Shown: positions 1 through 64,000 of the stretch, piece after piece
Position numbering within the stretch: the stretch's first letter is position 1
Layout: each line of letters opens with the position of its first letter
Source of the DNA: a virus
DNA: 64,000 nt
Virus record (IMG/VR): IMGVR_UViG_3300031521_000039
Coordinates: 1-64,000 of that record
Reading direction: 5' to 3' (one strand)
Program-made: the position numbers and the translations under genes
The notes under the pieces: model-generated
Databases searched by the model: none
Seen by the model: only the letters and a program-made list of their open reading frames with translations
What the model was told of the DNA's origin: nothing

Positions 1-10
1 AAGAGACACA

Positions 11-403
11 ATGAAAGAATTAGAAGGAATTGCAGTGAAAGTACAACAGGATATTAGATTATATTTCTTAGAGAATATTTATAATTATAGTCCAAAAATC
101 TATGAAAGAACTGATATGTTACTTAATTCATGTAAAGTATCACCTGTACAGAATAAAAATGGTGAATTTTATATTGAAATATATATAGACAATAAAACAG
201 TACATGTAAATCCATCTTGGTATGATGAATCAGAAATGGGTGTATCAGTTGGTGACTACATGACATTAGATGAAGTCTCTGAGCATTTTGCAATAGGAAT
301 GGGGAAAAATGCAGTAGGAACAGTTAATGACGAATGGGAAAGTACTGGGAAATTTATAAGTGAAATGATGTCGTTCTTACGTTCTAAATATAATATACTG
401 TAA
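11..403 (+). CDS. hypothetical phage protein (possibly tail-completion/neck region; may be 5'-truncated by the window)
   Basis: 130-aa ORF at the window start, upstream of the tail module; no motif recognised. Confidence 0.55.
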   Translation: MKELEGIAVKVQQDIRLYFLENIYNYSPKIYERTDMLLNSCKVSPVQNKNGEFYIEIYIDNKTVHVNPSWYDESEMGVSVGDYMTLDEVSEHFAIGMGKNAVGTVNDEWESTGKFISEMMSFLRSKYNIL

Positions 404-479
404 TAATAAATTAATTAAATGAAAATAACTTAAATCACAGATTTTAAAAGAAATATTTTCATTTAATTACACAAAGTAG

Positions 480-508
480 TTGACATTTTGTCACGTGACA
501 CATATAAT
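480..508 (+). promoter_or_regulatory. sigma-A promoter of the small RNA in TA-like locus 1, containing a 12-bp palindrome
   Basis: TTGACA(480-485)-17 nt-TATAAT(503-508); perfect palindrome TGTCACGTGACA at 489-500. Confidence 0.8.
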
Positions 509-514
509 AAAGAA

Positions 515-598
515 GTACACAAAAGTTTACAAGTTAAATTTATATAAAAAGTTTCATGTTGGGATAAGGTATTGTGTGTCTAGCGATGCCTTATTTTT
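515..598 (+). ncRNA. putative type I antitoxin small RNA (locus 1)
   Basis: Lies between a consensus promoter and the terminator ATAAGGTATTG-loop-CGATGCCTTAT-TTTT (564-598); no ORF; AGTTTCATGTTG (550-561) is repeated at 822-833 over the peptide start codon. Confidence 0.65.
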
Positions 599-721
599 AT
601 GCAAAAATATAAGAGATACTCTAATTATATCATTTACCACCCTACGTAGTGTCTAGTTACGCTTTTTAAATAATATAATTAGATTCGTCTCCCATTTTTA
701 TCTATACTAGTTTATTGTGTA

Positions 722-829
722 TTAAAATTTATTTAAAACTGTTATAGCAAATTGAATTAATATTGTTACTAATCCAATAATAGCTATAGCCAATTCTTTA
801 TCAAAATGTATATCTCTATTTAGTTTCAT
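722..829 (-). CDS. 35-aa hydrophobic peptide, type I toxin-like (MKLNRDIHFDKELAIAIIGLVTILIQFAITVLNKF)
   Basis: Translated by hand; SD GGGAGG upstream, extended -10 TGTTATAAT promoter, single TM-like segment; paralog at 17991-18092. Confidence 0.7.
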   Translation of the reverse strand: MKLNRDIHFDKELAIAIIGLVTILIQFAITVLNKF

Positions 830-1276
830 GTTGTTTTAATCGCCTCCCTTGATGTCTAGTATTTAGGATGGCAATTATAATTATAACATTAGATGGTATT
901 TGAATACAAGAAAATGTTATAATTTACAAATTTATTGTATTAATATACTTCTTATAAATGAATAATAAACAATTTCAATAAATTAATAGAAATATGTATT
1001 GACTTTTAAATTTGATGGTAGTAATATGTAATTAAGGAAACCAACAAATTAATAGAATAAAGACAATACATAAATTATAAACTATATACTGCAATGATAC
1101 TATTCCTTTGGTATCAAATTTATTAGTGAATACATAAGGAGTAATTTATGACTAAGGGTAGCTCCCTTGGTCGGATTATTCTAACTAATAAAAATATAAA
1201 AGGAAAGTAGTATGATTGGAATATATATGGAAACATATGTATTCACTAATAAACAAATTAAAAGGAGGTTTTCTAT

Positions 1277-2257
1277 ATGGTAGAAAACAAAATTATCAAA
1301 CTATTTACAGGTGAAAAGGTACAAACAAAGGAAAGAGAATATACAAGGATTATGGGTGGATTTGGTGACAATAAACCAATATTTACAATATGGCAAGCTA
1401 GTGAATTATTAGGATTAAAAACTGGTAAAGCAGTAGAAAATTTTAATAATAATTCTAGTAAATTTGAAGAAGAATTAGATTTTATAGACTTAAAATCCGC
1501 TATCCATGGTAAGGACAGCGAAACAAAATCAAGTGTTACCAACGTTTTAAAGGACATAGGATATTCTCAAAATAAATTAAATGCAACTGATAAATGGTTG
1601 GGATTTAGTTTTAGTGGAATTATGAAAATGGTTAAAATTGCAAAGTCAAAAGAATCTTGGAATATTTATGACGAATTTTTAGAAGATTATTTTCAAACAA
1701 AAGCTGAAAATATTGTTATGGAAAAGACATTGCAAGAAAGCAAAGAAACTTTCATAGAAGAACGAAAATACATATTAGGTAGTGTGTTGTTTGAAACTAA
1801 TACAGTCAAGAAAATGGAACTATTGGAGCGAGATAAAGCATTAGAAGAACAAATTAAACAAATAGATATTACTTTAGCAAAAGAACAATTAATGGAACAA
1901 TTACAAGATAGTTTAGCTATAGCAGATAGATTTACTAATAGTAATAAATTATATGATGTGGGTGAATTTAGTAAGATATTAGATATAAAAGGATTTGGAC
2001 GTAACAAATTATTTGAATGGATGAGAGATGGTAAAATATTAAGAGCAAATAATGAACCATATCAAAATCAAGTAGATATGAATCATTTTAAAGTTATTCC
2101 AATAGAAGGAAACAAATTCTGTGATAGTAAGACATTAATTAAATCACAAGGAATTTCATACATAATTAAGAAGTTAATTAAAGACGGGAAAATTGAATCT
2201 AAATCTTATGAAGATATCATAAAGAACATTGATGAGAATTTAAAAGTAGCTAATTAA
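1277..2257 (+). CDS. phage antirepressor (ORF6N-like N-terminus, ANT/KilAC C-terminus)
   Basis: C-terminal GFGRNKLFEWMRDGKIL..N.PYQ typical of KilAC; SD AAAGGAGG. Confidence 0.8.
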   Translation: MVENKIIKLFTGEKVQTKEREYTRIMGGFGDNKPIFTIWQASELLGLKTGKAVENFNNNSSKFEEELDFIDLKSAIHGKDSETKSSVTNVLKDIGYSQNKLNATDKWLGFSFSGIMKMVKIAKSKESWNIYDEFLEDYFQTKAENIVMEKTLQESKETFIEERKYILGSVLFETNTVKKMELLERDKALEEQIKQIDITLAKEQLMEQLQDSLAIADRFTNSNKLYDVGEFSKILDIKGFGRNKLFEWMRDGKILRANNEPYQNQVDMNHFKVIPIEGNKFCDSKTLIKSQGISYIIKKLIKDGKIESKSYEDIIKNIDENLKVAN

Positions 2258-2353
2258 TAAATTAATAGAATAAAAACAAAAGACAAGCTAAATGAAACAA
2301 TATAGATTGGACTGAATTTGATGATTAAAATATGTAAGACTAGAATTGATTTT

Positions 2354-3145
2354 CTAGTCTTTTTGCTTTGGGTTTATAAAATACTCTTTAATATAATAGT
2401 TAGAAACCTTTTCTAAGTCGTGCAGTATTTCAAGACTTAAATCCATAAATCCACCATGTGAATATATATTTCTAAGTTCTACTATAAGAGATAGAAAAGT
2501 TATATCATTATATTGAGATGATACTATATTATAAATTGTACGATAAACATAATTAAATTTTATTGATATGGGCAATTCTAATTTTAAATAATCTTGCATT
2601 TCATCTTTATAAATATCTTCTAAAGATGAATCGTTTGTTAGTATTCCTTTTAATATTATTTTAATATTGTTTTCAATTTCATTTTCATATTCCATTTTCT
2701 CTTGTTGTAATTCTAGTTCTTTTTCTATTTCCTTAGCTATTTTTATTCTGTTTTTTATTTCAATTTCAGTATTTAAAAATTTATCTTTGGTTTTATCTAG
2801 AGTAATTCCACTTATTGTTCCTATGATGCCACCTAAAAAGCCACCAAGTGCTAAACCTGTAACTCCACCTGTTATACTAGCAGAACCAATAATGTTATTG
2901 GACGAATTTTTAGAAGACATTGTTATAGCTTTATTTGGTTTATCCCAAATGATATTATAACCTAATGCTTGAGCAATCTCTATTATTTCATTGTATCTAA
3001 TAGTTCCTCTAGTAAGTTTATTATTAAGACTTGCTACAGTTGTAGCTTCTTCTTTTGGTCGTTTTTCATTTAGAATAGATACTAAATCAGTGAGAGTTAT
3101 ATTTTCTTTTAATAGATATTCTTTTACTTGTTGTTTTATATCCAT
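2354..3145 (-). CDS. HTH regulator-like N-terminus, glycine-rich hydrophobic segment and putative HEPN (RxxxxH) C-terminus
   Basis: N-term SLNNKLTRGTIRYNEIIEIAQALGY (XRE/DUF6471-like); GGVTGLALGGFLGGIIG; C-term LRNIYSHG. Confidence 0.6.
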   Translation of the reverse strand: MDIKQQVKEYLLKENITLTDLVSILNEKRPKEEATTVASLNNKLTRGTIRYNEIIEIAQALGYNIIWDKPNKAITMSSKNSSNNIIGSASITGGVTGLALGGFLGGIIGTISGITLDKTKDKFLNTEIEIKNRIKIAKEIEKELELQQEKMEYENEIENNIKIILKGILTNDSSLEDIYKDEMQDYLKLELPISIKFNYVYRTIYNIVSSQYNDITFLSLIVELRNIYSHGGFMDLSLEILHDLEKVSNYYIKEYFINPKQKD

Positions 3146-3366
3146 TAATATTCACCACCTTTATATATACTATTATACATCAACATATAAAAATATACAA
3201 TAATGTATTGACATTTAAATATAACGATGTATAATTTAGTTATGGTAAACAAAACAAACATTACCAAATATAAAAATAAGGTAATAACTAAAAAGCTACC
3301 ACCTAATCCCTCAACAAGATTAGTATAGCATAGTTATTATTGAAAAATCAAGGAGATGTATTAATT

Positions 3367-3813
3367 ATGTATCAAATAGGATTAAAAAGAGAAGAATATT
3401 ATGAAGGAACTATTCCAGATTTAAGAGACTTATTAATTTCATTCGAAAAATTTTTAACAGAACGAAAAATAGTGGGACAAGGTTCGATTTTAGATTATAA
3501 AGAATTCTTAGTGAAATGGGATAAAGAAAAAGAATTTCAAAAAGATTTGGAATATAGTGATTTGATTACGTTCTTAGAAGAAAACAAATTTGATGATTTA
3601 AATTTGTATAAACAAGAAGATTATTTAAATGAAGAGTATGATAAAGTCACCTGCATTTATGGCGAAGAATTTTTCGATACTATAGGAGTTAAAGAAAAGA
3701 AATTTAGAAATATTTTCATGCAAGGTGAATACATAATAGAGTATCAAGATAGAATGTATATAGATATAGAAATAAATGGTATAAGACAGGCATATATTTT
3801 AGAAATTTCCTAA
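3367..3813 (+). CDS. hypothetical acidic protein
   Basis: ORF with SD AGGAG before ATG 3367; promoter TTGACA..TATAAT at ~3208-3235. Confidence 0.7.
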   Translation: MYQIGLKREEYYEGTIPDLRDLLISFEKFLTERKIVGQGSILDYKEFLVKWDKEKEFQKDLEYSDLITFLEENKFDDLNLYKQEDYLNEEYDKVTCIYGEEFFDTIGVKEKKFRNIFMQGEYIIEYQDRMYIDIEINGIRQAYILEIS

Positions 3814-3968
3814 TTTACTTTTAATTAAAGATGGTTAAGGTTGTTTAAAAATTAAATATTGTATAAATGAATAGATATGGTATAATTAGAGCATGATAAA
3901 AGAAAAGGACGATTACTCGCCCTATGTATCTCAGCCAGATGTCGGCTCTAATTTCAGTATTCGGTTCT

Positions 3969-4148
3969 CTACTTCAGAATACTTGTAATTAGAGTCTTTA
4001 TTATGTCTTGGTTTATACCAATAGCAATTGCTTTAGATATAGAACCTAGTACTATTAAAAATAGTATAACATTCCAAAGGCTTAATCCATTCTTTTTAAC
4101 TGAAACTGGTTTAGTCTCGTAATCGAAATGAATACGTCTCTCTTTCAT
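3969..4148 (-). CDS. 59-aa membrane peptide, type I toxin-like
   Basis: SD GGAGGAGGTG before ATG 4148; hydrophobic LWNVILFLIVLGSISKAIAIGI; downstream terminator GGGCGA-GTAA-TCGTCC-TTTT; convergent promoter. Confidence 0.65.
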   Translation of the reverse strand: MKERRIHFDYETKPVSVKKNGLSLWNVILFLIVLGSISKAIAIGINQDIIKTLITSILK

Positions 4149-4580
4149 AAAAATCACCTCCTCCAAAGTATTTTTCCTTAAAAATAACTTATTATATCTA
4201 AGGAAAAATACTTTGGATTATGGTTATTAGAACTATGAAAGACTACGTGCTTTACTATATTATTGTAGATATTAATCTAATATTTTAGTGTTTAAGTTTG
4301 GATATTGTTCAATTCATTTTTCATAACATTTAATTTTCAACCCTTTATCTATTTTAATACAGTAAACATATTATACCATAAAATTGGAAAAATGTAAAAT
4401 TAGATATTAATTTTTAGGATTGATTATAAATCGCTTGAAAAAGTGTTATAATATAGATATGGAAGGATAGATATTAATAAGTAGTCGACGATTTATTAAT
4501 ATTGAAAGGGTTATCTCCAATTAACCTTTCTTTCTATTTTATAAAATATTGGAGAATAAATTATATTGGAGGAATTTATT

Positions 4581-6188
4581 ATGGAAGAAATAAAAAGACA
4601 ATTAAACGAAGAAGATTACTTAGAATATATAGAACAATGGGAAATTGAAAACAAAGAATTGATTAAGAGTGGTAAATGTAAAAAAACTTTTACAAATAAT
4701 TTACCTAAATTAAAAACAGGAAGACTTAAAGGAACAACAGTTTGGGAAAACACCATAGAAAAATTAGTTTATTTTATTTATGGTAATGTTAAAGATTGGA
4801 TTACAATAATTGGTTATAATAAAGATACAAAAATGCTAACAGTTAAATATAATAATGTAGAATTTGATATATTGCATTGTAATTTTATAGCTTGTAAATT
4901 TGGAAGAAAAATTGGAGAAATTAAATATTCACATGAATTTAAATATAATGTTGGAGATAAAATAGAAGATAGAAGAAAATTATTGATTATAGATATGGAG
5001 AATAGAAAAGATAGAAGATGGTATAAATATCAATGTATTATTTGTAAAAATATAGATTGGATACGAGAAGATGCGTTAATAGAACAAACACAAGGATGTA
5101 ATTCTTGTAGTGGGCATAAAGTTATTTTTGGATTTAATGATATACCAACAACTGCTCCATTTATGGTTAAATACTTTCAATATGGATATGACGAGGCTAA
5201 ATTGTATACATACACAGGAAGTGGAAACCCAAATAATAAGACTGGTTTAATAAAGCCAATTTGCCCCGATTGTAAAAGAATTAGAAATAAATCCATTAGA
5301 ATTTATGATATATATAGAAATAACTCTATTGGGTGTTCATGCTCTGATTCTATATCTTTTCCAGAAAAAACAATGTTTAATATACTAGAACAATTGAAAT
5401 TAGATTTTCAAACACAATTAAATAAATCAAAATTTCAATGGTGTGATAAATATAAATATGATTTTTACTTTGAATATAATAACGAACAATATGTATGTGA
5501 GGTTCATGGGATTCAACATTACGAACAAACTAATAGAAAAAATTCAAGAACTTTAGATGAAGAACAAGAAAATGATAGAGTTAAGAAACAATTAGCTTTA
5601 GCAAATGGAATTAAAGAAGAAAATTATATTGTAGTTGATTGTAGGTATAGTGAATTGGAGTTTATTAAAAATAATAAGGATGGTATTTTAAATAGTAAAT
5701 TAAATGAATTATTTGATTTAAGAATGGTTAATTGGTTAAAATGTGAAGAATTTGCGTTAAGCAACAGATTAAAAGAAGCTTGTGACTTATGGAACAGTGG
5801 AATTCATAGTAGCACTAAAATAGGTACAAGGATGAAAATTCATGGAGCAACTATTATTAGATACTTAAAAACAGGTCGTAAAGTAAACTTTTGTGACTAT
5901 TCAAAAGACATATCTATAAAAGAAGTAATAAACAAAATGGTTTTGTCAACTAGTAAACCAGTAATATGTTCTGATAATGGAATAATATTTAAAAGTATAG
6001 CTAATTGTTCTAGAAAAAGTAAAGAATTGTTTGGTATAAATATATGTGAACAATCAATAGCAAATGTTTGTAATAAAAATTTAAAGCAAATTAGAACAAA
6101 AGGGTTTATGTTTAGGTATATTTCTGACCTTACACAAGAAGAAATTAAACATATTCAAGAAAATGCAAAATTAAATCAAGCGATATAA
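4581..6188 (+). CDS. zinc-ribbon + PD-(D/E)xK/Vsr-like nuclease + NUMOD1-like tail; putative free-standing homing endonuclease
   Basis: CxxC pairs; YKYDFYF..CEVHGIQHY..ENDRVKK nuclease motif; C-term KPVIC..FKSI..IANVC; paralog at 34711. Confidence 0.7.
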   Translation: MEEIKRQLNEEDYLEYIEQWEIENKELIKSGKCKKTFTNNLPKLKTGRLKGTTVWENTIEKLVYFIYGNVKDWITIIGYNKDTKMLTVKYNNVEFDILHCNFIACKFGRKIGEIKYSHEFKYNVGDKIEDRRKLLIIDMENRKDRRWYKYQCIICKNIDWIREDALIEQTQGCNSCSGHKVIFGFNDIPTTAPFMVKYFQYGYDEAKLYTYTGSGNPNNKTGLIKPICPDCKRIRNKSIRIYDIYRNNSIGCSCSDSISFPEKTMFNILEQLKLDFQTQLNKSKFQWCDKYKYDFYFEYNNEQYVCEVHGIQHYEQTNRKNSRTLDEEQENDRVKKQLALANGIKEENYIVVDCRYSELEFIKNNKDGILNSKLNELFDLRMVNWLKCEEFALSNRLKEACDLWNSGIHSSTKIGTRMKIHGATIIRYLKTGRKVNFCDYSKDISIKEVINKMVLSTSKPVICSDNGIIFKSIANCSRKSKELFGINICEQSIANVCNKNLKQIRTKGFMFRYISDLTQEEIKHIQENAKLNQAI

Positions 6189-6247
6189 AATAGTTGGAAT
6201 AATTTACTTATATTTGTTATAATCATCTAATAAGGGGTGGTTATAAC

Positions 6248-6457
6248 ATGGAAAAGAAAGATGTTATGTTTTTTAAAATAATAGCAGGTATTATATGTGT
6301 AGTTATATGTGCAGGTTCTATAATGTATTTAACTAAAAATTATAAAACACATGATCAAATAGTTCAAGAAAAAGCAGATGAATTAAGAGACGAAATGGAT
6401 AGCGTAAATAAAGCTATTGAAAATGGTGATACAAAACAATTTAATAAGAAAAAGTAG
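6248..6457 (+). CDS. small membrane-anchored protein (moron)
   Basis: N-terminal TM segment, SD GGGGTGG, terminator-like hairpin downstream. Confidence 0.7.
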   Translation: MEKKDVMFFKIIAGIICVVICAGSIMYLTKNYKTHDQIVQEKADELRDEMDSVNKAIENGDTKQFNKKK

Positions 6458-6518
6458 TGAGAGATTATTTTTATAGTCTCTTTTTTTGTTATATTAAAAA
6501 ATAAAGGGGAGAATAAAA

Positions 6519-7103
6519 ATGGCTAAATTAAAAGACGACAGTGTAAAAAAGAAAATTAGAGCTATATATAATGAATATCAAATAATCAATCCAGAATTTA
6601 ATCGAGGGATATATAATGAATTATCACAAATAATTAGAGACAATTCTATAATAGTAAACTTAGAAGAAAAGTTATCTGATATTCAAGTAGATAATACTGT
6701 AAAAATATTTAGATTAATGCTTAAAAAATTAACAAATATAGAAGAAGATTGGGATAATATAGATGATATTAATTTAGATGAAATGTTAAATTTTGCAGAT
6801 GGAGATTTTAAAAAAGTAGTAAATACTTTAATGGATATTATGTTAGAAGTAGCACAAGATAACAGATTAAATGATATTAGAAAATTAAATATCTTAAATG
6901 ATAAATTAATTGAATTTAAAGAAAGTATAACTTCAACGGTGAAAATGGAACAAACATTATCTAATCTTGGATTGGATATGGATAAATTAATTAAAATGCA
7001 AAATGGTGATGAAGATATAAAGAAAGAGTTTCAAGAAAACATTATAAAAGAACTAGAAAAAGAAAACAAACCTAAAAGACAATATAATAAAAAGAAAAAG
7101 TAA
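6519..7103 (+). CDS. hypothetical protein, probable tail assembly chaperone (positional)
   Basis: Directly upstream of the TMP gene; SD GGGGAG; helical. Confidence 0.5.
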   Translation: MAKLKDDSVKKKIRAIYNEYQIINPEFNRGIYNELSQIIRDNSIIVNLEEKLSDIQVDNTVKIFRLMLKKLTNIEEDWDNIDDINLDEMLNFADGDFKKVVNTLMDIMLEVAQDNRLNDIRKLNILNDKLIEFKESITSTVKMEQTLSNLGLDMDKLIKMQNGDEDIKKEFQENIIKELEKENKPKRQYNKKKK

Positions 7104-7170
7104 CAGAGAGTAATATTATTTTTATATTGCTCTCTTTTTTATGTGTAAATATGAAAGGAGAGTAATATAA

Positions 7171-9224
7171 ATGGCAGAATATAAAAATAGTATTCGTTTA
7201 GGAATTGCTTTAGAAAATGAAAAAGATGTTAATGGAAGACTACAAACTTTAATAAATACGTTAGAAAAAAATAAAATAAATTTAGATATAAATATTGAAA
7301 ATTCAGATGTTGCTAAACAATTAGAAGCATTGACTAATTTGGCAAATAATTTTAAAAATAGTTTAGGTGGAAAAGTATCATTAGGGAATATTAATGAAAT
7401 AATAAATCAAACCGTTGTACAGGCAGAAAAGTTAAATGGAGAATTACAAAAAGTTTCTAGAACCGATTTAGGAAATGGTCTGTATAAACAAACTGAGTTA
7501 GTAGCAACAGGACTTGGAGAAATTACTAAACAAACTGGAACTGTTCAAAAAATAGGGGATGAATTTAATTATACAGGAAGTGCTGTTCGTACGGCTACAT
7601 CAGATTTAGTCGGATATGATAATGCTTTATTAAAAATAGAAAAAGCACAATCATCGTTATCTAGTTTAAAGTTAGTAGACCAAAATAAAGTTTCGAATTT
7701 ATCAAGCAACTTAAATGCTAATGATATAGGTTCTAATAATGAACTAAAAAATCTATTGAATCAAGTTAAAGAGTTAGAGAATGAAGAAAAGAAGTTACAA
7801 CAAATACAAACCCAAGCATATTCAGAAATGGCTGTTTTGCAAAAAGAAGAATACTCACTTAAACAAAATCTAATTACCGCTGATGGTACTTATAAAAGTG
7901 AATTAGAATCTAGACTTGTGACAGTTAATCAATTAAAATCCGCACAACAACAAAATATACAGGATAATAATTTAACCAATCAGCAAAAAGAACTTGAGTT
8001 AACAAATCAACAAGTTAAATTACAAGAACAACTAAATCAAGCTAGAGCTAAACAGACAGATGTAAGTAATTCTAATGATTTAAAAACTCTTCAACAAGAA
8101 CAAGAATTATTACAAAAACAAGAACAAGCATATCAACAAATTAATGTATTGAAAGCTAATGGTGTTATTAATACATCTGAAATAAGCAAGCTTCAAGAAT
8201 TAGTACGAAGTGCATCATCAATAAAAGAAATAAATAGTGCATTAAGTTCTATAGGCACATCTACAAGTAGAGAAAGTTCTATTAGCACATTAACTAAGCA
8301 AATACAAGAAGCACAAGTAAAATTGGAGCAAATGAAATCTACGTTTGGCTCGAAATTACCTAGTGGTTTTATTTCGTCTACAGAAGCTGAATTAAATAAA
8401 CTATTAGCAGATTTAAAACAAGTAGATGGTACTAATTTTACAGGAATAAAGAATAGTTTAAATTCTGTAAATTCTAGTATGAAGCAAACAACAAGTGAAA
8501 CTCAACAATTAGTTAGTTCATTAAACCAAGCTGGTGGAAGTTCATTTTTTAGTAGTATGAGTAATTTTTTAGGAAAAATCGGAGTGTTTTATGGAGTTCA
8601 ACAAGTAGTTCAAGAAATAACAAGTCAGCTTAAAAGTGCTGGTGAATATACTTTAGTAATGGATAAGGCATTCACAAATATGCAAATGATAACAGGAAAG
8701 TCAAAATCTGAAATCGGTAGTTTAGTAAATGATTATAAACAACTAGGAGAACAATTACATACTACAAATGTAGAGATGATGGGTGGGATGGAAGAAATCA
8801 CAAGAGCAGGTATTCAAGGAGATGAAGGAAAATCACTTATGTCTTCTGCAATTATCGGTTCTAAAATTTCTGGACAAACCACTGAACAAACAACGCAACA
8901 ATTAATTGCTATTAAAAATGCTTTTGATATGACTGGTCAAAGTATGCAAAATGTTGTTGATATGATAAGTAAGATGGATAACGTGAGTGCATCGAGTTTT
9001 GCAGAAATTTCTACAGCTATACAAAGAACAGCATTCAGTGCTCAGGAGGCAGGAACTCCATTATCTAACTTAATCGCATATATTACGACTGTATCCGAGA
9101 AAACGCGTAAATCAGCTTCAACTATAGGCGAGAGTTTTAAAACAATCTACTCAAGATATAGTAATATCAAACTTGGGAACTTAGATGATGATGGGAAAAA
9201 TATTAATGATACCGAACTTGCCAT
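7171..9224 (+). CDS. tail tape measure protein, exon 1
   Basis: Coiled-coil N-terminus and TP901-type TMP core (IDKMDNVSASS..EKTRKSASTIGESFKTIYSRY); splicing joins GCC AT to G AAT AGA. Confidence 0.9.
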
Positions 9225-9512
9225 AAACTACAACTTGTGGCTTAATGGAGTAATCCATTTCGAATAACTCGCTTAATACGGGGAAGGCTAAATCTTTAAA
9301 AAGACATGCTAACCTACCGTGCTAAATTATTCTATATAAATAAATTATAGAATATAAAAGCCTAACGACTATTCCTTCGGGAAGTACGCATAAGTATGCG
9401 GAAATGGTGAGTCTCCTATTTAGGAGAGTGATATAGTCTAATCTTATGGGAAATCATAAGCAGTTCATTAGAGAACGGTATAGGAGTTAACGAACCTATA
9501 TGAATATAAATG
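9225..9512 (+). ncRNA. group I self-splicing intron (IA-like, no ORF) in the tape measure gene
   Basis: P1 GCCAT/GTGGC with U-G at the 5' splice site; P3 ACTCGC(9267)/GTGAGT(9407); P7 GACTA(9367)/TAGTC(9434); P7.1/7.2 stems; terminal G 9512; removal restores DTELAMNRIGIAIR in frame. Confidence 0.92.
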
Positions 9513-12500
9513 GAATAGAATCGGTATTGCAATTAGAACAAACAAAGGACAGTTTAAAGAATTTGATGTAGTTCTAAATGAATTCATGAATAAATTTAAG
9601 AGTGGTCAACTCAGTCAAGTTGATTATTTAGCAGGTGTACAAGCATTAGCTGGCACACGTCAACGAGAGACTTTAATGAGTTTAATGGAGAATATAGACG
9701 ACTTAAACGTACATCAGAAAGAAGTAGCTGAATCAGCTGGAATGTCTAAGAAAATGATGGATGAAGCTTATAATGGAAGTTTAGATGCTAAAGTAAATGA
9801 CTTAAAAAGAGCTTTTGAAGGATTATATGAAAAAATAATGTCTTCAGACTCTTTAAAATGGCTAATTACAGAAGCAACACAATTAGTAACTGCAATAGCA
9901 AATGTTGATGGAAAAACAATAGCATTTATAGGAACAATTGGACTTACTACAGTCGCTATATCTAAATTGGTAACTATGAATAAAATTTTAATGACAGAAC
10001 AGGCGGGAAATGGTCTTGCAACAGGTTTCTCGCATTTAATAGGAATATTAACTGGTATGACTCCACTCATGGGTACTACAACAGTAGCCACGCAAGCACT
10101 TGTTGGTGTTCAAGCAGAAGCAACTTTAGCAACCGAAGCCCTCACAATGGCAGAAGCACGTGCATTATTAGCAACCGAAGCATTGACAGTAGCACAAGAA
10201 GGACAAGCAACAAGTGCATTTGCAATAGGAGTAGCAGAAGCTGAAGTTATGCTTGCGACTGATGCATTAACTATAGCACAAGGAGAAGCAGTAATTGCCA
10301 CAGAAGCACTTGCAGTAGCCGAAGCTGAAGTAGTTATTGAATCAGCGGGATTGACTGGTGTTTCAGGTGCATGGGCATTAGTTACTGGAGGTATTGAAAG
10401 TGCAGTAGTTGCTTCATTATCATTTATGATGACTCCTATTGGATTGGTTATTGGTGCACTTGCTATAACTATAGGTATAGCAGGAAAAGCTTTTTATGAC
10501 TATAAACAACATGAAGCAGAAGTTGAAAAGCAATCAAAGTCACTTAAAGATGCAATAAATGGTGTAAATGAAGCTATAAAAAATGGAGATACAAAAGGAG
10601 CTTCTGATAAACTAGATAAACTTGCGGAATCAGAAAAAAAATATCAAGATGCATTAGAAAAGAAAAAGAAAATCGAAGCTGAAATCACCAAAGTACAGGA
10701 GGATATGACAAACAATCCTTTCAATGGTGAAGGAGATTTACAAGTATTAAATGTTTTACAAAGTGAACTTGAAGATGTGACCAAAGAATTAAATACTCAA
10801 GATGAAGCATTTAAGAAAGCAGGACTTAGTGCAGAAGATTATGCTAATATACAACAAAGTGTAGCTGATGCGAAAGTTGTTGATACAATAAAAGAGCAAA
10901 CCAAAGCACAATTAGAAAGTAGAGAAAATCTTGAAGGGGCTAAAAAAGAATATCAAGATTTTATAACTACGACTCAAGATTTATACACTGAATATCAAAA
11001 TTTATCATCACAAGAAAATTTATCAGCAGAACAAAAGACACAATTAATGTCAGTAACTGAACAATTACAATCTAAATTCACCGATTTAAATATTTCAGTA
11101 GACGAAAATGGTAAAGCACATATCGAAAACACTCCATTAATTGAAGAAAACATTTCATATTTATCTAGTGAAGGAATGACCGTAGAAACATTAACCAGTG
11201 TTCGTTTAGCAGATAGTAAGGCTTGTAGTGAATGGTCTGTAAATAATCAAAACATGACTTATACAGAAGTTATGAATAATATTGAGAATTATAAAACTGA
11301 AATTGAAGCTTTAGGTAAATTGGCAGAAGCTAGAAATGCTAATGCAAGTAACCCAGGTTTTATCGGACCAATTCAAGATACTGATTATGATAGTCAAATA
11401 AAAGATGCTACTGATAAAGAAAAGGCATTAGAAAGTGCTAAAACTAAAATTGATAGTATATATGGCTCTATAAAAGCACCAATTAATAATGCCAAATCAG
11501 GTGGAGTATCTGATGGTGGAAATTATATGCCTTCTGGTGGAGGAAAAGAAAAGAAAGCAAAAGAAGTAAAAGACTATACAGATGATATTGCTAAACTTAA
11601 ATCCACAGATGATATTGACAGATATGCTGACGTTAATAGTGGATTAACTTTAGTAAATAATTCTTTAAAAGAGAATAAATTATTACAGGACGCAACTACT
11701 GGTACAGAACATCAAAATGCGTTAAAACAAGAATTAGTATTATACGAACAAAAAAGAACTGCTATAATGAAGATTGTTGACGAACAAAAAAAAGATATGG
11801 AAGAAAGAAAAACGGCATTACAACAATCTGGGTTTGAATTTGATGCGAATGGAAAACTACTTAATGGAAGACAAAAATTATTGGAATTACAACAACAGGC
11901 TAATGCTATGGGTGGGAATACTGAGGCTGAAAAAACTGCTAAGGAAGATGCGATAAAAAATGTCAAGGATTTAATTAGTAATACAAAGGAATATACAGAT
12001 TTAGTTAATACTAAGATTCCAGAAAATATAAGTCAATGGGAAGAGTTAGCTAATACTATTAAAAAGACTCAACAAGAAACAGTATCTAAGCTTAGAGATG
12101 AGTTAGTTGATGATTTAAAAAGTCAATATGAAGAAGATAAAGATGCTGAATTATCTAAGTTAGATGAAGTTTATAAGGCTGATAAAGATAGATTAGAAAA
12201 AGAATACAAAACTGATTCTGAGAATCTTAAGAAACGTAAAGAGTCTGAAATAGATTTCTATCAACAACAAATTGATAAGTTACAGAAAGAACTTGACGAT
12301 ATTGATAATGATTCAGTTGAGAAAAAAACTAAATTAGCAAAGCTTCAAGCCGAATTAAAATTGTGGCAAGCTGACACATCTGTTTTTAGCAAAAAGAAAC
12401 AAGAAGATTTATCTACTGAGATTTCAAAATTGCAAAAAGACATTAAAAAAGATGATTTAAAGAATCAAATTGAGGCTTTGAAGAAAGAACAAGATGCTAA

Positions 12501-13404
12501 AAAAACAACACAAGATACAGAATTAGATGATTTAAAGACTAGCAATGATAAAGAAAAAGATGAGATAGAAACAAAATATAACAAGCAAAAACAAGTCGCT
12601 GAAGATAAATATAAAGAAATGTTAAAAGATAAGAATTTATATGTTAAAGCTAATGAAATGATGACAAAAAACCAACAAGAACAAATGATTGAATTGCTTA
12701 AAAAGTATGACACTTCATATAAAGATGTTGGATTAATGTTATCAAAGAGTCTTACCGATCCATTTTTAGAACGCATAAAAGCAGTACAAGAAGCTATGAA
12801 AGGATTGGGCATTGCTAATATAGGTGATTCAAATGGTTCATCATATACTACTAGTCAAAAATCAAGTGTAGCAGATAAATTTACCAATAAAACTTCAAGT
12901 GGAACTAATTATTATTATGATGGTAATAATATAATATCCGATGCATATATACCAGATGAAGAAAGACAAAAGATATTAGACAATATAGCTGGATATGATA
13001 CTGGTGGCAGAACTCCAAGTAATATATCTAACAAAGGTGTACTAGGTATACTTCACAAAGATGAAAAGATATTAAATGCAGAAGAAACAAAACAAACAGA
13101 TAAAAATACTGAAATGATTAGTGGAATATATGCCTATATCACTTCAACAAGTGGAGCATTAATATCACAATTATCTAGTCAGTATTCAAATCCTAGTAAT
13201 TATTCATTGCCAAGTCTAGTAGGAACTAATTTAAATGGAATTGCTAGTAATGTTACAAATACTTCAAGTAATGTATCACAACCAATTAATATAAACTTTG
13301 GAGACATTATTAATCATAATGGTGCAGAAGCCAATATGAATATGGATAAAATAATTAAAACAGTAAAAAAATCAATTAAAGAAGACGGAAGACTATACAG
13401 ATAA
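9513..13404 (+). CDS. tail tape measure protein, exon 2 (spliced product ~1981 aa)
   Basis: Same frame as exon 1; NRIGIAIR..LAGTRQRE, Ala-rich repeats, C-term GYDTGG..LHKDEKILN. Confidence 0.9.
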
Positions 13405-13564
13405 ACAGAAGAAAATAATAAATTAATACAATGTGATAAATAGTTAAAAGACATATTTTAAAGTAATCTTAATGATGAAATTTAATGTGTCTTTAATAAT
13501 GTTTATTTTTAAAAAACAAAATTTATAATAGAAAGGACTGATTCATATCGACTATCAACATTTC

Positions 13565-14365
13565 ATGTCTTTTAACTTAACAGACCCAAGAACAGGAAAA
13601 ACTAAAAATATATTTGACGATTTTGGTGGAAGAATAATTAATACAAATGAAACAACTTATGATAGAGAATGTATGCCACAATTAAATTTTATTACTGATA
13701 AGAATGATAATAGAGATGGGGAAATATTTATTGGTGGAGCATTAGGAACAAGAGTTATAGAAATGACATGCTTCTTTTCTGAAGAAGATGGTGGAGGAGA
13801 TTTATCTGAATTAAAAAGGTGGTTATTTAAACAACATAATAATAAAAAACTCCAACAAATATTTGAATGGGATGGAGCAGACGATAATTCAGCCATACTC
13901 GCCATCGAATCTGGAGGGTGGCAATCTAAAGTTTATTACCAAAAGAAATTCTATGGGGAGATTCCTTTAAAATTCATATGCCACTCACCATATTATTTTA
14001 TTAAAGACGAAAAAGATATACTTTTTACTGGTTTAAAAGCAGGAGACATGAGAAATATTAGATGTGCTGGAAATACTGAAAGTTATCCATTAATTAAAAT
14101 AGTTCCCAATGGCACACAATCAGTTATACAATTTAATTGGAATGGTTTAATTGTTACTTTAAATAATGTAGACAAACCTATTTATTTAGATTGTTGGCTC
14201 TCTTCTTGTTATGAATATATTAGTGGCATTATAACTCCAACGAATAAATGTAATACAACTCTCTATAAGGATTTCCCACTAGTTGATGCTGATTTACCTA
14301 ATTCTATAACTGTATTACAAGGGAATTTTGATATGATTATTACTTTGAATAGCAGAATTATATAG
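13565..14365 (+). CDS. distal tail protein (Dit)
   Basis: Follows TMP; RDGEIF, LKRWLF, LKFICHSPY, GNTESYPLIKI motifs. Confidence 0.8.
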   Translation: MSFNLTDPRTGKTKNIFDDFGGRIINTNETTYDRECMPQLNFITDKNDNRDGEIFIGGALGTRVIEMTCFFSEEDGGGDLSELKRWLFKQHNNKKLQQIFEWDGADDNSAILAIESGGWQSKVYYQKKFYGEIPLKFICHSPYYFIKDEKDILFTGLKAGDMRNIRCAGNTESYPLIKIVPNGTQSVIQFNWNGLIVTLNNVDKPIYLDCWLSSCYEYISGIITPTNKCNTTLYKDFPLVDADLPNSITVLQGNFDMIITLNSRII

Positions 14366-14462
14366 TAAATTAATAAAATTGTATAAAAAATATTGAGAAT
14401 TCATTTAATATGAGTTATTTTATTATGCTTAAAATTAAATTAAGAAAGGAGAAATAAATTAA

Positions 14463-16454
14463 ATGAATAAAATAGAGTTTATTAAAGATGAGTTTTTAAA
14501 TCCAACACCTGTCTTATATTTGTGTAGGGGAATTATTGAAACATCATTAAAAAGCAGAGATTTTAATACTGCTGTAAATATTATTAAATCTGATAAACAG
14601 AACGAAGTTTCTACCCTTACTTTTGAAATCCCGTTTTTCAAGGATAGAAAAATTACGATAGATGATTGTGAAAAACTTGTAAAATTTGAAAATGATTATT
14701 TTTTAATTAAAGAAATTGTAACTGATGATGGAAGCATGCCTAATATAAAAGTATCATGTGAACACGAAAGCACAGAATTAAAAGGATGTTATTGTGAGAC
14801 AATTAATGCAATTGGTGTATCTCCATATGATATGTATTTAGCAATTATGAAAGCAGTTAGACATCCAATTGATTTAACAAAGAATTATAAATGGTTAGGA
14901 ACAGATGTAGTTAATAAATTTCGACATTTACAATGTGAAGATGAACAATCTGTGTATGAAAACTGTATTTCAATGGCAGAAGTTTTCAATGGGTGGATAG
15001 AGGTTACCACAGATGAAAATGGACAAAATTGGATTTTTTTAAGAACCCAAGAAATTGATGATGGAAAATTCATTAAGAAGAATCTTGAAATGAAGACATT
15101 AAATATTACTGCTGATAGCAAAGAAATTTTCACCCAAGTTGAATTATTTGGGAAACAAGATGAGTTGACAGGTGAAGAAATAAATATAATGACAGTAAAT
15201 CCGAATGGCAGAAGTTTTCTAGAAAATTATAGTTATTATCTTGCTAAAGGCATACCAACTAGTAATATTGATAATGAACCGAAATATCAACAATTAAAAG
15301 TAATTAGAGATGAAAAATATATAACGCCACAGGATTTATATGATATGGGTATTGAAGAATTAGCAAAATGTTCTATACCAAAGATTGATGCTTCCATTAC
15401 AATGAGTGACATATCAATTTATATAGATAGTCCAATTGTACCTCCAAGGGTTGGACATAGACTTTTATGTATTGATAAAGATATTGATTTCATATTTACA
15501 TGTAAAATAATTGGAGTAGAAAGACCTTACAACAACCCTGCTGATGTAAAAATTGAAATAAGTAATGTAAATAGGTATGACACAACATATCAAAATATTA
15601 ATCATACTGTAGATAATGCAAATAAAGTAATAAGTACTGACCCTACAAATACAGATGGCAATAATACTGGCGACTCTAAACCATATATCAAAATGAGTGA
15701 TGTAAAAGATGGGGATCACTGGAATGTAACTAAAAGGTTTGGAGATACGTTTTCGTTGGCAACTCAAACAAATAATTTAATTTCACTCAGAGTCGATGAA
15801 CAAAATAAATCATTTGCGGAGTTAAAAATTACGGCAGATGCTATTACAAGTACAGTTTCAGATATAAGCGATACAAATAAGAAAGTATACTCTCAAATCA
15901 CACAGACTGCTAAAAATATTAAAGCTATAGTAGTAGAAGATGCGGATTCAGGAAGTGTAGAATTAGATAAAGATAAATTTGTAGTTGCCTTCAACGGGTC
16001 TACTAATAGACAAGCTGTTATTGATAGAGTTGAAGGCTTATATTTGGGAAATCCTGACACTGGAACATATAGTAAAGTCGGATATGATGGAAGGTTAACT
16101 CTGTATACTGGAAATGGAGAGAAACCATATCACTGTATATCAAAATTAGTTCAAATTGAGATATACAATGATACAGATGATGATAATGGATATACTAGAG
16201 GTGAAGCTACTTTACCAAGTATTTTTGATGGAATAGATGGATCTAGTATAACTGTGGCTGTAAGTATAAAAAAAATATGGAAAGATAATGAATCATCAGC
16301 AAGTTATTATCCTTTTTTCTTTGGAGCATATCCAGAAGAAATAAGTAATGGAAAAGTAAGTATTTTAGGTGCTTCTCAATGGGGGAAAAATGGTGATACT
16401 GACAGTAATTCTTATGATGGTCGTATTTTATGTACAGTTTTATTAATTGCATAA
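14463..16454 (+). CDS. tail spike/hub protein (Tal-like prophage tail protein)
   Basis: Follows Dit; STLTFEIPF, INIMTVNPNGRSFLENYSYY and SQITQTA repeats. Confidence 0.75.
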   Translation: MNKIEFIKDEFLNPTPVLYLCRGIIETSLKSRDFNTAVNIIKSDKQNEVSTLTFEIPFFKDRKITIDDCEKLVKFENDYFLIKEIVTDDGSMPNIKVSCEHESTELKGCYCETINAIGVSPYDMYLAIMKAVRHPIDLTKNYKWLGTDVVNKFRHLQCEDEQSVYENCISMAEVFNGWIEVTTDENGQNWIFLRTQEIDDGKFIKKNLEMKTLNITADSKEIFTQVELFGKQDELTGEEINIMTVNPNGRSFLENYSYYLAKGIPTSNIDNEPKYQQLKVIRDEKYITPQDLYDMGIEELAKCSIPKIDASITMSDISIYIDSPIVPPRVGHRLLCIDKDIDFIFTCKIIGVERPYNNPADVKIEISNVNRYDTTYQNINHTVDNANKVISTDPTNTDGNNTGDSKPYIKMSDVKDGDHWNVTKRFGDTFSLATQTNNLISLRVDEQNKSFAELKITADAITSTVSDISDTNKKVYSQITQTAKNIKAIVVEDADSGSVELDKDKFVVAFNGSTNRQAVIDRVEGLYLGNPDTGTYSKVGYDGRLTLYTGNGEKPYHCISKLVQIEIYNDTDDDNGYTRGEATLPSIFDGIDGSSITVAVSIKKIWKDNESSASYYPFFFGAYPEEISNGKVSILGASQWGKNGDTDSNSYDGRILCTVLLIA

Positions 16455-16474
16455 GAACTTAAGGAGGTTTAGAT

Positions 16475-16729
16475 ATGAAAAAAATGACAATATTTTATAA
16501 ATTAAAAACGTTAGAAATAGTTGCAGTTGTTAGTGGAATTCAAAATTTAGGATATTTTGCAGATATGGATATGGATGTTGTAGAATTAATTTATGGCATG
16601 GTTTTCGTAGAATTAGATACCTATATTATATCACATAGAAAAGAATTTGAATTAATAAAAAATGATGTTGAAGAATTAAAACTTCAAATGAAAGACGAAC
16701 TAAAACAGAGGCTACAAAAATATTTATAA
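16475..16729 (+). CDS. hypothetical tail-associated protein
   Basis: SD AAGGAGG, follows Tal. Confidence 0.7.
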   Translation: MKKMTIFYKLKTLEIVAVVSGIQNLGYFADMDMDVVELIYGMVFVELDTYIISHRKEFELIKNDVEELKLQMKDELKQRLQKYL

Positions 16730-16857
16730 AAATTTAATAAATTAATAGAATAATAGTTGACATATAACTCGGAAGATGGTAATATTAAATTATACCAATG
16801 AAAAGGAATTATGGTATAATATATAATAATATGCAAAATAAAAGGAGAGTGTTAATT

Positions 16858-17709
16858 ATGATAAAATCAATAAATAAATTAATGAAATTGACTATAGCAA
16901 TCACTACAATTCTAAGTGTAAGTTCTGTGGGAGCAAATGCTGAATGGAGACAAAATAGTACAGGTTGGTGGAATACAGAAGGAGATAACTATTCTACTGG
17001 ATGGAGATTATTAGATAACAAATGGTATTATTTTAGTGAATCTACAGGCTATATGCAAACTGGATGGGTTCAAAACACTGATGGGAAATGGTATTACCTT
17101 CAAGAAGATGGAAGTATGGCAACTAATATGACTATTAATGGTTATACATTAGATACTAACGGAGTATGGATTGATAATAGTAAAAAAGTAGTAACTACTA
17201 ATACATCAACTACACCTACTATAATAAATGATTCTAATACAGTATCATCAACAACTAATGTTAAACCAACCGTATCATCTAATAGTGATAATAATTCTTC
17301 AAATTCAAGTAGTAGCTCAGACTCTAGCAGTAGTTCATCATCTAGTAACAATTCATGGCGAAATGCATTGACAGTTTTTTATTATAAAGATAATAAAAAT
17401 GTAAGTGATATGGCAACTGGTAAACAAAATTTAGGATATTATCATCTTGATATTCCAAGTAAGATTGCTGAAACAGAAGCTAAATATGGCTATATTATTA
17501 TAAATATCCCAGACAGAAGTCAAATAACAAACATGATTTCTCATTATAAAGATTATGAAGTAAAAGAGGATAATGGAGTAATGAAACTTGTAAAAAAGTC
17601 AACAACTTATACAAGTTCATCAAGTAATGATACTTCAGGTATTAATTCAAGTGGTACAATCACTCCAACACCAACAACGACATCCTCATCAGTAACAACT
17701 AAAGAATAA
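16858..17709 (+). CDS. secreted protein with cell-wall (choline-binding-type) repeats and Ser/Thr linker; moron
   Basis: Signal peptide ending ANA; EWRQNSTGWW..KWYYF..GYMQTGW repeats; own TTGACA promoter. Confidence 0.8.
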   Translation: MIKSINKLMKLTIAITTILSVSSVGANAEWRQNSTGWWNTEGDNYSTGWRLLDNKWYYFSESTGYMQTGWVQNTDGKWYYLQEDGSMATNMTINGYTLDTNGVWIDNSKKVVTTNTSTTPTIINDSNTVSSTTNVKPTVSSNSDNNSSNSSSSSDSSSSSSSSNNSWRNALTVFYYKDNKNVSDMATGKQNLGYYHLDIPSKIAETEAKYGYIIINIPDRSQITNMISHYKDYEVKEDNGVMKLVKKSTTYTSSSSNDTSGINSSGTITPTPTTTSSSVTTKE

Positions 17710-17732
17710 TTGTATGAATATAGAAAAACATA

Positions 17733-17761
17733 TTGACAATGCTGAAAATTAGACATATAAT
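17733..17761 (+). promoter_or_regulatory. sigma-A promoter of the small RNA in TA-like locus 2
   Basis: TTGACA(17733)-17 nt-TATAAT(17756). Confidence 0.8.
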
Positions 17762-17767
17762 AAGAAT

Positions 17768-17848
17768 TGTAAAGAAGTTAAATAATAAAATTCTACAAAG
17801 CATTTTATTTTAGGTAAGACACTGGGTGCAAAACAGTGTCTTATTTTT
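17768..17848 (+). ncRNA. putative type I antitoxin small RNA (locus 2)
   Basis: Consensus promoter; terminator TAAGACACTG-loop-CAGTGTCTTA-TTTTT; 19/21 direct repeat (17792-17812) of the peptide start region (18076-18096). Confidence 0.65.
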
Positions 17849-17990
17849 ATGTTTAAATATAAATAAAGGACTTTCTAATTATATCACTTACCATCTCACA
17901 TGAGTGCAAATCACGTTTTTAAAGTTTTATAATATACTTGTCCTTATATTAATTATCTTGTCATCTGTTTATTAGAATGTATTAATGGGG

Positions 17991-18092
17991 TTACTTACAA
18001 AAGTGTAATGCTATTGTTATAATCCAACCAATGACCGCAATAACAATAGTTTTATCTGAATGATTTTTCAAGAAGTCTACAAAGTTTTTTAT
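17991..18092 (-). CDS. 33-aa hydrophobic peptide, type I toxin-like, probable ATA start ((M)KNFVDFLKNHSDKTIVIAVIGWIITIALHFCK)
   Basis: SD GGAGG 8 nt before ATA; HxDKxxxIA[IV]IG shared with the 722-829 peptide. Confidence 0.6.
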   Translation of the reverse strand: MKNFVDFLKNHSDKTIVIAVIGWIITIALHFCK

Positions 18093-18276
18093 TTTAATCG
18101 CCTCCCTCCCAATAGGATATTTGAGATGGCATTATAATTATAGCATATAATCAACCAAATAATACAATTTTATACAAAAATATTCAAGATTTGGAAAGTA
18201 AATTTTCTAGGTCTTTTATTATGTCTAAATTTATATTTTATCAAATAATAAACTGAAAATAAAGAAGGTGAAATTA

Positions 18277-18486
18277 ATGCCAAGTATTTTAACAATAAAA
18301 CAAAAAGAAGCCCAAGATGCCATTAATACAATGAATCAAAAATATATAGATTCAACTACACAACTTAATAAAACAAAAGATGAAGGGTTTGGAATATTAG
18401 AATCTAAATTAAAAACGGAAGCGGAATATCAAAAAGATACATTATTAATGGCATATAAAGATATGAATGATTTAAGAAAGGAATAA
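18277..18486 (+). CDS. hypothetical protein
   Basis: ORF with SD GAAGGTG. Confidence 0.55.
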   Translation: MPSILTIKQKEAQDAINTMNQKYIDSTTQLNKTKDEGFGILESKLKTEAEYQKDTLLMAYKDMNDLRKE

Positions 18487-18550
18487 AAGAAAATAACAAG
18501 ATAAAATCAACATTTTAAATAAATCAATAATATAGAAAGGAGTTGATTAA

Positions 18551-19513
18551 ATGGCTAATACCGAAATTTTTGAGATTGATAATCGTGATATTGATCTTAA
18601 AAATTATCAGAAGATTAATATACCGGTAGCATTAAATGATACGATTATCCTAAAGTTCGATATTTTTAATAATAATGCACCAGTAGACTTAACAGATTTT
18701 AATATAGAATTTAGGGCATATTTACCTAAGAGTATAGTTCCATATTCTCAAACAGACAATATTGTTAAAAGTGGAAATACATTAACAATTACTTGTGATA
18801 AAGAATTATGTCAAGAAATAGGACAAATTCAAGCTACACTTAGAATATGGAATAGTCAAATGTTGCAAAAATCAAATTATTTAATTGTTTTGAAAGTAAT
18901 GTCTACAATTCCAAGCGATGAAGTTATTTCTTCAGTAGCAACATTATCAGCACTTAATAGTTTAGATTGGGCTATTAATCGATATTTAGAGCTTAAAGTA
19001 GACCTTATGGGACAAATAACATTGGCTGAAACAACATTGTCTAATTTAACTAATGAAGTTACATTAGCAAATACAACTTTAGGCAATATGGTAGCTGAAA
19101 ATACTTTATTAATAACATCATACAACAATGCTGTCACTATGAATGATAAGTTAGATAATAATGTTAATCGAGCAATTAATTTAGATGCACAAGTTGAAAA
19201 TCATATCACTGATTTGAGTTCAAATATTGCAGTTGCAAAGTATTATAATAATGAATTAAAAGTAACTACTACAACTGCACAAACATTAGATACAGATTTA
19301 AAGAGTGAAAATATATGGGCAAGTCAACAAATTGCTATTATGAAATCATTTGGTGACATTACAACATTAGTTACAATAATGAATAATTACAAGATTGAAT
19401 TAGATAGTTTATCTCATTTTGTAGATATAATGATGCAAAGCAATCCTATCAATTGGACAGATGATAATGGTAATAATGTTCTAGATGACAATGGAACTGT
19501 AATAACAATTTAA
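18551..19513 (+). CDS. baseplate upper protein BppU-like (DUF2479 N-terminus, coiled coil)
   Basis: LKFDIFNNNAPVDLT..GQIQATLRI N-terminal pattern; tail-module position. Confidence 0.7.
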   Translation: MANTEIFEIDNRDIDLKNYQKINIPVALNDTIILKFDIFNNNAPVDLTDFNIEFRAYLPKSIVPYSQTDNIVKSGNTLTITCDKELCQEIGQIQATLRIWNSQMLQKSNYLIVLKVMSTIPSDEVISSVATLSALNSLDWAINRYLELKVDLMGQITLAETTLSNLTNEVTLANTTLGNMVAENTLLITSYNNAVTMNDKLDNNVNRAINLDAQVENHITDLSSNIAVAKYYNNELKVTTTTAQTLDTDLKSENIWASQQIAIMKSFGDITTLVTIMNNYKIELDSLSHFVDIMMQSNPINWTDDNGNNVLDDNGTVITI

Positions 19514-19544
19514 TAAATTAAAATTAATAAGGAGGAATTAAACA

Positions 19545-21260
19545 ATGGCAAAGGTAATAGATTTTGTAACTTCTACTGGAATAACAAATGATGATTATTT
19601 AGTTATGGCTGAAAATTCAACAGGCAATACTAGAAAAATAAAAAAATCAGATGCAACACCTATTATAAATGATTTAGCAACTGGTGGTACAGATAAATAT
19701 TTGAGTGCAGAACAAGGTAAGGTTGCAAAAGGATTGATAGACATTAATACAACAGATATAAATACATTAAAAGGACAAGTTTTACAAAAAACATTAACTA
19801 ATATAGAAATAGGTTCATCTCCAATTACTTCATTAACAGGTATATTAGATGGATTTGTAGATAGTTTAATTTTTAAAGGCAAGACAAGATATAAAACTTC
19901 GGGAGGTATATATACAGATACATATGCAACTGGAGTAATATTAGAATCTGCTGGACAAAATGAAGGTAAAATAACAATGTCTTCATTAAAACCAGACAAT
20001 ACTATAGGAGATTCTATAAATATAACATTAGCAACTCCATTAAGAGGAATAACTGTAAATGCTACTAAATATCAAGATATTTTAAATGTAACAAATAAGA
20101 CAGTTATAAGAAATATTGGTAAGAAAATATTTACAGGTACTAGTACAGAAACTTGGACACTTGGAAATCCAACATTACAAACAAATACATTACAGTTTAT
20201 ATACACAATAGGAGATTGTAAAACAGGATTAAGTTCAACAGAAGTTAATTTAATGAATGATAAATTTGCAATGATTTCTTCTACAGATAATATAGCAAAT
20301 GATAGTGAGTCAATTGCTATAAATGAGAATGGTAAATTATTAATAAGAATATTAAAAAGTAAATTATCAAGCCAAGATGTAGCTGGATTTAAATTATGGT
20401 TAAATAGTGTAAATGTAACCATAGTATATCCATTAGTAAATTCTATTTCTGAGACTATAAATGATGTAGGAACATTACAAACTTTTGCAGATGGATATTT
20501 ACAATTAGATAATGTAATTGTGCCAATAGTAAATTTCAATTATCCAGTAAAATTAGCTTCAGTAGTAGATGAACATACAAAAATAATAGATTCAACAGTT
20601 GATAAAATTGGAGATTTAACTACAGGATTGTCAGATTTGACGAAGATTCCAGGAGTTATTGATGATACTGGAAGTGCGAATATTTATGTAATAACTTTAG
20701 TAAGTGCTCCAACCGCATATGCTAAATATCAGACTTTTAAATTCATAGCTAAAACTGCTAATACAGGAGCAAGTACATTGAATGTAAATGGTTTAGGTGT
20801 TAAAGCATTAGTTAAAGATGTTAACGTAGCTTTGGTTACAGGAGATATTTTAGTAGGACAAATAATAACTGCTATTTATGATGGTACAAACTTTCAAATA
20901 GTACCTGATTTTAGTGCTAAATTCGCAAGCAAAGTGGATGTATCTTATGAAAATCCTATTGTTCCAACATTAATTGGCTCTTGGGTTAATTATGGTGGGG
21001 CAAATAATACAGCAGGATATTGGAAAGACCCTTTAGGAAATATACATTTAAAGGGTACAATAAAAAATGGAGTTGTCAATAACGCAGCTTTTCAATTGCC
21101 CGTAGGCTATAGACCTATATTAACTGAAATGTTTGCTGTGCCTTCTGGTGGCGGTTTATTTGGTATTATACAGATAACCAATGATGGGTATGTTACTCCA
21201 ATGATTGGTTCTAACGCATATTTTTATTTAGATGGTATTAATTTTAAGGCAGGTGTATAA
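19545..21260 (+). CDS. tail fibre / receptor-binding protein
   Basis: IINDLATGGTDKYLSAEQGK, ANTGASTLNVNGLG, C-term IHLKG..FQLPVGYRP. Confidence 0.8.
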   Translation: MAKVIDFVTSTGITNDDYLVMAENSTGNTRKIKKSDATPIINDLATGGTDKYLSAEQGKVAKGLIDINTTDINTLKGQVLQKTLTNIEIGSSPITSLTGILDGFVDSLIFKGKTRYKTSGGIYTDTYATGVILESAGQNEGKITMSSLKPDNTIGDSINITLATPLRGITVNATKYQDILNVTNKTVIRNIGKKIFTGTSTETWTLGNPTLQTNTLQFIYTIGDCKTGLSSTEVNLMNDKFAMISSTDNIANDSESIAINENGKLLIRILKSKLSSQDVAGFKLWLNSVNVTIVYPLVNSISETINDVGTLQTFADGYLQLDNVIVPIVNFNYPVKLASVVDEHTKIIDSTVDKIGDLTTGLSDLTKIPGVIDDTGSANIYVITLVSAPTAYAKYQTFKFIAKTANTGASTLNVNGLGVKALVKDVNVALVTGDILVGQIITAIYDGTNFQIVPDFSAKFASKVDVSYENPIVPTLIGSWVNYGGANNTAGYWKDPLGNIHLKGTIKNGVVNNAAFQLPVGYRPILTEMFAVPSGGGLFGIIQITNDGYVTPMIGSNAYFYLDGINFKAGV

Positions 21261-21261
21261 A

Positions 21262-21591
21262 ATGAAAAAAGTTATAAGAATTGATTTAAATGGATTATTT
21301 ATTGAAGAAGTGTTGATTGAAGAAAATGCAGAAATTTTGAAAGATTGTATTGAAGTTCTATGCCCAGAAGGATTTTACAAACCTAAATGGGATGGCGAAA
21401 AATGGATTGAAGGTTTGACACAAAGCGAAATTGATACGCTTAAAAATACTGTAGAAAAACCAACGCAAGAAGAAATTTTAAGATCAAATTTATTAAAAGA
21501 CAATGTTGCTTTTAAATTACAATTAGCTCAACAACAAAAAATAAATGCTAATTTGTTAACTCAAATAGCTAAATTAGGAGGTACACAATAA
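21262..21591 (+). CDS. tail fibre-associated protein (XkdW-like)
   Basis: PEGFYKPKWDGEKWIEG motif, follows fibre gene. Confidence 0.7.
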   Translation: MKKVIRIDLNGLFIEEVLIEENAEILKDCIEVLCPEGFYKPKWDGEKWIEGLTQSEIDTLKNTVEKPTQEEILRSNLLKDNVAFKLQLAQQQKINANLLTQIAKLGGTQ

Positions 21592-21749
21592 TGGATAATA
21601 ATTTTTGGTTTGGAATAATTAAAGAATATTACAATTTGAGGTTATATACTGCAAGTGATTTAGATTTATTTGTACAAGTAAATTATATTACAGCAGATGA
21701 AAAAGCAACTATTATAGGGACTAATACAACTCAAGCTTCTGCATCATAG
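21591..21749 (+). CDS. XkdX-family protein (52 aa)
   Basis: Translated by hand: IKEYYNLRLY..DLFVQVNYITADEK; SD GGAGG. Confidence 0.8.
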   Translation: MDNNFWFGIIKEYYNLRLYTASDLDLFVQVNYITADEKATIIGTNTTQASAS

Positions 21750-21826
21750 GAAAATTATGTTTACTAAAGATAGATAAAATAATAAACAAAAGATAACTAT
21801 ATTTAAATTTAGAAAGGATAAAAATA

Positions 21827-22531
21827 ATGAATAACTTAAAGAAAATTGGTTTTATATTTTTATTAGGAATGGGAATATTTATAGTAGGAGGAAATACAAA
21901 TAAGGTTTATGCATCTGAAATCACAACATCTAGTAGTGTAGTATTTTATCTAGAATCTAATAATAAAACTGTGGGATTGGACAATACAACAAATGTAAAT
22001 TTATTTATCAATAATGTAACAGGAATAATGGCAGAAGATATTACTATTAGTTACAACACTAATAAATTAGAATATTTAAATGCAAATATAACAGATGGAA
22101 TAAATATAATTCAATCAGTAGTTACAACTAGTGGACAAGTAAGATTTATATTGTCTAGTTATGGTGATGAGAATGTAATAGACTCAACTAAAAATATATT
22201 ACAATTACAATTTAAAACAAAAGAACAAGGCAAGTCAAAAATTCAATTAAATAATTGTAAAATATCTGATGGTATAAATATGGAAAGAAATGTATTAAAA
22301 GAAGAATGTGAAGGAATAGTTATTAAAGTCAATAACGATGTTAATGGAGATGGCGAATTCACATTGTTAGATTTAGCGATTGATTCTAAATATTTGAATG
22401 AGGATGCAATTTCCAATGACGATTATACAACAGATGTAGTAGTTAATGGAAAAACTGATAAAGATGATTTAGATAAAATTTCACAAGAAATTCTTAAAAA
22501 TAAGGATTATTATAATTTTGAGAAAAAATAA
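21827..22531 (+). CDS. secreted cohesin-like + dockerin-like protein
   Basis: Signal peptide ending VYA; IMAEDITISYN..LQFKTK cohesin-like segment; DVNGDGEFTLLDLA and DVVVNGKTDKDDL Ca-binding repeats. Confidence 0.75.
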   Translation: MNNLKKIGFIFLLGMGIFIVGGNTNKVYASEITTSSSVVFYLESNNKTVGLDNTTNVNLFINNVTGIMAEDITISYNTNKLEYLNANITDGINIIQSVVTTSGQVRFILSSYGDENVIDSTKNILQLQFKTKEQGKSKIQLNNCKISDGINMERNVLKEECEGIVIKVNNDVNGDGEFTLLDLAIDSKYLNEDAISNDDYTTDVVVNGKTDKDDLDKISQEILKNKDYYNFEKK

Positions 22532-22720
22532 ATTAATTCACTTTAAAAGAATCATTTTATGGTTAGTTATTAGGTTACTATTTAATTATTATGCAAAGTA
22601 AAGTATGCTAAAAACTTAATTCGTAGTTTATCTATTAACTTATAAATCAATAAGAATTGGTAATTATAAAGACTTGGACGAAATATTTCAAGTCTTTTAT
22701 CATGTAAAAAATAAAATAAA

Positions 22721-23746
22721 TTGAAAGAAGATGATGTGTTAGTGGATAATAAATTAACAGATATAGAAGTGCAAGAATTAATTAAACAATATCCAATAGG
22801 TGTACTAGATAGTCCAATAGATGAAAGAGATTATCTATACGAACCTACTTGTGCAACCCAGCAAGAATTACCTAGTTCATTTTCATTAGACTATAATTAT
22901 CCTATTCTTAATCAAGGTCAAATAGGTAGTTGTGTAGCACATAGTATTGCAGAAATGAAATCATATATTAATGCAGTAGATAATACTAATATATATTCGG
23001 TTGGATTTATATATGCTAATAGAAAAGAAGATGACTTTAGTGGAAATGGATTAATTCCTAGACAAGCTTTATCTAATATCGTATTAGATGGAGATTGTTT
23101 AAATAGTGATTTCCCAATTAATGAAGAATATCCTAGTATATTAAGTACTTTAGATAGATATAACAAAGAACAACTTTTTGAGAAAGCAAGTAAACATAGA
23201 AGTAAAGCATTTGCGAAATTAGAAGTAGAACAAATTAAAGAATATTTAGTTAATCAACAAAAACCTATTTTAATTACTGTAAAAGTATATAGTAGTTTTT
23301 ATCAATCAAGATATGAAAAAGGAATAGTACGAGATGAAACTTATGGAACTTATTTTGGTTCACATGCAATGGTGATTATAGGTTATGATAGTGACACTTT
23401 AAAGATACTAAATAGTTGGGGTGACTTTGGTGATAATGGGTATATTTATTTAAATATCAATAATCCAATTATTAAAGAATTATGGGTATTGGAAGATGAA
23501 AAAATCATTAAGCCAGTTAAGAAGACTTATTGGAGAGTACAAGTTTCAGCTAATAAATTAAAAGAATCAGCAATTGAGGATTGTAATAAATTAGCTACAT
23601 ATGGCATAGATACTTGTCCAGTATTAGTTAATGGATGGTGGAAAGTTCAATGTGGATGTTTTACTAATGAGGAAAATAGGGACAATATTACTAAGAAGTT
23701 AGAAGATTTAGGATATGTAGTTTATATTGAAAAAGTTGAAAAATAA
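22721..23746 (+). CDS. C1A papain-like cysteine peptidase with C-terminal SPOR domain
   Basis: NQGQIGSCVA (Q, C), GSHAMVIIGY (H), LNSWG (N); YWRVQV and WWKVQCG SPOR repeats. Confidence 0.85.
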   Translation: MKEDDVLVDNKLTDIEVQELIKQYPIGVLDSPIDERDYLYEPTCATQQELPSSFSLDYNYPILNQGQIGSCVAHSIAEMKSYINAVDNTNIYSVGFIYANRKEDDFSGNGLIPRQALSNIVLDGDCLNSDFPINEEYPSILSTLDRYNKEQLFEKASKHRSKAFAKLEVEQIKEYLVNQQKPILITVKVYSSFYQSRYEKGIVRDETYGTYFGSHAMVIIGYDSDTLKILNSWGDFGDNGYIYLNINNPIIKELWVLEDEKIIKPVKKTYWRVQVSANKLKESAIEDCNKLATYGIDTCPVLVNGWWKVQCGCFTNEENRDNITKKLEDLGYVVYIEKVEK

Positions 23747-23760
23747 AAGGAGTTGATATA

Positions 23761-24588
23761 ATGTTAGAAATTCAACAACAAATTATTAGTGGCAATAAGA
23801 CTAGAAGAAGTATTCAACCACAATGGTTAGTCGTTCATGATACAGGCGATGAAGGTGCTACTGCACAAAACGAACATGATTATTTTAATGGTGGTGATCG
23901 AGGAGCTAGTGCAGATGTATTTATAGATAGTAATAATATTATTCAAATTATAGATACAGATGAATTCTACAGCTGGGCAATAGGTGATGGAAGGGGTAAA
24001 TATGGAAAAACTAATTCTAATTCTATGAGTTTTGAGATGTCTATTGGAAGTGATGGACAACCCACAGAAACTACTATTCAAAATACATTAGATGCAGTTA
24101 AATATTTTATGAATAAATATAATATTGACATTGATCATGTTGTAACTCATCATGAATGTTCAGATAAGAATTGTCCAGCTTCGTTTAACACAGATGGGAA
24201 TTGGACTAAATGGAATGAATTTAAGAATAGGTTAGCTAATGGTTCTGCTTATAAACAAGGTTGGAATCAAAATTCTAAAGGTTGGTTTTATTGTACAGAT
24301 GTAGATAATAGATATTACTATAAAGATACATGGAAAGAAATAAATTCAGAATGGTATTGTTTTGATTTAGACGGTTATGCAAAACAAAACAATTGGAAAT
24401 TATATCAAAATAAATGGTATTACCTCGATAAAGATTGTAAAATGTCAAAATCAAAATGGATATCATGGAAAGATGAATTTTATTATGCCAATGAAAAAGG
24501 TGAAATGTTAACTAATTGTTTTACGCCTGATAATTATTGGGTAGATTTAGATGGTTCATGGAACAACAGAGCAAAAGGAATTAAATAA
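23761..24588 (+). CDS. endolysin: N-acetylmuramoyl-L-alanine amidase (Amidase_2) with cell-wall-binding repeats
   Basis: VVHDTG, SFE, THHECSDKNCP; C-terminal KWYY repeats. Confidence 0.9.
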   Translation: MLEIQQQIISGNKTRRSIQPQWLVVHDTGDEGATAQNEHDYFNGGDRGASADVFIDSNNIIQIIDTDEFYSWAIGDGRGKYGKTNSNSMSFEMSIGSDGQPTETTIQNTLDAVKYFMNKYNIDIDHVVTHHECSDKNCPASFNTDGNWTKWNEFKNRLANGSAYKQGWNQNSKGWFYCTDVDNRYYYKDTWKEINSEWYCFDLDGYAKQNNWKLYQNKWYYLDKDCKMSKSKWISWKDEFYYANEKGEMLTNCFTPDNYWVDLDGSWNNRAKGIK

Positions 24589-24636
24589 ATTAATATAAAA
24601 ATATAATAGTTATGCTACTTAAAAGGCAAAAGGAGT

Positions 24637-25443
24637 ATGATAATTATGGATAATCAATTATTAAATCAAACTTTGGGTGCTATTATTTCAATAGTACAAA
24701 TATTATTACCACTAGGTAGTGCTTTTTATGGTTTTTATAAAGTAGGTGGTGTGAAATTTATTAAATCTAAAATAGGATTAATTAGTGACTCAAGAACAAG
24801 AGATTTAGTTAATGCTGGGTTTGATAGAATTGTAGACTTGCTTGATACAGAAATTACTAATGCAGAATCTACTGCAAAACCATTAATTCTACAAAAAATA
24901 GCTGAGGGACAATTAAATAAAGATAGCTTAAAAGATATTGGTGTTGAAGTAGCTAAATCAGTAATGAGTCAATTGCCAGAAAAAACTATAAATTTACTAC
25001 AACAAGAAGTAAATGATGTTAGTGTTTATGTAAATAAAAAATTAGAACAACGTCTTGATAAACTAAAACAAGATTCAAATAGTGGAGTATCTAAAACTAT
25101 TTTACCAGAAGTAATCACTCCTATAGTTGATACAACTGAATTAGAAAATAAGAATATAGAACTTACTAACAAGAATTCAACTCTTAGTGATGAAGTTAAT
25201 GATTTACAAAATGCTAATTTGCAACTTACTCAAAATTCAGAACAAGTACAAACTGAAAAAGATAATTTATTAGCACAAGTAAATCAATTACAAGCTAAGT
25301 TAGATACTATAAATAATGCAATAGCTACTGCAAATATAAGTAATAATGTAACTGTTGGTGGTATTATAGTTAATAGTAATGACGCAACTAATTTAGTAAA
25401 TAATATTACTGATATTACTAGTCAATCATTTACAATGCAATAA
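24637..25443 (+). CDS. holin-like (LL-H type) membrane protein with C-terminal coiled coil
   Basis: N-terminal TM, directly after endolysin. Confidence 0.55.
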   Translation: MIIMDNQLLNQTLGAIISIVQILLPLGSAFYGFYKVGGVKFIKSKIGLISDSRTRDLVNAGFDRIVDLLDTEITNAESTAKPLILQKIAEGQLNKDSLKDIGVEVAKSVMSQLPEKTINLLQQEVNDVSVYVNKKLEQRLDKLKQDSNSGVSKTILPEVITPIVDTTELENKNIELTNKNSTLSDEVNDLQNANLQLTQNSEQVQTEKDNLLAQVNQLQAKLDTINNAIATANISNNVTVGGIIVNSNDATNLVNNITDITSQSFTMQ

Positions 25444-25673
25444 ATAAATTAATAACTTAAAACAATTAATTTATTGGGATTTGAAAGGCTTAGGGATTAT
25501 TCTCTAGGTCTTTTATTATATGGTTATACTCTACGAGGTTTTCATGCTTACGCATGATTTGTTATTTCCAATCAAAGATTTTCATAACAAAAATTTATTT
25601 TATTATTTTAATGGTGTTCATCTATATGGTGAATAACTAAAAATAATTATTATCAAAAGGAGTGTATTAAATT

Positions 25674-25961
25674 ATGAAAACAGTATTTAGTTATAAGGAT
25701 TTAGGATTAGCTTCCTATATTATTACTAATGGAAATGACTTCAAAGGAATAGAAATTAAGTATTCCAAAAGGTTTAATGAATTTAAAATATATGTTCAAG
25801 TAGAAGGTGAAAAAGAACAATTAATTAAAATGAAAAATTACTATGAAGAAAATAAAATAATGATAAATAAAACCAAAATAATACAAGACATGATTATAGT
25901 CCTATCGGACAAAGTAGAAAGAATTCTGAAGAATGAAGAAGACAACAGTATTGAAAGCTAG
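25674..25961 (+). CDS. hypothetical protein (DUF5659-like)
   Basis: KDLGLASYI N-terminus; SD AGGAG. Confidence 0.6.
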   Translation: MKTVFSYKDLGLASYIITNGNDFKGIEIKYSKRFNEFKIYVQVEGEKEQLIKMKNYYEENKIMINKTKIIQDMIIVLSDKVERILKNEEDNSIES

Positions 25962-26062
25962 TTATAGCCTAGAGTAAATTGACATACAAAGTTAACTATC
26001 GGACATACCTGTCATTAAGTTGGACATGGACGTCCTAATTGAGAAGGAGGTGCATTTAAATT

Positions 26063-26710
26063 ATGCAAGAAATAGAAATATCAGATTATATAAAAGAATT
26101 AAATAGCCAGTTTATAGAAACTATAGGTGGTTCATATTGTAAAATAAGTACTGGAGAACTGTTTACACAAACTGAGGTAAATAAATATGTAAAATTAAAA
26201 ATAGAAGAATATAATACTTTGTATATTGCATCAGTTAGAAGTATAGCAGATAAAGAAGGTATAAATTTAGATCAGCATTTAATTAATAACAGAAGTAAAA
26301 AGAAAACTAATAAGAAATTAAAAGAAAGATATGATGGTGGAGAATTTAATATGGTATATAGAGAAAGGTTAGGTGATATTATGGCTTTAAAATTAAATGC
26401 TACAGAAAAGGGAGTATGGTACTCTTTAGGAGAATTATGTACATATCCTACTAATACAGTTATGATTGGTGGTAATATCCCTTCTTTTGAAGATATATCA
26501 GTTTATATTGGGATGTCAGAAAGGAATCTAAGAAGATATTTAAAGATTCTTGAAGATAAAAACTTAATGAAAACAAGTCAATGTGGTTACAAAAAATCTA
26601 TAGTAATTAATCCTGAATATTATGCTACAGGAAAAGAATTAGATATTGATACTTTGAAACTGTTTAATTTAGTTGAATGTGATGATAATAAAATAAATGA
26701 GAACTTGTAA
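26063..26710 (+). CDS. RepL-like winged-helix replication/maintenance protein
   Basis: C-term ISVYIGMSERNLRRYLKILEDKNL..IVINPEYY. Confidence 0.6.
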   Translation: MQEIEISDYIKELNSQFIETIGGSYCKISTGELFTQTEVNKYVKLKIEEYNTLYIASVRSIADKEGINLDQHLINNRSKKKTNKKLKERYDGGEFNMVYRERLGDIMALKLNATEKGVWYSLGELCTYPTNTVMIGGNIPSFEDISVYIGMSERNLRRYLKILEDKNLMKTSQCGYKKSIVINPEYYATGKELDIDTLKLFNLVECDDNKINENL

Positions 26711-26730
26711 ATAAATTAAAAATAAAAGGA

Positions 26731-27861
26731 GTGTATTTAATTATGCAAAATAAGATAATTGATTGTGGAATATATAAAATTATAAATAAGACAAATGGTA
26801 AACTTTATGTCGGTAGTAGTAAACATATTCATCAAAGATGGGACGAACATAAAGAAATGTTAGTAAATAATAGACATCATTCTATAAAACTTCAAAGAGC
26901 GTGGAATAAGTATGGCAAAGATAATTTTAAGTTTGATATAATTCAAGAGTGTAAAGAAAGTGAATTACTAGATGTTGAGCAAAGATGGATAGATGAATTA
27001 GATTCATTTAAAAATGGTTATAACTGTACCAATGATACAAAAAATCCATTTAAAGAATATGATAAAACCAATAAAGAAGAAACCTTGGAAAAGTATCATA
27101 ATATATTACTAGAAATGAAGCAAGGAATTTACTTAATAATTACTGAAAAAGCATATTATGAAAGAATGTTAGAAAAAACAAATAAGAAAACATATGACTA
27201 TAAAAGAATAGCCACTATTATGTATTGGTTTAAAACTAATTTTGATATTACTAAATATATTTTATATATAGATATTAAGGGTAAAAAGACAACAAATATA
27301 AATATACAAATATGGGATATGAAACAAAACAAATGTTTATATGATTACATAGAAAAAACTAAAACAATATATTATATAGGAACTGTATTAAAAGGAAGAA
27401 GTGAAATAATAGACAATACATTTAAAATTGATAAAGAAAATCCATTTTATAAATATAATTACATAGGAAAAACCTTTATCTTAGACATGGACAATATAAC
27501 TTATTTAGCAAAAGATGATGTCAAATTATATTTTGAGTATATTTATAATAGAAATGCTTGTGAGTTGCATTTTAAAAGTAGCAAAGCTGGAAAAGTTACA
27601 TTTGATGACGAAATAAGAATGGAGTATACAAATTATATTGATATATTAAAAACTATTTATATAGAACAATATAAAAATGTAAAAATTATAATAAACGAAA
27701 TATTACAAAATTTATATAATATTGTTTTAGATAAGAACCAAATAAAATCCGTAGAACAAAATTTAAAAAAATATAAAATATATGGGGAGTTAAAGAGTAT
27801 CTGCAAAGAATACAATTATAAATATAAAACATCAAAAGGCACTATTGTTATCTATAATTAA
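26731..27861 (+). CDS. GIY-YIG endonuclease
   Basis: CGIYKIINKTNGKLYVGSS..RWDEH..GYN. Confidence 0.85.
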   Translation: MYLIMQNKIIDCGIYKIINKTNGKLYVGSSKHIHQRWDEHKEMLVNNRHHSIKLQRAWNKYGKDNFKFDIIQECKESELLDVEQRWIDELDSFKNGYNCTNDTKNPFKEYDKTNKEETLEKYHNILLEMKQGIYLIITEKAYYERMLEKTNKKTYDYKRIATIMYWFKTNFDITKYILYIDIKGKKTTNINIQIWDMKQNKCLYDYIEKTKTIYYIGTVLKGRSEIIDNTFKIDKENPFYKYNYIGKTFILDMDNITYLAKDDVKLYFEYIYNRNACELHFKSSKAGKVTFDDEIRMEYTNYIDILKTIYIEQYKNVKIIINEILQNLYNIVLDKNQIKSVEQNLKKYKIYGELKSICKEYNYKYKTSKGTIVIYN

Positions 27862-27904
27862 TAATTACATAGTAAACAAATTAATATAACAAGGGGTAAT
27901 TAAA

Positions 27905-28207
27905 ATGAGTGGAGTATACATAATTAAAAATTTAAATAAATCTACTGAGGACAAGCTTTTCATGAAGATAGGATGCTCAAAAGATATAAATAAAAGATTT
28001 TCTCAGATAAAAAGTAGTCATCGTTTTAATGGCAACTTAGATGAATTACAAATATATAAAATAATAGAATGTAAATCATATATGAAATTAGAAAAAATAA
28101 TTCATCAAATAATGAAAAGCAGACAAATAACTAATGAATGGTATTTTACAGAACAAAGTTTTTTAGAAGGTAGACTAGCTATGGTTGATTTATCAAGATA
28201 CAATTAA
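27905..28207 (+). CDS. GIY-YIG (T5orf172-like) nuclease domain protein
   Basis: GVYII..KIGCSKDINKRF..LEKIIH..NEWY. Confidence 0.75.
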   Translation: MSGVYIIKNLNKSTEDKLFMKIGCSKDINKRFSQIKSSHRFNGNLDELQIYKIIECKSYMKLEKIIHQIMKSRQITNEWYFTEQSFLEGRLAMVDLSRYN

Positions 28208-28255
28208 TAAATTAATAGAATAATAAAAGAGATTAGATTTATATTTCTAATCTCC

Positions 28256-28426
28256 TTATCTACTTAAAGTATATATAAAACATAATATTACATATTCAAG
28301 CAAATCTTTATTTGCTATATTTTTATGTTTTATAAAATGCTTATTGACTAAAATAATTGTGTAAATAATCATCCCTATGGATGAAATAACTTTTAATACA
28401 GTATTTGTAGCGGTTAAATATTCCAT
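28256..28426 (-). CDS. 56-aa two-TM membrane protein (moron)
   Basis: SD GAGGTG before ATG 28426; two hydrophobic stretches. Confidence 0.6.
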   Translation of the reverse strand: MEYLTATNTVLKVISSIGMIIYTIILVNKHFIKHKNIANKDLLEYVILCFIYTLSR

Positions 28427-28606
28427 AACATCACCTCTAATATTATTATTTACTATTAGTATTGATGTTATACATACTTTAAAATTCATCATTTATAAAT
28501 AGTTATATTTGTGGTGCTTATCTAATAGGTAAGTAACTAAATACAACTAACGAATGTGATACGTAGGCATTCGGAGTAATTTAAAAAACAGAAAGGATGA
28601 TTTATA

Positions 28607-28918
28607 ATGGCAAATATTTTATACGATGTATATCAAGGGGATAATTACGATCCAAATAGTAAGAAATATGAAATAACTGTAACAGTAGATGATGAAATAG
28701 ATTCAACTACAATAAATACAATACTTCCTAATAACGGAGAAAGGTATAAAACCGTTTCAGGATTAGCATTTCTTCCCACAGATTCATCAGCAACAATTTA
28801 TACTCCAACAAAAATGATAGTAGCTTCATTTGTAGCAGAATTTGGAACAGGGATAAATATAACTACAGGATATAAAGATGGAACATGGAAAATTTTAGCT
28901 TCAGTAGCATTTAAGTAA
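28607..28918 (+). CDS. hypothetical protein, first gene of second structural cluster
   Basis: SD AAAGGA. Confidence 0.7.
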   Translation: MANILYDVYQGDNYDPNSKKYEITVTVDDEIDSTTINTILPNNGERYKTVSGLAFLPTDSSATIYTPTKMIVASFVAEFGTGINITTGYKDGTWKILASVAFK

Positions 28919-28947
28919 AATAAATTATGAAAGGATGGTGATAAATT

Positions 28948-31900
28948 ATGATGTCAGACAATAAGATAATTGCATTAATACAGGGGTTATCAGAACAAGT
29001 TTCTGCACAATTCAATGGAGTAGGAATTAAATCAATGATATTTGTTGATCCCAATATATTTAGATTCACATTAAATGATGCTTCTAGCACAGTTTCAGAT
29101 GTAGTTGTCGCAGATTTTAATAATTTTACAAATAAAGAAAAAGCTATAGTAAATAAATTATTAGGATTATATTCTGCAAATAAAAAAGATACCTATATAG
29201 GTGGCGATTTACAGTTATATCCTGTTCAAGGATTTAATCAAACAAATAACAATAAATCATTTACTATTTTATCTAGTAATTTTACAAAAGTTTCGGAGGA
29301 TGAATATTATATAGATGTGATACATGGTTTAAATGACTTAAATTGCATACCTACAATTGTAAATAATAATAATGAAGGTTGCACAGAAGGTTGGAAATAT
29401 GAAGATGCTGATACAATAAGAATAACTTCTACATCTCCATTTCAAGGACGTTGCGTCGTAAATTACAGTTCAAGTAATGGACAAAGATTAGATAATATTT
29501 CATGTGTTAAATCTAGTTATATTTTTGAAAGCAATATAGAAAGAGATGATTACTTCAGTGCAAATATGAATTTTTTACAAAACGGACTCGTTGTTATAGT
29601 CAATGATGGAACAACTAAAACTTTATATACTTGGGAAGGAATAGATAGTCCACAAGGATTATATCTTCCAAGTTCATGGTCGGATAGTACTGCATTGATA
29701 AAAGGCGAAAAAGGTATAGGTTTAAAACCTAAACACAAATTTGAGAACAATAAATTATATTTCGAAAATTCAGATGGAACTTTTGATGAAGGTTTAGTTT
29801 TATATGGGAACATAGATAAAAGTAATTTTACAGAGTTTTTAAAGGATTTCGAAGGAAACAATCTAGACGACCTTACTTTGTACTTAGACACGCACAAAGA
29901 ATTTCTTAATGGAATATTTATTGGCGATGAGAAATCAGAAGGTTCTTTTAAAATAGTAACAAATAATAGTAAATTAGAATATCAAAGATTGGAAAACGGA
30001 ATATGGAAAACTATTGGGATTATTGGTTCTTATACTACAGATGTAATTAATTTAGATTCGGCTTATAGTACAGTTAACTTTAAAACACCTACAAGAGATT
30101 TAAACTTAGCAAGAATCACAACTGATGGAAATTCAATACAAGTAGGAGACGTGAGACTAGATAGATTAATATTATCTGGGAAAGAAGTATATTCACAAAA
30201 AATAGAAAGCACAAACACATCTCATAATTATATAGTTAATAACGATACTAGTATAACACAATCGGTTACTGATTGGGAATTTACTATAAATATACCATCT
30301 CAAAACAATTATAGTTATTATGCACTATATGCGGTTGATACAGATAATACTACTACTGGATATTATAAGTATACAATTACAGACGTGTTAACTGGAAATT
30401 TAGTATACTATAGTGGTTCACCTTTTGAGTTAAAACAAGGATTAACGTATAAATTTACAACTACAGGATTACATACAGAAACATTACCTAAATTAGTACA
30501 TTTAACTTGTGGAAGACAATATAAAATAACTTTTACTGCACAAAATTCAATTGGATTTAAAGGTGGATTAATTGGAGGACAATTTAAACCATATTGTGTT
30601 TTAAAATATTATTTTGCAGAAGAAGATAAATTATTGTCCAAAGGTGATGTAACAGATAGCGTTTCTTCGAATAATTCAGCTACTATTGCAAGTTCAAAAG
30701 CAGTTTATACTTTATCTCAAGCTATAAATAGTATAAGTGGTGGAATGAGTCCAATCATACCAATTTCATGTGAGGATTTCTCTGCTTTAGAAAAAGGGAT
30801 TAATGGTACTCATTATATTTTAACTAATGATGGTGCTATTAATGGTGAAACTGTGCATAAATTTGATAATATATTTATGGTTAATACTTTTGACAGTAGA
30901 GCCATTATAACAACTGACTATGTATTAATTCCTGTAAATAGTAATTCTAAAGGTAATATATTTATTACTAATATTGAACCTGTTAACGGTGGGAAAAGCG
31001 TAATAAAAACAATGAATAATTATCCAAATGAAGATTCTTTATTATCTGCAATGAGTGATGATAACAGCTATAAAGTGACAATTGAATGGGATAGAGGAGA
31101 AGAGTATTGTGGACAACCAACTGTAAATGGTAAAGATGTAATTGGAATTACCAATAAAGCTGGTGGGACATTTACAGGTTATATTATTTTAAATTCTACA
31201 GATATAATTAGTAATAAAATAACATCTACTTTAAATTTAAATATATATACTATAGCTTTTTCTATAATTACGCCTCCTTCAATATCATCAATTACTTTTG
31301 GAAGTTTACCTAATAGTCAAACAGAATTAAAAGTAGGCGATACTATGAATGTAACAGTTGTAGCAGATAAACCTTTTGATACAATTGAATTTCAAGATAT
31401 AGGAGCTTTTCAATATCAAACTATAAATGTAACAAGTAATACAACCGTAACAGTAAATGGTGTAATAGCTAATCGTGGCATTACTTTACAAAATTTAAAA
31501 GCATCAATTAGAGTTAAAAGTACAGAAGGCTCTTGGAGTGGAATAACTGAAAGCATAGATACATTACCTTTAAATAATATAAAACCTAGCATTGCATTAG
31601 TAAGTAAAACATTTTCTAGTGGATTTAGTGCATTGAAAAATTCAGAAACATGTATAGTGCAAGTATCTTCAATAGATTGTGATACTTTGATTTCAAGTGC
31701 AATCGGAACAGAATTAAATGTTGAAACAATGAGTGGTAATAGTTGTACTGTAACTAGATTAAGTGGAGATTATAATGATTTAATCGCAAACTTAAAAATA
31801 ACAGGAACTAGAATAAATAATGGAGCTACTAATTATTTAGATATTTGTGTAGAGATTGCAAATGTGTTACCTAGTTTAGCCACTTCTATAACAAAGATAA

Positions 31901-32415
31901 GAACTGGAGAAACAAAGAATATTAATTGTCTATTTAATCAAAAAGTTATTATAAATGCGAGTACTATAGCTACTCCAAATTATGGTACACTAAATACTGG
32001 AATATTACCAACTAGTATTTATAGTACAACATATAATCCATCTATATCTATAGTTGATGGTGATATACATAGTGATGTGTTGAGAGACTTAACATTAACT
32101 GTAAAAAATATGGCTGGATTAACAGCAACCTTGGTAAATATTTATAAGATTCGTGGATTTATGAGAAAAACAATAACATTGACATATCCAATATTAACTG
32201 CGACTGTACCAACAATTGTTGATATGAATAGTTTGGTTGTTTCAGGAACTATAAATTCAGTTCCACCTTACAATATATGTACACAAATGGTAGCAACACC
32301 TACAGTAGTATCTGATTATAATATTACTGATACAACATTAACTATACCAAGTGCTACATATATGTTCAATTATAATAATTCAAATAATATAACTGTATTA
32401 ATAGAAGAGTTGTAA
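28948..32415 (+). CDS. large beta-rich virion/fibre-like protein
   Basis: 1155 aa, Thr/Ser/Asn-rich; DSVSSNNSATIASSKAVYTL fibre motif; Ig-like C-terminal half. Confidence 0.6.
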   Translation: MMSDNKIIALIQGLSEQVSAQFNGVGIKSMIFVDPNIFRFTLNDASSTVSDVVVADFNNFTNKEKAIVNKLLGLYSANKKDTYIGGDLQLYPVQGFNQTNNNKSFTILSSNFTKVSEDEYYIDVIHGLNDLNCIPTIVNNNNEGCTEGWKYEDADTIRITSTSPFQGRCVVNYSSSNGQRLDNISCVKSSYIFESNIERDDYFSANMNFLQNGLVVIVNDGTTKTLYTWEGIDSPQGLYLPSSWSDSTALIKGEKGIGLKPKHKFENNKLYFENSDGTFDEGLVLYGNIDKSNFTEFLKDFEGNNLDDLTLYLDTHKEFLNGIFIGDEKSEGSFKIVTNNSKLEYQRLENGIWKTIGIIGSYTTDVINLDSAYSTVNFKTPTRDLNLARITTDGNSIQVGDVRLDRLILSGKEVYSQKIESTNTSHNYIVNNDTSITQSVTDWEFTINIPSQNNYSYYALYAVDTDNTTTGYYKYTITDVLTGNLVYYSGSPFELKQGLTYKFTTTGLHTETLPKLVHLTCGRQYKITFTAQNSIGFKGGLIGGQFKPYCVLKYYFAEEDKLLSKGDVTDSVSSNNSATIASSKAVYTLSQAINSISGGMSPIIPISCEDFSALEKGINGTHYILTNDGAINGETVHKFDNIFMVNTFDSRAIITTDYVLIPVNSNSKGNIFITNIEPVNGGKSVIKTMNNYPNEDSLLSAMSDDNSYKVTIEWDRGEEYCGQPTVNGKDVIGITNKAGGTFTGYIILNSTDIISNKITSTLNLNIYTIAFSIITPPSISSITFGSLPNSQTELKVGDTMNVTVVADKPFDTIEFQDIGAFQYQTINVTSNTTVTVNGVIANRGITLQNLKASIRVKSTEGSWSGITESIDTLPLNNIKPSIALVSKTFSSGFSALKNSETCIVQVSSIDCDTLISSAIGTELNVETMSGNSCTVTRLSGDYNDLIANLKITGTRINNGATNYLDICVEIANVLPSLATSITKIRTGETKNINCLFNQKVIINASTIATPNYGTLNTGILPTSIYSTTYNPSISIVDGDIHSDVLRDLTLTVKNMAGLTATLVNIYKIRGFMRKTITLTYPILTATVPTIVDMNSLVVSGTINSVPPYNICTQMVATPTVVSDYNITDTTLTIPSATYMFNYNNSNNITVLIEEL

Positions 32416-32468
32416 AATACTCTTCTATTTCTTATGAAATAAATTAATAAAGAAAGGAATGAGATTTT

Positions 32469-34457
32469 ATGGCTGAAACAATAGAAGGGTTAAAACAGTG
32501 GTTGGATATAAATTATCCTAAAAAATTACCATTTGAAACAGTTGAGACAACAGGACTTCCAACAGATTCACCAATGTTTCCTGCATTAATTAGATATTCT
32601 ACAGAAGATGAACAAGTTTATTCTTGGTCTATAGATAAAGGAATAGGTAGTTGGAAAATTGGAATGGGTGGTTCTGGTAGTGGAATTAAATATGAACTAA
32701 AAAGTAGTAATTTTATAATATCTAAGGGAACAGGATATCTTTGTGATTTAAGTTCAATATCTACTCAAATGACAGCCTCTTTTTTATCTAGCGATACTTT
32801 TGAAATAGGAGACTTTTTTGAAATTTTTGTTGTAAAAGGAGATAGCAAATCTAAAAATATTGTAGTAGATTTTGTTAGTGGTGGTCACAATTTAGAAAGT
32901 GTTTCTGAAAATTTTACAATGGATTATAATAGTTTATTTAGATTTATCTATATAGATTCTACAATAGGATGGAAAGTAATCCCTATATCATTAATTGGAA
33001 CACAAACTAATGGAGAAGAGATAGTATCAAAATCAGCTAACTTTACAATTGAAAACAATACAACTTATTTAGTTGATACTACTTTTAATATAATTACTGC
33101 AACTGTACCTACTAATATAACATATCCATTTAAATTTAGAATTATTGATTTAAAAAATACAACTAATGTCCGTAATATAAATGTAAATTTTATAACAAAT
33201 GGAAATAAGTTTAGAGGAAATTTAGTTAATGATATTATACATTTTAATGGAACAATGTGTGAATATATAGCGGTTGAATCAACGTATGGATTTACCAAAA
33301 ATGAATTGAGAAGCAATGACGTTTGTATATATGCTTTGAATAAATATTATAGTAAAGGTGATAGATGTTATTGGTGTGGATTTTTAGCCGAAGCAAATGA
33401 TAATATAGCTACATCTACTGGTTTTAAATGGGGAACAACTGGTGCAACATGGAAGCCTATAGATGTAAACGGAAATTGGAAAGGTATGTATAATGTTTCT
33501 AATTCTTATTTAACCAGTGATTTAGTGGTAACATATGATAGTTCTAATACAATATACACTTTTGTAGGAAGTGCAAGTGCTGGAGATACTTCATATAATC
33601 CCAATACTGGTGTCAATAAGGATAGATGGAGACCAATAAACTTTAATGGTTCTGATTGGTTTGAAGGAGCTACTGATATTGTAAATGGTAGACAAGGTGT
33701 TATTCCTCCTCCACAAAAAGGAGATAATAAAAAAGTATTATGGGGTGATGCAAATTGGGCATCGCCTTATATAATTGGTGAAGTAAAAACATTGGCAATT
33801 TCAACAGTACCTAGTGGTTGGTTATTATGTGATGGTTCGGCAATATCAAGAACAACATATTCAGATTTATTTAGTGCAATTAGTACAATATACGGGATCG
33901 GAGATAATAGTACAACGTTTAATTTGCCTAACTTTAATGGTAGAACTCCAATAGGAACAGGACAATTAACATTTAATACATCATTTAATTATACAGATAT
34001 AAATATTTCAACTGATATAATTACAGTATTACCAAATAACACTCTTTATACAGGTACACCAGTAACAATAACTACAAGTGGAACTATTCCTGCTGGATTA
34101 GTATTAGCTACGACATACTACGTAATAAAATTAAATTCTACCACTATTAAACTTGCTACAACTTTGACTAATGCTTTAGGTAGTACTGCTATAAATATTA
34201 CAACACAAGGAACAGGAGTACATACGTTAACTTATATTGGTGCAAATAGAACTTTAGGAAACATAGGAGGAGAAGAGAACCATTCAATTACATATGAGGA
34301 AATACAACATGCACATAATTATGGTGGAGGTTCTGTCGGAAACTTTAATAATAACTATTGGGCTTCAAATAGTGTAACCGATATGAGGAATTTAAGTGGT
34401 ATTGCTGGAAACAATATGCAACCGTATTTGGTATTAAATATGATTATAAAATATTAA
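32469..34457 (+). CDS. tail fibre protein with phage tail-collar domain
   Basis: IGEVK..PSGWLLCDGSAISRTTYSDLFSAI..FNLPN; C-term NNMQPYLVLNMIIKY. Confidence 0.85.
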   Translation: MAETIEGLKQWLDINYPKKLPFETVETTGLPTDSPMFPALIRYSTEDEQVYSWSIDKGIGSWKIGMGGSGSGIKYELKSSNFIISKGTGYLCDLSSISTQMTASFLSSDTFEIGDFFEIFVVKGDSKSKNIVVDFVSGGHNLESVSENFTMDYNSLFRFIYIDSTIGWKVIPISLIGTQTNGEEIVSKSANFTIENNTTYLVDTTFNIITATVPTNITYPFKFRIIDLKNTTNVRNINVNFITNGNKFRGNLVNDIIHFNGTMCEYIAVESTYGFTKNELRSNDVCIYALNKYYSKGDRCYWCGFLAEANDNIATSTGFKWGTTGATWKPIDVNGNWKGMYNVSNSYLTSDLVVTYDSSNTIYTFVGSASAGDTSYNPNTGVNKDRWRPINFNGSDWFEGATDIVNGRQGVIPPPQKGDNKKVLWGDANWASPYIIGEVKTLAISTVPSGWLLCDGSAISRTTYSDLFSAISTIYGIGDNSTTFNLPNFNGRTPIGTGQLTFNTSFNYTDINISTDIITVLPNNTLYTGTPVTITTSGTIPAGLVLATTYYVIKLNSTTIKLATTLTNALGSTAINITTQGTGVHTLTYIGANRTLGNIGGEENHSITYEEIQHAHNYGGGSVGNFNNNYWASNSVTDMRNLSGIAGNNMQPYLVLNMIIKY

Positions 34458-34478
34458 ACATAGGAGGATATATAAGGA

Positions 34479-34676
34479 ATGACAGACCATAGCGTATCAA
34501 AATTTGATAAAGAATATTCTACTCAATGGAATAAAGAAAAAGAATATTTAGAACAAAAAGGTGTTAAATACACATTCGTTAAAGAAATAAATAAAATATC
34601 AACTTATAAGTATAAAAAGAACTCAAAGTTATTTAAAGCTTTGGGTTCTTTTTATATGGAATTAGAAACTAAATAA
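34479..34676 (+). CDS. small conserved clostridial phage protein
   Basis: FDKEYSTQW..YKYKKNSKLF; SD GGAGG. Confidence 0.7.
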   Translation: MTDHSVSKFDKEYSTQWNKEKEYLEQKGVKYTFVKEINKISTYKYKKNSKLFKALGSFYMELETK

Positions 34677-34710
34677 TAAATTAATAAAGGATTGAAAGGA
34701 AAGTGATTGT

Positions 34711-36135
34711 ATGAGACAAGTATTTATAGATAAACTACCTAAGAAAAAGAATAGTTTTAATTGGGAAAAATCCATTGGTTATATTGTAAATTTCGTATAT
34801 GATAATATTAATGGAAAATTAGAAATAGTTAATTATCAAAAAGGGTATTTATTTGTGCGTTATAATAAAATAACAACTAAAATTTTCACAGGTTCTTTTA
34901 CAAATGGAAGAATAGGATGTATTATAGGTAAAAAGACAAAAGATTTTAAAATAGATGTTGGACAAGCTATAAAAGATGAAAAAAGAAACATTATAATTAC
35001 CAATAGAGAATATAGAAAAGATAATAAAGAGAAACAATGGAAATGGTATAAATACACATGTAATGTGTGTGGTTGGACTGAAGGTTGGACAGAAGAATTA
35101 GCTTTGTTAAAAGAGCACAATTGTGCATGTTGTACTAATAAAAAGGTGGTTCAAGGAATAAATGATATTACAACTACTAATCCAGAAATGATTTGCTATT
35201 TTCAAGGAGGATATGATGAAGCTAAGTTATATACTTATGGAAGTAATGAAGAAATATATCCTATTTGTCCAAACTGTGGTAGAATAAAAGACAAAAAAAT
35301 GAAAATATACACAATATATAAACAACATTCAATAGGATGTACTTGTTCTGACGGTCATTCATATCCTGAAAAATTTATATGCTCTTTATTGGAACAAATT
35401 AATATAAATTTCATATATCAAGCAACAAGATTAGATTTATCTTGGTGTAATAATTATAGATATGATTTTTATTTTGAATGGAATAATGAGTCGTATATTA
35501 TAGAAACACATCAGCTTCAGCATTATAAGGATAAAACACGAGATAGTAGAAGAACTTTTAATGATGAACAAAATATAGATAATCAAAAAAAAGAATTGGC
35601 TTTAAAAAATAATATTAATCATTATATAATTTTAGATTGTAGAAAATCAGAATTGGAATGGATTAAAAATAGTGTTATGGATAGTAAGTTGCCTAATTTA
35701 TTATATTTTAAAGAATATAGTATAGATTGGTTAAAATGCAATGAATTTGCTTGTAGTAATTTAGTAAAAGCTGTTTGTAATTATAAAAAGAGTAATCCGG
35801 AGATTATGCCCTCCAAAATAGCAAAGATTTTTAAAATAGCACATAATAGTACAATTAATTACTTAAAACAAGGTGTTGAATTAGGTTGGTGCTATTATAA
35901 TCCAAAAGAAAGTAGAATAAAATCAACCAAAAAGAATGGTCGAAAAAATGGAAAGGAAGTTGAAATATTTAAAGATGGAATTCCTTTAGGAAAATTTCCT
36001 AGTTGTGCTGAATTATCAAGACAATCTGAAAAACTATTTGGAGTTAAATTGATAGCAAATAGTATATCGTCAGTTTGTCAAGGGAAACAAAAAATGTATA
36101 AAGACTTTATGTTTAAGTACATTATAAAATACTAA
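34711..36135 (+). CDS. zinc-ribbon nuclease, putative homing endonuclease (paralog of 4581-6188)
   Basis: Shares GYDEAKLYT, PICP.C, SIGC.CSD..S.PEK, Y.YDFYFE with 4581 ORF. Confidence 0.7.
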   Translation: MRQVFIDKLPKKKNSFNWEKSIGYIVNFVYDNINGKLEIVNYQKGYLFVRYNKITTKIFTGSFTNGRIGCIIGKKTKDFKIDVGQAIKDEKRNIIITNREYRKDNKEKQWKWYKYTCNVCGWTEGWTEELALLKEHNCACCTNKKVVQGINDITTTNPEMICYFQGGYDEAKLYTYGSNEEIYPICPNCGRIKDKKMKIYTIYKQHSIGCTCSDGHSYPEKFICSLLEQININFIYQATRLDLSWCNNYRYDFYFEWNNESYIIETHQLQHYKDKTRDSRRTFNDEQNIDNQKKELALKNNINHYIILDCRKSELEWIKNSVMDSKLPNLLYFKEYSIDWLKCNEFACSNLVKAVCNYKKSNPEIMPSKIAKIFKIAHNSTINYLKQGVELGWCYYNPKESRIKSTKKNGRKNGKEVEIFKDGIPLGKFPSCAELSRQSEKLFGVKLIANSISSVCQGKQKMYKDFMFKYIIKY

Positions 36136-36154
36136 AAGAAAGGGAGGTAATAAT

Positions 36155-37240
36155 ATGACAGACATTTTTGCTTCAAGCTACATAAAAAAATTAACCAAAC
36201 ATATTGTAAAAAATAATTCAGCCGTTTTTGAAAACAGAGATGGTCTACAATTTACAGGAAATGTAACTATTAGTGATGATAGCGGAAATAATAATACAGT
36301 AGTAAATATTCCTACAACAGATCTTAGTGGATATATACCAAATACAAGAAAAATTAATAATAAAGGTTTAAGTGCAGATATCTCTTTGACTGGTTCGGAT
36401 ATAGGACTCAGTAACATAACTAATGATGCACAAGTTAAAAAAATAACTTCAAGTGTGGATAATAACTTAGTTTCATGGAACGGAATTAATGGAGATACTC
36501 CAAAAGATAGTGGGATATTAGCAACTAATGTAGTTACTAAAGATGATATCCAAACGCTAACTCAAAAAACATTAACAAGTCCTATAATAAGTACAATAAT
36601 TAATACTGGAACTATAACAATTCCTACAACTACAGGGACTCTTGCATTAAATTCAAACCCTGCAAATATAAACCCATCAGCTACCAATACTTATACATTA
36701 GGGACATCTGCTTTATGTTGGAAAGAAGAATATATAAATAGTATTTATTCAGCTAGTGGTACACCTTTGAAATTAGGAGTCAACGGTACAACTTATGCTA
36801 GTGTTAATACAACAGGTTTGACAGTTACAACTAGTGGTTATGGAAATGCTTTAATTGATACTTCTAATATTCCAACTGGAACAACTAGAACATTAAAAGT
36901 GCCTAATAAAGATGGGGCTATTGCATTAGGAACTATATACAAAGGAACTGTAACTATTGGTGATGTAGGTGGGACAAGTGGAAGTTTACCTGTATCTGGT
37001 GATATAATATCTGCAACGGCTACGAATAGTTCAGGAATAGACATAGCTATAAGTCATCCTTCTTTATCTGCTAATGCAATATATAATATTACTATTGAAA
37101 ATCTTGGAAGCGAAGTATTAGCTAATGATATAACTCAAACAGTATTTACAAGAATATCTACTAGCCAAATAAGAGTATTTTTTGAGGAAACATCTACATC
37201 TTCACAAAACGTAAAATTAAATATTATGATATTTGATTAA
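36155..37240 (+). CDS. fibre-like structural protein
   Basis: TRKINNKGLSADISL..IGLSNITNDAQVK and QTLTQKTLTSP fibre repeats. Confidence 0.7.
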   Translation: MTDIFASSYIKKLTKHIVKNNSAVFENRDGLQFTGNVTISDDSGNNNTVVNIPTTDLSGYIPNTRKINNKGLSADISLTGSDIGLSNITNDAQVKKITSSVDNNLVSWNGINGDTPKDSGILATNVVTKDDIQTLTQKTLTSPIISTIINTGTITIPTTTGTLALNSNPANINPSATNTYTLGTSALCWKEEYINSIYSASGTPLKLGVNGTTYASVNTTGLTVTTSGYGNALIDTSNIPTGTTRTLKVPNKDGAIALGTIYKGTVTIGDVGGTSGSLPVSGDIISATATNSSGIDIAISHPSLSANAIYNITIENLGSEVLANDITQTVFTRISTSQIRVFFEETSTSSQNVKLNIMIFD

Positions 37241-37361
37241 TAATAAATTAAAAGAAATAATAACACGTTAAAATAGCAATTTAAAAAGGACTTGGATAAA
37301 AAATATATAAAAAAGTAGGTGATGACTTATTGAAAATAGTGAACTTCTAAAAAAAGTAGAA

Positions 37362-37796
37362 GTGATAAATCCAGAATTATTGTCTAAATTAACATTAGAT
37401 TCAAATGGACAAATATTAATAGAAGGCAAAAAAATAAATGATAATCAGACATACTACAATGTAGCAGGTCTAGGTGGAGTTATACAATATACTTTTGGAT
37501 ATATAAGTAACGCTAATACTATAATGACTGCAAGCTCAAATAATATAACCCATTGTGGAAAAGTTGTTGGTATTATATTAGAGAATAAGAATGAGGGAGA
37601 AAAAGTAGAAATTATAACTGGAGGGGAGGTGGTGAATCCAAATTGGAGCTTGATTTCAGGAAATTCATATTATATTGGATTGGGAGGTGATGCAACAAAT
37701 ATAGCACCAACAATTGGTTTTGTTCAAAAAATTGGTATAGCTAAAAACTCAAATACTTTAGTTATAAGATTAGAACAACCTATAAAGTTAATGTAA
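37362..37796 (+). CDS. putative virion protein (capsid-fibre/DUF2190-like); possible ATT start at 37329
   Basis: GEVVNPNWSL..YYIGLGG..APT.GFVQKIG. Confidence 0.6.
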   Translation: MINPELLSKLTLDSNGQILIEGKKINDNQTYYNVAGLGGVIQYTFGYISNANTIMTASSNNITHCGKVVGIILENKNEGEKVEIITGGEVVNPNWSLISGNSYYIGLGGDATNIAPTIGFVQKIGIAKNSNTLVIRLEQPIKLM

Positions 37797-37840
37797 ATTA
37801 ATAAATAAATTAAAATAACAAAAGAAAGAAGGTTTTAATA

Positions 37841-38347
37841 ATGTCAGATAAAATTTTATTAAATGTAAATGGAGAAATAGTAAGTAAATCAGTATTAACA
37901 GTTAGTGGTGGCAGTAGTGATGCAGGAAAAACAATTGGAACTGATTTAAATGGAAAAATAGATATGAGCCTTATGCCTTCAGGGATAGGGGCAGATACAA
38001 CAACTTTACTAGCAAGTGAGTCATTAAATATTGGTGATTTCGTTAACATTTGGGATGATGCTGGAACAATAAAAGTTAGAAAAGCAGATAATTCTGATTC
38101 TACAAAAGTTGCAAATGGATTTGTAAAAGTTGCAGTTGCCAGTGGTTCAAATGCCGTTATTTATACAGAAGGCGATAATGATACCTTAACTGGATTAGCA
38201 GTTGGAACAAGATATTTCTTAGGAGTAACTGGGAGTTATACTTCAACAGTTCCTACAATTTTGGGAAGCATTATACAATCTCTTGGAACAGTTAAAAATC
38301 CAACAACAATTAGATTTGAACAAAAAGATCCTATAAAGAACGCTTAA
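37841..38347 (+). CDS. putative virion protein (capsid-fibre-like)
   Basis: ASESLNIGDFVNIW..VRKAD..ANGFV..LTGL..GTRYFL. Confidence 0.65.
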   Translation: MSDKILLNVNGEIVSKSVLTVSGGSSDAGKTIGTDLNGKIDMSLMPSGIGADTTTLLASESLNIGDFVNIWDDAGTIKVRKADNSDSTKVANGFVKVAVASGSNAVIYTEGDNDTLTGLAVGTRYFLGVTGSYTSTVPTILGSIIQSLGTVKNPTTIRFEQKDPIKNA

Positions 38348-38363
38348 TTAGTAGGTGGTTTAA

Positions 38364-38741
38364 TTGTTAAAACTAGCTACTAATGGAGAAATATTAAATG
38401 TAAAAGATACAAAAACGCTTGCTATTTTTATCAAGGGAGTAGTGCAATTAGGAACAATTTATATGGGGATAATGCCCAATAATATGAAATTATCTTCTGT
38501 AACAATAAAAACAGATACTTCCCCAGTAGGAAGTCCTATTTTATTAGATGTTTTAAAAAATGGCACTTCTGTTATTATGTCAAATATTAAATTAGAATCG
38601 GCTTCAACTTTTCTTCACTTGGACTTAACTCCAATTTTAGCATTTAACAAAGATGACATAATTGAAATAAAAGTTAATAGTGTAGGAACGTCTCAAATAG
38701 GTTCTAATTTACTTATAAATTTTGAATTTAACATTATATGA
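38364..38741 (+). CDS. putative virion fibre-tip domain protein
   Basis: TSPVGSPILLDVLKNGTS..VGT..GSNL pattern; TTG start. Confidence 0.55.
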   Translation: MLKLATNGEILNVKDTKTLAIFIKGVVQLGTIYMGIMPNNMKLSSVTIKTDTSPVGSPILLDVLKNGTSVIMSNIKLESASTFLHLDLTPILAFNKDDIIEIKVNSVGTSQIGSNLLINFEFNII

Positions 38742-38750
38742 TGGAAAGGA

Positions 38751-38999
38751 ATGATGATTATGAACAAATTACAATTATGTGTTCAAGCAGTAACAAAAGT
38801 TTATGGAAATGAGGAAATTTCTTTTGAAGAAGCACAAGCGTTATACAATTATTTTTGTTCGGGTTTATGCTTTATAAATTTAGAAAATGCAAAAATAGAT
38901 GAAAACATGAATTCTGATGAATTAAAACACCAAATAGAGATTTTATTAAAAGATACACTTGTTCAATATTACAAGTGTATGGAAGGTTTAACTCTATAA
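38751..38999 (+). CDS. hypothetical protein
   Basis: SD GAAAGGA. Confidence 0.6.
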   Translation: MMIMNKLQLCVQAVTKVYGNEEISFEEAQALYNYFCSGLCFINLENAKIDENMNSDELKHQIEILLKDTLVQYYKCMEGLTL

Positions 39000-39062
39000 A
39001 ATAACACAAACAAAATAAACAAATAGATAAAAAATAATTTATGCGAAAGAAGGAATGTACAA

Positions 39063-40181
39063 ATGGCAACACCAATAGTAATAGATGGAAGAGCAACTTA
39101 TTTAAACTTAGGACAATTTATTTTTGACACTTTAGAAGCAAACGGATGGACAAAAGAAATGTCAGTTTTAACTGATGCAGTAATGAAGAAAAATTATAAT
39201 GGTTCAGATCACTTTGTATTTTTTACACCAATAACAGCAGATGGATATCAAACAACAGTTGGAAATGCAGAAGGATATACAAGAGGAAAAACTGGAGTAA
39301 CTTGTGCCTATACAGAAACTACTACTGGAAGTCCAACAGTAGCGGAAGTCGGAACTATAACGGTTCAAAATTTCTGTACTACTGCGGGTAATTATAATTT
39401 CAGATTTAAAGATGGAACAATTGATGTAACAATTCCAGTTCCAGTTTTAGTAACAGATAATACTACAAATTTAGTAGCAACAAAATTAAAAACTGCAATT
39501 GATGCAAATACAACTTTTATGGCTAGTTATACAACAAGTATTTCAAATAATATTATTACTTTTACTAAGAAAGCAAATGGAATAACGCCGGTAGTTATTT
39601 TATTTGATATTGGAATAACTGGAGTAGCTGGCGTATTTGTAAATAAAAATGCTAGAACATTAAGTTGGGGAAGTACAACAGTTGCTTCGGCTTCTTATGT
39701 AAGTGTAAGAATATATTTATGGGATGACCATTTTGTAATTGGTGTTAATCCAGATACTGGTGTGGCAAATTCACAACCATTCTTATTATATTCTGGTTCT
39801 CCTAAATCCTATGGTGGAGTAAAACTTAATAACTGGGGAGATATGATAGGTGGAACTTGTTTAGAAGCCGTATCGGTATACCCAGTAAGAAATAGAACAG
39901 GTGCTACTAATAGACCAACTTATCAAACACAAGGTTCTATAGCTCCAATAAATCCAGGGGAAGATGGACTAATGTACATATCTCCAATGTCAGTTGCAAA
40001 TGCTACAGATGGTATTAGGGGTGATTTTCAAGACATATATGGACTACCTGCATCAGGGGTTCAACACTTAGATACTCTTACAAAAGGTGGAATCGTACAT
40101 GATATTTGGATTTCTGGAACTACTGGGTCTACTACATTTGCTGGAACAAAAGTAATTGCAGTATTCAATAGAACTGTATAA
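39063..40181 (+). CDS. putative virion structural protein
   Basis: Thr/Gly-rich; GIRGDFQDIYGL..HLDTL C-terminus; SD AAGGA. Confidence 0.6.
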   Translation: MATPIVIDGRATYLNLGQFIFDTLEANGWTKEMSVLTDAVMKKNYNGSDHFVFFTPITADGYQTTVGNAEGYTRGKTGVTCAYTETTTGSPTVAEVGTITVQNFCTTAGNYNFRFKDGTIDVTIPVPVLVTDNTTNLVATKLKTAIDANTTFMASYTTSISNNIITFTKKANGITPVVILFDIGITGVAGVFVNKNARTLSWGSTTVASASYVSVRIYLWDDHFVIGVNPDTGVANSQPFLLYSGSPKSYGGVKLNNWGDMIGGTCLEAVSVYPVRNRTGATNRPTYQTQGSIAPINPGEDGLMYISPMSVANATDGIRGDFQDIYGLPASGVQHLDTLTKGGIVHDIWISGTTGSTTFAGTKVIAVFNRTV

Positions 40182-40200
40182 TAAATTATAAAAAGGCGGT

Positions 40201-40959
40201 GTGAGCCTAATGAACTACGATAGTATTATACTTAATGCCTTTTCTACAACAAGAGAAAGGCAGATATTGGACAACTTATCAACTTCAATTAGGAGTTCAA
40301 CCGATAAGCCTACAATATCATTAAATAATTTTGTATTTTCATCAAGAGATAAAATTTACAACTCTGTTTTAATTGACACAATAGATACTTATTCAAGAAA
40401 TTATAAAATAATGGATGGAATAAACTCAAGTTTTAGGGATATACCGAATATCCCTTTTAGTACTGTAAATAACTTAATTGTTTCACTTAGAGACGATGTA
40501 AAATCTAATAGTGTTGTGATGAATACATTTAAAACATCAAATAGAGATATAAACGAAAATAGTATATGTTTAAATGGATTTATTACTTCTAGAGAAGATG
40601 CAGTTCTTGATAATATTAGTGTTTATGATAATTACATGTTAAATAATTCTTATATATCAGGATTAAACGTATCCTATAGAAATAATCCTAATAAATCATT
40701 TACAACCCTTAATTCACAAACTATTTCTATTCTTGATACAGTTACACCAACTTATATAATGGATGGATTTTTTACTACATCAAGAGATTCTAATTATAAT
40801 GGCACAATAAATAATTATATTTTAGATTGTATGAGAATTGGAGTAAGTATAGATTCAATAGTAATAAGTGATAAATTAAAAGCCTCACATGAAGCAGTAG
40901 TATTGTATCAATCTATGATAGAAATACCACAAACATTAATAATAGCTTCATGGTATTAA
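40201..40959 (+). CDS. repeat-containing hypothetical protein
   Basis: Recurrent (I/L/M)-N/D-x-F-x-x-S-x-R units. Confidence 0.6.
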   Translation: MSLMNYDSIILNAFSTTRERQILDNLSTSIRSSTDKPTISLNNFVFSSRDKIYNSVLIDTIDTYSRNYKIMDGINSSFRDIPNIPFSTVNNLIVSLRDDVKSNSVVMNTFKTSNRDINENSICLNGFITSREDAVLDNISVYDNYMLNNSYISGLNVSYRNNPNKSFTTLNSQTISILDTVTPTYIMDGFFTTSRDSNYNGTINNYILDCMRIGVSIDSIVISDKLKASHEAVVLYQSMIEIPQTLIIASWY

Positions 40960-41061
40960 GATTATTCTCATGGGTCTGATAATAGATTTCATGAGAATAA
41001 TCTATTAAATAGAATATAAAAGTACTTATGACTTTTCAATATAAAGAAAGGAGTGATATGA

Positions 41062-42435
41062 TTGGAAAATTTTCAATTAATTAAACAAATGCAAACTAAT
41101 ATTAGTAATCCCAATGAACCAATAATTATAAATAGCACAGATTGGATACTAGATATTGCATCTAATTTATACAAACTGACTGTTACACATGGTTTGCAAA
41201 CAGATAAAATATTAACAGAAATGTATAATGATAAAAATGAAGAAGAAACAATATCTGTAAGAATAGTTGATAATAATACTTTAGAATTAAAAAATTCCAT
41301 GCCTATAAATGGTACATTGATGATAAATTATAGTTCTACATCTAGTAATGGAGGTGGTTCAGTAGGAGATTTAAGTGGATTTACAACAGATGATTTAACA
41401 GAAAGTTTAACTAAAAAATATATCACTCCTATACAAGTAAATAAATTAAATAATATTAGTGATAATGCTAAAAAAGTTGAATCTTCTTTAACTAATGGGA
41501 ATATTAAAATAGATGGAGCAGAAACAAGTGTTTATACACATCCATTATCACATAGCCCAAATATTATAGCACAAGATTCTAATAATAGATTTGTTAGTGA
41601 TGCTAAAATAGCTAGTTGGGATGCAAAAGCTAATACAATACATAATCATGTAATTGGTGATATTACAAATTTACAATCAACTTTAGATAATAAATTAGTT
41701 TCTAGTAATATTAAAGCTGGTTCTAATATTACTATTACATCTAGCGGTAATGATGTAACTATTAATGCGAGTGGAGGAAGTAATAATATAAATGATAGTT
41801 TGAGTACGTCTGTAATAAATACTTATTCTATTGATAAATTAAATTCCACTTATATAAAACAAGTAGCTAATAAATCACTTATAGCAGATTCAGAAATAAC
41901 TCGTTTATCAAGTATCACAAATTATGATCATACAAACGTTGACACACATATGGCTAATAATGGTATTCATGTAACATCTACGGATAAAACTAATTTAGCT
42001 AATGTAGTTGCTAACTCTCATACACATACTAATAAAACAGTTATTGATAAATTTACGGAAGTTAGTGGACAACCATATTATAATGGAAGTGCCATGGGTG
42101 GTGGAATATCAGACTTAACTTCATTTACTACAAATGATTTAGTAGAAAGTACAACTAAAAAATATATTAGTCCTGCTGAAAAAACAATATTGTCTAATAC
42201 AAGTGGAATAAATACTGGGGATGAAACAATTGCAACTATCAAAACAAAACTTGGACAAGCTAATTCAACTACTGATGGTTATGTATCTAGTACAGATTGG
42301 AATACTTTTAATAATAAATTAAATACAAGTAACATTAAGCAAGGAAGTAATATTACAATTACAACTAGTGGTTCTGATATTACTATTAATAGTACTGGTA
42401 CAGGCATATCAACATGGAATACATTCAATCTATAG
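41062..42435 (+). CDS. fibre-like structural protein with internal repeats
   Basis: DLSGFTTDDLTESLTKKYI / DLTSFTTNDLVESTTKKYI; NIKAGSNITIT repeats; HNHVIGDITNLQSTLD. Confidence 0.7.
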   Translation: MENFQLIKQMQTNISNPNEPIIINSTDWILDIASNLYKLTVTHGLQTDKILTEMYNDKNEEETISVRIVDNNTLELKNSMPINGTLMINYSSTSSNGGGSVGDLSGFTTDDLTESLTKKYITPIQVNKLNNISDNAKKVESSLTNGNIKIDGAETSVYTHPLSHSPNIIAQDSNNRFVSDAKIASWDAKANTIHNHVIGDITNLQSTLDNKLVSSNIKAGSNITITSSGNDVTINASGGSNNINDSLSTSVINTYSIDKLNSTYIKQVANKSLIADSEITRLSSITNYDHTNVDTHMANNGIHVTSTDKTNLANVVANSHTHTNKTVIDKFTEVSGQPYYNGSAMGGGISDLTSFTTNDLVESTTKKYISPAEKTILSNTSGINTGDETIATIKTKLGQANSTTDGYVSSTDWNTFNNKLNTSNIKQGSNITITTSGSDITINSTGTGISTWNTFNL

Positions 42436-42453
42436 AAAGGAGTGATAAATTAA

Positions 42454-44421
42454 ATGGCAACAAATTTAAATTTTAATGCAGACAGCAAAAGCAATTTAGC
42501 TTCATATACAACTGCTGGAGAAGTAGTTTTTACAGAAGACAACATCTATTTAGTTAAAAATGATGGAAGTAAAATAAAATATAGTTCAATAGAAGTCGTT
42601 CCGTCACTTCCTAGTAGTGGAATCAGTTCAGATAAAATATACATTTTAAGTACACAAAATTATAGTATTAACTACTATGATGGAAGTGCATGGCATGTAT
42701 TAGGAAGTAATCAAATTATCATCGGAACTACTAATGCAGATACTACGAAGTTATGGTTAGATATTTCAACACCAACTAATCCGATACTTAAATGGTATAG
42801 TGGAACTGCATGGATTAATGTAAATAATCAAAGGAATTTTACTACAAATAAAATAGATTTAACAAGTGAAGTTACAGGTATTTTACCTATTGTTAATGTA
42901 AATACAACTACTTTAGCTAAAACTACAGATATACCTAATGTAAGTAATAAATTAGAAGCGACTAATATAAAAGCTGGAACAAATATAAATTTAAGTACTA
43001 GTGGAAATGATGTAACGATTAGTGTATCTGGTTCTAATGCTACAAGTATAAATTCTCATGCAGTAGATAACTCTACATATTCACCTAATAGAGTTTTAAT
43101 AGTTGATAATAGTGGTAATTACACTCATGCAAATGTTAATGTTGCTGGAATAGTTGCTACTAATGGAACAATATTACAACCAAGTGGAAGTCCAACAACT
43201 ATTCTTAGTGGGGAAGAAAAAACTTTTAGTTATCCTAGTTGTTCTGCTGATAAAATGTTAATGAATATACAAGAAGTTATAAGTGGGAGTTCTGTTACAG
43301 ATAATCATTTGGATTTTAGTGATAGTAGCAAATATACTTCACAAGATGTAAGTAAAATATTAATAAGTAGTAATAAAGCACAATTAAAATCACAATCTGA
43401 CAATAATGTAACACCTACTTTAACTGGATATAATACCTCTGTAAGTGGTAAAACTTATATTGTTACGGATAATGGAAGTATAACTGGATATGAATCTTGG
43501 AAAACATACATTAATACTGGTTTAATTGGAAGTTATCAATGGGCATCATCATTTACAGGTTCAAATTACTCACAAATAGATTATGGAGTTGGAAATGAAA
43601 GATATTTTAATAGAATAGATATTGGTATATATGCAAATTCTGGAAATGCTAAAACTGTTATAATATATGGTTTAAAAACAGATGGAACTTTGACAGGTAC
43701 ATTAACTACTTGTAATTTAACAAATACAAGTAGTTATCAAACTTTTTATTTTTCGTATGTGGATAAATTACGCGGTATAAGATTAGTTGTTACTGATAAA
43801 TATGCTTTAGATGCAAATTTTAGAATAATGGGAGTTCAACTTTTTACGAATAATTATCCAATAATTCCACAATATTTGAAAACAACAGGTAGTAGCAACT
43901 TTAGTTTAACAACAACTGATACAATTACATCTTTAAGTATGCCAGTAGTAATTCCTACCAACACTAATGTTAAATGTTTATTTAGCGTGGATAATGGAGT
44001 TAATTGGTTATATAAAGACGGAACGGGGTTTCATAAATATACTGGTGATTTAACAGTAACATGGACAAGTTCAAATGTGAATACAGAATTACAAACTTAT
44101 TTTACTAATTTACCAGTAACGCAATTAAAATCAGATTTAAATAGTTTAAGCATAATACCTATTTCGTTAGATTTTGCTTGGGATATGTCGACATCTGATT
44201 TAATGGTTACACCAACTATATCACCAGTTACATTAATATATACAACATTACCACATTTAGAATCTTCAAGTTTTGGACGTTTCGATGATGCTTATGTAAC
44301 ATTTGGTGTAAAAATAATTAGAGATCCATTAGACAATACGAAAACAAATCAGATGGCAATTAAAAACCTAAGTAATCGGAATCGAACAGCGAATCCAAAT
44401 GTGATTGTAACAACAAGTTAA
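42454..44421 (+). CDS. fibre-like protein with putative discoidin/carbohydrate-binding-like domain
   Basis: NIKAGTNINLST repeat shared with upstream gene; WASS..YSQIDYG..RGIRLVV jelly-roll-like segment. Confidence 0.6.
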   Translation: MATNLNFNADSKSNLASYTTAGEVVFTEDNIYLVKNDGSKIKYSSIEVVPSLPSSGISSDKIYILSTQNYSINYYDGSAWHVLGSNQIIIGTTNADTTKLWLDISTPTNPILKWYSGTAWINVNNQRNFTTNKIDLTSEVTGILPIVNVNTTTLAKTTDIPNVSNKLEATNIKAGTNINLSTSGNDVTISVSGSNATSINSHAVDNSTYSPNRVLIVDNSGNYTHANVNVAGIVATNGTILQPSGSPTTILSGEEKTFSYPSCSADKMLMNIQEVISGSSVTDNHLDFSDSSKYTSQDVSKILISSNKAQLKSQSDNNVTPTLTGYNTSVSGKTYIVTDNGSITGYESWKTYINTGLIGSYQWASSFTGSNYSQIDYGVGNERYFNRIDIGIYANSGNAKTVIIYGLKTDGTLTGTLTTCNLTNTSSYQTFYFSYVDKLRGIRLVVTDKYALDANFRIMGVQLFTNNYPIIPQYLKTTGSSNFSLTTTDTITSLSMPVVIPTNTNVKCLFSVDNGVNWLYKDGTGFHKYTGDLTVTWTSSNVNTELQTYFTNLPVTQLKSDLNSLSIIPISLDFAWDMSTSDLMVTPTISPVTLIYTTLPHLESSSFGRFDDAYVTFGVKIIRDPLDNTKTNQMAIKNLSNRNRTANPNVIVTTS

Positions 44422-44448
44422 TAGAGAAACAAAGGAGGAATTAAAATC

Positions 44449-44823
44449 ATGATAGCGTATGTATATTGGAAAGGAAGTTTAGGAATAAATTGTATAATAA
44501 ATAATGTGACTTCAATTTCAGGAAATCAAATAATCGGTGACACAACAATAAATTTTGGAGGAGGTTCTAATTATGTTATATTACAAAATTCAATAGATAA
44601 AAATATAGGAGATGTAATTGATATTTCAAATTTAACAGATTGTAGAGATTTTTTCTTAAAAGGCAAGGATTTTTGGTATTTAGAACAAATTAATAAAGCT
44701 AATACTAGAGTTGGTAATTTAGAAACAGAACCACCACTTGCCAATCAAATATCTAGTGCAAATGCATTAATCGATGATTTATCTCAAATGATGGTAGAAA
44801 TGTCTACCGTTACTTTGGCTTAA
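44449..44823 (+). CDS. hypothetical fibre-associated protein
   Basis: SD AAAGGAGG. Confidence 0.65.
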   Translation: MIAYVYWKGSLGINCIINNVTSISGNQIIGDTTINFGGGSNYVILQNSIDKNIGDVIDISNLTDCRDFFLKGKDFWYLEQINKANTRVGNLETEPPLANQISSANALIDDLSQMMVEMSTVTLA

Positions 44824-44854
44824 ATAAATATAAAAATAAAAGGAGCAAAGGAGT

Positions 44855-45052
44855 ATGATTAATATGACAAGTTTTAAAAACGTAATGGAAAGAGCAATAA
44901 GGAGTTCATACACAACCAAAGAAAGAAAATATTTCGAGGAGAAAATTGCTACATGGTCACTTAATGGTTGGCTAGAAGACACAGAAGTAGCTTATTTACT
45001 AGGTATTTTAGATGAAGTCTATGGAAAGACTACAACAGGAACACAAGCTTAA
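44855..45052 (+). CDS. small XkdX-like protein
   Basis: EKIATWSLNGWLEDTEVAYL; ends the cluster as XkdX ends the first fibre cluster. Confidence 0.5.
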   Translation: MINMTSFKNVMERAIRSSYTTKERKYFEEKIATWSLNGWLEDTEVAYLLGILDEVYGKTTTGTQA

Positions 45053-45630
45053 TAGGTCAAATTCTGTTAAATCTAACATTTTAAATTAATTCTAACAAAC
45101 AAAAACAGAGTAGATATTATTAACTACTCTGTTTTCTACAAGTTTAAACAAATTAATATAATAAAAGAAGTTGATTAAATGAAAAATCAATTTTTATTAC
45201 AATATAAATATAGCACAAATTAATATGGTTGTAAATAGATTTTGCAAAATATCTTTAATTTATTTTTACTATTAAACTACATCAATTGATAAATACCGTT
45301 TAATAGTAAAATAGTAGAAAAGTCATCGTGGGTTAACTCTCCTACTATCAGTTAAATTAAAATGTACACTTGTGCAATTTAGTACATTAAATTTTATTAT
45401 ATCATATTGAAAATTAAAATACCATACATCAGAAAATTTTAATAGGCATATAGAATTGTTTAAATGATAACTTGTAAGGATTTAATTGAGTTTGAATTTT
45501 AAAATTGCTTAGATTTGATGTTTTTTAATCGACCGTTTTCATTGCAGTTCTTCGGATTAAAAACGGGCAATGCGAACGATATGGAACGAACAAGGACGAT
45601 AGAAAAAGTAGAAAAGATATACTCTCCTAC

Positions 45631-45858
45631 TTATGAGTTTCTAACCTTACTAATAAAGGTTTTCATATTTTCTTCATTATCTAATAATGATATTAAACAG
45701 TCAAAACCTAGTGTACATGGACGATTCAAGCATTTCATAAGTTTTTTAAACTCATCTAAAGACTCTTTATCTATTTTAACAGTGAGTTGACTACGTGGTT
45801 TGTCCAACCAACTTTTATGATCTATTTTAAATCCATTGAATATGTATTCTTCAGACAT
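45631..45858 (-). CDS. ribbon-helix-helix-like DNA-binding protein
   Basis: SQLTVKIDKESLDEFKKL; SD GGAGG; terminator hairpin at 3' end. Confidence 0.55.
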   Translation of the reverse strand: MSEEYIFNGFKIDHKSWLDKPRSQLTVKIDKESLDEFKKLMKCLNRPCTLGFDCLISLLDNEENMKTFISKVRNS

Positions 45859-45966
45859 AAATTTACCTCCATTAGTTCTCTATAGGTAAATTATATTACA
45901 TAATGAAACATTGGTCAAGCATGGTTTAATAAGTTTTATAACATTTTTCGCATAATCTTTATTTCT

Positions 45967-45980
45967 CGAACAATTGTTTG
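45967..45980. promoter_or_regulatory. candidate Firmicute LexA (SOS) box
   Basis: CGAACAATTGTTTG versus consensus GAAC-N4-GTTY, between divergent genes. Confidence 0.45.
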
Positions 45981-46117
45981 AGCATTTTTTATAAATGGTT
46001 TGGCTTATTTAGAAGGTTTGTAAGGATAAGGTGATTTAGGTGCATAAAGTAGTGGATTATATAAGAATAATTATACATTTTTAATGAATAATATACAAAA
46101 TTAAAATAAGAAAGGAA

Positions 46118-46684
46118 TTGATAAATATTATGGAAGAAAAAAATACAGTAGTTGTTGAGTTCAATGAAGAATTACTTGAAGAATGGACAAAAAATTATTT
46201 TAAGAAGCATCCTAGAGCAAGAAAGATTCCTATAACCAATTGCGTTCATCCAAGTATTAACACTTGGACAATAATGCCAAGGCTATCACAAAATTCATTA
46301 AAACATAGATGGGCTAGTTTTACTCAATATGTTTTAGATAAACAGAATAAAGAAATGTTAGGTATAAATAAGTGTAAGGTGGAAGTAATTATTCATAAGG
46401 CAACTCAAATAAGATGCGATGCCGATAATTATTGCCTAAAATTCTGCAACGATCAATTTGTGGATTCTGGCTTGTTAGTAGACGATAGTTATAAAGTCAT
46501 AACAGAAACAACTACACGAATTATATATAATAAAGGTGTAAACAAGATGGAGATTATTTTTAAAGATTGTGAATTTAACTTAGAAGAGTTGAAAATTGCA
46601 CTAGAAAAAGAACAAATTAAACGAGATAAAAGAGAAAAAACAATGTCTGAGAAGAAGAAAACTAAGAAAAAGAAGATAAAATAA
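46118..46684 (+). CDS. RusA-like Holliday junction resolvase
   Basis: PSINTW..RCDADNYCLKFCNDQF..LVDDS. Confidence 0.7.
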   Translation: MINIMEEKNTVVVEFNEELLEEWTKNYFKKHPRARKIPITNCVHPSINTWTIMPRLSQNSLKHRWASFTQYVLDKQNKEMLGINKCKVEVIIHKATQIRCDADNYCLKFCNDQFVDSGLLVDDSYKVITETTTRIIYNKGVNKMEIIFKDCEFNLEELKIALEKEQIKRDKREKTMSEKKKTKKKKIK

Positions 46685-46687
46685 ATT

Positions 46688-46876
46688 ATGAAAATTTGTA
46701 CATCAAATAAAAGAATTATTAGAGAAGATTTAGCTAATCCATTTAGTGATATGTCTTACCATGAAAGATTAGTTATGGCTGGAGCAATTGATTTGACTGA
46801 TAATTGCTTTGTTCAAGATTTAGGTAATGGTTATTGTAGGATGATTGCTATAGATAAAACTAAAAAGGTTAAATAA
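46688..46876 (+). CDS. hypothetical protein
   Basis: 62-aa ORF in operon. Confidence 0.55.
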   Translation: MKICTSNKRIIREDLANPFSDMSYHERLVMAGAIDLTDNCFVQDLGNGYCRMIAIDKTKKVK

Positions 46877-46896
46877 ATTAAAAAAACTTAGAAAGG

Positions 46897-47934
46897 ATGC
46901 GATTTAATATGGGAAGACAAACTAATAAAGTATTATTAACTACACCAGAAGAAATCAATAAAATATTAATTAATAACAAGGAGTTAACACAAGATTTTAT
47001 AAATTATTTAGAAACGACAGATCATTCGCCTAAGAGTATTGTAGTCTATAAAAATAATTTGAACATCTTTTTCGTGTATTTAATGCAAAAAGAAAAGAAT
47101 ATTGACTTTGTAGATATTAAAAAAAGACATATAATGAACTTTCAAAATTTTATGATTAAAGGAGGATTAAGTCCAGCTAGAATTCGTAATATCAAAAGTA
47201 CGCTCTCCTCATTAGGCTTATTTATAGAAGCAATTTTAGATGAAGAAAAAAAATGGGAAAACTTTAGAAATATAATTAACAAAATTCCAAGTCCTAGTTT
47301 GTCTTCAACTAGAGAAAAAACAATATTGTCAGATGATGATTTAGAAAAACTACTAGATAAATTGGTTGAATTAAATAAAATACAAATTGCTTTATTTGTG
47401 GCAATGTCAGCATTTAGTGGGACTCGTAAAGCTGAGACGATTCAATATAAAAGAAGTTTCTTTACTGAGGATAATTGTAAAAATGGATTATATGTAACTC
47501 CTGAGATCAGGACGAAAGGGCATGGTTCTAAGGGAAAGCCACTTGTAAAATATTGTCTTAAATCTAAAGTTGATAAATATTTAGATTTGTGGGACATAGA
47601 AAGACAAAAACAAAATATCGAATTAGATGATTTATTTGTAACAAAGAGAAAAGGAGAATGGATACCTGCTTCAATAAGTACAGTAGATAGTTGGATGGGA
47701 AAATGTAGTGAAATATTAGGAGTTACAAGTTATGCTCATATGTATCGTCACTTTTTCATTTCTTATCTTCGAAGAGAGTCAGTTCCTATCGAAATAATTA
47801 AGGATATTGTAGGTCATGAAGATGTATCTATGAGTCAAAAATATGACGATAATCCTAAAGAAGATGGGTTCTTAAAATATTTTTCAGAAGATGGAATAAA
47901 TAAAATTGAAGATAAAAAATTGTCTGATTTATAA
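46897..47934 (+). CDS. tyrosine recombinase/integrase family protein
   Basis: Catalytic R (SGTRKAE), K (RTKG), HMYRH, VGH, Y (SQKY). Confidence 0.9.
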   Translation: MRFNMGRQTNKVLLTTPEEINKILINNKELTQDFINYLETTDHSPKSIVVYKNNLNIFFVYLMQKEKNIDFVDIKKRHIMNFQNFMIKGGLSPARIRNIKSTLSSLGLFIEAILDEEKKWENFRNIINKIPSPSLSSTREKTILSDDDLEKLLDKLVELNKIQIALFVAMSAFSGTRKAETIQYKRSFFTEDNCKNGLYVTPEIRTKGHGSKGKPLVKYCLKSKVDKYLDLWDIERQKQNIELDDLFVTKRKGEWIPASISTVDSWMGKCSEILGVTSYAHMYRHFFISYLRRESVPIEIIKDIVGHEDVSMSQKYDDNPKEDGFLKYFSEDGINKIEDKKLSDL

Positions 47935-48016
47935 ATAAATTAACAAAATAAATAAGTTATTAAAATACGAGCTTTATCAACACATAACCACTATATATAG
48001 TATGCAATACATAAAA

Positions 48017-48108
48017 TAAGATTGATTTCATAGTTAAAAATAATTCGAATTAGGTTACATGGAGTTGTCAGACTAATCAAAATTAAATAAACTATGAAAT
48101 CAATCTTA
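48017..48108. repeat. 19-bp perfect inverted repeat
   Basis: TAAGATTGATTTCATAGTT (48017-48035) and its reverse complement (48090-48108). Confidence 0.85.
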
Positions 48109-48245
48109 CTAATTAAATATAATAGTAATTATTTTGTAAGCTTTCCACCATAGATAGCTTTACAATAATTAATATAACCAATATTAATAATAATTATACA
48201 TATAAAAAAATAATATATATATATACATTTCCATAAATTGAAAGG

Positions 48246-48455
48246 ATGGTGTCCGATATGAATGAAAGTAAATTATTACAATATCTGCAATCAGTTTTAA
48301 AAGAAAGAAATAAAACAATTATTGAACAAAATAAAGATATAACAAATTTAAATTTAGAAAACATAAGTTATAGAAATATGATTGAAATATTAACACTTCT
48401 ATTGATATTATCTGCCATAGGAAATGTATTTATGATATTTTTATTAACACATTAA
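48246..48455 (+). CDS. small coiled-coil protein with C-terminal TM
   Basis: SD AAGGATGG; hydrophobic C-terminus. Confidence 0.55.
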   Translation: MVSDMNESKLLQYLQSVLKERNKTIIEQNKDITNLNLENISYRNMIEILTLLLILSAIGNVFMIFLLTH

Positions 48456-48538
48456 TTTGTACAATTAAATACTAAAGAAAACAATTTAAATAAGGAGATG
48501 ATTATCAAAAATTAAACAAGCGAAAGGAGTTAATTATT

Positions 48539-48940
48539 ATGGATTTTGCAGGACTAAGTACTTTAATAAACGAACATGGACTAGCAGTTGTATTACTATT
48601 ATTATTTTGTTGGGGGTGTTTTACAACAATTTCTCCATATATAAAAAATAAACTAAATAAAAGAGTAGAAAATGATGATAAGTTAGAAGATAATGTTCAT
48701 AAGGAATATTTTAAAATGACTAAAGAAACTAGAGATATAAATAATAGAATATTGGGAGAATTACAAATAGTAAATATAACCAATCAACAAATTTCTGCAA
48801 CTAATGAATTATTAGCAAAAAACAATAGTACATTATCGGAATCATTATGTGGTAGAATAACTACACTAGAAACTACTACTGACGAGATAGGAAAAACAGT
48901 TGAAAAGATTAATACAAAAATTGATGTTATATTAAAATAA
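48539..48940 (+). CDS. BhlA/UviB-like holin-type membrane protein
   Basis: LINEHGLAVVLLLLF N-terminal TM followed by coiled coil. Confidence 0.55.
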   Translation: MDFAGLSTLINEHGLAVVLLLLFCWGCFTTISPYIKNKLNKRVENDDKLEDNVHKEYFKMTKETRDINNRILGELQIVNITNQQISATNELLAKNNSTLSESLCGRITTLETTTDEIGKTVEKINTKIDVILK

Positions 48941-49060
48941 AAAAGTAGCCATTTCTAGCTACTCTAGTACTATCAAGAAATAAATAGTTACATATGGTAA
49001 AAGAATACTGTTTATCTCTCTTAACTAAATTATACTACTTTTAACAATAATGTCAATATA

Positions 49061-49131
49061 TAAATAAGGTACTGTTAATATATTTATTACACTATAATGT
49101 GTTTTATTTATATTAATAGTACCTTATTTTT
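49061..49131. terminator. long hairpin at the convergence of the two transcription arms
   Basis: AAATAAGGTACTGTTAATAT...ATATTAATAGTACCTTATTT followed by T-run. Confidence 0.65.
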
Positions 49132-49222
49132 TCGCTTTTTTTATTGAAGAACGAATGGTTTATCAATATTTGAAAACTTTTGGCATTACTATCATATGTA
49201 TATTATTTGAATTCTATACATT

Positions 49223-49354
49223 CTATTTAATTGCTGAATTTTTAATACTTAAGCAAATCATTTCTTTACTAATAACAGTTTTATGATCACACTTGTTATT
49301 AAAACTGTGAGGACAATCTTTATTTGAACATTTTAGTGTATTTGTTTTATTCAT
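49223..49354 (-). CDS. 43-aa Cys-rich peptide
   Basis: Translated by hand: MNKTNTLKCSNKDCPHSFNNKCDHKTVISKEMICLSIKNSAIK; SD AAGGAAG. Confidence 0.55.
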   Translation of the reverse strand: MNKTNTLKCSNKDCPHSFNNKCDHKTVISKEMICLSIKNSAIK

Positions 49355-49404
49355 ATTATCACTTCCTTTTATATTTATATTAATAAGTCATTAAACTTAT
49401 CCTT

Positions 49405-50109
49405 TTACAAAGACTTTAATCTTTCATATTCATCCTCTAATCCACAGAATATTAATTCTAATGCATAAGGAAGTGTAGTAATCCATTTACAAAATATTTC
49501 TTGCCACTCTAATTTAAGCCTATGGTGTCTACGTTGTAACAAGATATTTCTAATAGTTGAATAATTCATATTTACTGTTCTTGTGTTAATATAGCTTTCT
49601 GGAAGTATCCTTTTTGCTGAAGCTAAAACACTATCTTTACTTTTTTGATCTTGAACTTCAAAATAAACATCTCTCAAATAATTCAACCCCTTTATAGCAT
49701 ATGATATAGATTGTTTTTCTGCCTCAACATGATATTCAAACATATCTAATGAAATTTCAGTATTTTTATCAAATAGTTTATGCATTGTACTTGTTGAGTT
49801 TGCAGACGTTCCTATTTTATAAGTATCAAATTCTGACCACCAATATCTAGGAGCGGTAATATCGCACCATACTTGTATTTGCCTCATGAATTTACAATGT
49901 TCAGTACCAGCCTTAATTAATGTTTGTGCTAGTTTTAAATCTTTTTCACCTATGGCAAAACTTTCTATATTGGTATTAATTACACTGTTACCTTTTTTTA
50001 GATAGTAACGATAATCATAGCTATCACTTAAATCCCATGAATTTTTTGCATTTCTCATACCTCTAAAACTTGCTTTAAATCCATAAACTTCTGTCTTTTC
50101 AATTTTCAT
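49405..50109 (-). CDS. ThyX/Thy1-like protein (divergent)
   Basis: EHCKFMRQI..APRYWWSEFDTY..ANSTSTMHK..LPESY..RRHHRL; canonical RHR motif absent. Confidence 0.55.
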   Translation of the reverse strand: MKIEKTEVYGFKASFRGMRNAKNSWDLSDSYDYRYYLKKGNSVINTNIESFAIGEKDLKLAQTLIKAGTEHCKFMRQIQVWCDITAPRYWWSEFDTYKIGTSANSTSTMHKLFDKNTEISLDMFEYHVEAEKQSISYAIKGLNYLRDVYFEVQDQKSKDSVLASAKRILPESYINTRTVNMNYSTIRNILLQRRHHRLKLEWQEIFCKWITTLPYALELIFCGLEDEYERLKSL

Positions 50110-50141
50110 ATTTTTAACCCTCCATTCTTATATTAATTTAT

Positions 50142-50459
50142 TTATTGGTTTTTTATATCATTTCCACCAATTTTATAATCATCTTTAAATAAATCTAATC
50201 CTTTAGCATACTCATCTATATAACTTAAATCATCATTTCCATCAACTACAGTCGAATATTCATTATTTTTATTTAATCTATTATGTAATTCCTGATTGTC
50301 ACTTCTTAACTGTCCATTATCTTTTTGTAATTCATAGTTATTTATTTTCAACAAGTCATTTTCTAATTCAAGCTTGTTTAATCTTGTATATAAATCCATT
50401 AATGTTAATTGTCCATCTCTTGATTCCATTTCTTCTTTACATTCACATACATTACTCAT
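50142..50459 (-). CDS. hypothetical coiled-coil protein
   Basis: ORF with SD GGGAG. Confidence 0.6.
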   Translation of the reverse strand: MSNVCECKEEMESRDGQLTLMDLYTRLNKLELENDLLKINNYELQKDNGQLRSDNQELHNRLNKNNEYSTVVDGNDDLSYIDEYAKGLDLFKDDYKIGGNDIKNQ

Positions 50460-50519
50460 TTTTATTATCTCCCTTTTAATTCATATTTTTATTGTTATAT
50501 TAATTTGTTAAATTGCTTT

Positions 50520-50711
50520 TTAATATTCATCTGTTGGTTTTGTAGCCAAACAAACTATATCATTCATTTGTTTGGTCAAAGACTCTATTAAATAACATCT
50601 ATCACATTTACTTTCTAAATACTTATTGCAAGTACATTGTAAGTTTTCAGTTTCATTAATTGCTTTGTTTATTATTGTAGCAATATTAAGATAATCATTT
50701 CTTTTTGACAT
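50520..50711 (-). CDS. small Cys-containing protein
   Basis: CTC..CDRC; SD GGAGG. Confidence 0.6.
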   Translation of the reverse strand: MSKRNDYLNIATIINKAINETENLQCTCNKYLESKCDRCYLIESLTKQMNDIVCLATKPTDEY

Positions 50712-50766
50712 ATCATATTCCCTCCAATTTTACGTTAAATTTTAATATTTACTTGGTTATCTTAAT

Positions 50767-50934
50767 TTATTTTAGTCTAAACCATGCTTTATAATAATTA
50801 ATCTTGCCTATATCTACTGGAACATCATTCCATATAACTCCATCATCCATACTATATTCTAAAGAGTTACAATCATCATTATGTTGTTTGTATACTGTTT
50901 GATATCCACCTTTATATATTTTTCCCTTTTCCAT
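50767..50934 (-). CDS. 55-aa hypothetical protein
   Basis: ATG overlaps ligase stop (TAATG): MEKGKIYKGG..WFRLK. Confidence 0.55.
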   Translation of the reverse strand: MEKGKIYKGGYQTVYKQHNDDCNSLEYSMDDGVIWNDVPVDIGKINYYKAWFRLK

Positions 50935-52214
50935 TAATTATAAGACACTTCCTTTCCTTCTTCTCTAATACATACAAATGTTGGAAATTGTAAACTGATT
51001 AATTTAGTTTTCTTATCCATAGTTTCTTCTTTATATTTTACTTCTAAAATTCTACCTATGTATTTGTCACGATTTATCCAATATTCTTGACGTTGTTCAT
51101 CTGAGTAGCCACTTCCTACATTAACCTTATTTCCTTTGTAGTCTATTATAAATGAACCTAATACTCCTTTATATTTTCCATCCCCTTCTTCATATCCAAT
51201 GATTTTACAGTCCGCAGTTAAGAATTTTTTCACTTTTAATATTCCATTGTGTCGTTTGTTTCTCCATTCACAATCTTTAATAGCCATTAATCCTTCTTTA
51301 TCTTCTGATGTAGCAACATCTAAATATTCATCTACTACTTCAATATCTGATCCTTCATAATAAACTTTTGGAATATCTAAATTTATTAATCCTTTTTCTA
51401 ATGCTTCAGCTTTTAATTGTCTTAATTGTTTTAATCTTTCTTTGTATTTTAACTTGCTCTTTCCCGCAAAGAATTCATCTATAGGTAGTAAATCAAATAC
51501 TATAAAATCTATCATAGTTTTATATTCTGTATCTGAATTAACTATTGATGTAGTTAATCTAAAGTTTTCTCCATTTGATATATTATCTGTATTCTTTTTA
51601 ACTAATTCACCATTGAAATAATATCCTTTGAAACTTGTTTGATTTAATTGTTCAAGTATATGAGATAAATTTGATATTTCTTTTCCTTGTCTACTGAGCA
51701 TTATTCCATTAACATCTGAGCAATTAATACCATTAAGTTTTTCTTCTAAAATAAACCATGTACCTTTCTTTAATGGATATTTGTGTATTGGATATGCCTG
51801 TTGGATATTAAATTCTGGAATTAATCCTTTGATAGCTTTGTTAATTGTTTTACCTGATATATTACATCTAAGGTCTTTAGTAAGTACCTTAATCCATAAT
51901 TCTTGTTCTTCAGTAGATTTGATACTTAAAAATATTAATACTCTATTTCTAAGAATATCATTTATATTACTTTTTGACAGTTTATTCAACATATCGAATC
52001 CATTGCTCCAAGTTTTATCATTATTTGCCACAAATTCATGTAGTAGACATCTAAGTTTCTTTTCGCTGAATCCAAATTGAATACTATCATTGTATGTATA
52101 ATATAGTATTTTAGTAAAATCTTCATTATCTTTATTATTTTGTATTATTGATACCTTGTCATTTGTACCACTTGTGCTTTCTAATTGGTTAATTATTTTT
52201 ATTACTTCTTCCAT
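50934..52214 (-). CDS. ATP-dependent DNA ligase
   Basis: EEKLNG (motif I), FNGEL, FDLL, EGLM, LKVKKF, OB domain VGSG..FPTF..IREE. Confidence 0.9.
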   Translation of the reverse strand: MEEVIKIINQLESTSGTNDKVSIIQNNKDNEDFTKILYYTYNDSIQFGFSEKKLRCLLHEFVANNDKTWSNGFDMLNKLSKSNINDILRNRVLIFLSIKSTEEQELWIKVLTKDLRCNISGKTINKAIKGLIPEFNIQQAYPIHKYPLKKGTWFILEEKLNGINCSDVNGIMLSRQGKEISNLSHILEQLNQTSFKGYYFNGELVKKNTDNISNGENFRLTTSIVNSDTEYKTMIDFIVFDLLPIDEFFAGKSKLKYKERLKQLRQLKAEALEKGLINLDIPKVYYEGSDIEVVDEYLDVATSEDKEGLMAIKDCEWRNKRHNGILKVKKFLTADCKIIGYEEGDGKYKGVLGSFIIDYKGNKVNVGSGYSDEQRQEYWINRDKYIGRILEVKYKEETMDKKTKLISLQFPTFVCIREEGKEVSYN

Positions 52215-52364
52215 TTCTCTATCTCCTTTATTCTATTAATTTATTTACATATTATGTAATATAAGTTGTAAGGGCTTGTACTATTTAGAATTTAATTTCC
52301 CTTACAAGACTATATTACTACTTATGGTTTGTTTTGTCAATGTATTTATATTAATTTGTTTTAG

Positions 52365-53519
52365 TTATTTATATTTTTCAACTAATCTATCCATAACATC
52401 CCAATCTAATGTGCAATATAATTCTTCTTCATATTCTATCTCATTACCTCGTCCTAATGTTTGTGTTTCAAAGAATACTAATCCTTTTGTGTCTTTTTTA
52501 TTTCTATTTATTTCATATCCTAAGTCAGCTTCATGCCAATATAAATATCTATCATTATCTGTATGAGTTGGATTTTCAGGACAAGTATTATGTAAGTATA
52601 AAGTATCGTTTAACATATCTAATGCTTCATCTAATTGGCTATTGTAATCATAGTCATCATCGTATCTATGGGTTAATTTCCCTTTAGCATCATAACCTAT
52701 ATCATTAATCTGAACACAACATATTGGAGGTTGACCTAGTAAAAATTTAATATCTTCTATTTTGTCATAGCTTGTACATTCAAATTTGGGTAGTTTAGGT
52801 GCTTTTCTAAATATTAATATATGTGTTTTTATAGTTGTTCCACTTGCTGAAAATGTTTCTGGTGGTAATTCTATATTAGCAATAAACCAACAATTATCCA
52901 ATATGAATTCTCTAACTTTTTTTAAGGCTGATTTATAACCAATTCCACTAGGTAAAATAAATATTCCATAACCACCTACTTTTAATGATTTAACTGCCAT
53001 TTCTAAAAAGAAAACATCACTATTAGCTTTGTATTTACCACTCTTTTTATCTAATTTGGTACAATCCCATTGTAAATCTCCTTCTACTGGTATATTAAAA
53101 GGAGGATTACTTATAATAGCATCGTAGTAATTTTCTCTGTAATGATTAATGGCACTATCATTTATTACTTCATGGTTTGTACAAATATTTAATATTTTAG
53201 CTGATACCTCATCAATTTCAACACAAGTTATTTTACTATCTTCTTTTATGTATTTAATTAAACTTCCACTACCAGCAGATGGTTCTAAAATTTTTGCTCC
53301 AACAGATAATTTAGGATTAATATAATCAGCTATAAATTTTGACACACATGATGGAGTAAAAAATTGTGCTAAACCGTCAACACCTAATACTGAACCATAT
53401 CCACTATAGTTTTCTTTTAATAATTGTTTCTCTTCTTCTGTAATCTGTTCTAGTGGCTTATGTATTATTGATATACATTCTTTGTTTTTCATTACTCTTT
53501 TTCTTTCATCTGAATTCAT
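52365..53519 (-). CDS. N6-adenine DNA methyltransferase (orphan)
   Basis: QFFTP, ILEPSAGSG, SNPPF. Confidence 0.9.
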   Translation of the reverse strand: MNSDERKRVMKNKECISIIHKPLEQITEEEKQLLKENYSGYGSVLGVDGLAQFFTPSCVSKFIADYINPKLSVGAKILEPSAGSGSLIKYIKEDSKITCVEIDEVSAKILNICTNHEVINDSAINHYRENYYDAIISNPPFNIPVEGDLQWDCTKLDKKSGKYKANSDVFFLEMAVKSLKVGGYGIFILPSGIGYKSALKKVREFILDNCWFIANIELPPETFSASGTTIKTHILIFRKAPKLPKFECTSYDKIEDIKFLLGQPPICCVQINDIGYDAKGKLTHRYDDDYDYNSQLDEALDMLNDTLYLHNTCPENPTHTDNDRYLYWHEADLGYEINRNKKDTKGLVFFETQTLGRGNEIEYEEELYCTLDWDVMDRLVEKYK

Positions 53520-53614
53520 TTCTTATAAAATCTCCTTTTTATTATATTTTATTTCTATTAATTTATTTAAATAAGACAAACATTTTCAATCTGCCTTATT
53601 TTCTTTATATGGTT

Positions 53615-54019
53615 TTATAAACCTAATTCTGACTTTAATTTATAATATAAGCTTAGTTTCTCCTGATAATTTTGTTCTTTCTGTTCTTCTTCTAGTTTTT
53701 CTTTCTCTTTCAAGTCTTTTAATATTTCGTTTATTTCTTCTTGTGTAAAAACTTTGCATTCCACTAAGTCGTCTGCAAAATCACTATTTCCATATTCTCC
53801 TCCATCACAATAAGCCATAAGCATTTGATATAAATCGTATGAATCTTTATAGCTGAATACTGGCTTATTCCAATGGGTATCTATTTCTAACTCCCAATAT
53901 AGGAACTCATTTTCATGTGTTATCATAAGACTCCCATTATATCCAAAACTCCAACATATGTATTTAATATTCTTACCTTTTAAATCTTGTAAGTGTTCTA
54001 ACATTTTTAAATTTACCAT
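53615..54019 (-). CDS. hypothetical protein
   Basis: SD AAGGA. Confidence 0.65.
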   Translation of the reverse strand: MVNLKMLEHLQDLKGKNIKYICWSFGYNGSLMITHENEFLYWELEIDTHWNKPVFSYKDSYDLYQMLMAYCDGGEYGNSDFADDLVECKVFTQEEINEILKDLKEKEKLEEEQKEQNYQEKLSLYYKLKSELGL

Positions 54020-54154
54020 AATAATTCCTTCTTTCTATTAATTTGTTAACCTCTTATTTATAATAACATCTTTGGAATAATAATGCAATATATATATTTC
54101 TATTAATTTATTATAAAAGAAAGGACAGAACTTTTACATTCTGCCTAACTCAAT

Positions 54155-54379
54155 TTATTTTATCTCTTTATTTTCTTGTTTATATATCTCAGTCATAAAG
54201 TAGTTATTTAACAATGCTAAAATAGTCCCTAATATAATTATAATGAATGATATTGAAATGGTATCACATCCAATAAATAGTTTAAATATTGTTGCAACTG
54301 TTAATACTGAACCAACAATATTAATAAAAGCACTTATCATGCAACCTAGTATTTTTAAAATGCGTTTTAATACTTTCAT
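54155..54379 (-). CDS. small two-TM membrane protein
   Basis: Two hydrophobic segments. Confidence 0.6.
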   Translation of the reverse strand: MKVLKRILKILGCMISAFINIVGSVLTVATIFKLFIGCDTISISFIIIILGTILALLNNYFMTEIYKQENKEIK

Positions 54380-54445
54380 AATTACATCTTCTTTCTCAGT
54401 AGTATTTAATTAATACTATTATGCTTGGATTAAATTTGTTGATTA

Positions 54446-54562
54446 TTATTCTTTATCTTCTTTTTTACTTTTTGAACTTGCAATAATTGCTTTGCATATA
54501 GGTTCTACTATACACATTCCTGTCATTAATATTATTAACATATAAAATGATAAATCTTCCAT
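54446..54562 (-). CDS. 38-aa membrane peptide
   Basis: Translated by hand: MEDLSFYMLIILMTGMCIVEPICKAIIASSKSKKEDKE; SD GGAAGG. Confidence 0.5.
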   Translation of the reverse strand: MEDLSFYMLIILMTGMCIVEPICKAIIASSKSKKEDKE

Positions 54563-54631
54563 AATTACACTACCTTCCTATTATGTATTAATTTATTGAA
54601 TTAACTTAAAAGTATGATTTTAAGTGGTTAT

Positions 54632-55015
54632 TTAGAAATCGAGCCTAGTGATAGCCTTATTCTTAGAACGCATACTAGTTAAAATAAGATATAATTCACT
54701 TGATTTTCTAATACCAGCAATCTTTTGACATATATCAGTCATTATTATTTGTTTTATACCAATTGAGTTTTCAAGAATGTCTCTTTCATGACAATATATT
54801 TGACATTGAACTCCATCTTCATTGAAATAGTAATATTTATCAACAATTTCCTTTTTATCTTTCTTAATTTCAGAGTTAAATTTTTTAAAAGTATTTGAAA
54901 TATCAATAAGAACTTCATCAATATTTCTTATATCTCCATTTGGTAGATGAGTTACAATATTAATTTTAGCTAGAACATCTTGTACATGTATTTATTTTAA
55001 AACTAATGCTAACAT
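54632..55015 (-). pseudogene. TMP-core-like mini gene with an in-frame TAA at codon 8
   Basis: ATG overlaps dUTPase stop; MLALVLK*IHVQDVLAKINIVTHLPNGDIRNIDEVLIDISNTF...IAGIRKSSEL, open for 119 further codons. Confidence 0.55.
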
Positions 55016-56170
55016 TATTTCACCCCCGTACTTGAATATCCACCCCTATTTACATCTCCAAGTTGTTCTACTATTTCAAATTCAACATTTTCCATAACTC
55101 TATCAACTACTTCAAATTGTAAGATTCTATCATCGTAGTTTATTTCTCCATTTTTAGTACACCAAACCATTGCTCCCCATTCATCATCATTTCCTTGGAA
55201 TTTATTATCTATTTGACCCACTGAATTAGTTAAAATAAATCCATAATTTTTAAACATTCCTGAACGTGGATAAACATTAGATTTCTTATTAGGTGGCATC
55301 TTCATTGCAAATCCCAATTTAAAGAATAAAGTATCTCCAAAGCTATATTTACAAGGGAAAGTTGTTTCTACTCCATTCTTGAACACTCTACTTACTCTAA
55401 GATCCACTAAGTCTCCACCATCAATCTTTTCCATAGGTGTAATATTTTTATCTATGTATCTTACTTGTAATTTCATTGGCTCTAATTGTTCTTCATTTTT
55501 ATTATTAAGAATAAGTCTTATAACATCATTTACAATATCACTATTGCCATTATAGAAAATATAAATAATTTTCTCTGCACAACCAGTAGTATAAGTTTCT
55601 ATTTTTTGAATCATTTTCATATTTGATAAACTACTATTTTTTGTTCCTAAGTCATTGCATAATAAGTCCATAGTATTAAATTCTAAATCTAGCTTATAGT
55701 TATCACCCACTTCTAAATTATCCATATTAGTATCTGATAACGGAACTTCAATTAATATTAATTTATCATTACCTAAACTTATTATATTTGTCTCGTATAT
55801 GTAATCAATTAAAAATTCCTTATTATTAATTTTAACAGTTATATTTGGAACACTTGGTGTTATATATTTTGTTTGAACTTTATCTATGATTTCTGCCTTC
55901 ATATGTTCTAGTGTTTCCTTATTATTAAAATCCATTGTATATCCTTCTTCTATATCAATTGTTGATTTAATTTTATTATTCATTCTAAACTCTCCTTCTA
56001 ATTCATCTATAATTTTTCTAATTTCTTCTTGATATAGACCGTTAAAAAACCATGAGTATTGAGAGTTTTCATTAGCTTGTCTATATATTATTTCAGCTTT
56101 GCAGATAGTTAATAATTCTGTTATTGATTTTTCATGATAATATTCTTTAAGTTTGTTTATATTGTCATTC
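55015..56170 (-). CDS. dut: trimeric dUTPase with long N-terminal extension
   Basis: DLVDL, PRSG, NSVGQID..G, ILQF, RGGYSSTG in the C-terminal ~150 aa; additional in-frame SD+ATG at 55983. Confidence 0.85.
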
Positions 56171-56282
56171 ATTTTTAATCTCTCCTTTGATTTATTTCGT
56201 TTTGGCGACTGCACTTGTGAATAAGTGTATTGGTTAAATTGATAATTGGTAATACATGGTAAAATGTAGCAATTTAGCAGGT

Positions 56283-56480
56283 TTATTTTGCTTCATATAT
56301 TGCTATATGTGTAGGGTTATAATCATTTTCATCAACTTCATAAATCATATCGTTCCATTCAAAATATGGATATCCTGTTTGCTTTACTAATTCAAAGAAA
56401 ATATTTATGTTTCCTATAAATATGTATTTAGATAATAATATTTCTTCCTTTTTAATATTTGTTTGTGGTTTTATATTCAT
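56283..56480 (-). CDS. hypothetical protein
   Basis: SD AAGGAG. Confidence 0.6.
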   Translation of the reverse strand: MNIKPQTNIKKEEILLSKYIFIGNINIFFELVKQTGYPYFEWNDMIYEVDENDYNPTHIAIYEAK

Positions 56481-56699
56481 TACAATCTCTCCTTTTTCAC
56501 CATTCTATTATTTTATTAACTGACAATAAAATATCTGTTTTAATAGAATATTTAGTTTTTAACCTAGCCTATAGCCCCATTCTTAAAATTGATTTTTTGT
56601 ATTTTTAGTAATTTTGACGAATTTCACTATAGTTGCTTTAGATTTAATTTTTCTTGGAATTTTCGATATTTACTTTTAAAATCAATCCTAGAGCGTTTT

Positions 56700-57170
56700 T
56701 TAATAATCTAATCCCTTTTTATAAATATGTTGATTTGAAGTTGCAAGTTTCACGTTATATTGTAAATTATTGTCACATCTTAATTCTTCTATATACCTTC
56801 CTGTTTTTATATAATCACATAATTCTAATTCAAATTTAGGACAGTCTTTTAAATCATATCTAGTAAATAACCATATTGGTTTATTTAATGTTTTTAAATC
56901 TCTTAACATTTGTTCTAATTCGATATGATTTTGGTCATTAACTTCTCCTCCAAATATCTGTATTGAAGTTATCATATTATTAAAATCTTGAACTTTAGTT
57001 TTTATATTCTCAAAATACACCTTATTATATAAATCTCCCTCGTTAAAGTTCCAAGACTCAGGATTATGGCAGTTGGGGCAATGACCTAATTTGCCATCAC
57101 CCTTGCAACCTGCTACATATATTTCTAAGGCTCGTCTACTTAAAGTATATTGAGTGGCTAATACATTCAA
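56700..57170 (-). CDS. nrdG: anaerobic RNR activating radical-SAM enzyme
   Basis: YVAGC..HCPNCHNPESW, GGE, DYIKTGRY, LATSNQ; directly after nrdD. Confidence 0.85.
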   Translation of the reverse strand: MNVLATQYTLSRRALEIYVAGCKGDGKLGHCPNCHNPESWNFNEGDLYNKVYFENIKTKVQDFNNMITSIQIFGGEVNDQNHIELEQMLRDLKTLNKPIWLFTRYDLKDCPKFELELCDYIKTGRYIEELRCDNNLQYNVKLATSNQHIYKKGLDY

Positions 57171-59096
57171 TTATTTACTAGCCTTACCTATAGAATCTGA
57201 ATTGTACATTTGTCTATTTGGAGCATCTTCTTCTCTTCTAACTTTGTGCCAGTTCTTAATATTAGTTAAGAAGCCAACTACTCTTGTATAAAAATCTTCA
57301 ATTTCAGCACCACATATAGGACAAATATGGTCTGAACCTACTGTCATATGACCATTAGCACATTTTCTTAACATATAATTAATTGCAAAATATATTACTC
57401 CTTGCTTTGCACATGTTTCAATTAATAACTTCATATCTTCTACATTGTCTAGTCTTTCATCACAAGATATATGCATTATTGAACCACCAGAAAAATATTT
57501 ATCAAATGTTCCTTGAAGTCTTATTCTATCTAGTAAATCTGCATTTACTATTAATGGTATAAATTGATTAGAATACAAGTTATATTCTGTTTGGTACTTT
57601 AATAGTTGGTCTTTTGATGCTAATTTAATTGATACATTTTCTGCTGGAATTTGCTCACAATTATGAGGAGTTTTAAATCTCTTTTGCATTTTGTCATTAA
57701 CTGTATTTATTATATTAATGATTTCTAACCCTAATTGCATTCCATTCTCTGTTTTAATATCTTCTCCTAAATATGATATTGCTTCATTAAATCCATTAAT
57801 TCCACAAGTTGAGTATTGAGTATTAATATCTACAAATCCTAAGTCATATAATGGGTGATTTCCATTATCTATTCTTTTTTGAACTATTTTTCTTTTTGTA
57901 TGATTAATTTTTGCACACATCTCAACTAATAAAGCTAATTCTTTTTTAAATTCTTCTTTATCATTTTGATATTTTATTGATAATCTAGGTAAATTAATTG
58001 TACAAACTCCTAAACTACCAATTTTACTTGAACCACTTCCAAAACTATTAAAATATTCATTAGTAGTTTCACTACGAAGTCTACAACAAGAAGATAATGT
58101 GCTAGTCTTACCCATATACATGTTTATAAAAGCAAATTTCATATTCTTTTCTGCTATATAATTAACAAAACCTATATCTTGTAATTCTTGATTATCATTT
58201 ATACTAAAACAAGCTGTTGTAACAGGAAAAGTTATTGGGGTTCTTTCTTGTTCTCTATTCATAATATCTAAATATAAATTTTGCATCTTTTTAACTATTT
58301 CTCTATCAGGATGACTACCATCTGGAAATATGTAATCATTAATCATCTTATCTAAGAATCTACCATCATAAATTGATACATTAGTAAATGGGGATTGATT
58401 CCCTCTCATTGGTTGGTTTATTGTATATATAAATGATGTTAATTGTGAGTCAACATAGTTCCAACAATCTTCTTCTGTCATAAAAGAAAAATGTTCATCT
58501 CTTTTATTTTCTATTATATTTTTAACATAGTAACTCATTACAACTAATAAATCTGCTAGTCCACAAGCTCCTAATGTTGAATTACTTGCAACTACTACGA
58601 ATTGTTCTAATTGAGATTTGAATGCAGTTAGATATTTAGGTGGTACACTATGTATTTTTTTAACCATACTAAGTCCATTCATCATAATGTCATATGTAGA
58701 ATAATTATAACAATATGGTAATCCACCTCCTACGCCTATAAAATCATTTATGTAAATATCACCAACTAAATTCTTTTCTACAACTTCATTTGCAAATCCT
58801 AGTCCATATAAAGCTTTAGATTCTTTCCACATCATATAGTAACTGTTTATCTTTTCAAAAGGTTTTTTCAATTCAGTTGAATAACTAATTACTGAAACAT
58901 CATCTACATTACTATTTTGATCTACAGATATATCTGTAGTAGTTTTTACTTTTTTACTAAAGAATCCTTTTGAAAATTTAGCTAAGTCTAACTGTGCCCC
59001 TATTCCATCCATATCAAATAACTCACTTGGATATTTACCTCTTAGATACATCATTAAATCATCGAATTCTCTTTCATAGCTTGTGTTAATATACAT
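57171..59096 (-). CDS. nrdD: class III anaerobic ribonucleoside-triphosphate reductase (no ATP cone)
   Basis: QSPFTN, TFPV, SSCCRL finger loop, TINLPR, PAEN, GGS, CPICG..YTRVVGFL glycyl-radical motif. Confidence 0.95.
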   Translation of the reverse strand: MYINTSYEREFDDLMMYLRGKYPSELFDMDGIGAQLDLAKFSKGFFSKKVKTTTDISVDQNSNVDDVSVISYSTELKKPFEKINSYYMMWKESKALYGLGFANEVVEKNLVGDIYINDFIGVGGGLPYCYNYSTYDIMMNGLSMVKKIHSVPPKYLTAFKSQLEQFVVVASNSTLGACGLADLLVVMSYYVKNIIENKRDEHFSFMTEEDCWNYVDSQLTSFIYTINQPMRGNQSPFTNVSIYDGRFLDKMINDYIFPDGSHPDREIVKKMQNLYLDIMNREQERTPITFPVTTACFSINDNQELQDIGFVNYIAEKNMKFAFINMYMGKTSTLSSCCRLRSETTNEYFNSFGSGSSKIGSLGVCTINLPRLSIKYQNDKEEFKKELALLVEMCAKINHTKRKIVQKRIDNGNHPLYDLGFVDINTQYSTCGINGFNEAISYLGEDIKTENGMQLGLEIINIINTVNDKMQKRFKTPHNCEQIPAENVSIKLASKDQLLKYQTEYNLYSNQFIPLIVNADLLDRIRLQGTFDKYFSGGSIMHISCDERLDNVEDMKLLIETCAKQGVIYFAINYMLRKCANGHMTVGSDHICPICGAEIEDFYTRVVGFLTNIKNWHKVRREEDAPNRQMYNSDSIGKASK

Positions 59097-59112
59097 TTAT
59101 ACATCTCTCCTT

Positions 59113-59334
59113 CTAGTTGTTTATTACTTCTTGTAAAGTTTTTAATTTATTATCAACCACTATTAATGGTAATGATAGCATGTCGTTTTCTTGTGCTAAT
59201 TTTATATATTTATCTTGTTCTTCTTGTGGTAATTCATTTAATAATTTATATTCAAACTCCATACCTTTATTTGTTAGAACTGTTTTAGTCATGTTACAAG
59301 CTGAACAATTTTGTTTTCCTATTAATAAAATCAT
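59113..59334 (-). CDS. NrdH/glutaredoxin-like protein
   Basis: CSAC motif and LSLP cis-Pro; adjacent to nrdD. Confidence 0.85.
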   Translation of the reverse strand: MILLIGKQNCSACNMTKTVLTNKGMEFEYKLLNELPQEEQDKYIKLAQENDMLSLPLIVVDNKLKTLQEVINN

Positions 59335-59508
59335 TTAAATTTCCTCCTTAATATAAAGTCCACATATGCAAATATCTTTCTCTCTTTTGTCTTTGCAAGG
59401 ACATTTAGTATCCTCATTTTCAATAATCATACATGGACAATATTTGTTATTTGCTAATACTTTCATTGCTACTTCTTTTCTTTTTTTAATGTCTGGATTT
59501 AATATCAT
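59335..59508 (-). CDS. minimal ferredoxin-thioredoxin reductase catalytic-subunit-like protein (57 aa)
   Basis: Translated by hand: ..YCPCM..TKCPCK..ICICGLY (CPC/CPC/CxC signature); stop abuts the glutaredoxin ATG. Confidence 0.8.
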   Translation of the reverse strand: MILNPDIKKRKEVAMKVLANNKYCPCMIIENEDTKCPCKDKREKDICICGLYIKEEI

Positions 59509-59551
59509 TGACATCTTTCAAATCACTCTCTTTCTATTTTGTTATATTAAT

Positions 59552-60319
59552 TTATTTAAAATGACTTTCAGTAAGTAGATTATTACTTAGTAAAAATGCT
59601 TTAAGCTCTACTTTAATTTCTTGGATATCATTATATTTACCCATATCAAATACAGGAATATCATATGCTTTAGCTATTCTAATTGCTTGTCCTGTACCTC
59701 CACTACCTTTACCTTTCTTAGTCCAACATATAACAAATGCTGAAGGTGTTTCTAAATCTTGCCCTAATACTTGATGACTGTTTCTAGCTTGTAATTTTTG
59801 AGCACCTTGTTTTAAATTAAACCAATAAGGATGATATTTTTGTGCTATTTCAAAAGCTTTAGGATTAGATACTATTAACTTTGAATCAGAATTTTGAAAT
59901 CCACTCCAAGGTAAATATATTTCTTTATCACCATTAACTTTATCACATCCATTTTCAAATGCTTTATCTGAACCGTCAGCACCACCAGAACGTAATTTGA
60001 ATCCTTTGTTAGCAAAATATGTACCTAGACTTTCAAATAGTTCTAATATTTCTTGTGGTGTTTCTCTTGAACCTATTCCTGCATAATATATATTCATTAT
60101 ATTATTATCGCCTAATGTATATTTATTGTCATTTGATATAATAGTAGGCATTTCATATGTTATTCCATTTGCTTCAAATCTTAGCATATGTGTGTTAACA
60201 TTTTTATTTGAAAACTCATCTAAAACTTTATCAGTTTGTTCTTGTTCCATTCCACTAGCTTCGTCAATAATTCCTTGTTGAGACTTAGCTCTTAGACCTC
60301 TAACCATTTTATCATCCAT
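59552..60319 (-). CDS. SLOG/DprA-like nucleotide-binding protein with N-terminal extension
   Basis: YAGIGSRETP, LRSGGADGSD, ARNSHQVLG, SGGTGQAIRIA. Confidence 0.8.
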   Translation of the reverse strand: MDDKMVRGLRAKSQQGIIDEASGMEQEQTDKVLDEFSNKNVNTHMLRFEANGITYEMPTIISNDNKYTLGDNNIMNIYYAGIGSRETPQEILELFESLGTYFANKGFKLRSGGADGSDKAFENGCDKVNGDKEIYLPWSGFQNSDSKLIVSNPKAFEIAQKYHPYWFNLKQGAQKLQARNSHQVLGQDLETPSAFVICWTKKGKGSGGTGQAIRIAKAYDIPVFDMGKYNDIQEIKVELKAFLLSNNLLTESHFK

Positions 60320-60321
60320 AA

Positions 60322-60624
60322 TTATAATTCAACTCCTTTACATATATTTTTATATTTATCTATATTGTTGTTTCTAACAGTCATTTGTTTTACATTATCA
60401 AGCATTACATTACGTGCATCAGCAAATTGACTAAAGAAATCATTCTTTTCTAGTTCCTTATTTACTTCTTCTGTTATTGTTTTATATATTTTAGATTTAT
60501 TACTCACAAATTGTTTATATACTTGCTTAGTATGTATTTTCTTTCCTAAGTATGGAATCTTATGATACCATTTATCTTTAATAGTAACCATGTCTCTTAA
60601 TTCTTGTTCTTTACATTTATCCAT
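60322..60624 (-). CDS. hypothetical protein with a major-capsid-like segment
   Basis: SD AGGAG; NKSKIYKTITEE..NDFFSQFADARNV. Confidence 0.65.
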   Translation of the reverse strand: MDKCKEQELRDMVTIKDKWYHKIPYLGKKIHTKQVYKQFVSNKSKIYKTITEEVNKELEKNDFFSQFADARNVMLDNVKQMTVRNNNIDKYKNICKGVEL

Positions 60625-60643
60625 TGAAAATTCTCCTTTTTAT

Positions 60644-61006
60644 TTATTCTTCATCTTCAAATTCTTCAAAATCCTCTTGTTGTTCCTTAATAATATTCCT
60701 GAATATCTTCTTATTTAAAATTTTCTCATCAATAGTCTCATCTAATTTAGACAATCCTTTTATCAATTCCATTTTATATTCAAGTTCTTTCTTGGCATGT
60801 TCACAATCACATCTAGTAGGTGATACCCATTGAGTTTGATTGTTTATTTTAAAGATTCTCCATTCATCAGATTCCACTTCATTATCACAGTATATACATA
60901 TATCATAGCCATCAGGATTTTTATATGTTCTTGATGATAGCAAATCTTTTAAATTAATGTATCCAGTTTCTAACTTATAATATTTTTTCATTTTATTATC
61001 ACACAT
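60644..61006 (-). CDS. hypothetical Zn-finger protein
   Basis: CIYC..CDC. Confidence 0.65.
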   Translation of the reverse strand: MCDNKMKKYYKLETGYINLKDLLSSRTYKNPDGYDICIYCDNEVESDEWRIFKINNQTQWVSPTRCDCEHAKKELEYKMELIKGLSKLDETIDEKILNKKIFRNIIKEQQEDFEEFEDEE

Positions 61007-61120
61007 TCTTTCTTATATTAATTTATTAACTCTTGATAAAATCAGCATTTCATTGTATTATTCAACCTCTGTATGCTAGTGATAGACCCATTGTTATTTT
61101 TTATCTTTTATGAAAATTGG

Positions 61121-62038
61121 TTATTTCGCTTCAATAAATTCTATACTACCAACTATATTTCCAGCTTTAAATTCTTTATATGATTTGAATAATTTAACCT
61201 TCATTATTCTATCATGTGAAAGTTCCCCTACGCCTCCTATTATTTTTACACCACCACATCCCATTACAAAAGCTTTATTATACGAATTTCTTGCAATTAC
61301 ATTTTCTCCAGTATATACATTATTTATATATGTTTTTACGGTATCGCCAATATGTAATGGTATTAAATCAATATCTACTATTCCAGCATCTTCTCCCACA
61401 ATACTTTCTTCAAACATTTTTAGAGTAAGTTTAACTTTATTTTCTTTTAGATACCATTTACCTTCTTGCAAAGCCTTATGAGAATTACTATACTTTGATA
61501 ATACTTCTAAGATTTTATTAAATGTGCCATTGAAATTATTATCTCTAAACTTTAACATAAATTCTGCAAATTGATTTTCATTTACTATATCACATACTTT
61601 AGCAAAAGATATAGATTCTTCATCTAATTTTATATATGTAGTATTTAGCCATCTTTCACAAAAAATGATTGGTGCTAATTTATTTTCTTTTACAACAGAG
61701 ATATGTTTATTCTCACCTCCACTTATTTGTAATATGTTTTCTGATTTTGTATCTTTAAATTTTGTTCCTTCCTTAAAATTTAATATTTCTGATAATTTGT
61801 ATATATCGTTTGTATTGTCATATGCAATTTCATCATTATCGTCATCAACAAACCATCCTAAATCATAAGTATGTTCTTCTCCAATATCATCTAAAATTGT
61901 AACTAAAGTGTTGAATCTATTATATTTATAAAATTCTGCTTTAATAATCGTATGTGACTTCTTTCCAGTAAGTGGTGTTCCTTGATATATTAAATTTTTA
62001 CCTACTAATTCTTTTCTTATTTTATCTGTTATTATCAT
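61121..62038 (-). CDS. hypothetical protein
   Basis: 305-aa ORF, SD AAGGAG. Confidence 0.7.
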   Translation of the reverse strand: MIITDKIRKELVGKNLIYQGTPLTGKKSHTIIKAEFYKYNRFNTLVTILDDIGEEHTYDLGWFVDDDNDEIAYDNTNDIYKLSEILNFKEGTKFKDTKSENILQISGGENKHISVVKENKLAPIIFCERWLNTTYIKLDEESISFAKVCDIVNENQFAEFMLKFRDNNFNGTFNKILEVLSKYSNSHKALQEGKWYLKENKVKLTLKMFEESIVGEDAGIVDIDLIPLHIGDTVKTYINNVYTGENVIARNSYNKAFVMGCGGVKIIGGVGELSHDRIMKVKLFKSYKEFKAGNIVGSIEFIEAK

Positions 62039-62101
62039 TTTTCATTTTCTCCTTTATATTTAGTTATATTAATTTGTTAAATTTCAGTTAAAACTATTCT
62101 T

Positions 62102-62215
62102 TTATTTATTCATAACTCTAGCATATATACTTTTCAATGAATTTGCTATTTTTAAACTATTCTTATATGTAGAATTAGATAATAATTGTAATGCTTCTAA
62201 TTTAGTTATATTCAT
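62102..62215 (-). CDS. 37-aa peptide with TMP-like motif (MNITKLEALQLLSNSTYKNSLKIANSLKSIYARVMNK)
   Basis: Translated by hand; SD AAGGAAG; own promoter TTGACT-17-TATTAT. Confidence 0.65.
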   Translation of the reverse strand: MNITKLEALQLLSNSTYKNSLKIANSLKSIYARVMNK

Positions 62216-62283
62216 TTAATTCACTTCCTTTCATTTACTATAATATACCAACTAAGTTTTAAAGTCAATGTACTTTTATTAAT

Positions 62284-62874
62284 TTATTTAACTATATATC
62301 CTTTTACTTTCTGAACTCCTAATTTAGAAATACGTTTAGAGTATTCTCTATCGCTTTCACCATATTCTCTTTCTATAAATACATCTAGTCTTGTATCTAT
62401 TGCAAAATGTTTATTACTTCCTTTATCATTTACAATAACCTGTCCATATCTTTCTAGGTATATTTGAGTATTTTGTGGTATTACATTATTTGCAACTCCA
62501 CCTCGACTAAGTTTTTTACCTTGACTTGTTATTGATCCATAACCATTTTCTGAATTCATAGAACTATAAAATGTTAATACAAATTCTTGCCATTGTGGTT
62601 CAATCTTCTTTTGTTTTTCCAACTCTTTTTCTTTTTGTAATTTTAATTCTTCACCTTTCTTTTTCTCTAGTTCTATTTTATCTCTTTCATATTGTTCTTG
62701 CATTGGATTAATTAATAATCCAAATTTATCAGTTTTTAGTACCATTTCTTTTGCATTAACTTGTTTTTCAGCTATCTGCATTGCATTATTGTGAAATGGT
62801 GTTTGGTGTGTACTATATGTAGATAATAACAATGTTGTACTAAGTACACAGACAATCCTCTTTCCTTTTAGCAT
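62284..62874 (-). CDS. 3D-domain (MltA-like) exported protein
   Basis: LTFYSS..TSQG..VANNVIP.NT..VNDKG..RLDVFI; N-terminal signal. Confidence 0.75.
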   Translation of the reverse strand: MLKGKRIVCVLSTTLLLSTYSTHQTPFHNNAMQIAEKQVNAKEMVLKTDKFGLLINPMQEQYERDKIELEKKKGEELKLQKEKELEKQKKIEPQWQEFVLTFYSSMNSENGYGSITSQGKKLSRGGVANNVIPQNTQIYLERYGQVIVNDKGSNKHFAIDTRLDVFIEREYGESDREYSKRISKLGVQKVKGYIVK

Positions 62875-62895
62875 TTAATCAGCTCCAATCTTATG

Positions 62896-63759
62896 TTATT
62901 TTTTAATCATAGTTATAGCTTTTTCTGTTTCATTTGCAATCTCTACTGTGTTATTAGCAAGTTCTTGAACCGCTGAACTAGTTTGTTCCATACATGCACT
63001 TACTGAAATCATTCCATCATTTATTCCTTCTATACGTGATATTCTAAGTACATTACTTTCTTTGAGTTTCTTACTATTTTCTTTACCTGTTTCAGTTTTT
63101 TTAAGAATAATATTAGCTGTAACTTGTAAGTCTTCTACAATTTTACTAATCATTGTACTTGAGTTTTTAGTTTCTTCTGCAAGTTTTTTAACTTCATTAG
63201 CTACAACTGCAAACCCTTTGCCAGCATCTCCTGCTCTTGCAGACTCTATACTTGCATTTAGCGATAAAAGATTAGTTTGATTAGCTATTTCTTTGATTAC
63301 ATTTGTTATTTTAGAAATATCTTTCATTTTTACATATAATTCATTTGCATTATTATAGTTGTCAACATTATCATTATGGAATACTTCCATAATTCCACTA
63401 TTATTTTTTGCACTCTCATATGCAAGATTAACTTCTGAAGTAATATGAACTATATTTGATGTTACTTCTTGTATAGTAGCACTTATTTCTTCAACTGAAC
63501 CTGCTTGACCGGTAATAGTATTGTTGATAGTTTCTATTTCTGTAAGTATATTTTTACCTACTTTATTTGTTGATTTTTTATATTCTTCGAATTCTTTATC
63601 TTTACTAATTAAAGTTGTATGTAGTTCTTTATTTTTTAATTCTAGTTCTTTGATTTTATTATCACTTTCTAGTTTAAGTGTTTTTAACTTGTTGTCCATT
63701 TCCTTTTCTAAAGATTCTCTTAGTTCTTGTAGTCCTTTTGTATTTTTAAATATTTTCAT
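62896..63759 (-). CDS. soluble methyl-accepting chemotaxis signalling-domain protein
   Basis: [38 protein letters not shown]; no TM or sensor domain. Confidence 0.9.
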
Positions 63760-64000
63760 GTTGATACACTCTCCTTTAATTCAATTTTTATTCTTTTTGT
63801 TTTTAATAGCTTATATATTGTGTCATCTCTCATTATTGATTGTCTCCTTTTATATTTTAATTTCTGTTACTTCATCTTTAATTTCTATTTCCTTACTTCT
63901 GTCAAAATTAAAATGATTGTTTATCCCAATATCACTTTGGAAATAGAATTTTTCATTACAATTATCTGTTAAACATCTTGCTACAAATTCAACATATTTA

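What the first reader, a model, noticed from the sequence alone, without database searches (positions are those of the whole stretch)
17733..18170. Paralogous TA-like locus 2 with co-varying specificity sequences and an ATA start
Seen: same architecture as locus 1, but each recognition element has changed in concert. The loop is GTGCAAA in both the sRNA terminator (17826-17832) and the 3'-UTR loop (17904-17910). The start-region repeat is a different 19/21 match (17792-17812 vs 18076-18096). The long-range pair is CCATCTCA/TGAGATGG. This co-variation argues for real, mutually insulated RNA-RNA pairing. The repeat covers an ATA codon 8 nt after the SD, supporting non-AUG initiation that would dampen toxin output.
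Basis: partly seen in the sequence, partly recalled or inferred. Interest (0 to 1): 0.7.

Follow-up and report, generated by a model that had tools for sequence, protein, structure and literature searches.

The report
Phage RNA-silenced toxin gene, second copy
An uncultured large phage from peat carries two diverged copies of a small gene pair in which an ~80-base RNA appears to silence a tiny membrane-peptide ("toxin") gene. In six related copies the RNA contact sites have changed together, and this copy most likely starts translation at the rare codon ATA, but nothing has been tested at the bench.

Summary
Observation confirmed. All motifs sit at the stated coordinates. The 19/21 repeat occurs only at its two sites in 64 kb (0.00 expected).

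Locus 2 (17733-18145) is a paralogue of locus 1 (480-872). Both belong to an uncatalogued family with six distinct members in IMG/VR phage contigs.

In all six members, the loop of the sRNA terminator recurs in a 3'-UTR hairpin loop of the convergent peptide mRNA. Complementarity is 7-9 nt for cognate pairs and 2.8 nt on average (maximum 5) for non-cognate pairs. A second sRNA segment always covers the translation start. A 5'-3' helix in the mRNA pairs in 54 of 54 cells.

The architecture resembles par (Fst/RNA I-RNA II) of pAD1. It is not a member: the terminator is not shared and the peptide matches no Fst, Pfam or NCBIfam model.

The ATA start is now better supported. It lies 8 nt after an extended SD. 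The Met1 of a 32-aa homologue (P0005) aligns exactly with it. The ORF has stayed hydrophobic and open in two ATG-less orthologues. AUA starts are documented in Staphylococcus. TTG 18071 remains a rival.

Expression and toxicity are untested. The scan noted this family before on other DNA (e1-5816399, e1-5816405, e1-5997777).

The parts
17733..17761 (+). sRNA (antitoxin) promoter, TTGACA-17-TATAAT
   Evidence: 12/12 consensus match. Conserved in all six family members (alignment A4).
17768..17848 (+). Predicted ~80-nt antitoxin sRNA. The 5' end is inferred from the -10 box and the 3' end from the terminator.
   Evidence: Folds to -18.9 kcal/mol, z -3.9, as a single-stranded 5' part plus a terminator hairpin. 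No RNA data exist.
17772..17778 (+). Conserved sRNA 5' motif AAGAAGT, complementary to ACTTCTT (18070-18076, minus strand), which overlaps the TTG codon
   Evidence: 7-nt perfect complement. The motif is conserved in the sRNAs of A4. Its role is unknown.
17792..17812 (+). sRNA segment complementary to the toxin translation-initiation region
   Evidence: 19/21 direct repeat of 18076-18096, unique in the window, 0.00 expected. Pairs as 10 bp + 9 bp around a 2-nt mismatch.
17812..17848 (+). sRNA intrinsic terminator. Stem arms are about 17812-17824 and 17834-17846, the loop is GGTGCAAAA at 17825-17833, followed by a T-run.
   Evidence: Fold. The loop carries GTGCAAA at 17826-17832.
17855..17947 (-). 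3' structured, terminator-like domain of the toxin mRNA. Outer stem is AAGGAC/GUCCUU followed by a U-rich tail.
   Evidence: RNAalifold consensus on six mRNAs, columns 225-306 of A3.
17898..17916 (-). 3'-UTR hairpin whose loop UUUGCAC (17904-17910) is complementary to the sRNA terminator loop
   Evidence: Cognate loop-loop complementarity is 7 nt here and 7-9 nt in all six members, against a non-cognate mean of 2.8.
17891..17898 (-). 3' element UGAGAUGG that pairs with the extreme 5' end of the mRNA
   Evidence: Part of the MFE fold. The helix is kept in 54/54 cells with compensatory changes.
17991..18092 (-). Toxin ORF read from ATA: 33 aa, IKNFVDFLKNHSDKTIVIAVIGWIITIALHFCK (first residue would be Met), plus the stop codon
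   Evidence: Homologue P0005 aligns from this codon. Selection test.
18069..18071 (-). In-frame TTG, the rival start codon. It would give a 26-aa peptide.
   Evidence: ORF list. In alignment A2 it aligns with the ATG of four other members. It lies 29 nt from the SD.
18076..18096 (-). Target of the sRNA on the mRNA. It spans 4 nt upstream of ATA through 14 nt downstream of it.
18099..18110 (-). Extended Shine-Dalgarno sequence GGGAGGGAGGCG(AU)
   Evidence: It is sequestered by the 5' end in the predicted nascent-RNA fold.
18122..18130 (-). Predicted mRNA 5' end GCCAUCUCA. It acts as an anti-SD and as the partner of the 3' element.
18137..18145 (-). Toxin promoter, extended -10 TGCTATAAT
   Evidence: Read. 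A TGnTATAAT motif is present at the same place in all six loci (sequences).

Best explanation
Locus 2 is an RNA-controlled small-toxin module of the type I toxin-antitoxin kind. Its wiring resembles par of pAD1.

A strong consensus promoter (17733) makes an ~80-nt sRNA. A convergent extended -10 promoter (18145-18137) makes a ~275-nt mRNA for a 33-aa single-helix membrane peptide. The two transcripts do not overlap.

Inferred order of events:
1. The nascent mRNA hides its SD in a 5' hairpin.
2. In the full-length RNA, the same 5' nucleotides clamp to UGAGAUGG in the 3' domain.
3. The sRNA terminator loop (GUGCAAA) kisses the neighbouring 3'-UTR hairpin loop (UUUGCAC).
4. Pairing then extends to a 19/21 duplex that covers the initiation region and blocks ribosomes.

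Translation most likely begins at AUA 18092, 8 nt after an extended SD. That would give a built-in low output.

Locus 1 works the same way with different loop and duplex sequences, so the two copies in one phage should not cross-react at the kissing step.

Shown: the sequence elements, their covariation and the selection on the ORF. Inferred: the transcripts, the order of events, the toxicity and the biological role. The role could be maintenance of a plasmid-like prophage or exclusion of other phages.
For: Architecture and homology.

Six distinct members (L1, L1b, L1c, L2, L2b, L3): with sequences.

Loop-loop identity at homologous hairpins in 6/6 members with six different sequences:
- Cognate 7-9 nt against non-cognate mean 2.8 and maximum 5.
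- Cognate energies -6.5 to -10.6 kcal/mol.

The start-region duplex is present in all six and always lies over the start codon.

The 5'-3' helix pairs in 54/54 cells, with 2 doubly compensated pairs and slid controls of 35-46%.

SD sequestration is predicted in all six.

AUA start:
- Spacing of 8 nt from the SD.
- Met1 of P0005 aligns with the ATA codon, and the N-terminal segment is conserved as protein.
- L2b also has ATA and no ATG.
- Only 1% of random-substitution simulants keep the L2/L2b transmembrane region open and as hydrophobic as observed.
- AUA starts of infC, ccpN and citZ, each with an extended SD, give about 10-30% of AUG output in S. aureus (PMC13009471).
Against: - There are no RNA data. 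No listed sequencing run is RNA, so both transcripts, their ends and the strand of action are predictions.
- Toxicity is untested, and the peptide matches no known toxin family.
- The full-length L2 mRNA fold is no better than shuffles, z -0.25.
- The TTG at 18071 aligns with the ATG of four other members. It would give a 26-aa peptide, the same length as the L1b and L1c peptides.
- The DNA of P0005 could not be fetched, so its start codon (ATG, GTG or TTG) and its RNA elements are unseen.
- L1 sRNA against L2 mRNA gives a computed duplex energy as low as the cognate one, though it is patchy.
Confidence: 0.6

Rival explanations
1. The module is the same, but translation starts at TTG 18071. 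This would give a 26-aa peptide (MKNHSDKTIVIAVIGWIITIALHFCK). The ATA and the seven codons after it would be untranslated leader, kept only because the sRNA pairs there.
For: - MAFFT aligns this TTG with the ATG of L1, L1b, L1c and L3. The L1b and L1c peptides are also 26 aa.
- The TTG is conserved in L2b.
- The conserved sRNA 5' motif AAGAAGU is complementary to ACUUCUU, which overlaps the UUG.
- The DNA alignment suggests that the ATG seen in locus 1 was lost, and that a 7-nt insertion carrying the TTG arose in the L2 lineage.
Against: - There is no SD-like sequence within 5-13 nt of the TTG. The only SD lies 29 nt upstream.
- P0005 begins with Met at the ATA position, and its N-terminal 14 residues are as conserved as the transmembrane segment.
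- L1 (35 aa) and L3 (42 aa) show that longer N-termini are normal in this family.
Confidence: 0.2
2. The toxin gene of locus 2 has lost its start codon and is silent or decaying. What is conserved is the RNA machinery, for example an sRNA kept for another target.
For: Neither L2 nor L2b has an ATG, GTG or well-placed TTG after the SD. Loss of the start codon is a common way for toxin genes to be disarmed (general knowledge).
Against: - After about 19% divergence of the locus, both orthologues keep an open frame. In the transmembrane region, 14 substitutions preserve hydrophobicity, a result reached by 1% of random simulants.
- The SD and its spacing are intact.
- AUA is a working start codon in a Firmicute when paired with an extended SD.
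Confidence: 0.12
3. The repeated short motifs act at the DNA level, as binding sites of a phage regulator or as relics of duplication or gene conversion. They would not be RNA-RNA contacts.
For: All the inter-RNA complementarities are direct repeats on one DNA strand. A 7-mer such as GTGCAAA is not rare on its own.
Against: - Each loop repeat sits in the loop of a hairpin, and the two hairpins have unrelated stems.
- Six lineages changed both copies together, while the flanking sequence stayed conserved.
- In the intramolecular 5'-3' helix, all four non-Watson-Crick pairs are G.U only when read as minus-strand RNA (and the sequences). That is an RNA signature.
Confidence: 0.03

Closest known systems
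par of Enterococcus faecalis plasmid pAD1 (RNA I/Fst and RNA II) and par-like loci of Firmicutes (PMC7472228)
   Same: - Convergent promoters.
- A short sRNA that carries direct-repeat copies of the toxin's initiation region.
- First contact between hairpin loops at the 3' ends.
- A 5' stem-loop that hides the SD, and a helix that sequesters the extreme 5' end.
- A non-AUG start (GUG in fst).
- Paralogues that coexist without cross-protection because their repeats differ.
   Different: - The terminator is not shared and bidirectional. The sRNA terminator and the mRNA 3' hairpin are separate structures about 70 nt apart, only their loops are complementary, and the transcripts do not overlap.
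- There is one repeat (bipartite in locus 2) rather than DRa plus DRb.
- The 5' end pairs with a 3'-UTR element rather than with a nearby upstream helix.
- The peptide has no PXXXG motif and does not match the Fst Pfam model.
- The loci lie in large uncultured phages from peat.
hok/sok of plasmid R1 and aapA1/IsoA1 of Helicobacter pylori (established knowledge, not tested here)
   Same: A long-distance 5'-3' interaction within the toxin mRNA, and metastable 5' structures that prevent premature translation.
   Different: In those systems the antisense RNA is encoded opposite the toxin leader and overlaps it. Activation needs 3' processing. The toxin families are unrelated. No processing signal can be assessed here.
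Type I TA modules of Clostridioides difficile prophages phiCD630-1 and phiCD630-2 (PMC7699646, PMC6563280)
   Same: Phage-borne small hydrophobic toxins with RNA antitoxins in low-GC Firmicutes. Their proposed role is maintenance of the mobile element.
   Different: By my recollection of those papers, which I listed but did not read, those antitoxins are cis-antisense RNAs that overlap the toxin mRNA and the toxins are about 50 aa. No sequence similarity was found here.
AUA-initiated genes of Staphylococcus aureus (infC, ccpN, citZ; PMC13009471)
   Same: An AUA start placed after a strong extended SD, conserved across relatives, lowering output to about 10-30% of AUG.
   Different: Those are housekeeping or regulatory genes with ribosome-profiling proof. 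Here the start is inferred, and the gene is a putative toxin.

Membership tests
par/Fst type I TA family (pAD1 par) | Convergent promoters for the toxin mRNA and the sRNA | tested here: met
   The sRNA promoter is TTGACA-17-TATAAT on the plus strand. TGnTATAAT lies on the minus strand upstream of the peptide gene in all six loci.
par/Fst type I TA family (pAD1 par) | A shared bidirectional intrinsic terminator that gives fully complementary terminator stem-loops | tested here: not met
   The sRNA terminator (17812-17848) and the mRNA 3' hairpin (17898-17916) are separate and have unrelated stems. Only the 7-9-nt loops are complementary.
par/Fst type I TA family (pAD1 par) | Direct repeats transcribed in opposite directions that cover the toxin initiation region | tested here: met
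   The 19/21 repeat 17792-17812 / 18076-18096. Equivalent repeats lie over the start codon in all six members.
par/Fst type I TA family (pAD1 par) | Intramolecular structures that hide the SD (5'-SL) and the extreme 5' end (5'-UH) | tested here: met
   By prediction and covariation only. SD pairing appears in the RNAalifold consensus and in all six nascent-RNA folds. The 5'-end helix pairs in 54/54 cells. The partner of the 5' end lies in the 3' UTR, unlike in par.
par/Fst type I TA family (pAD1 par) | [quoted passage not shown] | tested here: inconclusive
   By inspection of the loops printed, YUNR is present in 4 of 6 mRNA loops: L1 CUAG, L1b CUUG, L2 UUUG, L3 CUGA. This is not clearly above chance, and the review notes that not all par homologues have the motif.
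par/Fst type I TA family (pAD1 par) | An Fst-type peptide: hydrophobic domain with a PXXXG motif, charged C-terminal tail, and a match to the Fst Pfam model | tested here: not met
   No Pfam family at E up to 10 for the L1 and L2 peptides. No NCBIfam family for five peptides. None of the sequences has PXXXG.
Type I toxin-antitoxin systems (general) | A small hydrophobic peptide gene with a strong SD, plus an adjacent RNA complementary to its initiation region | tested here: met
   Peptides of 26-42 aa with one hydrophobic helix. Mean hydropathy of the L2 transmembrane segment is 2.3. Complementarity.
Type I toxin-antitoxin systems (general) | The peptide is toxic when overproduced, and the RNA neutralises it | not testable with these tools

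The most novel reading that the evidence does not exclude
These loci form a previously undescribed family of naturally orthogonal RNA switches in large phages. Specificity would be set by a freely re-programmable 7-9-nt kissing loop plus a start-site duplex, with at least six specificities in nature and two coexisting in one genome. One sub-lineage would use a conserved AUA start as a hard-wired attenuator. That would be the first type I toxin known to me to start at AUA.
Probability: 0.4. Interest if true: 0.7.

Novelty: new variant of a known kind. Interest (0 to 1): 0.6.

Why it matters
If confirmed, this gives a compact, natural set of mutually insulated sRNA-mRNA pairs. In these pairs the recognition code (loop plus start-site duplex) can be read directly from covariation. 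That is useful for understanding how paralogous antisense systems avoid cross-talk, and as parts for orthogonal RNA control.

It would extend par-like regulation to a non-Fst peptide and to non-overlapping transcripts.

It would also add a toxin gene to the very short list of bacterial genes that use AUA to keep output low.

Finally, it points to type I modules as cargo of large, possibly plasmid-like phages in peat.

Tried and rejected
**Searches that found nothing useful**
- blastn of both loci against GenBank phages: no match. tblastn of P0005 against phages: no match.
- My one scan each of genome contigs and metagenome contigs used a pattern that was too AT-rich and degenerate. It returned only chance hits, and nhmmer found no family member among them. 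The host and any chromosomal copies therefore remain unknown.
- Viral scans with GACTTTCTAATTAT and with the degenerate peptide pattern were mostly chance hits. The first gave one new member; the second gave none.
- Rfam: nothing at gathering thresholds. The only sub-threshold hit was ctRNA_pT181, 25.8 bits against 56, E 0.37. I treat this as generic antisense-RNA shape.
- PHROGs: one weak hit, phrog_36198, E 0.023, function unknown.
- ESM Atlas: no usable hit, best score 0.82.
- No tRNA genes in the window, so no phage initiator tRNA variant there.
- The word-index search found only P0002 and P0005. The family is nearly absent from protein collections, probably because the ORFs are so short.

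**Sequencing runs**
- No RNA holder was listed among the runs.
- Contigs laid on the locus showed no variant at 18070-18111.

**Ideas considered and set aside**
- A plus-strand promoter at about 17929-17940 that would make a cis-antisense RNA. The TATAAT there is one arm of a conserved mRNA helix and is degraded in L1b and L1c.
- ATT 18098 as the start. It lies inside the extended SD duplex.

Full report
**What the window is.** The window is the first 64 kb of an 85-kb IMG/VR virus record, estimated 34% complete. It is AT-rich. It has tail genes (Prophage_tail), a choline-binding-repeat protein directly upstream of the locus, and an ANT/KilAC antirepressor next to locus 1. Public runs that hold the locus are peat metagenomes, and all are DNA. 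The promoters, the extended SD sequences and the cell-wall-binding repeats suggest a low-GC Gram-positive host. The host itself was not identified.

**Observation.**
- The 21-mer of 17792-17812 recurs with two mismatches only at 18076-18096, with 0.00 expected by chance.
- GTGCAAA alone is not rare: 8 copies against 7.3 expected. Its two copies nevertheless lie in the loops of two predicted hairpins, the sRNA terminator and a 3'-UTR hairpin of the opposite-strand mRNA.
- Locus 1 (480-872) and locus 2 are homologous, with 66% identity and E 1e-10.
- Both have a perfect TTGACA-17-TATAAT promoter.

**A family, not a pair.** Pattern scans of IMG/VR followed by an nhmmer screen gave four more distinct members:
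- L3: four near-identical contigs, e.g. L007:10340-10754.
- L2b: L018:6706-7097. It is an 81%-identical orthologue of locus 2 in the same gene context, in a 194-kb record.
- L1b: L380:3530-3171.
- L1c: L477, about 1617-1962.

These came, with sequences. All six share the same features:
- the sRNA promoter;
- a conserved sRNA 5' motif (AAAGAAG);
- an intrinsic terminator;
- a conserved 3' domain of the convergent mRNA;
- an extended SD (GGAGGCGAU or GGAGGUGAA);
- a TGnTATAAT extended -10 that places the mRNA 5' end at GCCAUC (ACCAUC in L1b).

This is shown in alignments A3 and A4. Only this window's phage holds two copies within the DNA available.

**Inter-RNA covariation.**

| Member | Motif shared by the sRNA terminator loop and the mRNA 3' hairpin loop |
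|---|---|
| L1 | GTGTCTAG |
| L1b | GTGTCAAG |
| L1c | AATGTCGG |
| L2 | GTGCAAA |
| L2b | ATTGGTAC |
| L3 | GTTTCAG |

- Cognate complementarity is 7-9 nt. Non-cognate complementarity averages 2.8 nt with a maximum of 5.
- Cognate loop-loop energies are -6.5 to -10.6 kcal/mol.
- For the two loci of this phage, both cognate pairs give -7.8, and the cross pairs give -2.7 and -1.3.
- A second sRNA segment is complementary to the initiation region in every member: 12, 9+7, 13, 10+9, 10+7 and 11 nt. In four members it covers the AUG. In L2 and L2b it covers the AUA.
- For the start-region duplex, L2 sRNA on L1 mRNA is at background. L1 sRNA on L2 mRNA gives a patchy multi-loop duplex of -20.2 kcal/mol, reached by about 4% of shuffles. 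Insulation is therefore clear for the kissing step and only partly clear for the second step.

**Structure within the mRNA.**
- The extreme 5' end (CCAUCUCA in L2) pairs with UGAGAUGG, which lies just 3' of the kissing hairpin.
- On six sequences all 54 cells pair, and two pairs show double compensatory changes. Slid controls pair in 35-46% of cells.
- The four non-Watson-Crick cells are G.U only when read as minus-strand RNA. This argues for RNA rather than DNA function.
- RNAalifold and folds of the nascent leader also predict that the SD is sequestered in all six. In L1, L2, L2b and L3 the same 5' nucleotides do this. In L1b and L1c an internal UCUUC-type anti-SD does it.
- The 5'-3' duplex is computed to be more stable than the 5'-SD pairing: -11 to -15 kcal/mol against -5 to -12.
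- The whole-mRNA fold of L2 is not better than shuffles (z -0.25). That of L1 is (z -4.75).

**The start codon.**
- After the SD there is no ATG. ATA 18092 lies 8 nt after GGAGG and is in frame with a 33-aa ORF. TTG 18071 lies 29 nt after the SD and would give 26 aa.
- A plain protein alignment puts the TTG under the ATG of the other members, and the L1b and L1c peptides are 26 aa. TTG is therefore a serious rival.
- A profile search of 1.84 billion proteins found P0005 (32 aa, from a Logan assembly). Its called Met1 aligns exactly with the ATA codon. Its N-terminal segment, MKTFIEFLRKHYDK against (I)KNFVDFLKNHSDK in L2, is as conserved as the transmembrane segment. The stretch between the ATA and the TTG is therefore coding in this sub-lineage, and the family start position is at the ATA.
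- L2b also has ATT-AAA-ATA and no ATG.
- L2 and L2b differ at 14 of 51 nt in the transmembrane region, yet both stay open and equally hydrophobic. Only 1% of random-substitution simulants achieve this. The ORF has therefore been under selection without a canonical, SD-served start.
- Ribosome profiling in S. aureus shows natural AUA starts (infC, ccpN, citZ), each with an extended SD, giving about 10-30% of AUG output (PMC13009471). In E. coli, AUA gives about 1-2% (10.1101/063800).
- My estimates: AUA start about 0.55, TTG about 0.2, silent gene about 0.12.

**Mechanism proposed.** The elements and their covariation are shown. The order of events is inferred.
1. The SD is hidden co-transcriptionally.
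2. The 5'-3' clamp forms in the finished mRNA.
3. The sRNA terminator loop and the adjacent 3' hairpin loop form a kissing complex.
4. Pairing spreads to the initiation region and blocks translation.
5. Weak AUA initiation adds a further brake.

**Comparison with known systems.** The closest is par of pAD1, whose defining features are listed in PMC7472228.
- Shared: convergent promoters, direct repeats over the initiation site, loop-initiated contact, a 5' stem-loop over the SD, sequestration of the 5' end, and a non-AUG start.
- Not shared: the bidirectional shared terminator and the Fst peptide. There is no PXXXG motif and no Pfam, NCBIfam or Rfam match.
- Conclusion: the locus works like par but is not a demonstrable member. 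I class it as a new variant of a known kind.

**Earlier notes of this scan.** Earlier notes describe the same family on other DNA. They include an 'ATA-initiated 32-aa toxin', which is probably the L2b locus, and a further member with loop AGTTCCAGT. I reached the same reading independently.

**Limits.** There are no RNA or protein data. The host is unknown. Six sequences include two close pairs, so there are about five independent loop changes.

Noticed in passing
window:853-859 (minus-strand mRNA nt 14-20 of locus 1): Locus 1 has a third copy of its loop motif (TGTCTAG) in the 5' UTR of the toxin mRNA. The sRNA1 loop could therefore also pair next to the SD. Locus 2 has no such third copy.
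   Followed up: partly
window:17770-17780 and the aligned columns of A4: All six sRNAs carry a conserved 5' motif (T)GTAAAGAAGTT. In L2 and L2b it is complementary to ACUUCUU/AUUUCUU, which overlaps the in-frame UUG. No common partner was found in the other members, so its role (a third pairing site, an RNase site or a chaperone site) is open.
   Followed up: partly
peat-metagenome contig laid on window:17754-17893 (run X3, record 5): A further family member is visible only as a 218-nt contig. Relative to L2, its terminator stem shows two compensatory changes (17820 C>T with 17838 G>A, and 17823 T>C with 17835 A>G), and its loop is different. L3-type and L1b-type sequences are also present in the same peat runs, L3 at high depth.
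   Followed up: no
L477:1651-1732 and 1736-1962 (member L1c): The start-site-binding segment of the L1c sRNA (UAAAGUUUCAUA) has a second perfect 12-nt complement in the 3' UTR of its own mRNA, just upstream of the kissing hairpin.
   Followed up: no
window:26063-26707: An ORF with a borderline match to the Firmicute plasmid replication protein RepL (20.0 bits against a cut-off of 20.3). It is followed by GIY-YIG and T5orf172/MUG113 nuclease-like ORFs. This is a hint that the phage may persist as a plasmid, which would fit an addiction role for the TA-like loci.
   Followed up: partly
window:16798-17709: The gene directly upstream of locus 2 encodes a secreted protein with choline-binding (cell-wall-binding) repeats and a long Ser/Thr/Asn-rich linker. 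The L2b orthologue sits after a similar gene end in the 194-kb record.
   Followed up: partly
SD-to-start spacing in all six members: The ATG-starting members have unusually long SD-to-ATG spacers (10, 12, 13 and 13 nt). Sub-optimal initiation may therefore be a general trait of the family, achieved by spacing in some members and by AUA in L2 and L2b.
   Followed up: partly

Follow-up and report, generated by a model that had tools for sequence, protein, structure and literature searches.

Small proteins encoded in the early regions of phages form a previously undescribed family that is homologous to the most conserved module of the tape measure protein (TMP), and one gene of this family is located at 54632-55015 in the 64,000-nucleotide viral sequence analyzed here (the window). 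The surrounding 7.5 kb had originally been predicted, from the letters of the sequence, to express fragments of several virion and packaging proteins early in infection as decoys for host defense. On balance, we lean toward describing the region as a large peat phage's arm for early functions and nucleotide metabolism, holding one gene of a TMP-module mimic family, and not as a four-part decoy system. In this particular phage the gene is probably dead.

Genomic Context

The sequence derives from peat metagenomes, from a large phage contig that is incomplete (85 kb, ~26% GC, 34% complete by CheckV), and the phage genome encodes several free-standing homing endonucleases. The flagged 7.5 kb constitute an ordinary leftward early arm, with NrdH, NrdD, NrdG, a dUTPase fusion, a DprA-like protein and small ORFs (Table 1). 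Searches of isolated phages with the region (megablast and blastn) resulted in no close relative and only scattered DprA-like matches. The 85-kb contig contains no recognizable head module, and the phage's own TerL and MCP were therefore unusable for comparison; the Pfam terminase and capsid families gave zero matches in the phage's own record and in a 130-kb relative, and PHROG scans of the large late ORFs of the relative identified neither TerL nor MCP.

The phage's own TMP gene extends over 7171-13404, intron included. The intron was recognized by a match to RF00028 at 9220-9460 (67.2 bits against a cut-off of 50, E 4.9e-17), and the splice points, as read from the sequence, are inferred to join the two exons in frame. 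An HMM built from the small early family places the module of the TMP at residues 9-75 of the frame 9484-13401 (E 1.1e-4).

Table 1. Features of the window discussed in the text, with their positions and supporting observations.
Feature	Position	Strand	Basis or remark
TMP exon 1	7171..9242	+	PF10145 positions 3-145 at residues 521-663, Pfam 8.9e-19; PHROG TMP families
ORF-less group I intron within the PF10145 domain of the TMP gene	9243..9512	+	Rfam RF00028
Own-TMP module resembling the early gene	9508..9708	+	Start of exon 2
TMP exon 2	9513..13404	+	Translation; PHROG TMP families
Early gene, homolog of the C-terminal module of the TMP PF10145 domain	54632..55015	-	127-128 codons; relatives, profiles, hhalign, tblastn
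In-frame TAA, codon 8 of the early gene	54994-54992	-	Relatives carry GAA/GAT/AAT class codons (E, D or N)
399-aa protein, C-terminal dUTPase domain and lineage-specific N-terminal part	55015..56214	-	phrog_135, E 7.5e-17
255-aa DprA-like (SLOG-type) protein	59552..60319	-	phrog_768, E 1.4e-59 over residues 76-240
100-aa early protein with alleged capsid-like segment	60322..60624	-	phrog_4088 (unknown function), E 1.1e-6; DUF5482 weak, E 0.003
37-aa ORF with RBS	62102..62215	-	Directly downstream of the region's best promoter-like site

Homology to the Tape Measure Module

Profile comparisons confirmed the predicted product of 54632-55015 as a homolog of the C-terminal module of the PF10145 domain (PhageMin_Tail, found in TP901-type TMPs). 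A TMP-free profile built from the small early proteins only (A3) recovered TMPs at E-values of 1e-6 to 3e-4 from among 1.84e9 proteins, and these were confirmed by Pfam as PF10145 proteins (1e-47 to 1e-76). When an HMM of seven foreign TMP domains was run against the 1306 frames of the genome, the 54632-55015 frame ranked third (E 1.2e-5) after exon 2 (1.6e-10) and exon 1 (5.5e-7) of the phage's own TMP, with the best frame after these three at 0.95. In the reverse direction, the small-family HMM returned the TMPs of both phages themselves at 1e-4 and 1.7e-3, with noise from 0.23. Alignment of the early family with the TMP domain by hhalign gave a probability of 92.3% (E 5.7e-7), and a BFVD fold search gave a "minor tail protein" as its best match (probability 1.0). 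tblastn with P0020 matched 25 phage records, 21 of them annotated as TMP; the labels other than TMP were two unannotated, two "Phage protein" and one smc. The likeness of 54632-55015 to TMP that had been noted from the sequence was thus borne out by profile, reciprocal HMM, hhalign and tblastn results, and is stronger than had been claimed.

The family consists of small phage proteins of ~50-130 aa, with stand-alone members of 52-98 aa being common, and its genomic context was verified in two phages only. A short hairpin and the helices that follow it make up the module, whose consensus is L..IGI....nG..R.i..VL.dlS..FK ... L.G.R...L..L.; the module aligns to approximately positions 147-201 of the PF10145 profile, with which it shares the pattern L..lGi..rd..G.mr....il..l...f. 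In contrast to PF10145 TMPs, which span 600-2000 aa, members of the family stand alone, have neither the remainder of the domain nor a coiled-coil ruler or hydrophobic segments, and remain below the Pfam gathering score, and 54632-55015 is an early-arm gene on the strand opposite to the tail genes. Neither the window frame nor P0008, a family member in the related phage L004, gave a match to Pfam PF10145, while the dUTPase fusion of L004 (13.9 bits) and P0022 (22.7 bits) missed its gathering score of 33.2 bits. P0028 alone reaches that score (44.8 bits) and is possibly a TMP fragment; some short metagenome members of the family could likewise be pieces of split TMP genes. A functional TMP was rejected as the identity of 54632-55015, which encodes 127 aa on the minus strand of the early arm and covers only about the last quarter of the domain. 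The early module is only ~25% identical to the module in the phage's own TMP, and is therefore not a close copy of it.

In further searches with P0003, an intact relative of the gene, Foldseek of its model against the PDB gave no match at an E-value of 0.001 or below, VIA-align resulted in generic helical hairpins only (Z 7 or lower), and the ESM Atlas gave low recognition with implausible topoisomerase clusters. A further candidate member, L007:7616-7870 (84 aa), was rejected at an E-value of 0.23, and P0015 and P0029, obtained in the representative search, were repeat artefacts.

An Intact Family and a Broken Copy

That 54632-55015 is a real gene is shown by six intact relatives (P0003-P0007 and P0010, ORFs of 115-129 aa, 48-94% identity), an AF2 model of P0003 with a pLDDT of 88, an RBS and a coupled start. 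A family-specific insertion also folds with high confidence. The ATG, at 55015-55013, overlaps the stop codon of the upstream dUTPase gene (TAATG), and the gene reads as translationally coupled to the dUTPase gene.

Whereas the N-termini of the relatives read MLALVLK[E/D/N]I, the window carries a TAA at codon 8, so that table 11 yields only a 36-aa ORF (54632-54742). Contigs from two runs (X1 record 1, X4 record 24) cover the site and agree there letter for letter. The nonsense codon has probably inactivated the gene in this strain, where its product is most likely non-functional and the gene hence dispensable. The gene is missing from L004, and other strains have alternative junctions at 55025 and 54606-54665; the locus is therefore variable in a cassette-like manner. 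tblastn searches of isolated phages with the frame 54635-54991 and with P0018 gave zero matches, and no DNA from relatives of the 54632-55015 family or of a 305-aa neighbor was found in viral, metagenome or genome contigs.

The arm of L004 carries the module twice, once as the 91-aa early protein P0008, which does not adjoin the dUTPase gene, and once fused to the N-terminus of the dUTPase encoded at L004:7656-8462, where it matches PF10145 positions 152-191. The C-terminal 153 aa of the window's dUTPase protein are 92% identical to this L004 protein. Complex prediction for the window's dUTPase protein with P0003 was unsupported (score 0.03).

The Remaining Three Fragments

The other three sequences, in the 37-aa ORF, in the N-terminal extension of the DprA-like protein and in the 100-aa protein, belong to unrelated early genes and resemble TMP, terminase and capsid, respectively, by chance. 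The 37-aa ORF, one of two fragments said to resemble TMP, has its best local match at TMP residues 640-665 (10 of 25 identical), a score reached by 2 of 300 shuffles; the unrelated segment 60394-60513, taken as a control, gave the same 2 of 300 against TMP exon 2. It matched TMP with a blastp E-value of 0.41 among window ORFs and 37 with the TMP-domain HMM, and the small-family HMM returned nothing, placing this likeness at chance level. The possibility that this ORF is a 5' remnant of a P0008-like gene was rejected, there being no DNA similarity and no HMM match.

The terminase claim concerned 60212-60319, within the DprA-like gene. Residues 1-75 of that protein (60095-60319), which contain the alleged Walker B word, are a lineage-specific extension found in this phage's own cluster only, and phage homologs align from about residue 67 onward. 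The sequence reads QGIIDEA only, without a Walker A, and the resemblance lies in the word GIIDEA; the Walker B claim comes down to five residues. A Walker B requires four hydrophobic residues ahead of DE; a pair of hydrophobic residues directly before DE is found 17 times among the ORFs of this genome. The protein matched no terminase family of PHROGs or Pfam at E-values up to 10. For the segment 60394-60513, put forward as a major capsid motif, neither Pfam nor PHROGs gave a match to a capsid family at E-values up to 10, and the protein containing it has only the phrog_4088 and DUF5482 matches of Table 1. A PDB sequence search with the 100-aa and 255-aa proteins returned nothing, the four fragments, compared by blastp with 35 kb from the late region of the 130-kb relative, gave nothing below an E-value of 0.16, and the DprA-like and 100-aa genes are both missing from the related phage.

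Taken together, three of the four supposedly clustered late-protein motifs do not exceed chance, and the region therefore holds no multi-epitope system. The profile comparison proposed for the fragments pointed to TMP for 54632-55015 and to neither TerL nor MCP families for 60212-60319 and 60394-60513, an outcome that, by the criterion originally set, largely refutes the four-part model, while conservation of the mini-genes was evident for 54632-55015 and absent for the DprA-like extension. The notion that epitopes occur as stand-alone peptides or as N-terminal tags on enzymes fits the TMP module, given 54632-55015 and the L004 dUTPase, and does not extend to the other three. More generally, most short-motif likenesses proposed from inspection of AT-rich, lysine-rich phage ORFs fail profile tests.

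Possible Functions of the Family

Judging from its position among early and nucleotide-metabolism genes, an intact product of the 54632-55015 type would be made early. Its homology and position further suggest that it may mimic the TMP module and compete for whatever normally binds that module, which could be a host defense that senses or binds TMP, a host entry factor, or the tail-assembly partner of a competing phage. A TMP mimic is plausible in principle from the literature on TMP-directed defenses. A more specific proposal is that the family acts as a trigger-homologous anti-defense decoy, whereby an early copy of the TMP module, alone or on an abundant early enzyme, would occupy TMP-recognizing immunity (Avs18-like STAND proteins, SNIPE-type DUF4041 nucleases, Tab-like blockers) without activating it, and would be gained, lost and pseudogenized cassette-wise as host defenses change. 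We regard this as quite unlikely; the TMP segment sensed by Avs18 triggers cell death by itself and the phage's own gene copy is broken, both of which weigh against a working decoy here. The larger decoy system originally predicted, in which four early epitopes (two from TMP and one each from the terminase Walker B and the capsid) occupy several defenses, is extremely improbable. TMP, capsid, terminase and portal are indeed known defense triggers (PMC13581612), and one of the four fragments is a true TMP-module homolog, but the terminase and capsid likenesses lack profile support, the Walker B claim reduces to a short word in an extension without relatives, the two genes concerned are not conserved in the related phage, the 37-aa ORF is at chance level, and the sole real member is broken in this phage.

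Other explanations dispense with mimicry. The module may be a fold of general adaptor or regulatory use, inherited in common with TMPs, that serves as an accessory or regulator of dUTPase or nucleotide metabolism; its fusion to the dUTPase N-terminus in L004:7656-8462, the coupling of the window gene to the 3' end of the dUTPase gene and the neighboring NrdH, NrdD and NrdG are consistent with such a role. We nevertheless consider it unlikely, since P0008 lies away from the dUTPase gene in the same relative, stand-alone members of 52-98 aa are common, and the PDB searches pointed to no dUTPase regulator with such a fold, only to generic helical hairpins. It is very unlikely that the gene is a decaying and now functionless relic, a piece of TMP exon 2 moved to the early arm by recombination linked to introns or homing endonucleases. 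The homologous TMP segment begins exactly at the start of exon 2, beside the group I intron, the genome has several free-standing homing endonucleases, and the window's copy carries a nonsense codon, all as such an origin would suggest; against it, identity to the phage's own module is too low for a recent transfer, six diverged relatives keep intact frames, the family-specific insertion folds confidently, and a second phage carries paralogs. The TMP-module family, together with the dUTPase fusion, offers a concrete and cheap set of candidates for tests of mimicry.

Comparison with Known Systems

The idea of a TMP-module mimic is timely because recent papers show defenses that sense or bind TMPs. 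Avs18 (SeAvs18), a STAND sensor, recognizes the conserved helical central core of TMPs, and a segment of ~130 residues from the TMPs of coliphages suffices for cell death (PMC13581612). This segment is likewise the most conserved part of its TMPs, as the early family copies part of the most conserved domain of Gram-positive-type TMPs; since such a segment is sufficient for activation, a copy could set the sensor off instead of blocking it. TMPs are also targeted by Tab of JBD26 (PMC10884400) and bound by SNIPE, a DUF4041 protein (PMC13190303), both of which bind TMPs directly during assembly or injection (PMC10884400, PMC13190303). Tab and SNIPE are possible partners of a mimic, but are themselves defense proteins rather than mimics, and none was found in the window. 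Our literature searches found no phage countermeasure aimed at TMP recognition.

DSAD1, a protein of phage SPbeta, occupies DSR2 and so blocks its sensing of a tail protein (PMC10981675, PMC11087589). It provides the functional analogy originally drawn for the proposed decoy. DSAD1 is not known to be homologous to the tail tube protein that triggers DSR2; a trigger-homologous decoy would embody a different principle.

Short ORFs matching the C-terminal part of PF10145, such as P0028, can also arise where an intron splits a TMP gene, as in the split at 9243-9512. Unlike these, 54632-55015 and P0008 are early-arm genes at a long distance from the TMP gene, with their own starts and ~25% identity to the TMP module.

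Genome organization

The virus record of which the window forms bases 1-64000 is a single contig of 85,197 bp that was present in many peat-metagenome runs. CheckV rated the record 34% complete, which suggests that the phage is much larger than 85 kb. GC content was approximately 26%, with a reversal of strand skew at about 49 kb of the window. The plus-strand part (1-48.9 kb) carries tail, lysis, and structural genes, including the tape measure protein (TMP), which gene calling divided into two ORFs, sheath-like and Dit-like proteins, fibres, amidases, three homing endonucleases, and an integrase. Beyond 49.4 kb, up to the end of the contig, all genes are early or replicative and lie on the minus strand. 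No recognisable terminase, portal, or major capsid gene was present anywhere in the contig. The free-standing homing endonucleases comprise two paralogues (phrog_4538/HNH type) and one of GIY-YIG type, and the late region of a related phage also has a homologue of the first type (L012:8599-10203).

Positions of features in the window
Feature	Position	Strand	Assignment or remark
Homing endonuclease	4566-6188	+	free-standing, among tail genes
TMP group I intron, ORF-less	9220-9512	+	RF00028, 67.2 bits, E 4.9e-17, at 9220-9460
Homing endonuclease	26731-27861	+	free-standing, among tail genes
Homing endonuclease	34711-36135	+	free-standing, among tail genes
Tyrosine integrase	46897-47934	+	phrog_1, E 3e-31; at junction of the two arms
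TMP-module gene, broken	54632-55015	-	
399-aa protein	55015-56214	-	dUTPase domain C-terminal
65-aa ORF	56283-56480	-	
NrdG	56700-57170	-	
NrdD	57171-59096	-	
NrdH	59113-59334	-	
59-aa Cys-rich FeThRed_B-like protein	59335-59514	-	PF02943, 25.9 bits (cut-off 22)
255-aa DprA-like protein	59552-60319	-	phrog_768, E 1.4e-59, residues 76-240
100-aa protein	60322-60624	-	phrog_4088, E 1e-6; DUF5482 weakly
120-aa protein	60644-61006	-	function not assigned
305-aa protein	61121-62038	-	function not assigned
37-aa ORF	62102-62215	-	
287-aa protein	62896-63759	-	coiled coil; methyl-accepting chemotaxis signalling domain (PF00015, E 3e-32)

An early gene interrupted by a stop codon

A minus-strand ATG at 55015-55013 shares bases with the stop codon of the dUTPase gene (TAATG) and is preceded by the ribosome-binding site GGGGGTG. 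Seven codons past this ATG stands a TAA (54994-54992), which is followed by 119 open codons up to the stop at 54632. The 119-residue frame matched three intact proteins of 126-127 aa (94, 77, and 73% identity), all of which start MLALVLK and continue with E, D, or N at the position of the window's stop, and profile searches added further family members at 48-55% identity as well as more distant ones. Because intact relatives were found by sequence and profile searches, 54632-55015 is, on this evidence, a conserved 127-codon gene with a nonsense codon at codon 8 in this strain. The sole canonical restart, an ATG at 54742, would yield the last 36 residues only. Logan contigs from two runs, which may include the source sample, span the codon-8 site with zero differences (X1 record 1 and X4 record 24), which argues against a simple assembly error as the source of the TAA.

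Homology to the tape measure protein

The original prediction had described 54632-55015 as TMP-like. Pairwise BLAST of the frame against the ORFs of the window was suggestive only (E 0.06-1.7 for the two TMP ORFs), and neither PHROGs nor Pfam returned a TMP family for the single frame. A forward profile (A3), built from seven small early proteins with TMPs excluded and searched against 1.84 billion representatives, returned small proteins together with five long ones (E 1e-6 to 3e-4), all five of which are bona fide TMPs by Pfam (PF10145, the conserved TMP domain, at E 1e-47 to 1e-76). In the reverse direction, an HMM of seven foreign TMP domains was run with no filters over all 1306 stop-to-stop frames of the genome, and ranked TMP exon 2 (1.6e-10), TMP exon 1 (5.5e-7), and the 54635-54991 frame (1.2e-5) ahead of the next frame at 0.95. 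An HMM of the small family from which TMP-like rows were left out, applied to 2942 frames from this genome and from related loci, placed directly after its members the phage's own TMP (E 1.1e-4, exon 2 frame residues 9-75) and that of the relative (1.7e-3), with noise from 0.23.

When the small family (A8) was aligned to the TMPs (A7) by hhalign, the probability was 92.3% (E 5.7e-7) across 50 columns, which fall within the PF10145 match of the sequence P0016. When the family member P0020 was searched by tblastn against 50,697 phage records, 25 matched, 21 of them annotated as tape measure proteins, in some cases with 97% of the query covered. The AF2 model of the intact relative P0003 was confident (pLDDT 88, pTM 0.76) and consists of a small hairpin and three helices; in BFVD its closest match was a 'minor tail protein' (probability 1.0, E 0.027), and the top rows contained several others of this kind. 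The portion of PF10145 that is matched corresponds approximately to the last quarter of the domain, and the two have in common the pattern L..IGI....nG..R.i..VL.dlS..FK, after which comes a second helix, L.G.R...L..L. The TMP similarity of 54632-55015 is real, the profiles having settled it, and the forward profile, reverse HMM, small-family HMM, hhalign, and tblastn all bear out that part of the original prediction.

The TMP of the phage itself is one gene, split inside its PF10145 domain by a group I intron that a default-filter Rfam scan of the whole window missed. In our reading of the sequence, the end of exon 1 lies near 9242 and the start of exon 2 near 9513, in frame, and the module homologous to the early gene begins exactly at the exon 2 start. 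From unspliced TMP RNA a product of 698 aa would result, which stops immediately ahead of the module that the early gene copies. The early family shares only ~25% identity with the TMP module of this phage, which indicates an old family and not a recent TMP copy.

The module in related phages and its possible function

The related phage (IMG/VR loci L003-L006, of which L004 derives from a 130-kb contig rated 74% complete) shares with the window 90% DNA identity over the NrdH/D/G block and 89% over the dUTPase domain. It lacks the gene downstream of dUTPase and has two module copies in the same arm: a 91-aa protein (P0008, L004:3176-3451), found on 26 contigs, and the N-terminus of a 268-aa dUTPase protein (L004:7656-8462), where PF10145 is matched below threshold at profile positions 152-191. 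A 68-aa protein, P0009, is a stand-alone version of this N-terminus. Contigs from other peat strains depart from the window sequence at two places, 55025 and 54606-54665, the borders of the TMP-module gene, which thus behaves as a replaceable cassette. An additional 188-aa ORF, endonuclease-like as read from its translation alone, lies between NrdG and the dUTPase gene of the relative (L004:7017-7583, plus strand), at the place of the 65-aa ORF in the window.

The small early gene family, which the profile comparisons show to be homologous to a conserved TMP module, is variable in presence and cassette-like. An intact product may mimic the TMP module and would then compete for a partner of that module. 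Recent work on SeAvs18, SNIPE, and Tab makes such partners concrete: SeAvs18 binds the most conserved, ~130-residue helical segment of the TMP, which is necessary and sufficient for activation (PMC13581612), SNIPE binds TMPs through its DUF4041 domain during injection (PMC13190303), and Tab acts through the TMP to block tail assembly (PMC10884400). Counter-defence can work by occupying a tail-protein sensor, as with DSAD1 (PMC10981675); the literature searched held no phage countermeasure directed at TMP recognition.

Against a simple decoy, Avs18 is triggered by the TMP segment alone, the small family is only distantly related to the TMP of this phage, and this strain manages without the gene. 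The module is fused to, or translationally coupled with, dUTPase, and a rival explanation would give it an accessory role linked to that enzyme. It also has paralogues within one phage and a dead copy in this one; as a further rival, it could be a relic, without function, of recombination linked to introns or endonucleases.

The other three fragments and the mosaic early arm

The original prediction had combined 54632-55015 with three further late-protein-like fragments of the early arm into a candidate multi-epitope decoy system. The 37-aa ORF at 62102-62215, read as a second TMP fragment, has a ribosome-binding site, lies just downstream of the region's best promoter-like site, and could well be a genuine leader gene. 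Its resemblance to the TMP is attributable to chance: the best local match (TMP residues 640-665, 10/25 identical) was equalled by 2/300 shuffles, the same figure that 60394-60513, never claimed to be TMP-like, gave against TMP exon 2; blastp in the window's small ORF set returned E 0.41; and the TMP-domain HMM spans the matched part of the TMP, yet scores the ORF at E 37. The small-family HMM did not match it.

The stretch 60212-60319, proposed as a terminase Walker B motif, is the start of a 75-residue extension ahead of the DprA-like domain, and its likeness depends on GIIDEA. A Walker B strand requires four hydrophobic residues before D/E; two hydrophobic residues followed by DE occur 17 times in the long ORFs of the genome. 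The stretch is without a Walker A motif and matched no terminase family in Pfam or PHROGs at E up to 10. Phage homologues of the DprA-like protein align only from about residue 67, and a search with residues 1-75 alone matched only this phage's own cluster. The putative capsid motif at 60394-60513 is likewise not upheld. It lies inside the 100-aa protein, which matched only phrog_4088, a family of unknown function, and more weakly DUF5482, and which has no PDB sequence match. The fragments matched no ORF in 35 kb of the related phage's late region, and the DprA-like and 100-aa genes are wholly absent from that phage. With three of the four fragments failing profile or chance tests, the decoy system as a whole is unsupported; what survives, the TMP module at 54632-55015, is a known domain in a new, stand-alone form whose putative function can be tested.

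The early arm has a mosaic structure in which conserved blocks are interspersed with exchanged cassettes. Compared with the related phage, which has only ~230 bp at this place (L004:3942-4171), the genes for the DprA-like and 100-aa proteins (59552-60624) form an indel. The 59-aa protein encoded directly upstream of NrdH/NrdD/NrdG resembles the catalytic beta chain of ferredoxin-thioredoxin reductase. The relative has a nearly identical counterpart of it (L004:4209-4388), and the 287-aa chemotaxis-domain protein is also conserved there (L004:586-1452).

What the first reader, a model, noticed from the sequence alone, without database searches (positions are those of the whole stretch)
62102..62268. 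Unannotated 37-aa promoter-proximal peptide copying the TMP IGxSxKxIYxR motif
Seen: a gene missing from the ORF track, with its own TTGACT-17-TATTAT promoter and SD, ends in KIANSLKSIYARV. This aligns with TIGESFKTIYSRY in this window's TMP (~9121-9159), the conserved core just upstream of the intron. Inference: a TMP mimic that could decoy a TMP-sensing defence or block the membrane partner used in DNA injection (superinfection exclusion).
Basis: partly seen in the sequence, partly recalled or inferred. Interest (0 to 1): 0.7.

Follow-up and report, generated by a model that had tools for sequence, protein, structure and literature searches.

The report
Small phage protein resembling tape-measure core
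A conserved 37-residue early protein of a peat-soil Clostridium-type giant phage resembles one helix-turn-helix unit of the most conserved part of phage tail tape measure proteins, which could make it a molecular mimic, but its function is untested.

Summary
A 37-codon ORF lies at 62102-62215 (minus strand) with a strong Shine-Dalgarno site and TTGACT-17-TATTAT upstream. The tape measure protein (TMP) motif is at 9121-9159, about 60 nt before a confirmed group I intron.

The ORF looks like a real gene. Three 38-aa homologues exist (54-59% identity). One lies in a different gene context in a second 194-kb phage, with the ribosome site and about 33 nt after the stop conserved; dN/dS is 0.36.

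The likeness to this phage's own TMP is at chance level (6/13 identities; shuffled peptides score as well). Against a profile of 25 TMP cores it is not. The peptide is the best non-TMP single-domain hit among 7,496 six-frame ORFs of three related phages (17.7 bits, E 9e-4; decoy maximum 8.7). No random 37-mer of 200,000 reached it, and hhalign gave P 1.6e-6. Matches fall on the TMP's most conserved columns, and homologues keep I, K, IY and R.

A second early protein family in the same two phages matches the adjacent TMP segment (E 1.7e-5 for the second phage's copy).

The decoy or exclusion role is untested, though conserved-core TMP sensing (Avs18) is now documented. Earlier scan notes on this genome had flagged both TMP-like genes.

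The parts
62240..62268 (-). Sigma-70-like promoter hexamers, TTGACT-17 nt-TATTAT, in the 68-nt gap after the 3D-domain gene.
   Evidence: 10 of 12 matches, not above chance by count. An abundant relative in peat runs keeps 62235-62301 with 7 differences; the 5 listed all lie outside the hexamers, and a different gene follows.
62221..62231 (-). Shine-Dalgarno site AAAGGAAGTGA, 5 nt before the ATG.
   Evidence: A similar site (AAAGGAGAGTGA) precedes the G002 homologue.
62102..62215 (-). 37-codon gene (P0001) for a basic (net +5) protein predicted to be helical; the stop is at 62102-62104.
   Evidence: Homologues P0009-P0011. dN/dS 0.36 and codon-position differences 12/6/14. AlphaFold2 gives a helix over residues 5-36, pLDDT 83.
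62108..62179 (-). Codons 13-36, the part that aligns with TMP-core profile positions 140-164 (end of one helix, turn, motif helix).
   Evidence: hmmsearch 17.7 bits; hhalign probability 90%, P 1.6e-6.
62069..62101 (-). About 33 nt after the stop that are conserved with the G002 copy; no hairpin or terminator.
   Evidence: Alignment; folds; no terminator-like site.
9121..9159 (+). TMP motif TIGESFKTIYSRY in exon 1 of the tape measure gene (7171 to about 9222).
9220..9460 (+). Group I intron core interrupting the TMP gene. The whole intervening sequence runs from about 9223 to about 9512, and exon 2 continues to 13404.
   Evidence: RF00028 at 67.2 bits; exon 2 resumes with NRIGIAIR; intact homologues read straight through.
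54635..54991 (-). Open frame of a second family that resembles the TMP segment just after the intron site. The window copy has no usable start codon.
   Evidence: 39% identity to a clean 130-aa G002 ORF, E 6e-19. Against the downstream TMP profile the G002 copy scores 22.4 bits (E 1.7e-5) and the window copy 10.5 bits (E 0.064).

Best explanation
SHOWN. The ORF is a real small gene of an orphan family with 4 known sequences in 2 clades, found only in peat-soil, 26-27% GC, Clostridium-type large phages. It travels as a unit of about 170 bp (ribosome site, ORF, about 33 nt after the stop) and sits among early or replication-side genes in two phages, in different neighbourhoods. Residues 13-36 match, at profile level, one helix-turn-helix unit of the alpha-helical-repeat core of tape measure proteins (PF10145). 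The matches fall on that core's most conserved columns. INFERRED. The peptide descends from, or has converged on, one repeat unit of the TMP core. It most likely works by competition: as a soluble cytoplasmic mimic of that unit, it would occupy a surface that normally recognises the conserved TMP core. The most plausible partner is a host sensor of the TMP core (Avs18-like or SNIPE-like), which it would blunt. The next most plausible is the core of TMPs from incoming rival phages. It may act together with the second TMP-core-like early protein.
For: Gene reality: strong ribosome site and intact frame in 4 sequences; dN/dS 0.36 with the fewest changes at codon position 2; the ribosome site and 3' flank are conserved while the neighbours differ. 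TMP likeness: a profile of 25 TMP cores scores P0001 at 17.7 bits. That is the second-best hit of 686 window ORFs (E 8e-5), and 0 of 200,000 composition-matched random 37-mers reach it (maximum 14.1). Across 7,496 ORFs (413,000 aa) of three phages it is the best non-TMP single-domain hit (E 9e-4), and the G002 homologue scores 11.0. Reversed and shuffled decoys reach at most 8.7. hhalign of family against family gives P 1.6e-6. The signal survives when the profile is built from subsets of the TMPs. Natural TMP variants IGNSLKSIYSR and IGNSLRSIMARV nearly equal the peptide's IANSLKSIYARV. The TMP's near-invariant S286, T289, G297, R306 and N309 align with peptide S13, T16, G24 (3 of 4), R33 and N36 (1 of 4). 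A second family in the same two phages matches the adjacent TMP segment, and the complete related phage G001 lacks both. The TMP core model is a confident helical repeat, pLDDT 80-93, with one unit about the peptide's length. Precedent: SeAvs18 is activated by a central conserved helical TMP segment (PMC13581612), and SNIPE binds TMPs (PMC13190303).
Against: There are no functional or expression data, and no RNA run was listed. The pairwise match to this phage's own TMP is at chance level. In the reverse direction, the peptide profile against window ORFs puts the TMP only third, at E 0.21. Pfam's own PF10145 model gives no hit even at E up to 10. A search of 1.84 billion proteins found no TMP at E up to 0.001. 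If roughly 100 protein families could have been tested this way, the family-wise E-value is about 0.1 for the peptide alone. DNA identity to the TMP motif region is about 50%, so there was no recent copying. The most conserved part of the family is residues 5-19, which only partly overlaps the TMP-like part. Avs sensors use extended interfaces, so a 24-residue mimic may bind too weakly. The family has only 4 members, and the co-occurrence rests on 3 genomes. The window copy of the second family lacks a start codon.
Confidence: 0.38

Rival explanations
1. It is a real small early protein with an unrelated role, for example a regulator or inhibitor of some host or phage protein. On this reading the TMP likeness is convergence or luck between short amphipathic, N-capped helices in AT-rich proteomes.
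For: The pairwise match to the phage's own TMP is at chance level. The reverse profile search is not significant (E 0.21). There is no Pfam hit and no TMP hit in the database-wide search. The best-conserved block, KLE.L.L.SNSTY.N, is largely outside the motif. Another motif resemblance from the same reader was judged chance by an earlier follow-up.
Against: Decoy-calibrated profile scores lie 9 bits above all decoys. hhalign gives P 1.6e-6. The matches concentrate on the TMP's near-invariant columns. A second family in the same phages hits the neighbouring TMP segment at E 1.7e-5.
Confidence: 0.33
2. It is a tail-assembly accessory. The peptide would bind this phage's own TMP core or its chaperone to keep the TMP soluble, or to time tail assembly, rather than act in conflict with hosts or rival phages.
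For: It has the same TMP-core likeness as above. One repeat unit could cap or complement a helical-repeat solenoid.
Against: In both phages it lies far from the tail genes, on the opposite-strand early or replication side: next to MCP-like and 3D-domain genes here, and near a Sak4-like gene in G002. The complete relative G001, whose TMP is 65-81% identical, lacks it. It is nearer to other phages' TMP variants than to its own.
Confidence: 0.1
3. It has no function of its own: a chance ORF, a decaying remnant of a TMP fragment, or a leader ORF that only tunes the 305-aa gene downstream.
For: It is very short, the family is rare, and there is no terminator between it and the next gene. The site is variable: an HNH endonuclease gene occupies it in L002, and other genes follow the 3D-domain gene in G001.
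Against: Frame, length, start, stop and ribosome site are kept at 54-59% identity in different contexts with different downstream genes. dN/dS is 0.36.
Confidence: 0.12

Closest known systems
PF10145 (PhageMin_Tail, TP901-family tape measure core)
   Same: Residues 13-36 align with profile positions 140-164 of a core profile built from this TMP clade, and they share the near-invariant S, T, G and R columns.
   Different: The peptide covers only about 24 of some 200 domain positions. It fails the Pfam model, lies outside the tail module, and has no coiled coil or hydrophobic segments. It is not a tape measure protein.
Avs18, a STAND sensor of the conserved central helical TMP segment (PMC13581612), and SNIPE, a TMP-associated membrane nuclease (PMC13190303)
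   Same: Both show that TMPs are immune targets, and for Avs18 the target is the conserved core. That is the premise of the decoy reading.
   Different: They are host defences studied in Proteobacteria. No phage inhibitor that mimics the TMP is described in the passages read, and no such sensor was looked for in this phage's unknown host.
Superinfection exclusion proteins that act on TMP-mediated DNA entry: Ltp of TP-J34 (PMC3952083) and HK97 gp15 (from my own knowledge)
   Same: They are phage-encoded proteins outside the structural module that interfere with a step depending on the TMP.
   Different: [quoted passage not shown] HK97 gp15 is a membrane protein. This peptide has no signal peptide, lipobox or membrane segment, and it resembles the TMP rather than binding it by charge.
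Mobile small-gene cassettes and morons of large phages (from my own knowledge; for example the promoter-early stem-loop modules of T4-type phages)
   Same: A short gene with its own ribosome site and flank is found at different places in related genomes. A promoter module is reused in front of a different gene in a relative.
   Different: There is no terminator or stem-loop boundary here.

Membership tests
PF10145 tape measure core | Reaches the Pfam gathering score for PF10145. | tested here: not met
   No Pfam family for any of the 4 members at E up to 10; the phage's own TMP scores 68.6 bits.
PF10145 tape measure core | Covers most of the roughly 200-residue helical-repeat domain. | tested here: not met
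   Only profile positions 140-164 are matched.
PF10145 tape measure core | Local sequence likeness to the conserved motif helix above chance. | tested here: met
   17.7 bits against a decoy maximum of 8.7; 0 of 200,000 random peptides reach it; hhalign P 1.6e-6.
Ltp-type superinfection exclusion lipoproteins | Signal peptide with lipobox, and repeat domains exposed on the cell surface. | tested here: not met
   The sequence read directly has no hydrophobic N-terminus and no cysteine.
Membrane superinfection exclusion proteins or type I toxin peptides | A hydrophobic membrane-spanning segment. | tested here: not met
   The peptide is polar and basic, with 5 K, 1 R and 1 E and no run of hydrophobic residues.
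Secreted phage signalling propeptides (AimP or Phr type) | An N-terminal secretion signal and an adjacent receptor gene. | tested here: not met
   There is no signal sequence. The neighbours differ between the two phages and none has a family match of that kind.
Anti-defence decoy or mimic proteins | Binds and blocks a host immune sensor. | not testable with these tools
   No complex prediction or assay is available. Only precedent exists for TMP-core sensing.
Moron-like mobile cassette | Own promoter and own terminator flanking the gene. | tested here: inconclusive
   The promoter-like site is present and its hexamers are unchanged by the 5 listed of 7 differences in a relative. There is no terminator.

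The most novel reading that the evidence does not exclude
The peptide, possibly together with the second TMP-core-like early protein, is a counter-defence or exclusion factor built from a single repeat of the tape measure core. Expressed early, it would occupy the TMP-binding site of a host sensor (Avs18-like or SNIPE-like), or poison the TMP core of incoming rival phages. It would be the first described phage protein that mimics a piece of a tape measure protein.
Probability: 0.2. Interest if true: 0.8.

Novelty: new variant of a known kind. Interest (0 to 1): 0.5.

Why it matters
Two 2026 papers show that bacteria sense or exploit the tape measure protein, one of them through its most conserved helical core. 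No phage answer to that sensing appears in the passages I read. A 37-residue natural fragment-like copy of that core, expressed from the early side of a phage genome, is a concrete and cheap candidate to test. If it works, it would add structural-protein fragment mimicry to the known anti-defence or exclusion strategies. If it does not, it remains an ordinary orphan small phage gene.

Tried and rejected
- **Query too short.** The search for homologous proteins and the search for related loci refuse a 37-aa query.
- **Searches with no match.**
  - tblastn of the peptide against 50,697 phage records.
  - Pfam and PHROGs, apart from one phrog hit at E 0.25.
  - ESM Atlas by features.
  - PDB sequences, for the peptide and for the TMP.
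  - A relaxed peptide DNA pattern in 185,579 species genomes; in IMG/VR it found only G002.
- **Spurious hit.** P0008 (986 aa) is a low-complexity repeat protein with no aligned stretch.
- **Other mini-TMP genes.** A search for proteins of 41-132 aa with the TMP segment returned only broken TMP pieces.
- **Recent DNA copying from the TMP gene: rejected.** Identity over the aligned codons is about 50%.
- **A link between the TMP intron and the peptide: rejected.** Nothing connects them, including the HNH endonuclease gene that sits at the peptide's site in L002.
- **Hairpin or terminator after the gene: none**.
- **Rfam: no RNA family at the locus**.
- **Expression.** No RNA holder was listed. 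The laid DNA contigs showed no variant inside the ORF.
- **Peptide structure.** AlphaFold2 gave one long helix rather than a hairpin, which says little for so short a chain with 4 sequences.
- **More members of the second family.** None found in IMG/VR beyond G002.

Full report
**What is there.** The window is the first 64 kb of an 85-kb IMG/VR virus record with 27% GC, estimated 34% complete. Runs holding this DNA are all peat metagenomes. Its TMP's nearest named relatives are Clostridium prophage proteins.

On the minus strand the gene order is:
- a soluble MCP-signalling-domain protein (62896..63759);
- a secreted 3D-domain-like protein (62284..62874);
- the 37-codon ORF (62102..62215);
- a 305-aa protein of unknown family (61121..62038).

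The ORF has an ATG start. AAAGGAAGTGA lies 5 nt upstream, and TTGACT-17-TATTAT lies in the 68-nt gap before it. By count, such promoter-like sites are not enriched in this AT-rich stretch: 30 were found against 27.6 in shuffles. However, an abundant relative in three peat runs keeps 62235-62301. It has 7 differences, and the 5 that are listed all fall outside the hexamers. Beyond that module it continues with a different ribosome site and gene. I take this as mild support that the module is a working promoter.

**Is it a gene?** An exhaustive phmmer search of 1.84 billion representatives found one 38-aa relative, P0009 (57% identity, E 8e-4). Its cluster holds two more members, P0010 and P0011.
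- The four sequences align end to end without gaps inside, and 19 columns are invariant.
- P0009 lies in G002, a 194-kb IMG/VR phage, among small genes near a Sak4-like annealing protein. None of its neighbours has a relative in the window's phage.
- G002 does have the MCP-like and 3D-domain pair, but 22 kb away from its peptide gene.
- The DNA alignment shows that the ribosome site, the ORF and about 33 nt after the stop are shared. The sequence further out is not shared.
- Between the two copies dN/dS is 0.36, and changes by codon position are 12/6/14.
- At the syntenic spot a metagenome relative (L002) carries an HNH endonuclease gene instead. The complete 196-kb relative G001 (terminal repeats present) has other small genes there and no copy of the peptide anywhere.

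I conclude that this is a real, rare, mobile small gene, with about 85% confidence.

**Is the TMP likeness more than chance?** My first test said no. The stated alignment has 6/13 identities and BLOSUM62 score 29. The peptide's best 13-mer match in the window is elsewhere (score 32), and shuffled peptides reach 32.4 +/- 2.8.

Then I saw that other TMPs of this clade read IGNSLKSIYSR, VGNSLRTIYAR and IGNSLRSIMARV at this position. The peptide reads IANSLKSIYARV. I therefore built a profile of 25 TMP cores and tested it several ways.
- It scores the peptide at 17.7 bits over residues 12-36.
- This is the second-best hit among 686 six-frame ORFs of the window (E 8e-5), above the TMP's own exon 2.
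- None of 200,000 composition-matched random 37-mers reaches it; the maximum is 14.1.
- Over three phage genomes (7,496 ORFs, 413,000 aa) it is the best non-TMP single-domain hit (E 9e-4). The G002 peptide scores 11.0.
- One reversed and five shuffled decoy sets never exceed 8.7 bits.
- hhalign of the peptide family against the TMP alignment gives 90% probability and P 1.6e-6 for columns 13-36 against 141-164.
- The signal persists with profiles built from subsets: GESFK-type TMPs only 12.8 bits, distant TMPs only 9.0, the phage's own TMP only 8.9.
- The peptide's S13, T16, G24 (in 3 of 4 members), R33 and N36 (in 1 of 4) fall on near-invariant TMP columns.

Evidence against the likeness:
- the reverse search, peptide profile against window ORFs, places the TMP third at E 0.21;
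- Pfam's broader PF10145 model finds nothing;
- at database scale no TMP reached significance;
- allowing for the roughly 100 families one might have tried, the family-wise E-value for the peptide alone is near 0.1.

**An independent second case.** The same profile work turned up a clean 130-aa ORF in G002 (L013 13146..13538, minus strand).
- It scores 22.4 bits (E 1.7e-5) against a profile of the TMP region just after the intron site. The reversed-decoy maximum there is 9.3.
- Its homologue in the window is the frame 54635-54991 (39% identity, E 6e-19). This copy scores 10.5 bits (E 0.064) and has no usable start codon.
- An earlier first-reader note had flagged this window frame.
- G001 lacks both families.

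Two unrelated early-side families in the same two phages each resemble adjoining pieces of one domain. That is hard to put down to luck, and it raises my estimate that the likeness is real to about 60%.

**What part of the TMP is it?** AlphaFold2 models the core of an intact homologue (P0016, residues about 140-415) with pLDDT 80-93. The model is a run of helix-turn-helix units. Its nearest solved folds, all weak (E at least 0.009), are alpha/alpha toroids, mTERF and TALE repeats. The peptide corresponds to the end of helix 275-289, the turn, and helix 293-312. That is about one repeat unit, and the unit is roughly the peptide's own length. The motif lies 61 nt before a group I intron.

**How it may work.** The peptide is basic and polar, with no secretion signal or membrane segment, so it should act in the cytoplasm. 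The literature I read shows that a STAND sensor, SeAvs18, is activated by a central, most-conserved helical segment of TMPs of about 130 residues (PMC13581612). It also shows that the SNIPE nuclease associates with TMPs during injection (PMC13190303). Ltp, by contrast, binds the TMP's C-terminal end from outside the cell (PMC3952083).

The best-supported mechanism is therefore competitive mimicry of one TMP-core repeat. The target would be either such a sensor or the cores of incoming TMPs. This step is inference only. I found no expression data, and I could not run complex predictions.

**Verdict.** The gene is real. The proposed function is plausible and untested.

Noticed in passing
window 9220-9460 (intervening sequence about 9223-9512): The group I intron in the TMP gene scores 67.2 bits in the permissive Rfam scan. 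The default gathering-mode scan of the whole window missed it (0 matches). It carries no ORF. G001's TMP breaks at the same point.
   Followed up: partly
window 54635-54991 (-); L013 13146-13538 (-): A second early-side family resembles the TMP core segment just after the intron site (G002 copy E 1.7e-5, window copy E 0.064). The window copy has no start codon. In both phages it lies next to a dUTPase-type gene.
   Followed up: partly
L002 3341-3928: In a metagenome relative, an HNH/NUMOD-type homing endonuclease gene sits exactly where the 37-aa gene sits in the window, between the 3D-domain gene and the homologue of the 305-aa gene's N-terminal domain.
   Followed up: no
window 62284-63759 (-): The pair of a soluble MCP-signalling-domain protein (PF00015, 3e-32) and a secreted 3D-domain-like protein (phrog_9810) is conserved in G001 (82% and 64% identity) and in G002 (61% and 47%).
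   Followed up: no
window 62235-62301 and the joint 62301 to 62825: A high-depth relative in peat runs X4, X7 and X8 joins 62301 to 62825, so it lacks most of the 3D-domain gene. It keeps the promoter module and follows it with a different gene beginning ATG TGG GAA.
   Followed up: no
G001:C1:144340-144915 (+): A 192-aa ORF in G001, the phage that lacks the peptide, has a C-terminal stretch (ISEAFKSI) that matches the same TMP motif region at 10.2 bits. That is just above the decoy maximum of 8.7.
   Followed up: no
P0016 residues about 140-415 (model mf9fde2f98026): The PF10145 TMP core is predicted with high confidence as an alpha-helical repeat solenoid. No solved structure matches it by sequence, and only weak matches appear by fold (designed toroids, mTERF, TALE).
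   Followed up: partly
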